From Amphiscolops sp. MND2022 (lineage: Eukaryota): a DNA stretch of 64,000 nt. The position numbers and the translations under genes are program-made. Shown one piece after another: positions 1-64,000 of the stretch. How positions within the stretch are numbered: position 1 is the first letter of the stretch; each line of letters begins with the position of its first letter. The stretch spans positions 12,710,001 through 12,774,000 of the forward strand of contig OZ076410.1 of assembly GCA_964187785.1 (NCBI GenBank), written 5' to 3'. The notes below the pieces were generated by a model. That model saw nothing but the letters and a program-made list of their open reading frames with translations. It had not been told where the DNA came from and searched no databases.

Positions 1-275
1 TGAGTTTCATTCGCTCTCGCTATAGCTGACAATTTCCTTTCTTTTTTTACTCGTTTGAACCGGTTGATAAATTCAATGTCGCTGAACCAGTTTTCGAAAT
101 CGATTAGGTATTCTAAATCTTCGATGACCTTCGCATCATCTTCTGTGAGTTGTGCAACTACCATGCAATCATTGCGGTCGGACTCCTTGTCATCCTAGTG
201 TGTGGGTTCTTCTACATCATTTGCCTCTACCGCTTCCTCGTCAATGTATGGATTGCGTGGTGGGCTCTGCTATTT
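1..275 (-). pseudogene. Decayed small acidic ORF downstream of pPolB, copy 1 (runs off window start)
   Basis: Clearly homologous to 4102-4373 (offset 4101). Minus-strand translation gives PRNPYIDEEAVEANDVEEPTH*DDKESDRNDCMVVAQLTEDDAKVIEDLEYLIDFENWFSD, with the same internal stop as copy 2. Confidence 0.55.
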
Positions 276-299
276 TTGAATAACTACTAAGTTTCTTTC

Positions 300-3200
300 G
301 GCTTCTTCCATGGGGTAAGGTTTGGGATGCCTTCTACTAGTACATAGTGTTTATCATCAAAGAGCTAAGAGACAACTGGTTGGTCTTGACGGTTTGCAAT
401 TGATATCGGATCGATCCGCGTGTTTAAGGTCTAGGAAGATTCATCCGTCCGCAGAGTTGTTTTCAAAAGCTCATGTGTAAGCTTTCGTTGAGCGAATTTG
501 GTGACGCCCTTTGCTGATGCCTTTAGCTTTCCACCTGCCAAGATGGGATACATTTTTGGCTTGATGCCTACAGTTTCGTCGATGGGTGTTCCTCCAAGCC
601 CACCTTTAAACTTGAGTGTCACCATTTTGTACTCAGCATTGTAACGTTTATGATCTAAAGGGTATTTTGAAAAGTCAAAAAATTGACGCAACTGCGTTTT
701 TGGCAAGCTCGTCAAAGAAATCTGTATGTTTCACTTCGTATATCACTGAGTCGGTGTCCGAGTACGACACAAAGCAAATGAGATGCTTTCTCATCAAATT
801 GTAATGGAAATCAAACATGACGTATTTTGCCAAGTCTAGTGTCTACTACAGCAGCCCAACTTTTGTAGGTTTCTTCCACGTGATGGATCGTTTCCTTGAA
901 GATATTGCTGCTAGTTCTCATGGAAAATCTTGAACTCCTGAAAAAAGGAGGCGTCTGTCCTCCTCAATAGAGCTTCGCTGTTGGCGATAAGATGTACACT
1001 CACGCGGTGCCGTTCACTCTCAAGAGTTTTGTCATAGCATGGATTGTTCATGAGTTTGAAAAAACTCTCTTCGAACACTTTTCGGGATTCTTCGTATTTG
1101 AGGTATTTAGCTTCTTATTTGGTTGCATCCACTTTGTTTGTTTGAACATTAACAGCCGTTGTACTTTCTTATCTCCCATGACAATGCTAACGTAGAGCTT
1201 CAGTGTTTTATAAGGGACGGTATAGTTCTTTTTGTCAGACAGTGATTGAATCAATGCTTTACCTGGACTGAAAAGTCTAGCAACTCTTGTTGACTTTCCC
1301 CCAGACATTTGTAGTAGACTCTCTCTTTTGTTGGAGCCAGTGGAAAATGCTCATGTCCATCAGAAAGCCTATCGGGGTAACGAAGGTTCTAGAAAATATC
1401 CTTCTTGGGAGTCGTTAGATGGTTCCAAGATTTGGTCCTAATTAATTTTTTGAATTGTTTCGAAGCTTTCTAATGGCAATGGTATGTTTTCCATGACACG
1501 GCCATACAAGTTGTTCGCTTCCAGTAAAACGCCCTAGGTGTCATATTCGCTTTTCTTGTGGTCTTCTAGGTATCTGTTGTTGGCGTTGAAAAGTCTCTTG
1601 TCAACCACTGGAGATACACAGCCTCTAATCATATTTTAAACCATTTCCACGTGGGAGCGATCAATTAACAGTTCAATGTATGCCCGGCATATTTTGAAGA
1701 AAGCATAACCAGATAGGCGGGAATAAGTAAAATTGTGTGCACTGTCCAAGCCATAGGTCATATAACAAAAACCCACGAACTTCTTCAACCACGTATGCGA
1801 AAAGTAGAGCGTCAATTGAAAGGCACGAACCGTAGTAATCACCAAAGTTTGCGTATTGAAACTGCTCGTATCTTTTCTCCGCATGTTGCCATTGATCCTC
1901 AGTATTCATAACTTCCCCATTGCGCAGAGAATCTTTCCATTGTTCTCTAGGTGGTAGCTTCTGTCTTGGAAGTTTTTTAAAGTTGTCAAAGTAGAGTTAC
2001 GGATAATACCCGTTTTGACGTAAGGGGTCTCGCTCTTCTTTAAAATATTCGGGAACAATTTCGTCAAGTACTTCAAATTTCTTTTCCGGCAAGTATGAAA
2101 CTAATTTTTTTTACCGAAGCACCCATGAATTGGTACGCGTCGATAAATAGCAGATACTCAAATACTGTCTTCGTCACTACATTTTGTCTTGGAATATTAT
2201 AACAGGTACACCGACTGACAGTGTTATGTATTTATCATCCGTTGATGGTAACACATCAAGTTTAAAAACTGATTTGAACATGTGGTTGTTCATTCAATCA
2301 TGGTTCAAGTTCTGGTTTGACGAAATGTGAGGCATGGAATGAAGTGTGTGGTTTTCCTGTTGATATTACATTTTGGGTTAGCGAAACCGAGAAACATACC
2401 AAAGTAGTGACGATGGTAATTGAGTGTTTCGTCTTCTATGCCTCTAGTCAGCCCACCAGACTGACTTTGGCAGATCCATGAAAAATGTGCTTCCTGAGGC
2501 CTTTCTGCTACTTCTTCACGAAAGTATCGACGGTTTTGCGTTCTTTTATACATTTCGTGGTCACTTTACTCGAGTGGTTCAATAGCTTTCTTCGTGCAGT
2601 TTTAAGAACGTTCTAGCTGCAGGACAATTTGGGAAGGCTTTCCAGGTTTAATACCAACAAAACAGACGCTGCTAGGTTGTTGTAATTCAGTGGAACTTGT
2701 TGATTCGTTTTTTTTGCCAGCGGGCAAGTGGTTGAAGAATTGCTTTGAGATGAAATTAGATACCGACTAGGGCAAACCTTCTCGCATTCACGTTTTTGAA
2801 TGTCAGTCCAATTGTTTCTGACTGATGCATTTTCACAAAAGCGTGCTCGTGATGCAGGATCTAAGTTTGTTACGTTTGTAAACGTTTTCATGGGAGCAGA
2901 TGTGAAAACAGTTTCTGCAGAGTACTCGTTGACACGCCAAAGTCGTTCCTTTTACCAAGTTCACTAGTCTTGAAAGGCCCTGTATCCAAACGTAGTGATA
3001 CTCCTGTCCTTCGTCCACTAACAATGAATCAACATTGGAAATGTTGTCTTCACGAGAAACTCTCATTGGAACCTTTTCGTTTTCAGTATAGCGAAAAACG
3101 TTAACGTTGCCTTTGTTCATTTTTTCCAATCGTAACATCTGTCCAAAACCCGTGGATTTTTCATAGTCACCCAATGTTCGATGAACTAAATGATTTCGTG

Positions 3201-3560
3201 CGGAATAAGTTTCAGGTTTCGTTCGTCTGCCACTGGAATCCCAGCTAGCCACATAGAGTAGAGGTTCATGTTCCAGGTGCCTAGGCGTCTGTAAAGCAGT
3301 ACGAAAAGCAATTTTGATCTTGTCGGTTAAGAATGTTGAGCAGTAAAAGCGGTGTATCCAGTTCTGGTGAAGTAGGAATGTAAGAGGATCCCCGAGTTGG
3401 GTTGAAGGTGGCAAATTTAGTGTATAGTCCAATTATTTCGTCCATAATTCACCAACTTCTGGAAGCAGTGAACGTAAACAAAGCGTTGATCATTTTGACA
3501 ACTGCTGCCAGGAAATTGTTTCCCGAGAGGGTATTGCCGTAGACAGATACCATGTGTGAT
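300..3560 (-). mobile_element. Polinton/Maverick-type protein-primed DNA polymerase B (pPolB) with endonuclease VII-like insertion, frameshifted relic, copy 1
   Basis: Motifs appear in order on the minus strand across broken frames: RGSSYIP..NILN..CF (~3330-3420); YHYVWIQGLSRL..CRNCFH (~2890-3005); W-I-C..YHRHYFGMFLGFANPKCN, like the EndoVII/HNH RDHCH..G.YRG.AH..CN motif (~2370-2490); YGLDSAHNFT (~1730-1760); polB motif A EANNLYGRVM (~1495-1525); motif C YSDTDS (747-764); VGIKPKMY..AKGV (~500-575); LSSFDDK (~350-370). Confidence 0.88.
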
Positions 3561-3733
3561 CTAAGAAAAAATTCAGTTCCTTCTCTTTTTGCCCTCTTTC
3601 AAAGCTCTATTTTTTTCCTACGCAAGTTTTTTTCATTTTACGGTTTTGAAGTCGCAGTTAGGCCTGCAGGGGCAGTATATAAATCAAAACTATTCCGCTT
3701 TTTAATGCATTCCAGTTCCATTCTTTGATAAAG

Positions 3734-3757
3734 GGCCCGCAATTAAGCCTGCGGGCC
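3734..3757. other. GC-rich hairpin in the spacer between the two pPolB units
   Basis: GGCCCGCA (3734-3741) and TGCGGGCC (3750-3757) form a perfect 8-bp stem with an 8-nt loop, in AT-rich context. Confidence 0.6.
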
Positions 3758-4080
3758 TGCAATAAAGCCCAGTATTTTGTTTTTGCGGAAATTTTTCCAC
3801 TTGATGATTAGGGAAAAGCGATTAGACTTGCAAGGCGGCATTTAAGGCAAGTATTTTAGTTTTTCAATCATCTAACGATTAGTTTTTGACTGAAAGCCTT
3901 CATTTTACGGCTTTTGGGGAATCACTTGTGCTATTAGACAACGCGCTGGCCAATAGAAGGAGAGCAAAACAACGATGAATGCAAAAAGTTACTGAAACCT
4001 ATGTAACTACTTGAAACTTTACACAACAGGTAGTGAGAATAGTACAAAATAAAACAAATATAGCACATGGATTGCACTGG

Positions 4081-4380
4081 CTAGCACCCTTTGAAGTAAC
4101 TTGAGTTCCGTTCGCTCTCGCTACTGCTGACAATTTCCAATCCATTTCTTTTTGCTCGTTTCATCCGGTTCACAAACTCGTCGTCGCTGAACCAGTTGTC
4201 GAAATCGATTAGGTAGTCTAAATCTTTAATGGCGTTCGCTTCGTCTTCTGTGAGTTGTGCAACTACCATGCAATCATTGCGGTCGGACTCCTTGTCATCC
4301 TAGTGTGTGGGTTCTTCTACATCTGTTGCCTCTAACGCTTCCTCGTCAATGTATGGATTGCGTGGTGGGCTCTGCTACCC
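4081..4380 (-). pseudogene. Decayed small acidic ORF downstream of pPolB, copy 2
   Basis: Translates PRNPYIDEEALEATDVEEPTH*DDKESDRNDCMVVAQLTEDEANAIKDLDYLIDFDNWFSDDEFVNRMKRAKRNG; homologous to 1-275. Confidence 0.55.
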
Positions 4381-4659
4381 TTGATTGTTCTCTGAGTTTA
4401 TTTCGTCTTCTTCCAGCTCGGAATCGGTGTACTTTCTTTAATTCATACCCGAATCAAGGGGGCGACCGTGCTATCATCAATCCTTGAGTAAGTGAGACTG
4501 ACACAACCTCACTTAGTCACAATTGAAGACCTGAGAAGTTGTGTTTTGGGGATCGATACAGCTTAGTTCACCCCAAGAAAGACTTGCTTGCATTTCGTTG
4601 TCTTCATGTCCCCATTCTGGTTCATCCAGAATGGCTTGCCCAATATGAACATCCCTGAT

Positions 4660-6836
4660 CATGTAGTGACCATGGGGTAAAGTTTGAGATGCGTCTTCTA
4701 ATACATAGCGCTTATCATCAAAGGTCTAAGAGACAGCTTGTTGGCCTTGATGGTTTGCAATTGATGTCGGGTTTAAGGTCCAGAAAGATTCACCCCTCTG
4801 CAGAGTTCTTTTCAAAAACTCATGTGTTAGCGTTCGTTGAGCGAATTTGGTGACGCCGTTGCTGATGACTTTTGCTTCCCACCTGTCAAGATGGGATACA
4901 TTTTGGCTTGAGGCCTATAATTTCGTCGATGGGCGTTCCTCCCATTTCACCTTTGAACTTGACTGGCACCATTTTGTACTCGGCATTGTAACGTTTATGA
5001 TCTGTGGGTATTTTGAAAAGTCAAAAAATTGACGCAACTGCGTTTTTGGCAAGCTCGTCAAAGAAATCTGTGCGTTTCACTTCGTATAGCATTGAGTCTG
5101 TGTCCCAGTACTACACAAAGCATATGAGATGCTTCCGCATCACATTGTAATGGAAATCAAACAAGACGTATTTTGCCATGTTTCATACAGCAGCCCCAAC
5201 TATTGTAGGTATGTTCCACGTGATTGATTGTTTCCTTGAAGATATAGCTTCTAGTTCTCATGGAAAATCGTGAACTCCTGAAAAAAAGAGGTGTATGTCC
5301 TCCCCAATAGAGCTTCGCTGTTGGCAAAAAGATGTACACTCACCCGGTTCCGTTTACTCTCAAGAATTTCGTCGTAGCAAGGTTGTTCATAAGTTTGAAG
5401 AAACTCTCTTTGAACGTTTTTTGGGATTTTTTTTGAAGTATATCACTTCATATTTGGTTTCAAGCACTTTCTTCGTTTGAAGTTTAACACCCTGTGATTT
5501 TCTTATCTTCTATACCAAGGCTAACGTAGAGCTTCAGTTTTATTTAAAAAATGGTATATTTCTTTTTGTCAGACAGTGGTTGAATCAATATTTTACCTTG
5601 ACTAAAAAGTCTAGTTTCGCCCATCTTTTTTTCAACAATAATTGTTGGCTTCCTCTTAGATTCTCTTTTTTGTTGGAGCCAGTGGAAATTGCTCATGTCC
5701 ATCACGAAGCTTATCGGGGTAGTAAAGCTTCTAGATTGTATCCTTCCTCGGTGTCGTTAGATGTTTCCAAGATTTTGTTTATTTAAAGTTTTGAATTGTT
5801 TCGAAACTGTTTAATGGCAGTGGTAGTTTTACCAAGACACGGCCATGCAAGTTGTTTGCGCCCAGTGAAACGCTGTAGGTGTCATATTCGCTGCTCTTAT
5901 GGTCATCCAGGTATCCGTTGTTTGCGTTGAAGAGTCTCTTGTCAAACACTGAAGATACACAGCCTCTAATCATGTTTCAAACCAATTCCACGTCGGTATA
6001 ATCAATTAAAAGTTCATTGTCTGCCAGGCATATTTTGAAGAAGGCATCACCAGATAAGTGGGAATAAGTAAAATAGTGTGCACTGTCCAAGCCATAGGTC
6101 ATGTGACACAGGCTACAAACTTCTTCAACTACGTATGCCAAGAGTAGTTTGTCAGGTAAAAGTACACATCGTGGTAATCACCCAAGTTTGCGTATTGGAA
6201 CAGCTTGTTTTGATGTAAGAGGGCTCGCTAGGGCTCGCTGCTATGCCTCTAGTAAGCCCAAAATGACTTTGGCAGATCCAAAAAAGTGCTTCATGAGGCC
6301 TCTCTGGTACTTCATCACAAAAGTAACGATGGTTTGCTTTCTTTTATACATTTCGTGATCAATTTACTTAAGTGCTTCAATAGATTTCTCAGTTTTAAGA
6401 ACGTTATAGCTGCAGGACAATTTGCGAAGGGTTTTCATGTTCAATACCAACAAAGCAGATGCCGCTAGGTTGTTGTAATTCAATGGAACTTGTTGATTCG
6501 TTTTCTTTTTGGCAGCGGGCAAGTTGTTGAAGAATTGATTTGAGATCAAAATAGATAACAACTGCGGCAAACCATCTCGGATTCAAGTTTTTGAATTTTA
6601 GTCCAATTGTTTCTGGCTGATGCATTTTCGCAACAGCGGGCTCGTGATGCAGGAACTAAGTTTGTTACGTTTGTAAACGTGTTCATCGGGGCAGATGTGA
6701 AAACAGTTTCTGCAGAGTGCTCGTTGACACATCAAAGTCGTTCCTTTTACCAAGTTCACCAGTCTTAAAAGGTCCTGTATCCAAACATAGTGATACTCCT
6801 GACCTTCGTCCACTAACATTGAATCAACATTTTCAA
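4660..6836 (-). mobile_element. Polinton-type pPolB relic, copy 2 (two internal deletions, 5' part replaced by a LINE fragment)
   Basis: Collinear with copy 1 (roughly 80-85% identical by eye). Shows YHYVWIQDLLRL..CRNCFH (6700-6810), RGCVSSV..ANNGY..GANNLHGR (5830-5970) and YWDTDS (~5095-5115). Lacks the segments matching ~1870-2010 and ~2040-2435 of copy 1. Confidence 0.88.
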
Positions 6837-7345
6837 TCAATTTCCGAGGTTCGCATTGAAATCGCCAGCTAGAACAAAATCTTGACCTTTCAGTCTCCGC
6901 ACTGTTTTTGCAAGGGCGCTGTAAAACATTTCGGTTTCAGTGGCATCCTTTATTGTGCGGCCCATGTGCGGTGCATATGCATTGACTACTGTGATGTTAT
7001 TCTGTTTTTCCCTTGTTCTGAAAATTTTCAATGCTTTTTCGGGTATTCTATTGCAACACTTTGTTTTTTCTGACTGTAATGACAGAGATTCTGTCACAGA
7101 TTTTCTCAAACTTTACCACAGCCAGATTTTTGTCGATAGCAAAACCTAGGCCATAGTTTTGGTTTTCTCGTTTGTGTAGATGAAACATGTAGTTTGTTTG
7201 TATATCCTCTGGGTCTTCTTGTTTGTCAATTTTCGTTTCTTGAAAGGCACATATATCTACTTCCTTCACCAAAACATTTTCCACATCCACTATTTTTCGT
7301 TTCAGGCCTATGATATTCCAAGTTCCAACTGAAAAGGAGCGTTTT
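6837..7345 (-). mobile_element. Non-LTR retrotransposon (LINE, RTE-like) APE endonuclease fragment; RT absent
   Basis: SFSVGTWNIIGL..DICAFQETK..YGLGF..RISVI, a frameshift at ~7050-7100, then ITVVNAYAPH..FYSAL..VLAGDFNANLG: the typical EEP/APE catalytic motifs. Abuts pPolB copy 2 directly. Confidence 0.85.
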
Positions 7346-8217
7346 AGATCAATTGGTTTCATTATTGAATGAGAACAGACAGACAGGTGATTACTCCTGC
7401 CTTCCTGCCAAACAACCCAAAAATATGAAAGAGACACGATTACAGAAAATCAACAACACAGGTTCCGGTGCAATTTGAATTTTTCAAACATGTCAGTTTT
7501 TCTACCCCATCGATGGGCCTTCCATGGAAAGGCTTTTTTGGATCCAAACTTTACCCTAAGAGTAGATTTTGATTAGTTTGCAGGAGGAATGAACTCCTAA
7601 AGTGCAATTATTACGCAATAGATATCTTGGAGGAACATCAATAGAATGAAATATTTTTTGAGTTTTTGAAACTTTTTGTGATTCGAATTATTGAAATTTG
7701 GTGATATCAAAATTTTGTGATTCAGAATCCAACCCTTGGACTTGGATTTATGACATAATAGAGTTTGTGTCACTATTTTTTCTGAACTTCACCACTTGTT
7801 CTAGAAAAATAGACGATTTTCTGAATAACTGCTGGTTTTTGAAAATGTCGTTGTGGTCTTTTTAATACAGTTTTCGAAATTGTTTCCATGGATGATTAAA
7901 ATACTCAGTTAAGAATAGTTTTAGCGCTCTACTAAATCATGTATTCTTTGACCTGTTTCAGACGGTCTGTTTTAAAGTCTCAGAACCATTGCTTCAAAAA
8001 TTTTTGAACTTAATGCTAGCAATGAGGTTAAAACTGTTCATAACCTTCGCTCACAAAAAAGCATTTCGAGAAACAGACTTGAACAGAATGTAATTCAAAG
8101 TTTGCAATTTTTACGGAAAGTTGAAAACAAAAAAAAACAAATTGTTTGAATTGTAGAAACGGGAACGACAAAATTTAACATAATTGATTGTAATGAAGTG
8201 TATGATTTGGCGGGTAT

Positions 8218-8426
8218 TTACAGGACTCTACAACGTGACCCATTCTTCCTCTTCTTCTTCTTGTCTTTTTCGGGTGGGTTCAGAACGATTCGCATGGCCT
8301 CGTCAAAAACTTCTTTGACTCCCTTCTGGGTCAGAGCCGAGCACTCGTAATAACGACAGCAGTTGATTTTGTATTCTTTGTTGATTCTTTTCTGAACTTT
8401 GATGGCTTCTTCCGATGTCACTATAC
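8218..8426 (-). CDS. Last coding exon of a Rho-family small GTPase (Rac/Cdc42-like) with polybasic region and CAAX box; probably part of a pseudogene
   Basis: Acceptor ..CCCCTGCAACAG ends at 8427 (phase 1). Exon reads [68 protein letters not shown], matching the Rac G5 region YxECSALTQxGxxxVFDEA; CRVL is a geranylgeranylation-type CAAX. Confidence 0.85.
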
Positions 8427-8519
8427 CTGTTGCAGGGGTGTAAAATTTAAGCACTCACGTTTAAAATTCAATAAAAGGAAGTTAGAGTTTGAAAATCAAT
8501 CTGTTGGGTATTTGTTTTC

Positions 8520-8740
8520 TCTGGAAGAGATGAACGCAACGATTGTAGCAGTATATCAGACGAAAGAAGTTTTTCGGTCCCAACCAAAATTAGCCGAGTA
8601 CCTTCCGAATCACACTACGAATTGAGCTCACGTTTACGAAGGTGTTAAAGAAAACGATAGCTTTTGAATTATAATTTTCGGATGATGAGAGCAGACAGGA
8701 AAATTAAACTGTTGCAACTATCGGATAGTTGACATACAGA
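8520..8740 (-). pseudogene. Decayed penultimate exon of the Rac-like gene
   Basis: ELNS*CDSEGTRLILVGTEKLLSSD aligns to Rac [23 protein letters not shown] (ILVGT at 8576-8590, in-frame TAG at 8615-8617). A frameshifted YP..FL.C..II trace lies upstream. I see no intact GT donor in the needed phase. Confidence 0.55.
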
Positions 8741-8832
8741 AGTTATTCATTTAGTTTCTAGAGTCCACCTTTGACCGGAGTTATGATCATAGCTAAAAAA
8801 AGTTCGCACTTGAAAGTTTGGTGTTTTTTTCG

Positions 8833-10648
8833 AATAACGTTTTCAATCAATACTGCTGGGAAGTTTTCCTGCTGTTTTCCTTCATACAGTTGTTTTAACA
8901 AAACATGAAGTTTCCAGGAGCATGCATGAGAAAAATGTGAAAAATACACCAGGGTACCAGAAAGCTAAAGACATTCCATTTCAAATATCACATCGCAAAA
9001 ACTTCGTTCATATTCGATAAACACAAACTCCATTGGAGCAAAACCCCATTTCGAACGATGAGTTTTCCGCCTCTGAGTCTATTAGGTGAGAGTTCAGTGA
9101 CACGATGAGAATAAGATGAATTTTGTAGGATAAAAGTTGAGTTGTTGATTTTGGCTATCGCAAAGTTTCACAGTCCAAAGAGAGAGAGAGAGAGAGAGAG
9201 AAAGAGTAACAAAATTGTCAGTACCTTGCAATTTTGTCAACTGGTGGTTGGTAGCTTCTCTTTGAAAGGTGGTAGGACACTTTTCTTACCTTTCGAGCAC
9301 TCTCATTGGTTTACCAATGAAGTGCTAATTAGAATTCCGTCACGTGACCGATCACTGTCGATTATGGTAGGGGGCTACCAACCACGAATCGCCCGTCAAA
9401 GTTACTTTCAAATCAATTTGCATAATACCAATTTCTTGAATTTACCGAGCGTTGGATAAATATCATCTTTGAGTCATCGTCATGTAATATAATTTAGCAA
9501 TGGACATAAAAACGAAGAAGTCTGAGTGTTTAGAAGATAAATTGCACTATTTCAAGGTGAGCGATGTAAAAGTGATGCGTGCGCTGTATTTAGGTAATAA
9601 TTGGATGAAAGAAAGTGAACTTTATCATTTAGACATCGTTTTTTACTCGTTATGCGTGTTCTTAGGTACATCTGTAATGGTGGATTGGAGTTATCGTTGG
9701 TAGGCCTTGACTGAAGTAAGGGGGTTAGAGTTTCTGCAGAAATAACGTTTTCAATCAATACTGCTGGGAAGTTTTCCTCCTGTTTTCCTTCATACAGTTG
9801 TTTTAACAAAACATGAAGTTTCCAGGAGCATGCATGAGAAAAATGTGAAAAATACACCAGGGTACCAGAAAGCTAAAGACATTCCATTTCAAATATCACA
9901 TCGCAAAAATTTCGTTCATAATCGATAAACACAAGCTCCATTGGAGCAAGACCCCATTTCGAACGATGAGTTTTCCGCCTCGGAGTCTATTAGGTGAGAG
10001 TTCAGTGACACTATGAGAATAAGATGAATTTTGTAGGATAAAAGTTGAGTTGTTGATTTTGACTATCGCAAAGTTTCACAGTCTAAAGAGAGAGAGAGAG
10101 AGAGAGAGAGAGAGTAACAAAATTGTCAGTACCTTGCAATTTTGTCAACTGGTGGATGGTAGCTTCTCTTTGAAAGGTGGCAGGACACTTTTCTTACCTT
10201 TCGAGCACTCTCATTGGTTTACCAATGAAGTGCTAATTAGAATTCCGTCACGTGACCGATCACTGTCGAATATGGTAAGGGGCTACCAACCACGAATCGC
10301 CCGCCAAAGTTACTTTCAAATCAATTTGCATAATACCAATTTCTTGAATTTACCGAGCGTTGGATAAATATCATCTTTGAGTCATCGTCATGTAATAGAA
10401 TTTAGCAATGGACCTAAAAACGAAGAAGTCTGAGTGTTCAGAAGATAAATTGCACTATTTCAAGGTGAGCGATGTAAAAGTGATGCGTGCGCTGAATTTA
10501 GGTAATAATTGGATGAAAGAAAGTGAACCTTATCATTAATACATCGTTTCTTACTCGTTATGCGTGTTCTTAGGTACATCTGTAATGATGGATTGGAGTT
10601 ATCGTTGGAAGGCCTTGACTGAAGTAAGGGGGTTCGACTTTCTGCAGA
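8833..10648 (-). repeat. Two-copy ~908-bp tandem derived from an LTR end + primer-binding site + leader of a Gypsy family; contains (AG)n
   Basis: Units 8833-9740 and 9741-10648 differ at ~27 positions (~97%). Each contains minus-strand ..CTAATTAGCACTTCA-T-TGGTAAACC (TGG at 9316-9314 and 10224-10222), homologous to the LTR/PBS junction at 13196. Confidence 0.8.
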
Positions 10649-10649
10649 A

Positions 10650-13215
10650 AGTTAGTTACACACTTTTCAATGAGTGCAATACCAGTGCCAAGAATGGTTT
10701 TGCCAAGGTATTCGATTTTTGACCAAATTCACATTTACACAATCTGAGTTTCAATCCGGCCTTTCAACAGTTGCTGAAAATGAAGTTCTGGGTTTTCAAT
10801 CAATTCATCAGGCGTGTTCGCTGCTTACCCTTATCATCGACATACTGAGCACAGCGGGCCGCTTTGACCAAGGGTTCGAAGTACTCGCAGACTCCCATGG
10901 TGAATGCTGAAAGAGAACGGTTAAGACCTTGAGCCAATCTTAGGAAAGCAAATGTTCGGAACCAAAGTTAAATGACAAAAGACAAAAGATTGACTGTTCA
11001 TCGGCCATTTCTATACAATGGTAGGCGTGGAAACAATAAAGCTTGCAAAAATACATGTTCCCGACCATGTGTTGAGCAGCGATTCAAACAGTGGATACTG
11101 GGTGGTTATGTTCTCCGTAGTCGTTTTTATGAGGAGTGATTTTATACGAAATTGAGGTTCCTATTTGACTTACGAAGAATAAACCACTACAGTTTACCAC
11201 TAAACAACTGGTGGCAGGGAGGGATGATGGTTTTGCACCTGGAATACAAATCAATCAAGCCAGATTTGTATTTCATATTAATTTGCTGTCTTACTTGCAT
11301 TGACAGCATATGATTCGGGTTGACAGAGTACTTTTCGGAGCATGACATTCCAGTAAAGACTGTTCCCATTGTTGGGAGTACAAGAGGAAGACTTCCTCAA
11401 AAACTTTGCCTTCAATAAAAAGCGTAACGAAAATTGTTCTCGGTTGAGGACTAAATTGCCATTAGCAATTTAAACTTTAAAGTTGGGGGTTGAAGCACTT
11501 CAAGAGGGGTGTCGGGGTGGTCTGTTGAAATGTTTCGACGTTCTGTTTCAGATAGTGCACTTTGCACTGTTCCAATATCTAGATGGCTTCATATTGGTTT
11601 TCATATTTGTTTAGTTGTGACAAAACAAACACACTTAATTCTTTTTGTTTAAATGTAATGTTGGCATAAGGACTTTATATGATAATACATGTTTTCAAAT
11701 ACTCAACTGTTGCGAAGAGTCATTTGAAGTTTGTAGTCGTCGATTGGTTGTCGTCAGATGTGGGGACACCTCTTCGGCATCGTTCGCAAGCCTAATTGCG
11801 TCGTCTTGTCAGATGACGTCAAAAGCGTCGTCGTTTCTACATCGATGGAAGCTTTCATTAGAGTGAATCGATTGTTGTTTGTCATCGGCTTTATCGGTTG
11901 ATCATCGGATTTGTTTCTCCACAGATAGACGCTGTCTGCTTTGCAGGAATCGCGGGACGATTGAGTTGTATCTGGTGAGTGTTGTTAATTTTTAAGCCTG
12001 AAACCGGGTGCACACTTTTTTGTAACGCGGGTCGAAATTGTGGCCTTAGTAAAAACCTGTTGTCGTTCCGGGGACAGGCGGTCATTGTCTTCTTTGGCTT
12101 CCATGTGGTTGAAGGGTTTCAGTTGTAGTTTCAAGTCTCGGTGTCGTCCTTTCCTTTGTTTTGCTGGTCGTACGATCGTTCGTAAAGCAATTGTCCATAC
12201 GAGGTGCTGGTTTGCTCTTTCGACAGTCTCTAGCGGAAGGTTCTCATATCCGCAAGTCTGGCATATCGGTTTTGGATTATATTTCGGTTTGTCGTTATCT
12301 TGTTGTTTTGTTTGTTAAATGGTGTCCTGCTTCGTTCTACCGATGGTTTCGTCACGTTGCCGGCCACTGCATTCTTGTTTACTGTGGCCTGGTTTCCCGC
12401 AAAAGAAGCAAATTCCTTCAAATCTTTTGTTCTCTGTCTTGTAGAAGTTTTGGTCGAATCGTTTGAATTCGAGGTTTGTACTGGTATCGCATATCTGATT
12501 GATTTGCTGGTAGGCGGAGGTAGGTTGCTGCATTACCTGCTGGTACTGATATTTGTATTTGTGGATCAGGTAATTTTTTAATCCTTCTGGACTGTTGCCC
12601 TCTTGTTTCGCAATGATCAGAAATTGTTGTAAAATGATTGGCCGTTTTCGAACTAGGAACGTCTTCATACACGTCTGCCCCATCACTGTGAGCTTGTTTG
12701 GCAATTTTCTTGAGTTGTTTTTCAAAACTTACCAAAGTTTGAGTTGTAGGGTCTTCTTTGATTTCAGTCCATTTGTATCTGGCGACGTGTCGCATGTCTT
12801 TTTTGGCAAATTCCTTCCTAAACAACATCTGAAGTACATCGTTCAATGTTGTGGTGGAGGTTATGGTGATCATCTGCCAATAAAATGACTTCGTCATGCA
12901 GTGGGCTTTGCTGGAAACGGATTTTTCTTCCTCTGTGATTTTGTCGGCGATTGGATGGAATTGGTTGAGTAAAATGTGCTCTCATTGTTGTCTTTGTCCT
13001 TTGCTCCTCTGAAGTCCGGGTCGTGTGTCAGGAGCAATTTGATATTTGAATTTGTAGTTTTCTTGGCCAGTCCTGAATGGCGTCGAGTAAGGCGTTTCCG
13101 TTTGGCAAAACTGCCTAATGGTGAGTTGCTGGTAGTTTCGCGTTGGTAGGTGGTGAGACGCATTTCTTACCACCGCACACTCTCCTTGGGTTACCAACGA
13201 AGTGCTAATTAGTAT
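10650..13215 (-). mobile_element. Truncated, degenerate Ty3/Gypsy LTR retrotransposon (gag to RT; RNase H, integrase and 3' LTR missing)
   Basis: LTR end/PBS ..GCACTTCGT-TGGTAACC at ~13190-13210; gag-like ORF pieces 12315-13163; zinc knuckle CFFCGKPGHSKQEC (12369-12410); LYWNVM (~11340-11360); RT core CAQYVDD (~10840-10860) followed by frameshifted GLKL..CKCEFG..EYLGKTI (~10690-10770). Confidence 0.88.
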
Positions 13216-13464
13216 TGGTGACGTTACCGGTTACAGTATTTTATATTCTGGAGCTGCCAACTGAAATCGGTCCATAGCACATTGAATTTTCACCACATTT
13301 GCGTCACTGTAATCCGGTTGCATTCAGTAATGGACATGAAAACAATGAATTTTATGCAGCCAGAAGGCGAATCACAATAAACTAAACTTTTTGCGTGAAA
13401 ACGCACGTCCTAAGATTTTACGCAAAATAATCTCTCGCAAATAATTCAATGCAATCTCTTCATA

Positions 13465-14187
13465 TGTCGTGATCTCCGTCACTATTCTGTGAATCAGTAT
13501 AAATCTTCCTAGGGTTGTGATTCTGACCATTAAAGTAAAAATATATTCCAGAATTATTATTCCTTCCATGCTTTCTTGCTATTTCTAAGTTCGGTGGTCC
13601 AGACTAGTCTAGACCTGTAGACCGCATCTGCCCGAAATCCGCCGTTCTGATTAGCTAAAGTGTTCTGAATGCTGGGTAGTCTTTTCTCATTGATTTCAGA
13701 GTTTATGGATTCCAATATTTGAAAATTTTAGTCTCTTTTCAACTCATCAATCCTCTTTGGGACTTCAGACTTTACTAATTTAGCGGTTTCTTTTGTTGTT
13801 TCACTGTTTTCCCAGATGTTTGAATTCAAAAAAGACCTAAATTTTTCATGTCCTGTCTTAGTCTGCTGGTCTCAAGGTCAATTTCTTCATTTGTGTCCTC
13901 AGAAATGCGGTTTTCCTCTTTTCTAGAGTACGAATATAACATCACTTCGAAATTTCTGCTTGTCTTGGGCCTCGCTCTTTCGTCCTTTGTTTTCTAGTAG
14001 AAGGCATTGAAAGGGAATTCTACTCGATAAATGGTGAATTGTTGAACTTGTAAAATCTAGTATATTTGTGCGGTTGGTCAATTGTATTCTTATAACAGAG
14101 TGCCAAAGCAAAGTTTGTCTTATTCACTGCACGTATCAAGTGTTCAATAAGGTAGACCAACACTTTATGGCTTTGTGACTTCGTGTC
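13465..14187 (-). mobile_element. Solo/partial LTR of the ORF-bearing 'MPST' family, diverged copy
   Basis: Minus strand reads MPSTRKQRTKERGPRQ.. (ATG ~14007), ..ILESINSEINEKRLPSIQNTL.. and ..NHNPRKIYTDSQNSDGDHD-A, ending GATCACGACA at 13465. Collinear with 18545-19194. Its 5' end probably runs into the N gap. Confidence 0.65.
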
Positions 14188-14387
14188 NNNNNNNNNNNNN
14201 NNNNNNNNNNNNNNNNNNNNNNNNNNNNNNNNNNNNNNNNNNNNNNNNNNNNNNNNNNNNNNNNNNNNNNNNNNNNNNNNNNNNNNNNNNNNNNNNNNNN
14301 NNNNNNNNNNNNNNNNNNNNNNNNNNNNNNNNNNNNNNNNNNNNNNNNNNNNNNNNNNNNNNNNNNNNNNNNNNNNNNNNNNNNNNN
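14188..14387. other. Assembly gap (200 N)
   Basis: Run of N; the round length suggests a scaffolding placeholder. Confidence 0.99.
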
Positions 14388-14389
14388 TT

Positions 14390-14770
14390 TCGCTATGTAG
14401 TTACGCATTTTTGATGAAGAAATCAACAGCTTCCTGTTTTGAGTCATCAATAAACACTCAATACGAACATAATTAGTCAAATTGTGTGAACAATGTTTTG
14501 TTCAAGCGGAAAACTACTCTAATAGAAGTTAACTTCCTGTTATGAAAAAAGGTTTTACTTTTAATAAGGTTAGTCTAATGTTTTTAAGGAACGTTATTTT
14601 CAAAAATTTTGGTGGTGGGGGGGAAAACAGAAAAGAGCCAAGTTTACTTTCAGTAAAGTTTTTTTTCATAACTTCATAGGCCTCTCATAGTCTTTGTTGA
14701 CATGACGATGCTTTAAAGAATTATGAAGTTATGAAAAAAGCTATTCTCCGGAGCTTCAGCTGTGAAAAAA
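14390..14770. repeat. Interspersed repeat family B (AAATTTTGGTGGTGGGGG / AACAGGAAGTTAAC motifs), unclassified
   Basis: The same blocks recur at ~41960-42720, 49230-49880, 52480-52888 + 58275-58330 (split by the Gypsy) and 58840-59105. Confidence 0.7.
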
Positions 14771-15182
14771 TGTCACCCCCATTCCGCGGGGTAAAGGTGG
14801 AACAAGCAGTCCTGTAGATGAAGATAAGTAGACGTCTTTTTCAAAATTAAAGATTTTCTCGAAAGACCCCTGTTTGTGAAAAAGAAGCATTTTTGGAAGA
14901 TAATGTGAGCAAATGTATTCCATGCACGATATTTCTCAAATACAATGCTTGCAAAGATCTTGCAAAGAATCAAAGAATACATTATATGCAAGGATCTTGC
15001 ATGATTCTTTCAAAAATCCAAGCAAAATGTAAAATCTTGCAAAATCCTTCCAGATTGGACAAAATGAAGTTGGACCGATCACTAACCGGGCTTCTTCATG
15101 CCCTCCATACACTTGTCCGTCTTTTTTCCCATCTTGAACGATTCTCATTGGCCGAGGCAACTTTCAGTGAATTAGATCAGAT

Positions 15183-15579
15183 GGTTACAAGACATTTCAT
15201 CCTATTCATTTTGAACCGCTGCAATTTCAATATTTTGCATTTTCAACTTTCTCCGAATTACCTCTATACTAATTTTGGCTATTTATAGTCGTAATTCAGT
15301 TGAGTTATTAATTCAGTACAATAGATAGTAAGCAATTAAGCAGACTTAATTAATGGTAATTACTCATAAAAACGCCAAAACGAATCAAAACTGGCGTAAA
15401 AATTAGCATATTTGTTTTGAAACGGCACGAAAATGAAAACCTCGTGAAATAATTATATAACTTATAGGATCCCTTAGTTTAGGTCGAAATTGCGAAAAGT
15501 TGAAAATGCAATAGGTTGAAATTGTGGACGGTTGAAATTGCATAGGTCGAAATTGCATAGGATGAAATGTCGTGACACC
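15183..15579. mobile_element. MULE/Foldback-like MITE with subterminal tandem repeats
   Basis: Left GGTTACAAGACATTTCATCCTA matches the reverse complement of the right end, GGTGTCACGACATTTCATCCTA. Short GTTGAAATTGCA-type repeats lie inside the arms. The 9-bp flanks AGATCAGAT / AGATTAAAT match 7/9. Confidence 0.65.
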
Positions 15580-16849
15580 AGATTAAATGCAGAACTTGAC
15601 TTCACAGGCTAGAATCACTCCCAGCTGAGTTTCATGCAGAACGAGTGCGGTGTGAACAATTTAGTCATTGTTCGGGTCGGGAATCGAAACATCAACTCGG
15701 ATCAAAAATATCATCATTTGATTGGTCGAGACGACAACTAAGATAAGAAGTGATTCACACGTTTTTTGCTCAATTGATGATTTAAATGATTCAACTGATT
15801 TAAATCAAACTCTAGTATTTCATCATCAAGTTCATTCAGTAGACTTTGAGAAACATCAATGTATCAAACTAACTAATGAACCGTTCCTTCTAATCTCAAT
15901 AGAATCGCAATGGGTTTCGTTTCGATTAAGATAGTTGACATCCTAGTTTTCCAGAATCACAAATTTTGCAATAATCGGCCTAAATTCTTATTAACCCTAT
16001 TTAGCATCGCGGTACGTATTTGCACCACTTAAGATCTGCGAACTTCTAAAGGCACCTGCCCACCGTATGGTAAAGCAAACTCTTGAATAAGATTTTCAGA
16101 CAATATTGCATAGCATTCGGCGCCTTTTCACGGAATATTGACGTGACGTCTCCGAAATCCAGAAAATGAGACAAAAAATTCAAAAAAAAATAACTGCAGA
16201 TTTTCCAGTTTCCCATTTTTCGTTTCTGGCCCTTTTAACCCACTGGTGTCAACATTGGGTCAAAGCGGCTTCAGAATGTTTTGAAAGTTTTGGCGCAAAG
16301 TCCGGAGCCAGTGCGGTCCCCCAGCCCAGCAGTTTAAAAATTGATTTGAAAGCCCTGATGCTCCTCTTTCGAACGCTGTATGAATCGTTTTTCGGACTTG
16401 AATAGTTAAGGAGATATTGCGGTTCAAAGTTTAAGCAACCGATTTTACGATGGATCCAGAAAGTTCCACCTCTATTCCGTGCTAATTATGCATTTCTTAC
16501 AAGAATCTTACAAATTTGTACAAGAATCGCAAATTATGCAAGTTTATTACAATGTTGAACGTTTCTTAGAAGAGTCTGATAACATTTGTGCAAAATTTGC
16601 ATCGTTTTGTAAGAAATTCTTACAGAAAATGCGATGTAGAATTTCGACCAAAAATTCGTTCAAGATTTTCTGGACCTATTTTGGGTCCTTTTTGAATAAC
16701 ATTTGATTTGAAAGTCTGTATCTCTAACTGGGTTACCTTAATGACACGGGTAGCATTAAGGACGCTTTTCGGCACCGCGTTTTCAGAAGCCGCTTGTAGG
16801 TAGGGTTTTGGGTAATGGATTTGGGTTAGATTGTCATAAATTTTGGATG

Positions 16850-17235
16850 GAAATGATCTAGACTTAATTTTTTGTTGGGAAAAGATCCAAAATCACTGAA
16901 TTTCAGTGGAAAAACCTCTAAATTCACTATTCTGGGGAATAACGTCTAAAATCACTCTTTTTGTATAATAACGTCTAAAATCACTGTATTTCGGTAGAAT
17001 AAGATCTAAAAACACCGTATTTCACTGGAATCACGTCCAAAATTACTGTTTTTCGATAGAATAACGTCTAAATTCGCCATTTTTGAGTAATGATGTCTAG
17101 AATCACTCTTTTCGGGAATAACGTCTGAAATAACTATTTTTGTGGAGTAACGTCTAAAATCACTGTATTCTGGTAGAATAATATCTAAAAACATCCTATT
17201 TCACCGGAATAACGTGTGAAATCACTGTTTTTTCT
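16850..17235. repeat. ~30-31-bp minisatellite (ATAACGTCTAAAATCACTGTATTTCGGTAGA-like), ~12 diverged units
   Basis: Direct inspection; the unit pair at ~16970-17030 recurs at ~17150-17210. A hairpin CCTTAATG/CATTAAGG lies upstream at 16736-16761. Confidence 0.8.
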
Positions 17236-18030
17236 GATGAAATAGCTTCTGAATTCTTTATTTTTGTGCATAATACGGTTATTTATAGCCGCATTGTGAA
17301 ATAATCGGTTAAGTCTAGGAATCAGACTAAAAAAACAAATTAGGCAATTAAAATTGTTCACCGTTATTTAAAAAGTAGATTTCTGCGACGTACAAAGATC
17401 AATGACCATAATGGTTCGTTTTTGGCGTTTTATTCAACTTCACGGCATTTCAAAGGTCTTACTTTTGATTTCATTGTTTATCATGGATAGTTTGTAATTA
17501 CTTTTAAAGAAGCCAACGATTTAAAAAACACTGAGTTCTTTTTCGTAGTTACTATGTAAAACAAGCCGGGGACGGCCCAAGTCGGGGCCACGCTCAAAGT
17601 TGAAAACAACAAAGTTTTTATACATGCAAAGGACCAAAAGTGAGACTTTTATTTCAAAATAACAGTGCCAAAAAGCCCGATTTTTGAAAATTAGTTTCTG
17701 TCGCAGGCTGCCGCCTGTGAGGGCATATTCTACCAAATCATGCCAGACGACAATCAGAAGAACCAGGGACCGGGAGTCTTACCCATATGAAAATCTTTAA
17801 CCTCTCCGAAGAATTAAAACAACAAACTAATACGTATTTGTACTGTTAAAGTTGATTCAATTATGACTTTAACCAACATACAATACTTTGTAAAATTGAC
17901 CGAAGGTCAACTTGACAGCAACCTTATACTAAAATTGTCCCAAGTACTGACATTGATATTGTTTTGTACGATTTTGCTTAATTTTTCTTTTGGATACACG
18001 TTGCGTCAAATTTGTTTACTGCAATAGTTT

Positions 18031-19194
18031 CGTAATTGTGTTTTAGAACAACCTGAAAGGTGCTTTAATATCTTGTAGTACGAGCAAGAAAGCTGGAAAA
18101 CACGTTCAACCTGCCTACTACTGCAGTCAGGATGACGCGTAGTCCAAACATATTCTCAGCCAATCAGAATGCAGTAAGAACCATTCACTGCAGACACGCT
18201 GACGCTTGGTCAGAATTAGTGTTTTGCTAAATATTGAGGCTCTCGTTACATGAAATGTTGCTTTTAACCTAGAATTAGTAATCTTCTATTTATTACGTTA
18301 CAATTTTTAATGCTATTCATATCTTCCCAACCAAACTGACGTAATGTCTAGAGGACTGATCTCACTCTAAATTTAGCTACCTGACGCACAAATTTATGCG
18401 TGTCACGCAGTTTAAACTATATATACGCGGAACTAGTTGCTAAAAGGATGAATGATCATTATCACCACCTACACTCAAAACACGATACTATTCAAATTGT
18501 TCTTTCTTACAATTCACTGTTGATACCAAATTTCTTTTTTGATAATGCCTTCAACTAAAACGCAGAAAGCAAGGGAAAAACGTTCTAGACAATCTGACGT
18601 GTTGTCAGTTATTGAAAATCTTGATGTAATGCTCGGAAGTTATCAAAGAGATGACTGTAGAGTGCAAGAGAGAGATAGTGAAAACGAAATGGACTTAAGG
18701 TCAACCAGACAAAAAGGAAGAATGAACCAGAATTATAGTGAATTCAGGTCTTTCTCAAACACTAATTTTAGTGAGACTAGTGGTTTGACCGAAGAAACTA
18801 TTAGAGCAATCAATTCAGAAATTACTTGGCTAATGTCTAGAAAACTTGAGGAAATGAAATCAAACCTAAATTCACACATATTAGACGTAATCAACTCTGC
18901 CAATTGAGGAAAAGTTGATACCGAGCATCAAAAATGCTGTAGGAGGCCAAAATTCAGCTAAGAATACAAATTTGGACCTTCTGTCAGACGGACCGCATCC
19001 GAGTAATTTTAGTCAAGTACGTCCTCAGAGGGACTTTCAGTCAAATGGTGGACTGCATCCGAAAAAGGTTAGCCAAGTGGCTCAGGATGCTCAGAAAGAC
19101 CTTCCCAGAATAGTAGCAATTAGTAGTAACCGAATAAATCACAGTAGAGGGAAGTCAGTGGATTCTAATCAAAGTGATGGCGATGGTTACGACA
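18031..19194 (+). mobile_element. Putative ~1.16-kb solo LTR carrying an internal ORF (MPSTKTQKAREKRSRQSDV..., 18545-19194, one frameshift at ~18902)
   Basis: Ends ..GGTTACGACA (19194). Flanked by GTTT (18027-18030 and 19195-19198), with (C)GTAAT at the left end as a mutated TGTAAT. The ORF is coiled-coil-like and homologous to 13465-14007 on the opposite strand. The left boundary is tentative. Confidence 0.6.
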
Positions 19195-19959
19195 GTTTCA
19201 TTCGAATTTTTCAAACGTTTCAAAGTCTCACAGTGTCGGAAAAGGAACTTTCAGCTCACAAAACTACTTTTTCCAAACCGAAAACTTATCAGAGTGAGGG
19301 AGGTGCTTTTTAACCAAATAAAAGTTTTGGGAAAAAAATTAGCACAAATCCGAAATAAAAGCGGAAAAACGTCTTTCCCACCCTAAGAAAACTCATTTGT
19401 TCCACATGATCAAAAATTTACCAAAGAGGTCACCACCAAGACCCGGGAAACAATTTCTGTTTCAGAAAAACAAAAACTGTGAAAAAATACTTCAAAAAAA
19501 TTCAAAAAAAATCTTTTCACAAATCGTTTTGCTTCGGTGAGTCGCTCAGTGCCTAAAAGAGTAATCTTTCTTGCTCGCAAAACACTTCCTTCTGAATTAA
19601 AACGTTGTTTGAGTTTTTACTTTGCACTGACATACGTGAGAAGGCAGAAGCGTATAGAATCGGTTCGATGTATTAAATCGCAGTACTCCCCTTTCGTTCA
19701 TAAAACTCTCTAGAAAAAGATGGTTTTAAATTGCCAGAGGGCAGGTACCTGAATCTTTTTGACCTTCGAGATGCAAATTGTTGCTTTGATGGTGAATAAA
19801 TAGCGAATTGGTGAGATGCCGAACTTTAGAGGCCTTGTTCAAAATTTTTTCTGTGAAAGCGCGCTTTAGTGCCCCAATTCAGTTGTTTTTGAGCGTGGTT
19901 GAAATATAATCAGTGAAACCCTTGAGAAGAACTGCCGAATAGTGTAGATGGGCAAATGA

Positions 19960-20840
19960 TGAAATATAAAAGGAACCCAGAAACCTCATAAATTGGATTC
20001 ACTCGTAGACTTTGCATGGTGAATCAATGGTTTTGTGCAAGTTGTGAAATCATCCCATTGAATCCCATACATGGCCAGGTGAATTCGTTTGATACCATGT
20101 ATGAATCTAGGACCCAAGCTTGGATGTTTATTTAATTGAATGTTGTAACGATGAGAATATGGCATTTGAATCAAAAATCTATACATTCAATCTGAACAAG
20201 GGATGAGCCTACTCGGCTCTTCGAGCCCTGCCGAGCAAAGTATCAATTAGCGAGCGTTTCTAGTTCAATGCGCTACTTTTTAAAACTATGTAGGACAACA
20301 AATGCAGCCTCCTGGATGATTTCAAAAACAGTTCGTAGAAGGTTTCGAGGCGTGAATAGAAAAGTTCTTTTTTTTTTAATCCATCCAGCCACATAACAAA
20401 AGCAAAATTTATTTGATCTCAAGTTGGTGATGTCACGGGGTATGAGATCAACCGTTTCCAACCAATTGTAACCAACTCTTGTAGCATTTCGTTTTTGATA
20501 CAGTTCTACAGTATAGTGATGGGTACAGGCCATGTTGTTTTATGCGAGTTTAATACGTGCAAGGAGTTTCCTTTAAGCTGCAAAAAGACTTCACAAATCA
20601 TTTCAAATATTCAAAGTTCATATGCTGTGACAATTTTGTACTTAATCAAAACAATAGATATGCTTCCACTGTATTTTGTCGAAAAAAATTGCACGAAGTA
20701 TTCGCCGTTTAACTTTTTCAATCAAATCAATGTTCGTTTTTGCTGAACTTCTATATACTAGCAGACCATATGAAATGAAAGACCATGCAATTGAATGATG
20801 AAACATGAACAAAAAATTTATTGCATACAAATCACTCAAT
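19960..20840 (-). mobile_element. LINE (L2/CR1-like) RT C-terminal and 3' remnant
   Basis: FHHSIAWSFISYGLLVYRSSAKTNIDLIEKVKRRILRAIFF (20670-20810) resembles the post-RT C-terminal motif of L2/CR1 ORF2; further degenerate pieces at 19986-20530. Confidence 0.6.
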
Positions 20841-21574
20841 TTTTACACCAAACCGGAGAACTTGCTACGCTTTCGGACAACATAGGCAGTATGGTTGGTG
20901 AAACCTAACTTTCTATCAGTATACAAACTTAAATATTTACAGGAATCTTTGGTTTTGATTTGGTTGCCAAAAGAACTCAAATGACTTTGTTTTCACATTT
21001 TCACACTAGTCTGTATTGCATTTTTTTCACACTTGTCTGTATTCATAGTCAGTCAAATAAACGTTCCTTTCCTTTCCAACCTTGGGAATAAGTGCTCCGG
21101 TCTATGTGGCTGAACCTGAAAATCGGGAAAATTCGAAAACCATTTGAATTTAAACATCCGAAAACAAAGTTCCCTCACGACAAATATTTCGTATAGATGT
21201 GTTTATCGCATGTAATTTTAGCAAGGCCGTTTTTTTACTGAATTTCAAATCAAATCTGATTCGGGCAGTTTTTAGATTGGACTGATCGCGGAACTTTCCT
21301 AATCGCCAGTTTTGACTTGAACTTGACATGCAATAGAAAAGGCTTTGGGTGCTACAGAAATGTTCTCTTATCTTGTCCATACAATCCAATGTACAATCTC
21401 TCAATACAAGATCAGTTTTTTAAATGTTTCTTTATATGGTAATGCATAGAGTTTTCTTGAACTTGGAAGATTGAAGTTTCTCAGTTGCTTTGAGGACAGT
21501 TTTTGGCACCGCGTGTTCCGAAGCTGCGATTTAGATGTTGGTAATGCTGCATAGCAAAAAGAGCTCAGTCAAAA

Positions 21575-22357
21575 CAAACAAAACGGGAACGTCTAAAGTC
21601 GGCGCTATATGTAAGGCTCAGAAAGCCCAGTTTTTGAAATATGCGTAGGATGGTTTCATGAAAAACTGCTGTTTATGAACCTCCGCCTCCTCCTTCATTA
21701 CAATCGAAGGAGGGACCATTTGGAGACAAATTATTTGGAAAAAAGTCTCACATCGCCAAAAAAATGAAAAAGTGGACCCCTTAGTCTCGTCCGATTTTGT
21801 TTGTTACGTTTAAAAAGTAAAAAAAGAAAGGGGACCCTTTGCTATAACTTAGATTCGTTCCGGATGTACTCGTTTACTTGAACAAACTAAACGAAAATTT
21901 CGTCGCATTCGAGTCTGTCTTAAAGAAAAAACAAGCCGGAGACCCCATAAGTCTAAGGCTCAAAAATAGCTCAAAGGACTTCTAAGTGTCAAGTTTGCTT
22001 TTTTACAGCACTCAAAAAACATAAGTTGGTTTGAATTGGCGCGCCGAGAAAGGGGGGACCCTTTGGGATTTTTCAACATCCATTCTGTCGCAAAACATAT
22101 AAAAAACTGAAGGGGAACGACACTTTAGAGAAAAAAAAAATTTCAAAAAAAGTCTCACAATGCTGAAAAAACTGAAAGGGGGGACCCTTTAGTCGCGCCC
22201 GGTATTGTATGTTACGCTAAAAAAACAACCAACATTTTTGGTTCAGCTCTCTAGACCAAATGCTTCAATTGGACACCACCATTTTGGTCAGCTCGTGTGG
22301 ATTGAAAAAAAGTCACTACAATAGTCTGGTTTCACTTCAAGAAGCGCCGACTAAAAA
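21575..22357 (+). mobile_element. Helentron-associated (HINE/DINE-1-like) non-autonomous elements, two adjacent heads and one tail
   Basis: Heads AAAC(G)GGAACGTCTAAAGTCGGCGCTATATGTAAGGCTC (~21580) and AACAAGCCGG..AAGGCTCAAAAATAGC (21930); tail ATAGTC..TTCACTTCAAGAAGCGCCGACTAAAAA (22321-22357). Confidence 0.65.
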
Positions 22358-24671
22358 CGAGTAATTGTAATAGTTAATAGTTGGACTCTTTCATTCCAAA
22401 AGCGCCGACTTAAAATATGGGCTGATACCTTGAGGTGAAATGATGGACTGCCAAAAAATATTCGGTTTTTACACAGCATTGAACACAGACAGGAAGAGGA
22501 AGTTAGAAGCATAGTATTTACTACTGTGGGACAATAGACTACGTGTGTTTGAACACCCTGTAATTACGCACTCTGCTTAATTACACACAATTTTCAAGTG
22601 CCGTCTTGTCTATTACATGGAAGTTTACTACGCATAATTGCACAATCCACAAAATACTCCGCCTTTCTCGTGGATTATGGGGTGTGCAATGACACGAAAC
22701 CTACTGTATTACAGGCTCGAAAATGCGCAGTGACACCAAAATATTTCCAAGGGGAGCCTTTTGGCGTAAAGAAAAGACATTTACCAATTATTATCACAAA
22801 AACTGAAGTTGAAAACTTTTCGTAAAACTGATTGTTCAAAATTACCACCACGATCGTCCTACAGATCAAAAAAATTTGAAGATATTGCCCTTGAGACTCG
22901 GAAAACGGTTTTGCTTGACAGAAAATCACAAAAATCAAGCTTTTTCGTATAATTTGTTTTGGGAAAAATTTCTTTTGCGAGTTGCACAGCGCCAAAAATT
23001 TCGAAACACGTCGAAAAATCATGGAAAAAGAAAATCTTCGAAATTCAACAAAGATCTTGTAGAAACATTTCGGCTAGGCAACGATTGAGTTTCAAGTATT
23101 GATTTTGGTCTATTTCTCGGAACACGCTCAATTTATTTTCGAGGGCAGGGTTGTTCTGAAAGTTGCTACGCAACACCGTATGCCGTGATAACTTAATTGT
23201 CATTTCGCCCTTTTTTTGCGGAAACAAATCAAGTTCACGCAAATTTCTGAGCTGCATTCCTGAGCGTATGAAAACATGAAACGACGCATCCTGTTTACAA
23301 ATGTCTTCAGAAACGAGATTATGCATCGAAGCTTCTTTGGTAATACGCTTAAGCGTATTGGTATGCGACTTTTTCCTATTCCTTTTCTATGCAATGGTGC
23401 TGTCAAGTGAAATAGAAATACATTCAACAAAAACATTCGCGTACCGGTATTTTGATGTGACTGACGGTCTATCGCATATTATACAGTATTACCTATTTAC
23501 CCCTTCATTTTAACCCCCGTTTCCCGCGGTTTCTGAGCATACTTCTCCATTTTTGGAATGTCTTCTGCTACCGACGATGGAACAGAAGACAGAATGAATG
23601 CATTATAAACGGAACCCATGTTATATACGTTTTCACCCCTATCCCTTAGCGGCAAATCTCTCGCTACAGCTAAGCTGATTAGCTTTTCTTTGTGAACGAA
23701 CGTTCCTCGCTAACTATTAGCATTAACAAACAACGCAAAGACACAGCGCTTCAACGTTTTTGAAGCTCCATCCGCTATTTACATCTCATTTCGATAATTC
23801 CTTCCTGTTTCATGCGGTGCGGTGAAAAAAGAGAAAAATGAACGAAAAAAGGGGAAAATGGTATGGTGGTTTTTTCTGTAGCTTAACACGATGCATTATT
23901 ACCGCTTCTCGTAATTTGCATTTTGTTACCGTTTTTTATCCGTCTTAAAATTTGTCAGAAACGTCACTGCTTAGTAGCTGCTTTTTTCTTGCAATTTTTG
24001 TGCTATGAGCCCGTGCCGCCGAATGCATTATATTAATTTTGTCGCATTTTCCTTGTTCTGAAGAAGTAGTGGTGAAGTACCAATTGCGGCTAAGATCGCT
24101 TTCCTCGCAAACTAAAGTAAAAACACCACACAGTGCTATTAAAACATAGCATCAGAAGCAAGATATAAAATGCGAACCGCTCCAAAATGCGAGAATGATC
24201 TGCTATTTTTGAGGCATTGAATTGAACAACGCACTACAGCAAATTTGGCGCAAAAAGAGCAACATTTTGGGAATACTTGTCGGAGAAGAACGGCGACCAA
24301 AACGACGATATTGGGAACAATCAATTTTTACCGCCGGAGAGAGTGAACAAAAAAAAACAAATCACGTGTATGCAGGGTCGCTTGTGACGACGCGTGAGTA
24401 GCCACCCTATCCGGATCTTTGGCCGGAGCTGCCACTGGATGTATCTGGTAACCCGACCAACTCACTTGTGAAGCACACTTTTTAGCCCACCCGGTGACCG
24501 GCAGACCCCACAGTAGAAACCGATTCAAAGTGAGTAAATTATCACTTCATTCGCTCAATATTTCGAAATACTTTGTAATTTTTACCTACCCAGGTCTGGT
24601 TGATAAGACCTCCACGTAATTGCATGATTTGGAATGAAAAATTCCATACTTCTAAAGTAGTTGTCGAAATT

Positions 24672-25257
24672 GGGAGTCACAGATTTCGTCCCAAACAGAT
24701 TTCGTCCCACATGGAAATTTTGACAGATTTCGTCCCACACAGATTTCGTCCCATTTTTTAACATTAAAACAGATTTCGTCCCATTTTTGACAGATTTCGT
24801 CCCAAATAATAATTATAACGTAGTCAGCTATGTTCACATACCCCTAGTGCCCTAAATGCAGGAGCGAAGCGAAGCGGAGCGACGTGCCATATGGCCATGC
24901 CTCAATGTTGCTTTTTGGCGAAGGGAGCGAAGCGACTGAGCCATACAACAAATATGCTAACCTCTTCAAAAAAATCAAGTTCCATACATATTGGCTGTAA
25001 CAGCACCGAATGAAGAATCACCGAATAGATTATACCAATTAGCGCTTAATTTTGTGTATAGCATAGAATCATTTCCCATACTATTAGTAATCCGGGACAA
25101 AATCTGTCAAAAATGGGACGAAATCTGTCTAAAGTGGGACGAAATCTGTGTGGGACGAAATCTGTCAAAAATGGGACGAAATCTGTTAAAAATGGGACGA
25201 AATCTGTCAAAATTCGACGTGGGACGAAATCTGTCTGGGACGAAATCTGCCACATTC
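24672..25257. mobile_element. Foldback/MULE-like element with inverted arms built of CAGATTTCGTCCCA repeats
   Basis: Left arm 24672-24805 carries GATTTCGTCCCA units; right arm ~25092-25257 carries the complement TGGGACGAAATC. G termini. Flanks GTCGAAATT (24663-24671) and GTCGAAATC (25258-25266) form a 9-bp TSD, 8/9 match. Confidence 0.75.
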
Positions 25258-25765
25258 GTCGAAATCACGTTCCCAGTCTAGCGAAAAAATTGCAATAAAA
25301 ACGGGTACTATTATTTTTTCAATAATTTGATGCTTATTTTTGATTTTATCGCTTTCAAGGCATAATTTCGATGATTTAGTACCTAATTTTATTAGGTGCC
25401 TGATTTTTCTTTGCTTGGTGCCATTTTTTATTGGCCGAGATCTGGATCTCTACAACTACTTTCTAATGTCTCGGATCCGACAGAGTACGCATTCAGTACG
25501 TGATTATGAAATGAATATAGGGGCAATTGCTTCTTTAAACCACGGAAATACAGTATGGAAGTTCAAAGTTCTAAAAACGTATGTTTTTGCGGTCATTGAA
25601 GTTAGGCAATTTTGTGTAGACTCTAAGTGTAGAAGCAATGGACCCAGAACTAGCTTCAGAAAGTTCAAGAAATCAAGCATGGATAGAGTTCAGAACAATA
25701 TGACCCCGAAGAGCAAGTTGTTTGAGTGAGCAGCATTGCTCATTAGGTGAACCAAAGGACCCAAA

Positions 25766-26717
25766 AACAAGCTGGGAACAGCATAAGTCGGCGCTATATC
25801 TAAGGCTCAAAAATAGCAAAAAACATGAAAGTGTCAAAAAACTCAAAGTCAAAATAACAAAAAAGTATCAAACTCACGAAAAAAAAACCAAACGACGGAG
25901 CTGGCGCGCTAAAAGGGGGGATCCTTTTGCGTTTTTTAACATCCATTGTTGCAAAACATCAAAAAATTGAAGGGTGAAAAAAAATGGTGGAAAACAATTA
26001 CCGAAAAAAAGCCTCACAATGCCGAAAAAAACTGACAGGGGGGCCCTTTGGGATTTTTCAACATCCATTCTGCCACAAAACATCAAAAAATTGAAGGGGG
26101 GACCCTTTGGGGAAAAATTTGTTCGAAAAAAAGTCTCACAATCCCGAAAAAAAACTGAAAGGGGGACCCTCTCCCGGTATGGTATGTTACACGGAAAAAG
26201 AGGAAAAACTTTTTTGGTTCAGTTCGCTAGGCCAAATGAGTCAATTTGGGACCATAAAACTGTGTAGAACTTTTAGGAACTATTTTGGCCAGTTCGTGTG
26301 GATTGAAAACCAGAGCCTCATATGCGGTAAAGGAGTCGGCTTAAGTCTTTTTCCTTCTGACTCGCTTTCGTTCGAATCGTATGAACAGTTTGTGAGAAAA
26401 TCGAAAAAATCGAAAAATGGCTGTTTTTTGGCCATTTTTGGGCTAATTTTGGCTATGTTTCTCACATCCCAGCCATACGATTTTGATGCCTTTGCACACG
26501 CAGGGGCCCCTTTGGGTGTAGAATGACTGTGCAAACTTTCGTGAAAATCGTATGGACAGTTTTTGAGAAATTTGAAACTTTCATGAAAAGGTCGGGAGAA
26601 AAAAACAAAAAACAGCACGATTGCATAAGTAGTCGAAAATTTTTTCCGACTTCTAAAAAAAAAGAAAACAATCACTATAATAGTCGCGTTTCACTTCATG
26701 ATGCGCAGACTGAAAAA
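25766..26717 (+). mobile_element. Most complete copy of the abundant HINE/DINE-1-like element
   Basis: Head AACAAGCTGGGAACAGCATAAGTCGGCGCTATATCTAAGGCTC; internal AAAGGGGGACCCTT and AAAGTCTCACAATGCCGAAAAAA repeats; tail CTATAATAGTCGCGTTTCACTTCATGATGCGCAGACTG. Further heads at 17572, 36795, 38798, ~47030 (+) and 36272, ~40088, ~41710, 48284 (-). Confidence 0.7.
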
Positions 26718-27344
26718 CGGAATGCATGAAAATTTTGAGCTCTCTAAGTTTCAAATGTGTCAACAGTTGTTTCAAAACAACTCTGAACATTGCAATTCAG
26801 TTGGTCAGTCATTCAATTGACATTTTTTCTTCGAAGCAAATGAAATTTCACACATCAGAAGTGTGAACGAAATGACTGGTAAAGACGTCTTCACTTTTTC
26901 TGAAGGTTCGGATTGTTCTTTGTTGAAGATTTGATTACGTAATGGGAGAACGATTGGCAGAGAAAAAAAGAAAGATTTTCAGTGACTTGTTTACATTTAT
27001 TACGATTCTGAAGAGTGAAGTTTCTATGCGGTCCTTTTTTGGTTCACCTAGTAGAATGCACACTTTGATGGCTTTTACAGTTTTAATGCATGCTATTCGT
27101 GGGTAAGAAATGTTGAGTTACCACTATTGAAGTCAATGAGTTTCTCACCCATGAAGTTCTTGCGACTAGTTAACTATTTAGTGGTTTTTAGCACCAGAGA
27201 TACTCGAGAATTAAACATAAGCTGCTCATGATTCAGGAGAACTTCCATTTATGGACGGACTACGGCTTTTGAAAAGTGTAGGTCGGCATCAGTTTCTTGA
27301 TACCAGGAATCTTCACCGGGTGGGTCTTACAGATTTATGTTCTT

Positions 27345-30030
27345 AACAATTCGTCCCAAGTGATAATTCGCCCCAAATTCCAAAAGCCGACAATTCGTCC
27401 CAAGCGACAATTCATCCCAAATTCCGAAAAGCGGCAAATCGTCCCAAGCGACAATTCGTCCCAAGCGACAATTCCTCCCAAGCGACAATTCGTCCCAAGT
27501 GATAATTCGCCCCAAATTCCAAAAGCCGACAATTCGTCCCAAGCGACAATTCGTCCCAAGCGATAATTCGCCCCAAATTCCAAAAACCGACAATTCGTCC
27601 CAAGCGATAATTCGCCCCAAATTCCAAAAACCGACAATTCGTCCCAAGCGACAATTCGTCCCAAGTGATAATTCGCCCCAAATTCCAAAAGCCGACAATT
27701 CGTCCCAAGCGACAATTCGTCCCAAGCGACAATTCGTCCCAAGTGATAATTCGCCCCAAATTCCAAAAGCCGACAATTCGTCCCAAGCGACAATTCGTCC
27801 CAAGCGATAATTCGCCCCAAATTCCAAAAACCGACAATTCGTCCCAAGCAACAATTCGTCCCAAATTCCGAAAAGCGGCAAATCGTCCCAAGCGACAATT
27901 CGTCCCAACCGACAATTCGTCCCAAGTGATAATTCGTCCCAACCGACAATTCGTCCCAAGTGATAATTCGCCCCAAATTCCAAAAACCGACAATTCGTCC
28001 CAAGCAACAATTCGTCCCAAATTCCGAAAAGCGGCAAATCGTCCCAAGAGACAATTCGTCCCAAGCGACAATTCGTCCCAAGCGACAATTCCTCCCAAGC
28101 GACAATTCGTCCCAAGTGATAATTCGCCCCAAATTCCAAAAGCCGACAATTCGTCCCAAGCGACAATTCGTCCCAAGTGATAATTCGCCCCAAATTCCAA
28201 AAACCGACAATTCGTCCCAAGCGACAATTCGTCCCAAGTGATAATTCGCCCCAAATTCCAAAAGCCGACAATTCGTCCCAAGCGACAATTCGTCCCAAGC
28301 GATAATTCGCCCCAAATTCCAAAAACCGACAGTTCGTCCCAAGCAACAATTCGTCCCAAATTCCGAAAAGCGGCAAATCGTCCCAAGCGACAATTCGTCC
28401 CAAGCGACAATTCGTCCCAAGCGACAATTCGTCCCAAGCAACAATTCGTCCCAAATTCCGAAAAGCGGCAAATCGTCCCAAGCGACAATTCGTCCCAAGC
28501 GACAATTCGTCCCAAGCGACAATTCGTCCCAAGTGATAATTCGCCCCAAATTCCAAAAACCGACAATTCGTCCCAAGCAACAATTCGTCCCAAATTCCGA
28601 ACAGCGGCAAATCGTCCCAAGCGACAATTCGTCCCAACCGACAATTCGTCCCAAGTGATAATTCGCCCCAAATTCCAAAAGCCGACAATTCTTCCCAAGC
28701 TACAATTCGTCTCAAGGGACAATTCGTCCCAAATTCCAAAATGCGGAAATTCGACCCAAGCGGCAACTCGTCCCAAGCGGCAACTCGTCCCAAGCGGCAA
28801 CTCGTCCCAAGCGGCAACTCGTCCCAAGCGGCAACTCGACCCAAGCGGCAACTCGTCCCAAGCGGCAATTCGTCCCAACCGACAATTCGTCCCAAGTGAT
28901 AATTCCCCCCAAATTCCAAAAGCCGACAATTCTTCCCAAGCGACAATTCGTCTCAAGGGACAATTCGTCCCAAATTCCAAAAAGCGGCAATTCGACCCAA
29001 GCGGCAACTCGTCCCAAGCGGCAACTCATCCCAAGCGGCAACTCGACCCAAGCGGCAACTCGTCCCAAGCGGCAACTCGTCCCAAGCGGCAACTCGTCCC
29101 AAGCGGCAACTCGTCCCAAGCGGCAACTCGTCCCAAGCGGCAACTCGTCCCAAGCGGCAACTCGTCCCAAGCGGCAACTCGTCCCAAGCGGCAACTCGTC
29201 CCAAGCGGCAACTCGTCCCAAGTGATAATTCGCCCCAAATTCCAAAAGCCGACAATTCTTCCCAAGCGACAATTCGTCTCAAGGGACAATTCGTCCCAAA
29301 TTCCAAAAAGCGGCAATTCGACCCAAGCGGCAACTCGTCCCAAGCGGCAACTCGTCCCAAGCGGCAACTCGTCCCAAGCGGCAACTCGTCCCAAGCGGCA
29401 ACTCGACCCAAGCGGCAACTCGTCCCAAGCGGCAACTCGTCCCAAGCGGCAACTCGTCCCAAGCGGCAACTCGTCCCAAGCGGCAACTCGTCCCAAGCGG
29501 CAACTCGTCCCAAGCGGCAACTCGTCCCAAGCGGCGGCAATTCGTCCCAACCGACAATTCGTCCCAAGTGATAATTCGCCCCAAATTCCAAAAGCCGACA
29601 ATTCTTCCCAAGCGACAATTCGTCTCAAGGGACAATTCGTCCCAAATTCCAAAAAGCGGCAATTGGACCCAAGCGGCAACTCGTCCCAAGCGGCAACTCG
29701 TCCCAAGCGGCAACTCGTCCCAAGCGGCAACTCGACCCAAGCGGCAACTCGTCCCAAGCGGCAACTCGTCCCAAGCGGCAACTCGTCCCAAGCGGCAACT
29801 CGTCCCAAGCGGCAACTCGTCCCAAGCGGCAACTCGTCCCAAGCGGCAATTCGTCCCAACCGACAATTCGTCCCAAGTGATAATTCGCCCCAAATTCCAA
29901 AAGCCGACAATTCTTCCCAAGCGACAATTCGTCTCAAGGGACAATTCGTCCCAAATTCCAAAAAGCGGCAATTCGACCCAAGCGGCAACTCGTCCCAAGC
30001 GGCAATTCGTCCCATTTGGAAAAAGCGACA
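27345..30030. repeat. 17-bp-unit satellite (GCGACAATTCGTCCCAA / GCGGCAACTCGTCCCAA) with 27-bp variant units and higher-order structure
   Basis: About 2.7 kb of continuous units. Variants GTGATAATTCGCCCCAA and ATTCCAAAAGCCGACAATTCGTCCCAA recur periodically. One inverted unit, GTCGCTTGGGACGAAC, lies at ~30253-30268. Confidence 0.97.
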
Positions 30031-30775
30031 CTTCGTCCCAAAGTGTTCATCTGATCAGCTAATTAACAAGAATTTGAAAACTGAAATCAGAATTGAACAA
30101 ATAAACTACAAAATTTGCCAGAAAAGGTCATATTAATTGGTGTTGATTGTTGGTACCTGCCTCTAAATGCAATATTTCCGGATTCATTATTACAAAGGTT
30201 TGGCATTATACATGAATTGGCAATTCAATTGGGTCCGGATTGCAGCTAATTGTCGCTTGGGACGAACTGTCGCTTTAACGATTCTCAACAAACCATAAGC
30301 ATTGCTGCTGTCAATCAACTGATAACGCAACTATCATTGTTGCATTCTGAACCCTGAGTTTTCACGAGTTTTCCAACACTCTCCGAAATGCTCCAAAATT
30401 TTATATTTGCTACGGTATACCAGAGTTTTGACACCGCCAATTAGCAAAAATTTTGGCGAATTAGCGGCCGAGTAGAATTTTTTTCAGCAATCCAACTTAG
30501 CGGCAACTGATTGTTCAACTTTGAAACATACTTTATAAAGTCAGACATTTAATAGTTTCAAGAAGAAGTTTGTCAGCGAATTAGCAATTTTGAAATTAGC
30601 GGTTTTCCGATTAGTGGAAAAATGGAACGACTGCAGAGAACTTTTGTAACTTTCGACACTCTCAGAAGTTCTGTCTTTTGGAGGCATTTAATCACACCTT
30701 TCTCATTTTAGTTTTTTTTCAAAAACAAACATTCAGATATTTTAAGAATTCTTCAGTAACGAATATTAAATTTTT

Positions 30776-32888
30776 GTCATTTTAATCTCAAAAAAAAAAT
30801 TCTGCCTTCTCAGTATAAACTAGATTGTAGCAAAATGAATGACGTTTTTCCTTTGCTATATAAAAATATAGGCGAAAATCGATAAACAAGACCTAACCAA
30901 GGTTTCCATGAACCAACCAACTTATGCAAGATTTCGGTAAGTTAGTTTGGGAATATTCTAAAATGGTGATCTTCTTGAAAACACTATATTCGGTTTTAAA
31001 GCATCGACAGACATTGAAACTAGCATTAGATTACTCATTCTCTAAAGTTCTTGTTCAAATAAATTTAATCGTTTTTTTTTGCAGTCTACTTGAAAATTTC
31101 ACAGAGGAAAAGTTCTAGAACTGAGATTTAAAAAACCAAAAGGTTTATAAAGTGTTGAAGTATTTCGCTCAGTGAATAAGTGCATCACAATTTACTTGAG
31201 TTGCATCGAAAAAGTCCAGTTTTTCAACAGCTTGATTTTTTATAACGATTTAGATTCTGAAACCCAGTGAGAAAAATCTTGCAATTTTTGAGAAGAATCT
31301 TGCTTACTCTCAAACCTTTTGTAAGAATCTTGCAAGATTTTGTAATCTCACTTTGCAAGATTTCAACCGAGCGCGTCAAGAATATACATGATCTTGGGAG
31401 ATCTTATTGGAAATTCTTTCAACTTTTTACAACAAAAACTCTGGATTACAAAACAACTAGAAATCCAAGAATTACCAAAACAATCTTGTCAAGAACTCCA
31501 AGAAAACCAAGAATGAGCTGGAGAAACAAAAGGTTTCAAGCTTTCAACGTACAACTTAGCCCAGTGTCAATGAATCCGGACCACTGATTTATCGGGACAA
31601 AATATGAAATCTTTGGAGTGATGATGACAACATGATCTAGAATTGCTGTAGATTGGAAAATCCTGCAGTAAGATATAAAATTCCTGGGAATAAAACTGAA
31701 AACACTGGGAATAAGCAGTAAATTGTTTTGAGATAAGATCTGAAGACACTGTAGAATAAGACTAACACCCCCCAAAAAGATACCTAGAACCCTGCGGAAT
31801 ACGATTTGAAATCACTGACACACTACACAGTGTCATTTTAATCTCATAAAAAAAATTCTGCCTTCTCAGTATAAACTAGATTGTAGCAAAATGAATGACG
31901 TTTTTCCTTTGCTATATAAAAATATAGGCGAAAATCGATAAACAAGACCTAACCAAGGTTTCCATGAACCAACCAACTTATGCAAGATTTCGGTAAGTTA
32001 ATTTGGGAATATTCTAAAATGGTGATCTTCTTGAAAACACTATATTCGGTTTTAAAGCATCGACAGACATTGAAACTAGCATTAGATTACTCATTCTCTA
32101 AAGTTCTTGTTCAAATAAATTTAATCGTTTTTTTTTGCAGTCTACTTGAAAATTTCACAGAGGAAAAGTTCTAGAACTGAGATTTAAAAAACCAATAGGT
32201 TTATAAAGTGTTGAAGTATTTCGCTCAGTGAATAAGTGCATCACAATTTACTTGAGTTGCATCGAAAAAGTCCAGTTTTTCAACAGCTTGATTTTTTATA
32301 ACGATTTAGATTCTGAAACCCAGTGAGAAAAATCTTGCAATTATTGAGAAGAATCTTGCTTACTCTCAAACCTTTTGTAAGAATCTTGCAAGATTTTGTA
32401 ATCTCACTTTGCAAGATTTCAACCGAGCGCGTCAAGAATTTACATGATCTTGGGAGATCTTATTGGAAATTCTTTCAACTTTTTACAACAAAAACTCTGG
32501 ATTACAAAACAACTAGAAATCCAAGAATTACCAAAACAATCTTGTCAAGAACTCCAAGAAAACCAAGAATGAGCTGGAGAAACAAAAGGTTTCAAGCTTT
32601 CAACGTACAACTTAGCCCAGTGTCAATGAATCCGGACCACTGATTTATCGGGACAAAATATGAAATCTTTGGAGTGATGATTACAACATGATCTAGAATT
32701 GCTGTAGATTGGAAAATCCTGCAGTAAGATATAAAATTCCTGGGAATAAAACTGAAAACACTGGGAATAAGCGGTAAATTGTTTTGAGATAAGATCTGAA
32801 GACACTGTAGAATAAGATTACACCCCCCAAAAAGATACCTAGAACCCTGCGGAATACGATCTGAAATCACTGACACACTACACAGTGT
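30776..32888. repeat. Near-identical two-copy tandem duplication, period 1056 bp
   Basis: 30924 vs 31980 and 31267 vs 32323 are offset by 1056; ~11 differences by eye (~99%); short TGT microhomology at the junction. Confidence 0.95.
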
Positions 32889-34157
32889 GGCAACATAGCG
32901 ATACGATATAACAATCAGTTCAACTCGGTGATATCCGAAGGCTGAAAAAGTCCAAATAATTGTTTTCAAAAGGTTTTCGTTCTTCTTCAAATTTTTTAAT
33001 AACCGAAAACAATTTTAAAAGTCAAACGGGACGCCTTCTAAAAAAAGTTCTCTCTCAAAGTTCTAGGTTTGTAACAAGGTTTGTAATAAATCACTAACAA
33101 AGTGTAACAAACGGAGCAATGACGTCTATGATTTCCATGCGTTTCCATGCACGGAATCATATGGTTTCATGCACGAAAACGCAGGGAACCATATGTTGTT
33201 TCGTATGGAATCATACGAACCTAACACAACATTTAGTTAGCAGGTATGATAACTTTATTTTATATGATAACTTTACTTTCCAGAACAAGATTTGAGTTTT
33301 ACCAATTTAGGATTTATGACTCATTTTCGTTGTGTACATAATATGAGTGGGTCATTTGTTGTCCAAGCAACATTGAGGCTGTTTTTCAAACGTCGGCTCA
33401 CTTATACAAAAAAGTCAATTTCAGACTTTACCAAAATTACACTTCTAGAGATATTATTTTTCTGGATTTCGCACTTTTTGGGTTCTTTACTATGTGCGAT
33501 TCTATATATCCAGCCATGTCCGTTGAGTTAATGGTAAATTCACGAAATTGAAATGACTGGAATAAGATTTTGTCTTCAAGCATCTTCCCATTAATTCGAA
33601 ACTTGGATCTCTTTCACTATATTCCCCCTACAGCAAAAAGGGGGGACAAAGTGAAACGCTATTGAATACATGTATTGCACATTTTAATAGCGCAGATCTG
33701 CTCTTATTTAAAAACGCTTCTGATTGGCTGAGTGGGGATTTTGATAATAAGAGCCAATAAAAAGTGTCGATAGTTATAACGACATCAATTGATTGACAGA
33801 AGAGCATGAGAGATCAGCCAAAAGATGGATATAAATGAGCCACAAACATTCTTAGGGGGGACATAGGGGGAACATTTATCTAGGGGGTACATAGTGTAAC
33901 GAGTGATATAGGGGGAGACTCGAAAGAGTGAAAGAGATCCCGAAACTTCTAAAAAATCGCAAGGATCAGGGTCTTGTGGGATGCAAGCTGTTTTGTTTTG
34001 GATCACTCAATTCAATTGCCAGTTTATTTTGCACTTATAATTTTACAAAAAACTTTATAAAGTATGTCATAATTCCATGCATGGAATCATATGGTCCCAA
34101 CAATTCTATGCATGGAAACTGCATCAAATTGTTGTATGGATCCATATGGTTCCATGG

Positions 34158-34250
34158 ATGGAATTGCATGGAATTGCATGGAATTGCATGGAATTGCATG
34201 GAATTGCATGGAATTGCATGGAATTGCATGGAATTGTATGGAATTGCATG
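34158..34250. repeat. (GGAATTGCAT)n decamer microsatellite, ~9 copies
   Basis: Direct inspection; embedded in CATG-rich flanks that are related to 33130-33215. Confidence 0.95.
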
Positions 34251-37200
34251 TGGCGTTGGATTCGAGTAGGCAAAATAGTCCAAAAATAAGTACTGCATCA
34301 AACCCATTTCGTATTTTCTCATTTAAGTTTTGCATGAGTGCCCACAAAATTGAAACAGAGGACTTTCGTGATAATCACGCTAATTGAATGCCTGATGGGC
34401 AGTCGATCGGAAATTTTTGTGCATTTTCAAAATTACTTGAAGAATATTTACAAATGCTTTTTTTTTACTTTCCGAAATGCATTCCAGTTTTGCTATTTTT
34501 GTTAATGCATAGTTTGACATTAGTGTTAATTTCAATGCGCTTTAAAACAAATTCGCAAGACGTCATTTGATTCCAAAATCCACTCATTGTTCTACTAACT
34601 GATCATTAGAATGAAAATTGAAGAAAGGCGGTCTGGTATGTACATTTAGAGCCTTTACTGAGAGCTTTTAGGGATAGGAAACGATTCCTCATTCTTGGAG
34701 AGATGAGAGTTATAAGGCATTTGATTTGTGTACATTACAAAATCCATTAAATCAGAATGGAAAAGTGTTCCAAACTACATTGTGAAGATGAAGGTAGCTA
34801 GGTAGCTACAGATAATTGGGATGAAAAATTGCAAGTATTTCCTTAGCAACCATTTTGTCAAGTGCACTGTAGCAAACCCCCATGCTATACACAGATACGC
34901 GTTTAAAATATCCCTTTTTCTCAACGCAAGCAAACAAGGAAAAAGGAATATTCCATGCTAATTTAGCCACCCATGAGAATCAATAGATTCCACCAGAATT
35001 GAAGTGTTTTATATATAGCTGAGGATGCCTCAAAAATTGCGGTGAAACCAAGTCATCGCAAAAAAAGCTTGTTACTTCCGAAAATATGAAGACCTATTTT
35101 TTCACGGAAATCTGCTTTTGTCTGCAATTTGTTAGCTATAAAGTCCCATCCCGCGACAGGGTAAAAATTGTAAGTTTTAGATACAAGACGCTGATCAGCA
35201 CTCAGAATTGTTGCTACTTTGAAAATAACAGATTCCGTTGTTGAAATTTTTTGACCTTTTTGCTTCACTTTAGGGTTGCTAGCAGATTTTGTTATGATTT
35301 TCTAAAACTTTTACGGAAAATTTCAAGCGGAAATGTTTCCCTGTGGATTTTGGCATTTATCAAGCTGCTTGAAAGATGCATCCTAAATTCGGCGACATTT
35401 TTAAGCCTAGAAGTTTTACAGGCTTTACCGGTTGTTAATTAAAAGTGATCGTGCCCCTAATAAATTGGGATTTACCTTCAAATTTAATTCCAGTAGTGGA
35501 AAATGCAGTGTGATTCTACAACATTTACAACCGGAACCCTAATTAATTTTCTGGATCACATGATAAGTCTACAGCATGTAGAACGTTCCAGCAGTCTAAA
35601 TTTACAATTCAGGATAAAAATTGAAGAATAAACCGCAGACAGAATTCGTGAACTCGTATGTTGGAAAAATTTGGCAACCTTTGTTTTGAGCATTAAGATG
35701 GTAAATTAATTCTCCTAATGTTAATCAACAATTTAAAGTTTCAGACATTTTCCTACAACTATATGCTACGAACTTAACTGCGTAGAAAACGCAGACTAAA
35801 GCAGTGACTTTTTTTAAAACCAACGAAGTGACAGATGTTATGAGCTTTAAAGCTGACTTGCACTAACACTAACTGCCACATTACTTCTGCTGGCACTTGG
35901 CATAGAGGTTAATTAGGCTTTTTTGAAGTCTGCCAAGCAGGAGGACGTGGGTTCGAGTCTCGCCCTTGACCAAAACTTTTGTGCGTGTTATTTAGGCTTT
36001 GTGAAACTTTTTTATCTCACAAATTTTGTTAATGTCTCCAAAGGATCCCCCTCCAATTTTTTCTATTTTGCAACAGAATGGACACCTTGTTACATTTTTC
36101 GGCAATATGCGACTTACCGGAGACCAAAAAAAATTCAAAAAATTTTTTGGAAATTTTTTAAAAATTTTTTCCTCAGGCGGGTACTGTAGAAGAGAATACT
36201 TGACACTTTGAAGCCCTTTTGCTGTTTTTGAGCATTAGATATGGCGCCGACTTAGGCAGTTCCCGGATTGTTCGTCCTTGAAGTCTATTGAAGGAATTCT
36301 ATCTCTTTTGTATGAAACTAGAGAACATTGAAATTGTTTAGAATGAGCCCAATCAGAGCCTTGCTTAAGCTTTGAAAAAGGCAAACGTTTAAAAGATGCT
36401 CCAATAAAACTACTGAGAAAACTTTCGTCAATGCCACAATATCAAAAACTCAAAAGATTCTCTTGCCACCCTTGAAATCCAAAAACCGTTTTCCTTGAGG
36501 ATGACATCAAAAACTCTAAGTTTCGGTGATAAACTTTCTTTTTCAGAAACATTTTTCTTCATAAACCTTCGTATCGTTTTCAAAAACATCGATAGGCGGA
36601 CTTAGGTTTAAATAATTTCTTTAAAAAAACCGCACAGTGCCAAAACAGAATAACGAAAAACTAGTCATTGTAAGAGTCTGTTTTTGTTTCTTTCACAGCC
36701 AACGAAAAGAGGGCCGAGATGTGAGCTTCTGCTCACCTATTTCGGGTTGTTACCGAAAAAAAATAAATCCATTTTTCTGTCTACCTTAGTGTAGAACAAG
36801 CCGGGAACGGCCAAAGTCGGCGCTATATCTAAGGCTCAAAATTGTGAAAGGGGACCCTTTGGGCTTTGTGAAACTCCAGTTGGTTGCAAAATATGAAAAA
36901 AATTAAAGGGGGACTCTTGGGAGATTTTAAAAAATTCCAGCGAAAAATATTTTTCAAATGAGATTTTTGAACAGTGTCACAGTGCCGAAAAATATAAAAG
37001 GGACGACCCTTTGGGATTTTTTGATATCCATTGTGTTGAAAAATATCGAAACAAACGAAGGGGAGACCCTTTGGTGGAATCCAAAAAGTTTCAAAAAGGT
37101 CACATAGTGCCGAAAAAAAATCCAAGTGAAAAACACCAAAAGCGGGATCCTATGTTTTCGAGGATCTGGACGTCGATGTTTTTGTTTTGGACGAGGTTCT

Positions 37201-39013
37201 GACGTTTTGGACGTCCGTAGTTCAAGTTGATGATGTTGGAAAATATGGACCGATCGCGTTGAACTGACAAGAAAATTAGCCACGGTAAGAGTCGTGCATT
37301 TTCTTCTGAAACGACGACTAAAAAACAACTGAAAGTACCTCGAAAGAAATCAACATGAGAAACCCAAGTCAATTGAAATAATAGGAGACTTACTGAAGAC
37401 ATGAAATATTGAGACCAAGTGAGCAAAAATTAAATTATAACACTCGTGGCGGTTCAATTTTTAGTCAGCGTTTTCGAAGGAAATGCACGACTCTTACAGC
37501 GACGTTTTCGTCAGGTCAACGAGATCGGTCCACTTTTAGTGCCATGTGCACTTTTACCATAAGTACTTAGTACTAAATTTTGAAACCATCGAAAGCCTCT
37601 AACTTGAAATACCAAACCATTCCAAAGCAGAACGGTCCCCTTTTTCCACTTTTTTCCACCCGCACTATAAAAAATTTTCCCCTTTTTTCGGCATTGTGAG
37701 AACCTTTTTCGAAAAATTTTAATGTCTCCAAGGGTTACTCCCTTCAATTTTTAAAATATTTTGCAACAAAATGAATGTTATAAAATCCAAAACGGTCCCC
37801 TCTTTCACATTTTCGGCTTTATGAGACTGTTCAAAATTCTATTTTGTTGTCTGATATTAGGTTTTCTCAATATATATCCACCAATGTTTTTTCAATACAA
37901 CCCAAATCTTTTCCGACGTTTTTTCGGTACAATGCGACTATTTTCTACGTTGTTTTTATTGGAAAACTCATCGATTTTCAATAGAAACCGAGCTTAGTTT
38001 TGCGATCATAGAGGACTCCTCAGGGTTTACTGTGAGATTTACCGAAAACATTTTTTGAAAAAAGTTTTCGACATTTTTTCTCAATTTTTGATTCTCGAGA
38101 GTTGTCAGTTGAGCAAAATGGGTTTTTTGCTTTTTCAGCTGGTGAGAAAGTGGTTTTTGAGTCTTATGCGTATCCCGTCGGGTATTAATTGGCACTGTAG
38201 AATTGATTTTTTCAAGTAGAAGTTTTTCAAACTGTAGAAGTTTTAACAATAGTGTTCTTTGAATGATTTTCAAATCATTTGAAAGATTTTCAAACTGTAG
38301 AAGTTTTAACAATAGTGTTCTTTGAACAGTGCCGCTGGTTCACTTTTTAAGTAACAAGTTTTCTGAGCTTTAACCGCAAAGTTTTCAATTTGTTTCTCCC
38401 CAGTTTCTGCAATAACTCCTACAACTTCTTTAACTTGAATTCTATAACTTCATGTGCCACTTGGCATGGCGGATAACGCGTATTTCTACTTGGGTTAAGA
38501 GAAGGTTTCTGTGGGGCAGAAACTCGAAGCGCTGCTTAAACTCATTTTCTGTCCTGATTGGATGAAATATTTATAAGTTTAATAAACTCCTGTTAACTTA
38601 TATTATTTTATATCCTTTCAAATAAATTTTCCTTTACTTTTCCGTTAAGAAGGGAGACAATTTTCTCAGTCACTTAGACGTTTCGTAGAGAAGCAACAAT
38701 GCGTAGCAGAGGATCAATAAGTTCCCTTGCAAACTATGAGGAAGTGTATATGAAGTCATGGAACTTGAAAAAGCGTTGTTTGATCTCAAATATACCGAAC
38801 AAGCCGGGACCGGCCCAAGTCGGCGCCATATCCAAGGCTCAAAAATAGCAAAAGGACATCAAAGTTTCAAAGTATTCTCTTCTTCAGCACTAAATATTTT
38901 TTTTGAAAAAAGTCTCACAACACCGAAAAAAAATTGAAAGGGGGGACACTTTGGGGTTTTTATATACCCAGTCTGTCGCAAAACCCAAAAAAAATGAAGG
39001 GGGGCTACGCTAC

Positions 39014-41843
39014 AACATACGCTACAGGCTTTTTTTGATTGTTCTATTTTCACTTTATGATTAAAAGAGTTGATCTATTCAAGATCTGTATTTCACCAAC
39101 TTATTGCTACAGAGCGTAACTTCGTAACAAATGATTGTTTATTAAATCTAATCTATGATATATAGTTTGTCTTTATGTATTTAAACAAAAAACAGAATCA
39201 ATTAGTTTTTGTGGGTGATGATCTTTTCAGTTTGATTGACTGACAGGAAATTGAATTCATTCGGACGCGCTATACACTGATAGTGTTTGATCGCAGTTTG
39301 TGATAGTACAGAACTCTTGCTTTTTGTGGCTGAAGGAGAAAAGAGTTAACATTCAATTCAACAGGTATCTGAGTTGAGAGAATTCCCTCAACTCAGATAC
39401 CTGTTGAGCTGAATGTTAACTCTTTTCTCCTTCAGCCACAGAAAGCAAGAGTTCTGTACTATCACAAACTGCGATCAATCAATTTATCTAGGTAATTTTT
39501 TAGTTGCCGCATTTTCCTTCAAAGGAAAAATGTCCGTCTCTCACAGTGACCTTTTTTTCTTCAGACGACAGACCACACACTGAAAGGTCCACATTTTACA
39601 GAAACTACTAAAACTACCCAGGCCAAGTCAGGCCAGCTGAAATTTAGTGCAAATGGCCCCCTTTTGTTTCTTTTACTTTTTAAAATTTTGCCTACAAAAC
39701 GGGACGAGACTAATGGGTTTTCGATTTTTTTTCGGCACTGTGCGACATTTTATCAAAAATTTTTTAATGTCTCCAAAGGGTCCCCCTTCGAATTTTTTGA
39801 TATTTTGTAACAGAATGTATGTTAATAAATCCCAAATGGTCCCCCTTTTACATTTTTCGGCACTATGCGACATTTTCCGAAAGAAAAAAATCTGAAGTTT
39901 TTTCCAACAAAAAGTTTTTGTTCCCAGTTGGGAAAAAAGTTTCCGATTCTTATCGAGCATGAATGAAAGCCACCCTTCTGGGTGTCTCGAAACTGTTTTC
40001 TGAGCTTTTGATAAATAAGCCCTGGGCACATATTAAAAACTTGCGCTTTTTGAGCCTTAGATATAGCGCCGACTTGTTCTCGTCTTGTTTACAATTCCAA
40101 CATCACAAGTTAAAAAATCTTCATCACATCACTGAAAGTAAAAGAGCAGAACTCCTTGAAGAGGTTGTTCAAATGTTGTTCAGAACATGATACGACTTCT
40201 TATTCAATTCAGATGAGTCGAAAAAAAAACTGAAAGGGGGACCCTTTGGTCTCGTCCGCCATTGTATATTATGCGGGAAATTTTTTGGTTCCGTTCCCTG
40301 GGCCAACATGTGAAATTTGAAATTTTGTAGAACTTTCGGTAGAACTATTTTGGTCAGTTCAGGAGGTCTTTAAAAAAAGCGCCGACTAAAAATGGTTTCA
40401 ACCAAACGATTAGCAAACATCACAAGGAATTCTCATTCCGATCATAGTTATTTTTCTTTGAAATGCAAGAATAACTTGTTCATCGTTTCCCCGAGTAATG
40501 AAATGCAGCGTCTGCAACTATGGTTTGAGAGACTCGGTCTGAACATTGATGGTCAAATTTGATCAAATGTTCTCGAGAAAAAAATATAGAAGATGAATAC
40601 AACAATGTTTGCACTGCTTATGACAGGAAAAGGACTAAGTGATTACTAGTTGTGTTGGGGAGCTAGAAGTAGAAAAACCCTTCAACGTCAGTTACGTTTG
40701 AGTTTTTGCTAGTAATTTCACTGTCATTTAAAAACTCAACATACGCTACAGGCTTTTTTTGATTGTTCTATTTTCACTTTATGATTAAAAGAGTTGATCT
40801 ATTCAAGATCTGCATTTCACCAACTTATTGCTACAGAGCGTAACTTCGTAACAAATGATTGTTTATTAAATCTAATCTATGATATATAGTTTGTCTTTAT
40901 GTATTTAAACAAAAAACAGAATCAATTAGTTTTTGTGGGTGATGATCTTTTCAGTTTGATTGACTGACAGGAAATTGAATTCATTCGGACGCGCTATACA
41001 CTGATAGTGTTTGATCGCAGTTTGTGATAGTACAGAACTCTTGCTTTTTGTGGCTGAAGGAGAAAAGAGTTAACATTCAGTTCAACAGGTATCTGAGTTG
41101 AGAGAAGTGATTTTTTAGTCGACGCATTTTCCTTCAAAGGAAAAATGTACGACTCTCACAGTGACCTTTTTTCTTCAGACCACAGACCACACACTGAAAG
41201 GTCTACTTTTACAGAAACTACTAAAACTACTAAAGCTAAGTCAGGCCAGCTGAAACTTAGTGCAAATGCAACGCCCCCCCCCTTCGTTTTTTTTTTACTT
41301 TTTTTAAATCTTACCTACAGAACCGGACGAGACTAATGGGTTTTTAATTTTTTTTCGGCACTGTGCGACATTTTTTCAAAATTTTTTTAATGTCTCCAAA
41401 GGGTCCCCCTTCGAATTTTTTGATATTTTGTAACAGAATGTATGTTAATAAATCCCAAATGGTCCCCCTTTTACCTTTTTCGGCACTATGCGACATTTTC
41501 CGAAAGAAAAAAATCTGAGGTTTTTTCCAAAAAAAGTTTTTGTTCCCAGTTGGGAAAAAAGTTTCCAATTCTTATCGAGCATGAATGAAAGCCACCCTCC
41601 TGGGTGTCTCTAAACTGTTTTCTGAGCTTTTGATAAATAAGCCCTGGGCATATATTAAAAACTTGCGCTTTTTGAGCCTTAGATATAGCGCCGACTTGTT
41701 CTCGTCTTGTTTACAATTCCAACATCACAAGTTAAAAAATCATTATCACATCACTGAAAGTAAAAGAGCAGAACTCCTTGAAGAGGTTGTTCAAATGTTG
41801 TTCGGAACATGATACGACTTCTTATTCAATTCAGATGAGTCGG
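39014..41843. repeat. Dispersed direct duplication, 39014-40225 vs 40738-41843
   Basis: Both start CAACATACGCTACAGGCTTTTTT and end ..GATGAGTCG; each includes a minus-strand HINE-like copy; copy 1 carries an extra inverted arm. Confidence 0.92.
39287..39478. repeat. Long near-perfect palindrome: 92-bp arms, 8-nt loop
   Basis: Arm 39287-39378 is the reverse complement of 39387-39478 with ~3 mismatches; loop AGAATTCC. Confidence 0.95.
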
Positions 41844-42719
41844 TCGGTGTAATGAGAGGTTCAAATTGGGCTCTTTTCTGTAAAACCACAACATTTTTGG
41901 TGCAACCCCCGGCACCAAAAATTTGAAAGTGAATTTCCTCAAAAAATTCAATAGCCTAATTAAAATTAAATTCTTTTTCCATAACAGGAAGTTAACGTCT
42001 AGGCTCTTTTCTGTTTTATACCTACCCCCCATCCCCCCACCTCCGAAATTTTTTGGAAAATTAGTGAAAATATTATAGCTTTGAATATATAAACATATAG
42101 ATTTGAATACAAACCAGAAAGCTCAAGTTTTAAACTAATTCTCAAGGTGATAGTTAAGTATTCAGATAAAAACTTTGTTCACACTTTTTCCTTAAGTAGT
42201 GACGCGTTTTTGATGAAGAAATCAACAGCTTCCTGTTTCAAGTCATCAATAGACACTTAATACGAACATAATTATAGTCAAAATGCGTGAACAATGTTTT
42301 GTTCAAGCGGAAAACTACTCTAATAGAAGTTAACTTCCTGTTATGGAAGAAGGTTTTACTTTTAATAAGGATAGTCTAAAGTTTTTAAGGAAAGTTATTT
42401 TCAAAAATTTTGGTGGTGGTGGGAGGGACAGAAAAGAACCAACATTATTATATTACAATAGTTTTTTGAACAAAACAGTTTTCACGCACGCATCATGAAT
42501 ATAATTATGTTCGTATCAACTGTTTCTTCGTGACTTTAAAACAGGAAGTAGTTGAATTTCTCGTGATAGCACAAAGAAAAATAGTGTCAACAAAGTTTGT
42601 ATCTGAATTCTAAATTGTCACCCTGGGAATGAATATACAATTGAAGGTTTCTGGTTTGTAAACAAGTTTTTGTGCCATAATTGTTGTGTAACAATATGGT
42701 TGTAACAAACAACTAACAA

Positions 42720-42775
42720 GGCGCTATGGCCGAGTGGTAAAAGGCAAAAGATCGTGGGTTCGAACCTCGCTAATG
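42720..42775 (+). pseudogene. tRNA-derived (Ser/Leu-like) fragment or SINE head lacking the anticodon arm
   Basis: A-box TGGCCGAGTGGT and B-box GGGTTCGAACC are separated by too few bases for a cloverleaf; weak acceptor stem. Confidence 0.6.
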
Positions 42776-43771
42776 TCGATCTTTTGTAATCTCATAAAAA
42801 CGAATTTTCATACTTTTTCAAATAATATGTAACAAACTTTGACCTCGCTATCTCGAAAAAAAAATCCTTTGTTTAATCCCATGTTTGTAAACAACTCGAT
42901 GCTCATTTATTGATTTTGATTTGATATTGTTTGAACATTAGTTTGAAATATCATTCAGTACTATGGTGATCAAGATAATTAGAGTGTTCGTTTCTCTCCT
43001 TTTAAATAAAACGGACTGTACTTAGTAAAATACAGTTTCTTTATGTCTTTTCTATAAGTTTGTATCTCAATTCTAAACTGTCACCCTGCGAATGAATATA
43101 CAATTGAAAATTTCTGGTTTGTAAACAAGTCTTTGTGCTATAATATTTTCACTAATTTTCCAAAAAAAATTGGTGATGTGACAGAAAAGAGCCTCATGTT
43201 GAATCCACTCCAAAAATGTCGAAACGTTAAAAGCCCCGCATGGCAGGATAAATGAATACTTTATGATCTCAAATGATACCATCTCAGATAAAAAAGTGGG
43301 AAAAACCCTTAAAATTAGGCGATTTTAACGAGAGCAGCCTGATATCATCAAAATACTTCCGCATCAAAGTTCTCCAACAGTTTTTTATAAAATTCTTAAA
43401 AGCAAGTATTATTTGACCTTTGAACTTTCTATCTATATTTAAAATAAACTCGTGCATTTCGGTCTATGTAAGACGCATAACACAATTAAACAGTGATCAA
43501 GAGCAACAGTTCAAAAATTCTTTGAACGCTTGTTTCATCCTTCTACAATTAATCGTAAAAACTGCTTTTTGAAAATATACAATCTGTGACACATATTAAC
43601 ATTAACAACCATCTCAGATAAGACCATGCTTCGTTGCCGTTGCTTAGTAACAGTTTCTTTTTGACAGCTTTGATTTTGTGCCTTCCACATTTTCAAACCT
43701 TCAAGACTTTTCAGAAAGAAGTGCGTGCGTCATAATTCTAGCACTTGAATCAACGGCAAAGCTATGAAGCG

Positions 43772-43875
43772 ACCACTGAAATAAATCAACATCAAAGAAG
43801 CAGTTATGAACATGAAAATTAAATTTCATGTTTATTATTGCTTCTTTGATGTTGATTTATTTCTATTTCAGTGGT
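43772..43875. repeat. 104-nt hairpin (~47-bp stem, one 5-nt bulge, 6-nt loop)
   Basis: ACCACTGAAATAAATCAACATCAAAGAAGCA..CATGAAA pairs with TTTCATG..TGCTTCTTTGATGTTGATTTATTT(CTATT)TCAGTGGT. Confidence 0.85.
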
Positions 43876-44629
43876 TGTTCTTAGTCTCTTAGTCGAGCCC
43901 AACAATTGAAAAAACAACGTGTAATAATTAGTCATTTCGATCTGATGAAAAACGATCCACGATGGAAACAAAACAGTTTACATGGCGAAATATGAGACGT
44001 GTTTTGTTAAAAAGGGAACCAGACAAAAGTGCCCAAAATACATACTGCAGTCATAAGCGCCCCAATCAAAATCTACATGGGATTTGCTGACTCTTTTCCG
44101 CCACCAAATTCCTCACTCTAAAAGTTCCTCAAAGTTTCTCACTCTAATTAAATGTTTATGAGTTTTTCATTTTAATACAGTCGCGGTGTCGCTATGCCGT
44201 CGTGAAACTTTTTTCTGCATGGGGTAAACCAAGGGACCTGAAGACTTGTTATAGCTGAAGATAACTGTAACTTAGGGTAGCATTGCGTAGTTGTTGGGGC
44301 ATTCGGCCTGTTCAGGTTCGAATCTCTCTCAACTCACCATTGATGAGCCTTAAGGAATGCTTTCATCTCTAGCTTAGTGGTATGGTCAGTGACAAAAAAA
44401 TAACGCGTTTGGCGGAGAAAACAAAACAAAAAATGCAACGGTGAGCAGTCAGATCTTTGTGACCTAGAGCAAGTAACTTTGAAACCACACCACCACGCCA
44501 CCATTGCTTGACCACTTGGCTGAAAATATGGTACCATAGCTTGCTATGGGGAGATAGTATTCGAAAGGATGCCGACTTAGAAAAGCAGAACTGCTTATTC
44601 GGCGTCCAACCCGCGGAATTGGGGAAATG

Positions 44630-44633
<4 letters not shown>

Positions 44634-44681
<48 letters not shown>

Positions 44682-44737
44682 CTCTCCTCTCTCCTCTCTT
44701 TCTCTTTCTCTTTCTCTCTCTCTCTTCTATCTATCTA
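44634..44737. repeat. (TC)n / (CTAT)n microsatellite
   Basis: Direct inspection. Confidence 0.95.
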
Positions 44738-44747
44738 TTGAAAGCAT

Positions 44748-45262
44748 CCCAGCAATCGAAGACACACTACGTCTTCCAAGATCATGGTTAATCTTGCTAA
44801 ATCATGGCTAACCATGGTACCCTTGTCAAGATCATGGCTAATCATGATACATGGAACGCTTGTCAAGATCATGGCAAGATCATGGCAAGATAACCATGGT
44901 AAGACATGTGAGCTAATTTCAATTGTATAATTTATTCTTTTCATAAAAAATTCTTGTCGTCTCCAATTTCTGAATAAGCTGTTGTGATAACTTCGGACAT
45001 AACCTTTATTCATCGAAAAAACCGGTGCAATAAAAATGAATATAATTAGAAAATAAGAGTTACCAAAAAACGGATTTGCTACCATGGAACCCAAATGAAG
45101 AACATGGTTAATATTGACATCCTTACCAAGATCATGGTACGCTTGGCACGATCTTGCATAATCATGGAATCCTTGGCAAGATCTTGTAAGATCATGGTAA
45201 GATCTTGGCAAGGCTAGCTAGCGATTTACCATAGTTCTTGGCAAGCGTACCATGTCTTCGAT
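44748..45262. mobile_element. MITE with CCCAGCAATCGAAGAC termini and AAGATCATGG/CCATGATCTT subterminal repeats
   Basis: The arms are inverted. The right half recurs at ~62113-62379, where the terminus ..GTCTTCGATCGCTGGG is intact; a fragment lies at ~48370-48410. Confidence 0.7.
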
Positions 45263-45444
45263 GAAAGCAATTTAGAGTGTAATCGATTCAACTACAATCT
45301 ACTGTTAGACCATGTGGCAAATGTCTTTTTCTTGAGTCAGAGCGACTACGGTTGTGTTAGCAAAAAACCTGTTAATTTTCACACTTCAGAATTTAAAGTG
45401 CAATAGCAGTATAAGTGGGGTATTCTGTTTCTTTTTCTTTGCAG

Positions 45445-45553
45445 ATGCCGATCCTGTACAGCACCACTAACGAGGACAAGGACCGCATCCACCTCAAGAT
45501 CACGCGGGGAGACACAGACACCACGGCCACCGAGAAGCAGTATCTGCTAGCAG
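45445..45553 (+). CDS. TRPC: TRPC coding exon 1 ([17 protein letters not shown])
   Basis: Polypyrimidine acceptor TTTCTTTGCAG directly before the ATG implies an upstream exon; donor G/GTACTT; EKQYLLA+VERGD matches the TRPC N-terminus. Confidence 0.85.
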
Positions 45554-48500
45554 GTACTTCGCTACTTCTTCACTGCAACATGCATGCATGCATTCATCTA
45601 TTCATGCATGCATGCAAGTATGCATGTATGCATTCATTCATGTATGTATGCATGCATTCATATATGTATGCATACATCCTTGTATGCATGCATGCAATCA
45701 TCTATGCATGCATGCATGCATGCATGCATGCATGCATGCATGCACTGTCCTCTTGTTTGAAAATCGCACTTTTCACTTTCACCATATAACGGAACAACTT
45801 TGATGCAGAAACTTTCACTTTCAAATTGAACGTAGGGTTTGAATCACATTCAAAGAACGGATGCAATTGAGAATGAGAAAAAAATTGGCATTGTTGATAG
45901 CATTGGATAACTTCCAAATAACTAAAATACGTTCGATTGGAACGACAAATCTTCCAGTAACAAGGAGGTTTTCAACGCGCAATCAAATGAATTTACGGCT
46001 GTTTCAATATCTTATAGTGGAAAAGACTTCAACCTTAGAAGTCTTCAAATATCAGGAAAATTTCCGTATCTCGAGGCATAATTTAGTTTTCCTTGCATCA
46101 TATAATCCTGGAGTGTCATCAAGACATTCATCTGAACAAATAGGCACTCTGGAAATGATGACTAACCAACTTGTTCTTGTTCGCACTTTGCAGTGGAGAG
46201 GGGAGACTACACGTCGGTGCACAATTTCCTGGAAGACAGTTCCATCTACTTCAACCTCAACATCAACTGTGTGGATGCCCTGGGCAGAACGGCTCTGCAC
46301 ATTGCGATCGAAAACGAGAATATCGAGATCATAGAACTGCTGCTTGCATTCAACATCGAGGTCGGAGATGCCCTCTTGTTCGCAATCGAGGAAGAGGTCG
46401 TCCAGGCTGTCGAAATCCTCCTCAACTACAAACAACCCAAGGCCGGAAAAGGTACTTCCGTCGTCACGTGACCTAATTTCTATGTGAGCTAATGCGAACT
46501 AATTTCAAGGTTCATGTGAACTTATTTTCCATTTTTAGTCGGCGCTTCATGAACTGAAACGCGACTATAATAGTGACTTTTTTTTCAATTCACAACAAGT
46601 GACCAAAATAGCTCTACAAAGTTCTACAACATTTTTCAAGGGGTAACTGAACTATAAAAAATGTTCCTTTTTTAGCGCAACAATACCGGACGAGACTAAA
46701 GGGTCCCCGTTGAATTTTTGACGGAATCCGGTCGGACAAATATTTTAACAAATGATGGCATATCTTACTTATTATCATTTTTGAATCATCGTTTCTTAAT
46801 AATAGTTCACAATTTTCGGCATTTTCATGTTGAGAAAAGTAGAATAAAATTTTCCCACTGTTTAAAGCAAAAGTTTACTTTTTTTCGTCATACTCATTGT
46901 CCAATTCAGAAAACAGTCCTTCATTTGTTACAGTTGGGGATAATGTCAGGTCTGTCCGGTATCCGGCCTCAATCAGTCCTGTCCGGTCGGACGGAAAATT
47001 TTCTGTCCCCTGTAACTCTAATCATTAATAACAGCACGGGAACGTCTCAAGTCGGCGCTAAATGTAAGGCTCAAAACCCTCAAAACGTTTTTGAAATACG
47101 CTCAGGACGTTATGGACGAAATTCAGGACAAAATTCACAAAAAAAATCCGAAACACCAAAAATGAGCCTTTCGTGCTCGGTAAACGCTTCAGAAGTTCGG
47201 ATATATCGTTCTGGAACAAATGGGAGCGCTTGTTTTGAACCTCCGCCTCCTCCTTGGAAAACGCAATATAGTTCGGTACAACGTCAACAATTCGGATATA
47301 GCGGTTTACTTCGGATATTCGGATAGTATTGAAAAAATTTGTTGGATACATATTGACAAAACCTAAAATCAGACGAAAAATGAGAATTTTGAAACAGTCT
47401 CATAGTGCCCAAAAATGTGAAAGGGGGATTCTCTGGGACTTTTAAACATCCATTTTGTTGCAAAATAACAAAACAATAAAGGGGACGGACCCTTTGAAGA
47501 CAATAAAAATTTTTCGAAAAAGTCTCAGTGTCGGAAAAATCGAAGGGAGGGCCTTTTGCAATAACTTAGATGCGTTTCCGAGGTATTCGTTTAGTTGAAC
47601 AAACAAACTTTCGCCACATTGGAGTCTGTCTGAAAGAAAAAACGAATGACTGTAATAGTCGGGTTTTTAGTCGGCGCTTTTCGTAGAAAACGCAGACTAT
47701 AGCACTGGCTTTTCTTTTTTTAAGACCAATGAAGTGACGGAATTTATAAGCTTTATATGCTGGCTTCGACTAACTGCCACACTAAACTGCTACTTCTACT
47801 GGCACTTGGCATAGAGGTTAATTAGGATTTTTTGAGGTCTGCCAAGCAGAAGGACGTGAAGAAGGGTTCGAGTCTCACACTTGACCAAATTTTTTGTGCA
47901 TGTTATTTCGGCTTTGTGAGACTTTTTAGACTTTTTTATTTCGAAAATTTTTTAATGTCTCCAAAGGGTCCCCAAAGACAGCCGGGGGTGTCCCAAAGAC
48001 GCACTTACCAGGGCGAACCGGAAATAACGTGAGAAAATGGTAGCCCCTTCAATTTTTTCTATTTTATAACAGAATGGATGTTCAAAAAACCCCAAGGGGT
48101 CCCCCCTTCTGCATGGATGCGACTTACCGAAGACCAAAAAAAATTGAAAAAACATTTAAAAATTAGATTTTTTCAATTTTTTCCTCATCCGGGTACTGTA
48201 GACGAGAATACTTGACACTTTGGAGTTCTTTTGCTATTTTTGAGCCTTAGATATGGCGCCGACTTGGGCCGTTCCCGGTTTGTTTATTATATAAAAGCGC
48301 AGACTAAAAATTAATTTCTCAATCTACAAATGGTATTTTCCATCTTGAAGATGCAAACCCATTGTTCGAAACCATGGTACCCTTGCCAAGATCCATGGCA
48401 AGTTCCTTGCTAACCTCACTTAAGGCTGGTGATAAAAGGTGTTTCCAAGAAAAAACAATGCGCAACGTACAGTAGTGAGGGAAAAATTTCGCACTTCTGT

Positions 48501-51500
48501 TTGTGACAAAACTTTCGGACGAGAGACATTTTGTCCAACTTTGGATATGATGTCAAAGATTCGGATATAGCGTGCTGGACCGAATGGTTCATTTCAAGGC
48601 TTTTAGTTGAACTTTTGTAAAACTATTTGGTCACGTCGCGTGGATTGAATTTTTTAAACAAAAAACTGAGGAAAAGCCACTATTCGCGAACAGTTGTCGC
48701 GCTTTTTATTTCAATGAAGTGCCAACTAAAAAGTATCCGCCCTTTCAGTGGAATCACCCAGAATTGTCACTGACCATATAACACTAAGCTAGGGATGAAG
48801 GACTGACTTGCTTGCGAAAATGTTTATGATGAAGAGACAGACAGACAGACAAACAGACAAGGTTTGTTTGCAGGGAAGAAGGATCAGTTCAACATGGCGC
48901 TGATGCAAGGCCAGAAGCAGAGGGAGAGCAATTTCACACCCGACATCACCCCTGTGATTCTGGGTGCCCACAAGAACAACTACGAGATTCTGAAGCTGCT
49001 GGTCGGAAGGGGCGCCACCATCGTGAAACCCCACCCCGTCAAGTGTGGCTGTTACGAGTGTGTGCACAGTTCAACCTTCGACAGTCTCAGACACTCACAG
49101 ACCCGCATGAACGCCTACAGGTGACAAAACCTAACGCAAAAAATATCAGGCTCCAGCCCGGGTTCGAACCCGGTACCTCCTGTCTGCCAGACAAAATCTG
49201 GCACTTTTCCAGTTTTCCTCAAAAACGTTTGGAACATTTATATCTAACAATATCAGTAAATATTTTTCCCCCACCACCAAAAATTTTTTGGAAAATTATT
49301 GAAAATATTATAACAAAGACTTGAATACAAACCGGAAACCTTCAATTTTAAATTTCTCTCAACCATTCTGAACAGATTCATTATCCTGGAAGAGTGAACA
49401 AAACAGCGTTTTAAAAGTGTTGGCATGCCCTTCACTTCCGGTCAGTTCCACTCGTGAACTGAATGAAGCATTTGATTGAAACAATTGCACAAACTCATTT
49501 CCGATACACAAAGAAATTTAATGCACAATCTCAAATTGAAAAGTGAAAAGACTCTTAAAAACTCAAAGGTTGGCAGGAAACTGGAAAAGTACCTAAAATT
49601 TAATGTATAACAAAACGCCCGCTAAGAACTGGGATAATTTCCGAGTCTTTTGTGCCCCCCACCATGAAATTTTTTCAATGTAAAACTTCAAAAATTGTTT
49701 CTTTAAACTGGCCTGATGAGAAGAGAAATCTTCTTCCAAAACAGGAAGTTAACTTCTATTGGAATGTTTCCGTTTGAACATGACATTTTTCACTGACTTT
49801 GACTGTAATGATGTTCGAATTAACTGTTTTTTTGTGACTTGAAACAGGAAACTGTTGATTTCCTAATCAAAATTGAGTGATTTTCTTGAGAAAAACAGTG
49901 TGAACAAAGTATGTATTTGGATCCCAAAGTGCCACCGTGAAATTAAATACAAAATTAAAGGTTTTTAGTGCGGTTTTTAGTCTTTTTATAGTAATAATTT
50001 CAAAAAAAATTGGTAGTGACTGGAACAGAAAGGAACCCGCCATAAAAAACTTCCGGCTCCAGTCCGGGTTCGAACAAACGACCTCCTGTCTGCAAGGCGG
50101 ACGTACTACCAACTGTGGGAAAAAATTTTATTCTGAAAAAAATCTGTTTTCTAAAGAATAACTCTTTTGGTTAAAAAAAAAGAGCAAAACACCAACAAAA
50201 TGGTATTTTTATCGCATAGTTGCAATCAAAAGCAAAAACATATGTTAAAATCGAAAAAGTTTAAATGCTTTCAGGATTTTCCAGTGGCTCTTGTTTTTTA
50301 TCCCTAGTCGACTCTGCTGGAACTTTTTACATGCTGCAGGGTAATTTTTTCATGCAACCTATATAATTCAGATTGCGCTCAGGGAAAATTTAATATTAAA
50401 TAATTACTTTCATTTATTCTTTCAAAAAGTTCTCGGAATGATTTCTCACGTTTTCAGAGCCCTTGCGAGTCCCAGTTTGATGATTCTGGCCAGCGACGAC
50501 CCAATTCTGACGGCGTTCGAGCTCAGTTGGGAGCTTTATCATCTGAGTTTCTCGGAAGTCGAATTCAAGGAGGATTACATCAAGTTGGCGGACCAGTGCA
50601 CTAAGTTCGCTGTGGATCTTTTGGATCAAACCCGGGGTTCCCAAGAATTGAAGACGATTCTGAACCGGACGACGGACCCGCAGGAAATTCTGGAGATGTC
50701 TGACGAATCGAAAGAGACGGAGCGTGAAAACTCTATTGGGACAATGAACTTGTCTCGTTTCAAGTTGGCCATCGAGTATCGCCAAAAAGAGTTCATCGCC
50801 CATCCAAACTGTCAACAACTGTTGAGCCATATCTGGTACCAGGGGATTCCCGGGTGGCGACAGGGATCCATTTTCTACAAAATTGGGTTCACGTTCCTAA
50901 TTTCGGTCTCTTTTCCCTTCACCGCCGTTTTCTATATCCTTTTCCCCTTCACTCACCCAGCTAAAGTGCTACGCAACCCGTTTGTGAAGTTTATCAATCA
51001 CAGTGCGTCTTACATGGTGTTTCTTTTCCTGCTTATCCTAGCTTCTCAGGAGGAGTTTTCCAACGTGGACGACATGGGAGCTCGTGACAGGCCTCCCAAT
51101 ATCCTGGAATGGATAATCGTTGCGTATGTTTTGGCGTTCGTCTGGGCGGAAATGAAGGAAATCTGGGAAAACGGTTTTCTTTCTTACTCAAGGTTCGTCG
51201 GTTTTATTTTATAAAATTCACATGTTTTCAATCCACATTTCGCTTACGATCAAATTATATACTATCCGTTTGGAAAATTGCTCAAAAATGTCAGCATTAT
51301 CTTCCGCAATAAAGTTTAAATCCATCTCACGGTTTTTATGTAACTTAGGATTCCATAGGAATCTATCTATGTACATTTTGTATTTTTATAAGAATAAATT
51401 ATTGGTAAAATATATTAATTGATGATTATGATGTTGACTAGGGGTGTACCGGACATCAAGTCCGGTCTGGTCCGGTATCTAGTCGGGTTTCAAAAAAATG

Positions 51501-54500
51501 TCCGGTCCAGTATCCGGCAGGTCTTTTGATGGCATCCGGTCGGACAAACATCTCATTAAATGATCGCATATCTCAGGTGAAAGTCACTTTCGAACCACCA
51601 TTTCTCGACAACACTGAAAAATTTCTGTGAGGATTTGATTTTGAAAAAATTAGAACATTTTTTTTACTATCTTTGAGCAAACGTCTACTTCGCTTTTCGT
51701 CATACTCATTGATCAATTCTGAAAGACAGGTTGACCAAATAAGATGTGCGCTAGCTTTCCAATCATAAGATTGCAGGGTCGATTCCCGATATCGTCAAAT
51801 ATTTTATAATTCTGAAAATAGTTAGATATATTTTTCAAATACTTTTCAATAATTTGCAATCTCCAAACCGATTTCTGCACCGATTTCAGATCGAGACAAC
51901 TAAAATATTCGTTTCTCTTTTCAAAATAAAACGTACTGTATTAGCCAAATTACAGTTTCTTTACCGGCTCCAATCAATCCTGTCCGGTGCACCTCCAATG
52001 ACGACGATAGTTGGGAAACACGGCTGGTGGTTTTTAGGGACATGTGGAACATTATGGACTTCATGCAAAACACCCTGTACTTAGCAACAATATCGCTTCG
52101 GGTGGTAGTCTATTTCGGACCCCAACTGGACATTGAACGCGCGGAAATGGACTCAAGTGACCCCATGCTAGTTGCAGAAGCGCTTTTCTCAGTTGCCAAC
52201 ATCTTCAGCACGATGAGGCTTCTGATTTTGTTCATCGCGAACTCGCAGCTCGGGCCACTGCAAATCTCAGTGGGCAGAATGATCATTGACATCATCAAGT
52301 TTCTCTTCATTTTCGCTTTGGTCATCATCTCGTTTGCAAGTGGCATGAATCAACTGCTCTACCTCGAGTACGCCAGTGTGAGTCGAAGCATCGCAGGGGA
52401 TTGTGAAGGTTCGTTAGTTTGTCTACGAACAACTTACTCTAGACTTTTTTACACCAAAAAGCTAAAGACACTTGGTGATGGCGGCTCTTGTCTGTTCCCC
52501 CAACCCCCCCCCCACCACCAAAATTTTTGAAAGTAAATTTCCTTAAAAATTTCAGACTAGTCTAAATAAAAATAAAACATTCTTCCATAACAGGAAGTTA
52601 ACGTCTATTAGAATAAATTTTTGTTTGAAAAAAAAACATTTTTCACACATTTTGGTTGTAATTATGTTCAAATTAACAGCTTTTTTGTGACTCACAACAA
52701 GAAGCTGTTAATTTTCTCATCAAAAATGGGTGACTTCATAGGGGAAAATAGTGTGAACAAATTTTATATCTCAGTTCCAAAAAGCCACACTTGAAATGAA
52801 TTAAAATAGAAGGTTTCTGGTTTGTATTCGAGTCTTTTTAAAATAACATTTTCACTATGTTTCCAAAAAATTTGAGAGGTGGGGCGAGTGTGACAGGGTT
52901 GACAAAAAGACTAAAAGAAACTTTAATTGAAACATATATACAACTGTCAATCATAGTATGTTCAATTATCAAAACTGTGTTGTCTATTTATATATTTATC
53001 AACATTGTCAATAGTACCAGCAGAATCGTAGACCACCAAAAGAAACGGTGAACCATTTCACCACATGGTTTAGTTAATGAATAGATTCTTGCTCTGCTCT
53101 CCTCTTTGTAATCTAAAAAGAAATACAAGTTCTCTGAGTATAAAAAACCCTATAACATGGCGCTGCGAGCCGAACTTTCTACGGGAACCCAGGCAATAGC
53201 AGGACTTCCAACTTATTGGCAAGATGCCTCCAAAAACCCTACACTAGAATGGGAAAAATGGCGAGATCTATTCGAAGTGGCATTAATGGCCAAAATCAAC
53301 ATATCAATCGCAGAATTGATCAAAACGGGAAATAAAGAAAAAAGTTTAATGGGAGATCTCGACGAAATACCAGCTACCAAGAAAGCTATCAGTATACTTT
53401 ACCTTGCACTGGGATCAGCAGGACGCAAATCAATCGCTGACAAGTTTCCCACCACCAACATAGCAACCATATCACTCCCCGATCTGTTAAAGAACTGCAA
53501 AGACTGCTTCGAGAAGCCAAAAAATGAAACTCTTGATCGTTTCAAATCTCTATCCAGAAAGCAAAAAGAAGGCGAATCATTGAAGAACTTCTGGAACGAA
53601 CTAAATGGGTTAGCCGCAAAGTGCAACTTTGGCGCAATAACAGATAGTTTAGTGAAAGATGTTTTCACTGTGAACATGATAAACCAAGAAGTTCAACAAA
53701 AACTGTGCACAGAACCAAAACCAACAGCGGCTGAAACAATTCAATTTGCAGTTGCGTATGAAGAAGGCACATTGAGACAACAATCATTTGGCACATTAGA
53801 CAAGCCAAACAAAAAAACTGAAGTAACTGACGTGAATAATATTAACCAAACCAATAAACGATGGGGACCAACCAAAAAGTGCTTCAGATGTGAAGGAGTA
53901 ATCACACCACAACATTTAAAAGAGTGTAAAGCTTTGGGCGTCACTTGCATGAAATGCGGGAAGAAAGGGCATTTTGCCCGATGTTGCCAAACTAGAGGAG
54001 CCGGAACATTTGCGAAAAATCGCAAAGTAGTAAAACCTCCTCAGAATATTCAACGTATTGATGAGTGGAGTGAAAGCAGCGAAGATTCAATAGTGGATGA
54101 CGGGAAAGTAGTACTCACAATCGAGGGCGATAACAAAGAACAATTCACCATGAAAGGAAAAATAAACGGAAATCCATTCCAAACAATGGTAGACTCTGGA
54201 TCACCCGTGACAATATTTGCTATTGACGAAATAAAACAAATAATGAAGCGCAAAACATTATTCATCAGAGAACTACCAGCAGACGAGGAATATGTGGACT
54301 TCAACAAACGGAAGCTACAACTACTGGGCTACATATTCTGTCATCTAAAAGTGGGTGATAGCAAACTAAACAAAGCCCGAATATTGATTGCAGACAAAGG
54401 CGCGAAGTCACTAATTGGACGTGATTGGTTGAATGCATTCAACTACAAATTCGTATCTCCAACAAAAGACGAAGGTAACAAAGCTATTTACACAATTAAA

Positions 54501-57500
54501 CAAATTATTAAACAACCAAATAAAACAACGCAACCTAGTGAACAGACTAAACCAAAAACTTGGAACGATAATGATAACAATAACGAAAAGATTAAACTAC
54601 AAAACCAATTTTCTTCTCTGTTCACGAGACAAGGACAAATTCGTGATCATACTGTAAAAATTGAATTCAAAGCAGAAGCTAAAATAACGCAACAGAAAGG
54701 TAGACGAGTACCTATCCAATTACAAGACGCGGTCCAACAAGAAATTGAAAGACTATTAAATGAAGGACATATTGAACGAGTAACAGATATAACAGATAAA
54801 CAATTTATTCAACCGGTCGTAATAACAGTAAAGCGAGATACAAGCGTGAAAATTGCACTAGACGCACGAGCGCTAAATAACGAATTAATTAAAGACAAAT
54901 ATCAAATGCCGAATTTAGAACATCTCGTAGACATGGTAGCAGAACAGCTAGATAATAACGAAAGCGGACAAGCGTGGTACACTTCGTTAGATATGCGATA
55001 TGCTTATGGTCAAATACCATTAGATGAGGAAACGGCACGCCACTGCAATTTCCAAATAATAGGCGGCAAAGCAACGGGAACATATCGCTTCATCACTGGA
55101 TTCTATGGACTCACAGTGATGCCTACCGAGTTCCAGAAAGTTATGGATAAAAATTATCCAACAGTGCAAATACGTATGTCTTTTTGGATGACATACTAAT
55201 AGTAACAAAAGGAAGCCAAGCAGACCATTACGAAAGCGTAAAACACGTACTAGAAAAACTAGATAAAGCGAACATACGGCTAAAATGGGAGAAATGCAAA
55301 TTCGCACACAGCGAAATAGAATGGTTAGGGTACCACCTAACACAAACAGGAATAAAACCAATCAACACAAAAATTCAAGCGATAACTGACAAGCTTAAAC
55401 CAAAAAATTTAAAAGAACTAAGGTCATATTTGGGCGCAGTGAATCAACTAAACAGGTTCATACCCAATTTGGCACAACTATGCTTTAAATTACGCCCATT
55501 GTTGAAACAAGACAAAGTATGGTGTTGGACCGAAAGTCATGACAAAGCCTTCGAAGAAATAAATAAACAAGTCAAGAAACTTACAGAAGTAGGTCACTTC
55601 AAGAAAAGCGGATAAATAAGAATTATTTGCGACGCCAGTAAAGCAGGTTTAGGTGCTGTACTACAACAGCAAGAAGAAATTGGTTGGAGACCAATCCACT
55701 TCGCTTCACGTTTCCTCACACCATTAGAAGAAAAATACTCAATTAATGAACTTGAGTTATTGGCAGTTGTCTGGGCAGTCGAGCACTTCAAAAACTATCT
55801 ATACGGGATAAAATTCCAAGTCGTATCCGATCACAAAGCACTAGGCACCGTTTTAAAAAGTAACAAAGGTAATAAAACATACTCAAGCCGACTCACAAGA
55901 TGGGTTGATCGTCTACTTCCTTTCGATTTTGAAATCTTCCATGCTCCAGGCAGAACGATCGGAATTGCAGATTACTTGTCAAGACACCCATCCCCAATAG
56001 AAGGTACAAGCGTGAAAGCAGAAGAATTGTGGAACAACTGGTTCACAGTGAATCATGTAAATAATGTAAATAGCATTTTAGCTGAAGAATTCAACGGACC
56101 AATCAGAGGCCGCCATTGGATCCAATTGAGACGTGACGATGAACGCAGTAAAAGTGAAAGCATTCGCGATTCATTCAAAGCACGCAATACATTGCAATTC
56201 AACAACGACAACAAAATGGGACAAACAAACTCAATCAATACGATTGCAGGTAATTCAATTTCCCAAAAATTTGAGTCAAAATTACCAATTGCCAATAAAA
56301 TTGGTGAAAACTTACTAATCGCCAATTACAAGGATTATGAAAATTTACAAAAAATCATCAATCTAGTCAAAAATCCCACAAAAGCCAAAATAAAAGCACT
56401 CGACAGCCCATGGCGTGAACGTTTTACTTCCCTTTCACTAGATGAAAACGATCTCTTATACTTAGATGACCGTCTCATAATCCCAAAAGTATTACAAACC
56501 CCGATCAAAAATTCATTACATTGGGGACACCCTGGCCGCGACCAAATGTTACGTCAAATTTCGGATATATGGTGGCCACGTATCCACCGAGATATCACAC
56601 TTCTTACAAAATCGTGCTTGGAATGTCAAAATGCGGGTAAGTCGATTAAACCTCTTTTAAAACAAAAACAATTCGGTAAACTCCCAACTCCAATAACAAT
56701 AAATGAAGAAATAGCAATCGACTTCGCGGGACCGTTCAAAATCGCCCGTAGCTCAAAGAAATATCTCATAGTCTCGGTAGATAGTAAATCAGGTTGGCCT
56801 GACGCAAAATTTCTCCGCGCCCCAACCACCTCCAAAGTAATATAATTTTTAACTAACTATATAGCAAATAATGGAATACCACGACGAATTCGTACAGACC
56901 CGGGAACAGCATTTAAAAGCGAAAAATTCCAAAATTTTTGTCGTAAATATTTCATTGAACACATTATCTGCCCAATCTACGATCACAGGGGCAATGGCAA
57001 AGTAGAAAGATTAATCCGCACTATAAACGAACGATTAAGGACAAATAAAACAATAGTACTGGATAAAGAAAACACCGGATTATCTGAACTACTATACGCA
57101 CTGCGAACTGCCCCCAAAGAAAATAAATTGTCACCAGCGGAACTACATACAAATCGAAAATTTACTACTGTCAAAGATATAATAACTACTAAACCACAAC
57201 CAAACTACAATGTTTCAGACAAAGACAGCAACTTCGAACTGGAGATGAGTGATTTCCCGGCGGACCAGGACTCAGAAATTCTGGTGAGAGAACGTGCCAG
57301 AGGTTCAAAACTGGAGGCAACATACAAGAAGAAGAAAGGCCGAATCATCAACGAAATACCACACACGCTCAAAATAAAAGAAAGAGGCAAATCACTGCCA
57401 ACACTATTGAGTAAGCGTGAAGTGGCTACTTCACACAAACTGGCCAATCTATACCAAACAGCACAAACCAACAACCAATCACAAGACGCCAACATTGATG

Positions 57501-60500
57501 AACCAAATAAAACTGTGCGACCAAAGAAAAGCAACTCCCCAAATTCACCAAAGAAGAAGCAAAGTAAGAAAATTCCAACGGAATTCAAAAGACTCGCTAA
57601 TTGGCAAGATATTTTCTTCGAATCGGAAGATGAAGAGGAGACAATACAAAAACGTAAAACTACTCCAAACGCCATAAAAGCCACGGTAAACTGGGGGACT
57701 ACAAAAATAGAACCCACAGAAACAAATGAAGAACAAAACATCGACACGGACAACGAACCGAGTACATCGACGGGAGAAAGAAGATCCCAAAGAAGTAGAA
57801 GAGCACCACAATATTACGGAGACACCGTAATGATCTGCGATGTAGAAAAATCCACAACAATGGACAAACCCGAAATCATTAACATCTCGTCAAGCGAAGA
57901 TAGTCTGCGATAAAACTACAAACAACATCTAACGAACTACAACCCTAAATTTTTGTGTTAACATATACCCGAACAGAGATGGCCAAGAAAGCAAAGAAGG
58001 AGGAGTGTGACAGGGTTGACAAAAAGACTAAAAGAAACTTTAATTGAAACATATATACAACTGTCAATCATAGTATGTTCAACTATCAAAACTGTGTTGT
58101 CTATTTATATATTTATCAACATTGTCAATAGTACCAGCAGAATCGTAGACCACCAAAAGAAACGGTGAACCATTTCACCACATGGTCTAGTTAATGAATA
58201 GATTCTTGCTCTGCTCTCCTCTTTGTAATCTAAAAAGAAATACAAGTTACTGAGTATAAAGAAACCCTATAACAGCGAGGTTGGTTGGAGCAGAAAAGAG
58301 CTTTGATGTCAAATCTCAAATCGCGATAAACTTGTGTACATGATCAAAAGACACAAAAGTCTTTTGAGTATTGTAAAGTTTCTTCTCAAATTTCAAACAC
58401 TTTTTCTGGAAATGAGAAATCTTCAATTTTTACTCCGTAAAAATATATTTTCGCCGAAATTGAAAGTGTTTTTGGATGTTTATTTTCGAAAAAGCATTTT
58501 CAGGATAATTGTTTAAAATGAAAGTTGAAAATGGTGTCACTGCTACAAAAATGATCGAAAGAAGTTTTTCTTTTGACAAGTAGTTTCTGAGATTAGTAAA
58601 GTTCGATTAGTAAAGTTCAAATCGAAATTCAATGTGATATAACTTTTTATGTTTTGATTTTGATTTCAAAACAAAAAAGACCCTTGTAATGCTGGTCAAA
58701 ATAAGACAAAATTTTGCACCTGAGGCTTTTTTGTAAAATGAAAATATTAAAAGATTTCGCCGTTTGAAAATTTTCGTTAGCCAAATCGACTGTATTCAGC
58801 TTTTGGTACTCTCGTGTATTTCTGTCACAATTATTTCGCTTTTTTGTTGAACTAACAATCGCACTGGAAACCTTTAATTTTAAATTTAATTTCAAGGTGG
58901 CAGTTTAGGATCCGAGTACAAACTTTGTTCACACCATTTTCGCTATGAAGTAACTCATTTTTGATTCGGAAATGAACAGCATTCTATTTCAAGTCACAAA
59001 AAACAATTAAGTCGAACATAATCACAGTCAAAGTGAATGAAAAATGTTTTGTTCGAACAAAACTAACCCAGTAGAAGTTAATCTCCTGTTTTGGAAGAAG
59101 ATTTCTAATCAGGCCAGCTTGAAACAGTCAGTTTGAAGTTTACATTGAAAAAAAATTGGATGGTGTGGGGACAGCAAAGAGCAAAGGTTGGCCCTCACGG
59201 AACTTATTTGAGTTTCTCCTTCTTCTTCTTCTTGATTGATATTCATCCTGGGTCTTGGGGGAGGGGGGTTTACAATGTATTGATGACTGAGTGAGTGAAT
59301 AATAAGTGGTTTGTGATTGGTGATTGGGTTGTGTTTCTTTGCAGGTGTGGTGTGTTCGGACCAGAACAGCCAGTTCGAGACGATCATGGAAAGCATCATC
59401 ACGCTGTTCTGGACGGTGATGGGCATCGTGGACCTGTCGGCCGTGTCTGTGAACGAGGACCACGCCTTCACCAAACACATCGCCATGATCATGTATATGG
59501 TCTACCACATCATTGCCATCGTCATCCTCCTCAACATGCTCATCGCCATGATGAACTTGTCCTACGAGCAGGTACCATGACATGCATGCAACATGCATGC
59601 AACATGCATGCAACATACATGCAACATGAATGCAACATGCATGCAACATGAATGCAACATGCATGTAACATGAATGCAACACGCAAGGACTCATGCAACA
59701 TGCACGCATTCATACAACATGCACGGATTCATGCAATGCATGTGTTCATGCTGATATGACACCACTTTACTTTAAATAAAGCATCTTTGCACATTAAGGG
59801 AATCGGCCAATAAAATTGAGTCGTATCCTAACCATAGCGCCGCTTTAAATTTCATTATTGAGTGAAATCATTTCACTTTCACTTTACACGAGCTCTTGCT
59901 GCGAACGAAGTAAAACGAGGCAATACAATTTCATTATATTTGAATTAATTCACGATTTGAATGAATTGATTGCCAAGAATATCCCAAAGTTCAGTAGGCA
60001 GCGAGAAACAAAAACTCAATAGGGATGAATAAGCTTTTTGCGATCAACAGCAACTAATTTTGTTTTCATTGTCCAATATTCAATAAAATGATTCTCTATT
60101 CATTTGAAATTGATGTTGGTTGACTTGACTCAAATTTTGATTCGCTTCCGAAAGTTTGAAACTCTTCTCCAGATCACGTGAAATCTAATTTGCTTCACTT
60201 ATTTTGGAATTGAATTGCTTTTGTTTCAAGTCGTTTTCGAAATGGCTCTAAATGCTGCTTCGGTATTCAACTAATTTGCGATGCTATTCTTTTAAATTAA
60301 AATTGGTCTATTGGAGAAAGAAGACAAAATTAGTTGCTGTTGATCGCCAAAAGCATATTCATCGCTCGCCATTGAGTTTTTCTTTCTCGCTGTATACTGA
60401 ACGAGAAGATTCTTGGCGATTAATTCATTCAAATTGGAATTTAATTCATATGAACCGAAATTGCATCGCTTCGTTTTACTTCGTTCGTAACAAGAATTCA

Positions 60501-63500
60501 CTTGAAATGATATTATCACTCATTGTGGAATTTTGAAGCTGGGCTATGCTTAAGATACGACTCAATTCTATTGGTCAATTCATTTAATGTGTGAAGTTGC
60601 TTCACTTAAAGTAAAACTGGTGTATTATGCTGTAGAGCTCAATAAATCTTGTGCAAAATCACGAAATATCCCAAAACCTTGAATAAAAATCAAATTGTCG
60701 ACAACTATTGCGAGTCCGTGACGAATTCAAACTGACATTTGTTCGATCTTGATATAGTGCTAACTTGAAAATGTCACAGCTACTTGTCAACAAATTCTAA
60801 CTCCAAATGGAAAAAAACAATAAAAGAAAGAAATTTCTAACTATATTCTCAGTTGTCTAAGAGAACTTTTTGATAGTTTCAACTTGGTTTGTGTGTGTAG
60901 ATCGTGGAGCACGCGGACGTGGAGTGGAAGTTTGCGCGGTCGCAGATGTGGATGTCGTACTTCGAGGACGGACGCACCATCCCCGCGCCCTTCAGCATCA
61001 TCCCCTCGCCCAAGTCTTTCTGGAAGGTGATCTTGGCCGTGCGCACCCTCTGTGTGAAGGACCTGCAGGAGCTGGAGCAGAGACAGAAGATGGCCAAGTT
61101 GAACACCCGGATGAAGGAGATGGAACGCAAGTACCAGGACGTCCTCACAAACCTCACCCAGAGGTTAAAATGACACCTTAAATAGCCATTGGTATTAATC
61201 ACCAAACTCACACAGAGGTGACCGACCCATCGCCTGGAACAACAATGGAGGTGTCAATCCCTGAACTCCCCTCGGTTGACCCTCCCTCGGTTGACCCTCC
61301 CTCGGTTAACTCTCCCTCCTTGCAAGTCGTAGAAAGATCGTACTATGAAACGTATGATAGAGTTCGTACACAGTTTGAGGGAATTGAGGCTTTGAGGGAT
61401 GGCACGTGCCATAACGCACGCCAGCAACTCAAAAAATCACCGCAACTTCAAATTTTATGTAGACCACTAGTGCTACCTCGCAAAAGAGCAGCTTGCCCCA
61501 GTCGCGACTGCTGGAATTTTTTACATGCTGCAGGCCTGCATGCAAGGTCACTTTTTACAAAACCTAGAAATTCAGTAAGCTTCTGGTTGTAGATCTCGTA
61601 GAATTACACTGCAATTTCCACTACTGCAAATAAATTTCTAAATAAATTCCACTTAGTTGCCGATGCGATCATGTATTCACACATTATTTGCTCAACTACT
61701 CATCTGGTGTGATCACCGCTTCTCAAGCAGCACGTTAAAGATGATGCTAATTTGCAGATTATTATGTGAATGAAGTTATTTTGTATTTCACTGGCCGTAA
61801 AACTGGTAGAAACTTAGTTGCATTTAAAATTAGAACTGGTTCTTGATGGAACCTCCAAAACTTCAAGGCCTAAAATTGCCGCCAAATTTAGTAAGCTTCT
61901 TTCAAGCAGCTTGATAAAAACCAATACAACAGGAAATACCTTTGCATGAAAGTTTCCGTAAGAGTGTTGGAAAGTCATAATAAACGTTGCAGGCTTCCGG
62001 GTTTGCGATATCGGTGTAAAAACCAACTTCTTTTCTAGCTATGATTTGTTAATCTTGCTAATACCTCACCTATTGAGGTAACGTGTTGAAATTACTGAAG
62101 TTCGAGAATGCAATAAAAAAACCGGTGCAATAAAAATAAAAATCATTAGAAAAAAAGAGTTACCAAAAAACGGATTTGATACCATGGAACCCAACTCAAG
62201 AACATGGTTAATATTGACATCTTTACCAAGATCTTGGTAAAACATGGTACGCTTGGCACGATCTTTCATAATCATGGTATCCTTGGCAAGATCTTGTAAG
62301 ATCATGGTAAGATCTTGGCAAGGCTAGCTATCGATTTACCATAGTTCTTGGCAAGCGTACCATGTCTTCGATCGCTGGGTGGCTATTGCACAAATAGAAA
62401 ACGCCTGGAGAAGAACTTCAGTGAAATAAAAACAAATGCATCATAAGTGCCACGCTTTCATTATTCACTGTAAGAGAAGTCATAGAAAATATGCATTTGG
62501 TAGTACGAGATACGATGTTACTGCCATGATAGATGCAGACAACTATTACATTATAGATGTAAACTGCTTAGTGCTTACAAAACAAAAAGTAGAGGTGAAA
62601 ACGCTAACGATTGTTGGTCTAGAGACTTGATTGCGAACACCTTTCATCCAATTAACATCGTAACATCCAAATAACAAACGTAACCAAGCAACTTGCTATG
62701 AAACTGATGAAAACCCAAACAACATTGTTTTCATGTACTTCTGTGGCGTATAAAAAGCGACCGTTTTTTGTTTGAGACCTTGTACACAAACTGTCACTAT
62801 ATACGTTTCAACAAGTGGCAGTCTTCACCAAAGCTAGCCGTAACTTTTACGTTAGTTTATCATGAATAATCCCGTTAAAGCTCGTAATCAAGTCAACAAA
62901 GGATACAACAGAAAAACGCCGAAGAACACCCCATTCTCGGTAAAAGGTCAAACTTTTGAGTCAAACTTGGTTCTCGAGGGTAAATTATGTTCCTTCTTCG
63001 TCCATTTTGAATGGTAAAAGTGTGAGGTCATATGTACTTTTATGCATTGTTTTGTATCATCCAAATGAATAAACTTTTCGTTTTTTCTTTCTTATCAAAA
63101 CCATTTGCTACCAGGTACATTGCCAACGTCAAGAAGTCTTCGGACGTAGAGCCTGTCACAGAAGATGACTTGAACGAGATCAAACAAGACATATCAGCCT
63201 TTCGTTACGAAGTTGTGGAGCTCCTGCGTAAAGACCTGGTGGATGACAACAGGGGCGGAAATTCTCCTCTATCTTCGCAGAGACGAACTTTGAAAGGATC
63301 CCGCAGAATGGATCACACCAGGAAAGCGGAGAGCTCCCTAGTGCAACACCTGGAAAATGGAGGAAAGATTCTGAACAAAACTGGGCGCAATCATATGGGC
63401 AGTTCCGGAGTTGGCGGACCCGGAAAACCGGGGCAGATACATGCACATAAAATGCAAGAGCCAGCGCCGCCCAGAAAAATCAGCAACCAGTTAACTGTGG

Positions 63501-64000
63501 ACGGGAAACCGCCTGTTGCTGACATGGGCTCAACAGCCATGAACCTTTTCGCCCAGAGTAATGCTGCTAACAATGCGGGTAATAGTCAACCGGGTTCAGC
63601 GCCGAACGTCTCTTTGTTGCCTACCATTCTCACAAAAGGCCAGCCCAACATTGGTTCCTTTGTGCTGACGCAGGATCCCAACAACCCTGAGGTTTTCACT
63701 GCGGTTCCCATCTGGAACGAGAAGAACCAGGCGAATGTTTTGGGACTTGCAATGCAACCTGTCGCCAACGCTGGCAACGAAACTGTGGGCGTGACTGCTG
63801 AAACCATCGAAGTCACTCCTCCCCCTGCGGTTTTGGTACCCCCAACGACCCCAGCGGAGCCAATAAAAACGAACCCTGATGACCTTGAAAGTTTGAAAAA
63901 GTCAGTTGCACCCTCGGCGCCAGCTTCAAAAGACGTTGAAAACGAGGAGCCAAAAGTTGCACAGCCAAAGGCGACTGAAAAACCAGACCCTGTCCAACCT
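45445..64000 (+). CDS. TRPC: Canonical transient receptor potential channel (TRPC family; TRPC4/5- or trp-gamma-like), 8 coding exons, C-terminus beyond the window
   Basis: Exons 45445-45553, 46194-46451, 48874-49120, 50458-51192, 52038-52408, 59345-59571, 60901-61163 and 63115->64000; all introns GT-AG; phases 1,1,2,2,1,0,2 join into 3096 nt without stops. Contains ankyrin repeats, the [10 protein letters not shown] Zn site, [22 protein letters not shown], the LFW pore helix, LLNMLIAMM, the EWKFAR TRP box and [19 protein letters not shown]. Confidence 0.96.
45579..45744. repeat. (ATGC)n self-complementary microsatellite at the 5' end of TRPC intron 1
   Basis: Direct inspection; starts ~25 nt after the donor. 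Confidence 0.95.
46194..46451 (+). CDS. TRPC: TRPC exon 2 (ankyrin repeats)
   Basis: [57 protein letters not shown]. Confidence 0.96.
48874..49120 (+). CDS. TRPC: TRPC exon 3 (ANK4 and Zn-binding motif)
   Basis: [48 protein letters not shown]. Confidence 0.96.
50055..50120 (-). mobile_element. tRNA-derived SINE-like head (TGC anticodon-like); second partial copy at ~49150-49192
   Basis: Minus strand CACAGTTGGTAGTACGTCCGCCTTGCAGACAGGAGGTCGTTTGTTCGAACCCGGACTGGAG has A- and B-box-like motifs and imperfect stems. Confidence 0.55.
50458..51192 (+). CDS. TRPC: TRPC exon 4 (linker, pre-S1, S1-S2)
   Basis: [81 protein letters not shown]. Confidence 0.96.
51439..51997. mobile_element. hAT-like MITE in TRPC intron 4
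   Basis: Left TAGGGGTGTACCGGACA matches the reverse complement of the right end, TGGAGGTGCACCGGACA. The 8-bp flanks ATGTTGAC / ATGACGAC match 6/8. GTCCGG subterminal repeats; a related fragment at ~46720-47000. Confidence 0.7.
52038..52408 (+). CDS. TRPC: TRPC exon 5 (S3-S5)
   Basis: [51 protein letters not shown]. Confidence 0.96.
52889..58274 (+). mobile_element. Full-length Ty3/Gypsy LTR retrotransposon, Mag-like, 5386 bp, in TRPC intron 5
   Basis: LTRs 52889-53157 and 58006-58274 (269 bp each, TG..CA, ~5 differences); TSD GCGAG at 52884-52888 and 58275-58279; PBS TGGCGCTGCGAGC from 53158; purine tract AAGAAAGCAAAGAAGGAGGAG just before the 3' LTR. Confidence 0.98.
53157..57913 (+). pseudogene. 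Single gag-pol ORF of the Gypsy element with three lesions
   Basis: Gag [20 protein letters not shown] and two Zn knuckles (second [14 protein letters not shown]); protease MVDSGS; [16 protein letters not shown]; RNase [21 protein letters not shown]; integrase HHCC and D(FAGP)-D(PG)-E(RL). Lesions: 1-nt loss in the A run 55149-55153, TAA at 55613-55615, TAA at 56843-56845. Confidence 0.95.
59345..59571 (+). CDS. TRPC: TRPC exon 6 (pore loop and S6)
   Basis: [39 protein letters not shown]. Confidence 0.96.
59577..59750. repeat. (CATGCAA)n-type microsatellite at the 5' end of TRPC intron 6
   Basis: Direct inspection; begins ~5 nt after the donor. Confidence 0.93.
59798..60583. mobile_element. 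TTAA-flanked MITE (Kolobok- or piggyBac-like) in TRPC intron 6
   Basis: Imperfect ~55-bp inverted termini (..CCAATA[A/G]AATTGAGTCGTATC[C/T]TAA[C/G]CATAGC..); TTAA at 59794-59797 and 60584-60587. Confidence 0.65.
60901..61163 (+). CDS. TRPC: TRPC exon 7 (TRP box)
   Basis: [50 protein letters not shown]. Confidence 0.96.
62113..62379. mobile_element. Right half of the CCCAGC-terminus MITE in TRPC intron 7
   Basis: High identity to 45018-45262; ends ..GTCTTCGATCGCTGGG. Confidence 0.75.
63115..64000 (+). CDS. TRPC: TRPC exon 8 (coiled coil and long low-complexity tail; incomplete, so absent from the ORF track)
   Basis: Acceptor CATTTGCTACCAG; [31 protein letters not shown]; the frame stays open to 64000. 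Confidence 0.92.

Follow-up and report, generated by a model that had tools for sequence, protein, structure and literature searches.

The window, the whole 64,000-nt stretch of Amphiscolops sp. DNA analysed here, was found to contain at 17699-19194 (+ strand) a decayed solo long terminal repeat (LTR) of a large Ty3/gypsy family. In this family the gag frame opens 195-216 codons before the end of the LTR and continues without a break through the primer binding site (PBS) into the capsid and zinc knuckles, and the N-terminal third of Gag thus probably comes from the LTR. We give this reading a probability of roughly 0.88.

The left border of the LTR lies at 17699, the base at which alignments to 11 other loci begin; a first-pass annotation of this DNA had placed the start at 18031, and homology to these loci moves it 332 bp further left. 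The LTR measures 1496 bp, has the termini TGTCGCA...TACGACA (an inverted match at 6 of 7 positions), and is flanked by the target site duplication (TSD) GTTTC at 17694-17698 and again at 19195-19199, so that the duplication first seen as a candidate GTTT is present but has 5 bp. The first ~90 nt of the LTR (17701-17790, + strand) hold the last 29 codons and the stop (..PGVLPI*) of a 3' accessory sense ORF. A TATA box follows at 18418-18425 (+ strand), 127 nt 5' of the ATG and behind a conserved GTGTCA motif. The ATG at 18545, a frame change at ~18902 and a GACA end at 19194 had all been annotated and were observed as described, with the length of the ORF corrected from ~215 to 216 codons in total. 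This ATG opens MPSTKTQKAREKRSRQ; the first frame stops at 18905-18907, and the second is open from 18891 to 19313. The first piece of the LTR-coded Gag N-terminus (18545-18907, + strand) carries a basic start, a spacer and the start of a long predicted helix and breaks near 18900, and the second (18891-19194, + strand) ends in Y-D plus the A that in full elements is completed to A|TG by the PBS. Residues 1-119 and 120-216 of the family Gag align to these two pieces and end at 19193. Since all 11 related loci are gapped against the window near 18900, the frame break is probably private to this copy. The stopless LTR frame runs on into host DNA for 39 codons (19195-19313, + strand) before meeting a stop. 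Our search of the animal's own genome (1.07 Gb) returned 1478 candidates, of which 40 were scored and the 30 best matches analysed; the GACA end falls at the same point in 26 of these 30, the window being counted among them. Over the ORF part the window LTR is only 80-89% identical to its 11 relatives, and we therefore consider it old.

A second LTR copy was observed on the minus strand at 13465-14007. Genomic matches, three of which terminate exactly at 13465, identify it as the 3' part of a more decayed LTR from another subfamily, with an assembly gap upstream and no PBS after it; one relative, L114, has a degenerate PBS and gag after its LTR end. It had been annotated as a homolog ending in the same phase; it is a true homolog, but it has several frame breaks and its phase agrees for the last 46 codons only. 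Below it, at 8800-13400 (- strand), lies a decayed gypsy element that belongs to a more distant lineage and ends in a 908-bp tandem duplication. The second copy was considered as the 5' LTR of this element and rejected, as no PBS adjoins it and the element is only 29-34% (gag) and 50-58% (RT) identical to the family. Elsewhere the window contains a 17-bp satellite with long chance ORFs (27263-30050), exons of what we take to be a TRP channel gene (46166-52530, + strand) and, presumably, the end of a Rho-family GTPase (8220-8400, - strand).

Full-length elements of the family were located by the exact LTR/PBS junction pattern, which matched 1083 times genome-wide against 1 match for the reversed control. 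Our junction sample was the first 40 listed matches, all on one contig (C1); four of these (L041, L061, L062, L073) carry unrelated upstream sequence. Twenty of the 40, picked mostly for open gag frames, were followed for about 18 kb, and in 19 of them the upstream segment was repeated at the other end of the element (16 full-size elements and 3 shorter derivatives). A second segment copy was also observed within 10 kb in 6 of the other 20 loci. The full elements have a total length of 15.7-16.4 kb, LTR pairs 97-100% identical and, in 13 of the 14 with both ends in view, a 5-bp TSD; direct terminal repeats with TG..CA ends and a 4-6-bp TSD are as in Ty3/gypsy elements. The annotation had itself raised the alternative that the segment is internal gag, or the ORF1 of a DIRS or other element, rather than an LTR; a LINE ORF1 was considered along with these. 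The segment does look like coding DNA (58-61% purine vs 46-52% upstream), but its duplication at both element ends refutes this alternative, and the direct repeats, TG..CA ends, 5-bp TSD, PBS and DDE integrase leave it next to no probability.

At least 12 nt of the PBS were complementary to tRNA-Leu(CAG)+CCA in 40/40 junctions, 10 nt being fixed by the search pattern. The tRNA-Leu(CAG) with whose 3' end it pairs was called in two of eight loci scanned; the tRNA-Leu 3'-end pattern matched 966 times genome-wide, and a large tandem array of tRNA-Leu-like 3' ends with a ~296-bp period was observed at 35.587-35.637 Mb of contig C8 (G000). The elements encode gag, pol, two or three antisense ORFs and then a sense ORF of 280-320 codons, with pol apparently in the -1 frame relative to gag, to go by the translations. 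Both pol proteins scanned against Pfam have the gypsy-type order protease-RT-RNase H-integrase, and one of the two has a dUTPase-like match (PF00692) between protease and RT. Assignment to Ty1/copia was rejected because integrase does not precede RT, and assignment to DIRS or other tyrosine-recombinase elements because TSD, direct LTRs and an rve integrase are present. The family RT is closest to PDB entries that we take to be those of caulimovirus, foamy virus and Ty3. For Gag, 30 of 55 aligned members matched DUF1759 and 13 matched Retrotrans_gag, and the zinc knuckles of the family's own Gag fall below the curated Pfam cut-off; capsid and nucleocapsid parts are both present as in Ty3/gypsy gag, the weak capsid fold matches given below included. 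The extra ORFs gave nothing above the Pfam cut-off. In 7/7 elements the stop codon of the 3' sense ORF was located 86-89 nt into the 3' LTR, and the window keeps the same peptide. Because this accessory ORF also finishes in the LTR's first ~90 nt, both LTR ends are, judging from the reading frames, coding.

Several variants were observed among these elements. The tract before the 3' LTR is G-rich in the MPST subfamilies and in both sister lineages described below, and pyrimidine-rich in the MPTT subfamilies (L057, L058, L063, L064, L066, L078), where it ends in ..CGCAG or ..TGCAG and belongs to the 3' ORF. The MPTT tract does not look like a polypurine tract. Five loci (L042, L052, L054, L055, L065) are young 7.7-9.6-kb derivatives, three of which (L052, L055, L065) retain the LTR-started gag frame and two (L052, L065) have an internally shortened pol of 417 codons. 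The non-autonomous derivative L065, with identical LTRs, has captured a host eIF2A-family/WD40 ORF (L065:3043-4383, - strand; PF08662, E 4.7e-54) and a stretch resembling what is presumably elongation factor 2 (L065:2618-3079, - strand). In L081, L085, L092 and their partners, antisense ORFs of ~400, 174 and 690 codons without Pfam names lie at 8.3-12.7 kb of the element. A further locus, L119:2440-8301 (G000:C9, 6.87-6.88 Mb), consists of seven ~1.94-kb tandem units, four of them seen, each combining a decayed LTR end with a PBS and the start of gag.

The annotation had predicted that in full-length elements A+TG would form an in-frame Met within a frame continuous from LTR to gag, and this was observed. 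The frame was fully open from the LTR ATG across GACA|TGG to the gag stop in 18 of the 40 sampled junctions; the remaining 22 comprise decayed copies and the four that look unrelated. Across the 18 open loci the start (MP) lies 195-216 codons before the LTR end and the gag stop 374-383 codons after it, and the other five frames hold 4-32 stops. Among the 31 loci in which the start pattern was found, 25 had their start codon in frame with the junction. The PBS is read in frame as M-V-T-G, followed by the capsid and zinc knuckles, so that the layout is of the Ty1 type, with an in-frame LTR start and a frame open across the PBS.

Selection on the LTR-coded part was measured by dN/dS (Nei-Gojobori) on these 18 loci, a set preselected for openness whose pairs are related and non-independent, four of them with dS >2. 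Values of 0.06-0.29 were obtained in 15 of 16 pairs (one was saturated), with bootstrap upper limits of at most 0.44, and three pairs with dS of 0.3-0.6 gave 0.09-0.13. The comparison across subfamilies proposed in the annotation thus stays well under 1, and by this codon measure the LTR-coded frame is under purifying selection. Constraint was not uniform: dN/dS was lowest in the first 30 codons and the helix, and the last third was weakly constrained (0.14-0.76).

Structure prediction suggests that the LTR-coded part consists of a basic tip, a spacer, a 55-residue helix and a disordered tail. AlphaFold placed one helix at residues 83-138 with disorder around it (block pLDDT 79-87 over residues 91-130). 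A coiled-coil extension had been proposed for this region; a long helix is indeed predicted, and coiled-coil assembly stays putative, the trimer prediction for residues 78-142 (score 0.12 vs a mark of 0.32) being uninformative either way. The LTR-coded part had no Pfam match above cut-off, an ESM Atlas search with Gag residues 1-150 gave a best value of 0.76 and none from 0.8 up, and a PDB sequence search with the Gag profile returned the zinc knuckle only (E 0.03). The full-length Gag model was poor (pTM 0.21) and had no fold match at E 0.001. The internal capsid part gave a helical domain model (pLDDT 83), and it is this part only whose best fold matches were PNMA2 and dArc, both gypsy-derived capsids, together with Copia capsids; these top-ranked matches are weak (E 0.003-0.07), the best at E 0.003 and none reaching E 0.001. 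The layout makes a matrix-like job, targeting and self-association, likely for the LTR-coded part.

The arrangement extends beyond the window's family. A profile search returned distant Gags in which the MVTG motif comes after 114-223 residues. Of three looked for in this genome, two were present at 97-98% identity and one had no close match. Two sister lineages have 114 and 189-193 LTR codons, respectively, and in 10/10 of their elements the junction coincides exactly with the LTR end; a TSD was present in 9/9 where visible. Their RT-RNase H is 69-81% identical to that of the main family, and dN/dS was 0.14 in one pair and saturated in the other. In a midpoint-rooted RT-RNase H tree of 19 rows, restricted to this genome's elements (2 of 21 were dropped for short matches), each LTR-codon length class formed one group. 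The N-termini of the three lineages (114, 189-193 and 195-216 codons) gave no significant alignment to each other. In one protein, P0125, three consecutive HMVTG-like motifs precede the junction (residues 185-228). They may be remnants of former primer sites that the LTR has absorbed, an idea that also fits the start of the distant database protein P0139. Five database proteins were spurious LTR gene models with random tails.

A Met at the junction is forced, because the LTR ends in CA and the PBS begins with TGG, and it need not be a start. Gag might nevertheless be initiated mostly at the junction AUG or later, through a second promoter, splicing or internal entry, in which case the LTR-extended form would be an isoform of minor or regulatory importance. 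In all six elements checked the junction AUG stands in a strong context, with G at -3 and +4, and the first AUG has T at -3 in four of the six; however, the junction context follows from the LTR end and the tRNA and says little. P0139 is predicted to begin at MVTG, a protein model with no genomic context. An unrelated gypsy element in the window (52889-58274; 269-bp LTRs, TSD GCGAG, RT 27% identical to the family) likewise has the last A of its LTR plus the PBS TG as its first in-frame gag Met, which places its PBS in the gag frame as well. Against such a start, 5-8 in-frame and 7-15 out-of-frame AUGs lie between the first start and the junction (6/6 checked), so that scanning would hardly reach the junction AUG. 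The low dN/dS and the phase kept across the 114-216-codon forms further show that the extension is needed in frame. We consider initiation at the junction improbable, and retain initiation inside the LTR as the preferred reading.

For initiation inside the LTR, the promoter would have to lie upstream of the start codon, and a TATA box was observed at -113 to -169 of the ATG in 14/14 aligned LTRs. In the window, this would put the RNA start near 18445-18450. The conserved TATA box thus points to a long R/U5; no AATAAA was conserved in the alignment of family LTRs. The 114 lineage has TATA[AT]A at about -260, and the 189-193 lineage has none close before its full-length start codon. Transcription would begin some 25-30 nt past the TATA box, giving a leader near 100 nt; translation, initiated at the first AUG, would then proceed across R/U5, the attachment end for integrase (..Y-D) and the PBS (M-V-T-G). 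The product would be a Gag of 570-600 residues, with Pol reached via a -1 shift at the gag stop, and R+U5, hence the minus-strand strong-stop DNA, would measure about 750 nt.

Pairs of elements with shared LTRs but different interiors were observed, as was the reverse; faster LTR evolution accounts for only one of these two mosaic patterns. Switches lie near the TATA box, at ORF +60 to +100 and at the PBS, and are too scattered to fix R. During reverse transcription the tRNA serves as template for the new PBS, and U5 and interior may derive from different RNAs, so that a swap at the PBS is possible in each replication round. The mosaic pairs, seen as switches along the sequence, are consistent with a putative exchange at the PBS. 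A broader proposal would make the LTR an exchangeable Gag module, its N-terminal third swapped between subfamilies at the PBS, four codons reset from the host tRNA, and 3' and solo LTRs expressing a capsid-less, dominant-negative brake. The mosaic pairs (PBS, TATA box/ATG) fit the swapping part, and the brake part finds no support here; as a whole we regard the proposal as rather unlikely.

A total of 334 window-type LTR ends were found genome-wide (control 40), of which only 90 were followed by a PBS. Among the 30 best loci, 16 were solos flanked by a TSD, which was exact in 13 and had one mismatch in 3; a PBS or its remnant was present in 4, and 10 were unclassable. In the 16 solos the LTR frame runs on into the flank for 3-39 codons, and it was open in only one of the eight with a recognisable start. 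The first-pass claim that every solo LTR deposits a promoter plus ORF is therefore true of the structure, but the frames decay. Selection might alternatively act on the frame as a protein in its own right, expressed from 3' or solo LTRs, for example as a dominant-negative brake on the family. MMTV sag and HIV nef in U3 are analogues, and Ty1 reportedly uses a truncated Gag as a restriction factor; a TATA box and ATG on every LTR, and the excess of LTR ends over those with a PBS, would suit such a role. The frame, however, lacks its own stop and gains a site-dependent tail, and the single open solo in eight, from an old subfamily, speaks further against it; we judge selection for a separate protein very improbable. 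Under the preferred reading, the stopless frames of 3' and solo LTRs would run into the flank, and such copies would be by-products, mostly decaying. Because only one of eight testable solos is open and the window copy is broken, host use of the solo-LTR ORF is not supported for the old subfamily sampled.

The usual split between a regulatory LTR and a coding interior is broken in this family, with ~740 of 1500 nt coding, at both ends. The same LTR also holds the promoter and the attachment site, and the coding frame continues through the primer site; reverse transcription would need a ~750-nt strong-stop DNA while ribosomes cross the primer site. The lineages with 114, 189-193 and 195-216 LTR codons, together with the unrelated element with a junction-ATG start, form a natural series for how an LTR gains coding sequence. 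In practice, 3' and solo LTRs of this kind give spurious gene models with random tails.

Protein-coding sequence is carried by retroviral LTRs in their U3 ORFs, namely MMTV sag, HIV nef and foamy bet. The 3' ORF of the family, ending 86-89 nt into the LTR, resembles nef entering U3. The retroviral ORFs lie upstream of the promoter and encode separate proteins with their own stop, whereas the long frame described here is situated 3' of the TATA box and forms part of Gag.

Large Ty3/gypsy elements such as planarian Burro, rotifer Vesta/Juno/TelKA and plant Ogre have a dUTPase and extra ORFs, according to the excerpts of the reports considered (PMC6431247, PMC5408684). They are like the family in exceeding 10 kb and in their long LTRs, post-pol extra ORFs and dUTPase-like domain between protease and RT, and unlike it in that the same excerpts mention no gag codons within the LTR. 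A literature search, mostly of non-subscription papers, found no gypsy element with a long LTR gag start, and the excerpts of PMC13524379 and PMC3286476 hold nothing on long LTR-coded gag. The closest layout is that of Ty1, whose PBS lies inside GAG (PMC4974528, in excerpt). With a 53-nt leader and a PBS at nt 95-104 (PMC5454406, in excerpt), Ty1 has about 14 LTR codons before the PBS, compared with 114-216 here, which include a predicted 55-residue helix. The family also differs from Ty1 in its PR-RT-RH-IN superfamily, tRNA-Leu primer, 1.5-2.1-kb LTRs and 16-kb elements, and in the second coding stretch at the 5' end of its LTR. The layout of the family is thus a variant of that of Ty1, about fifteen times longer.
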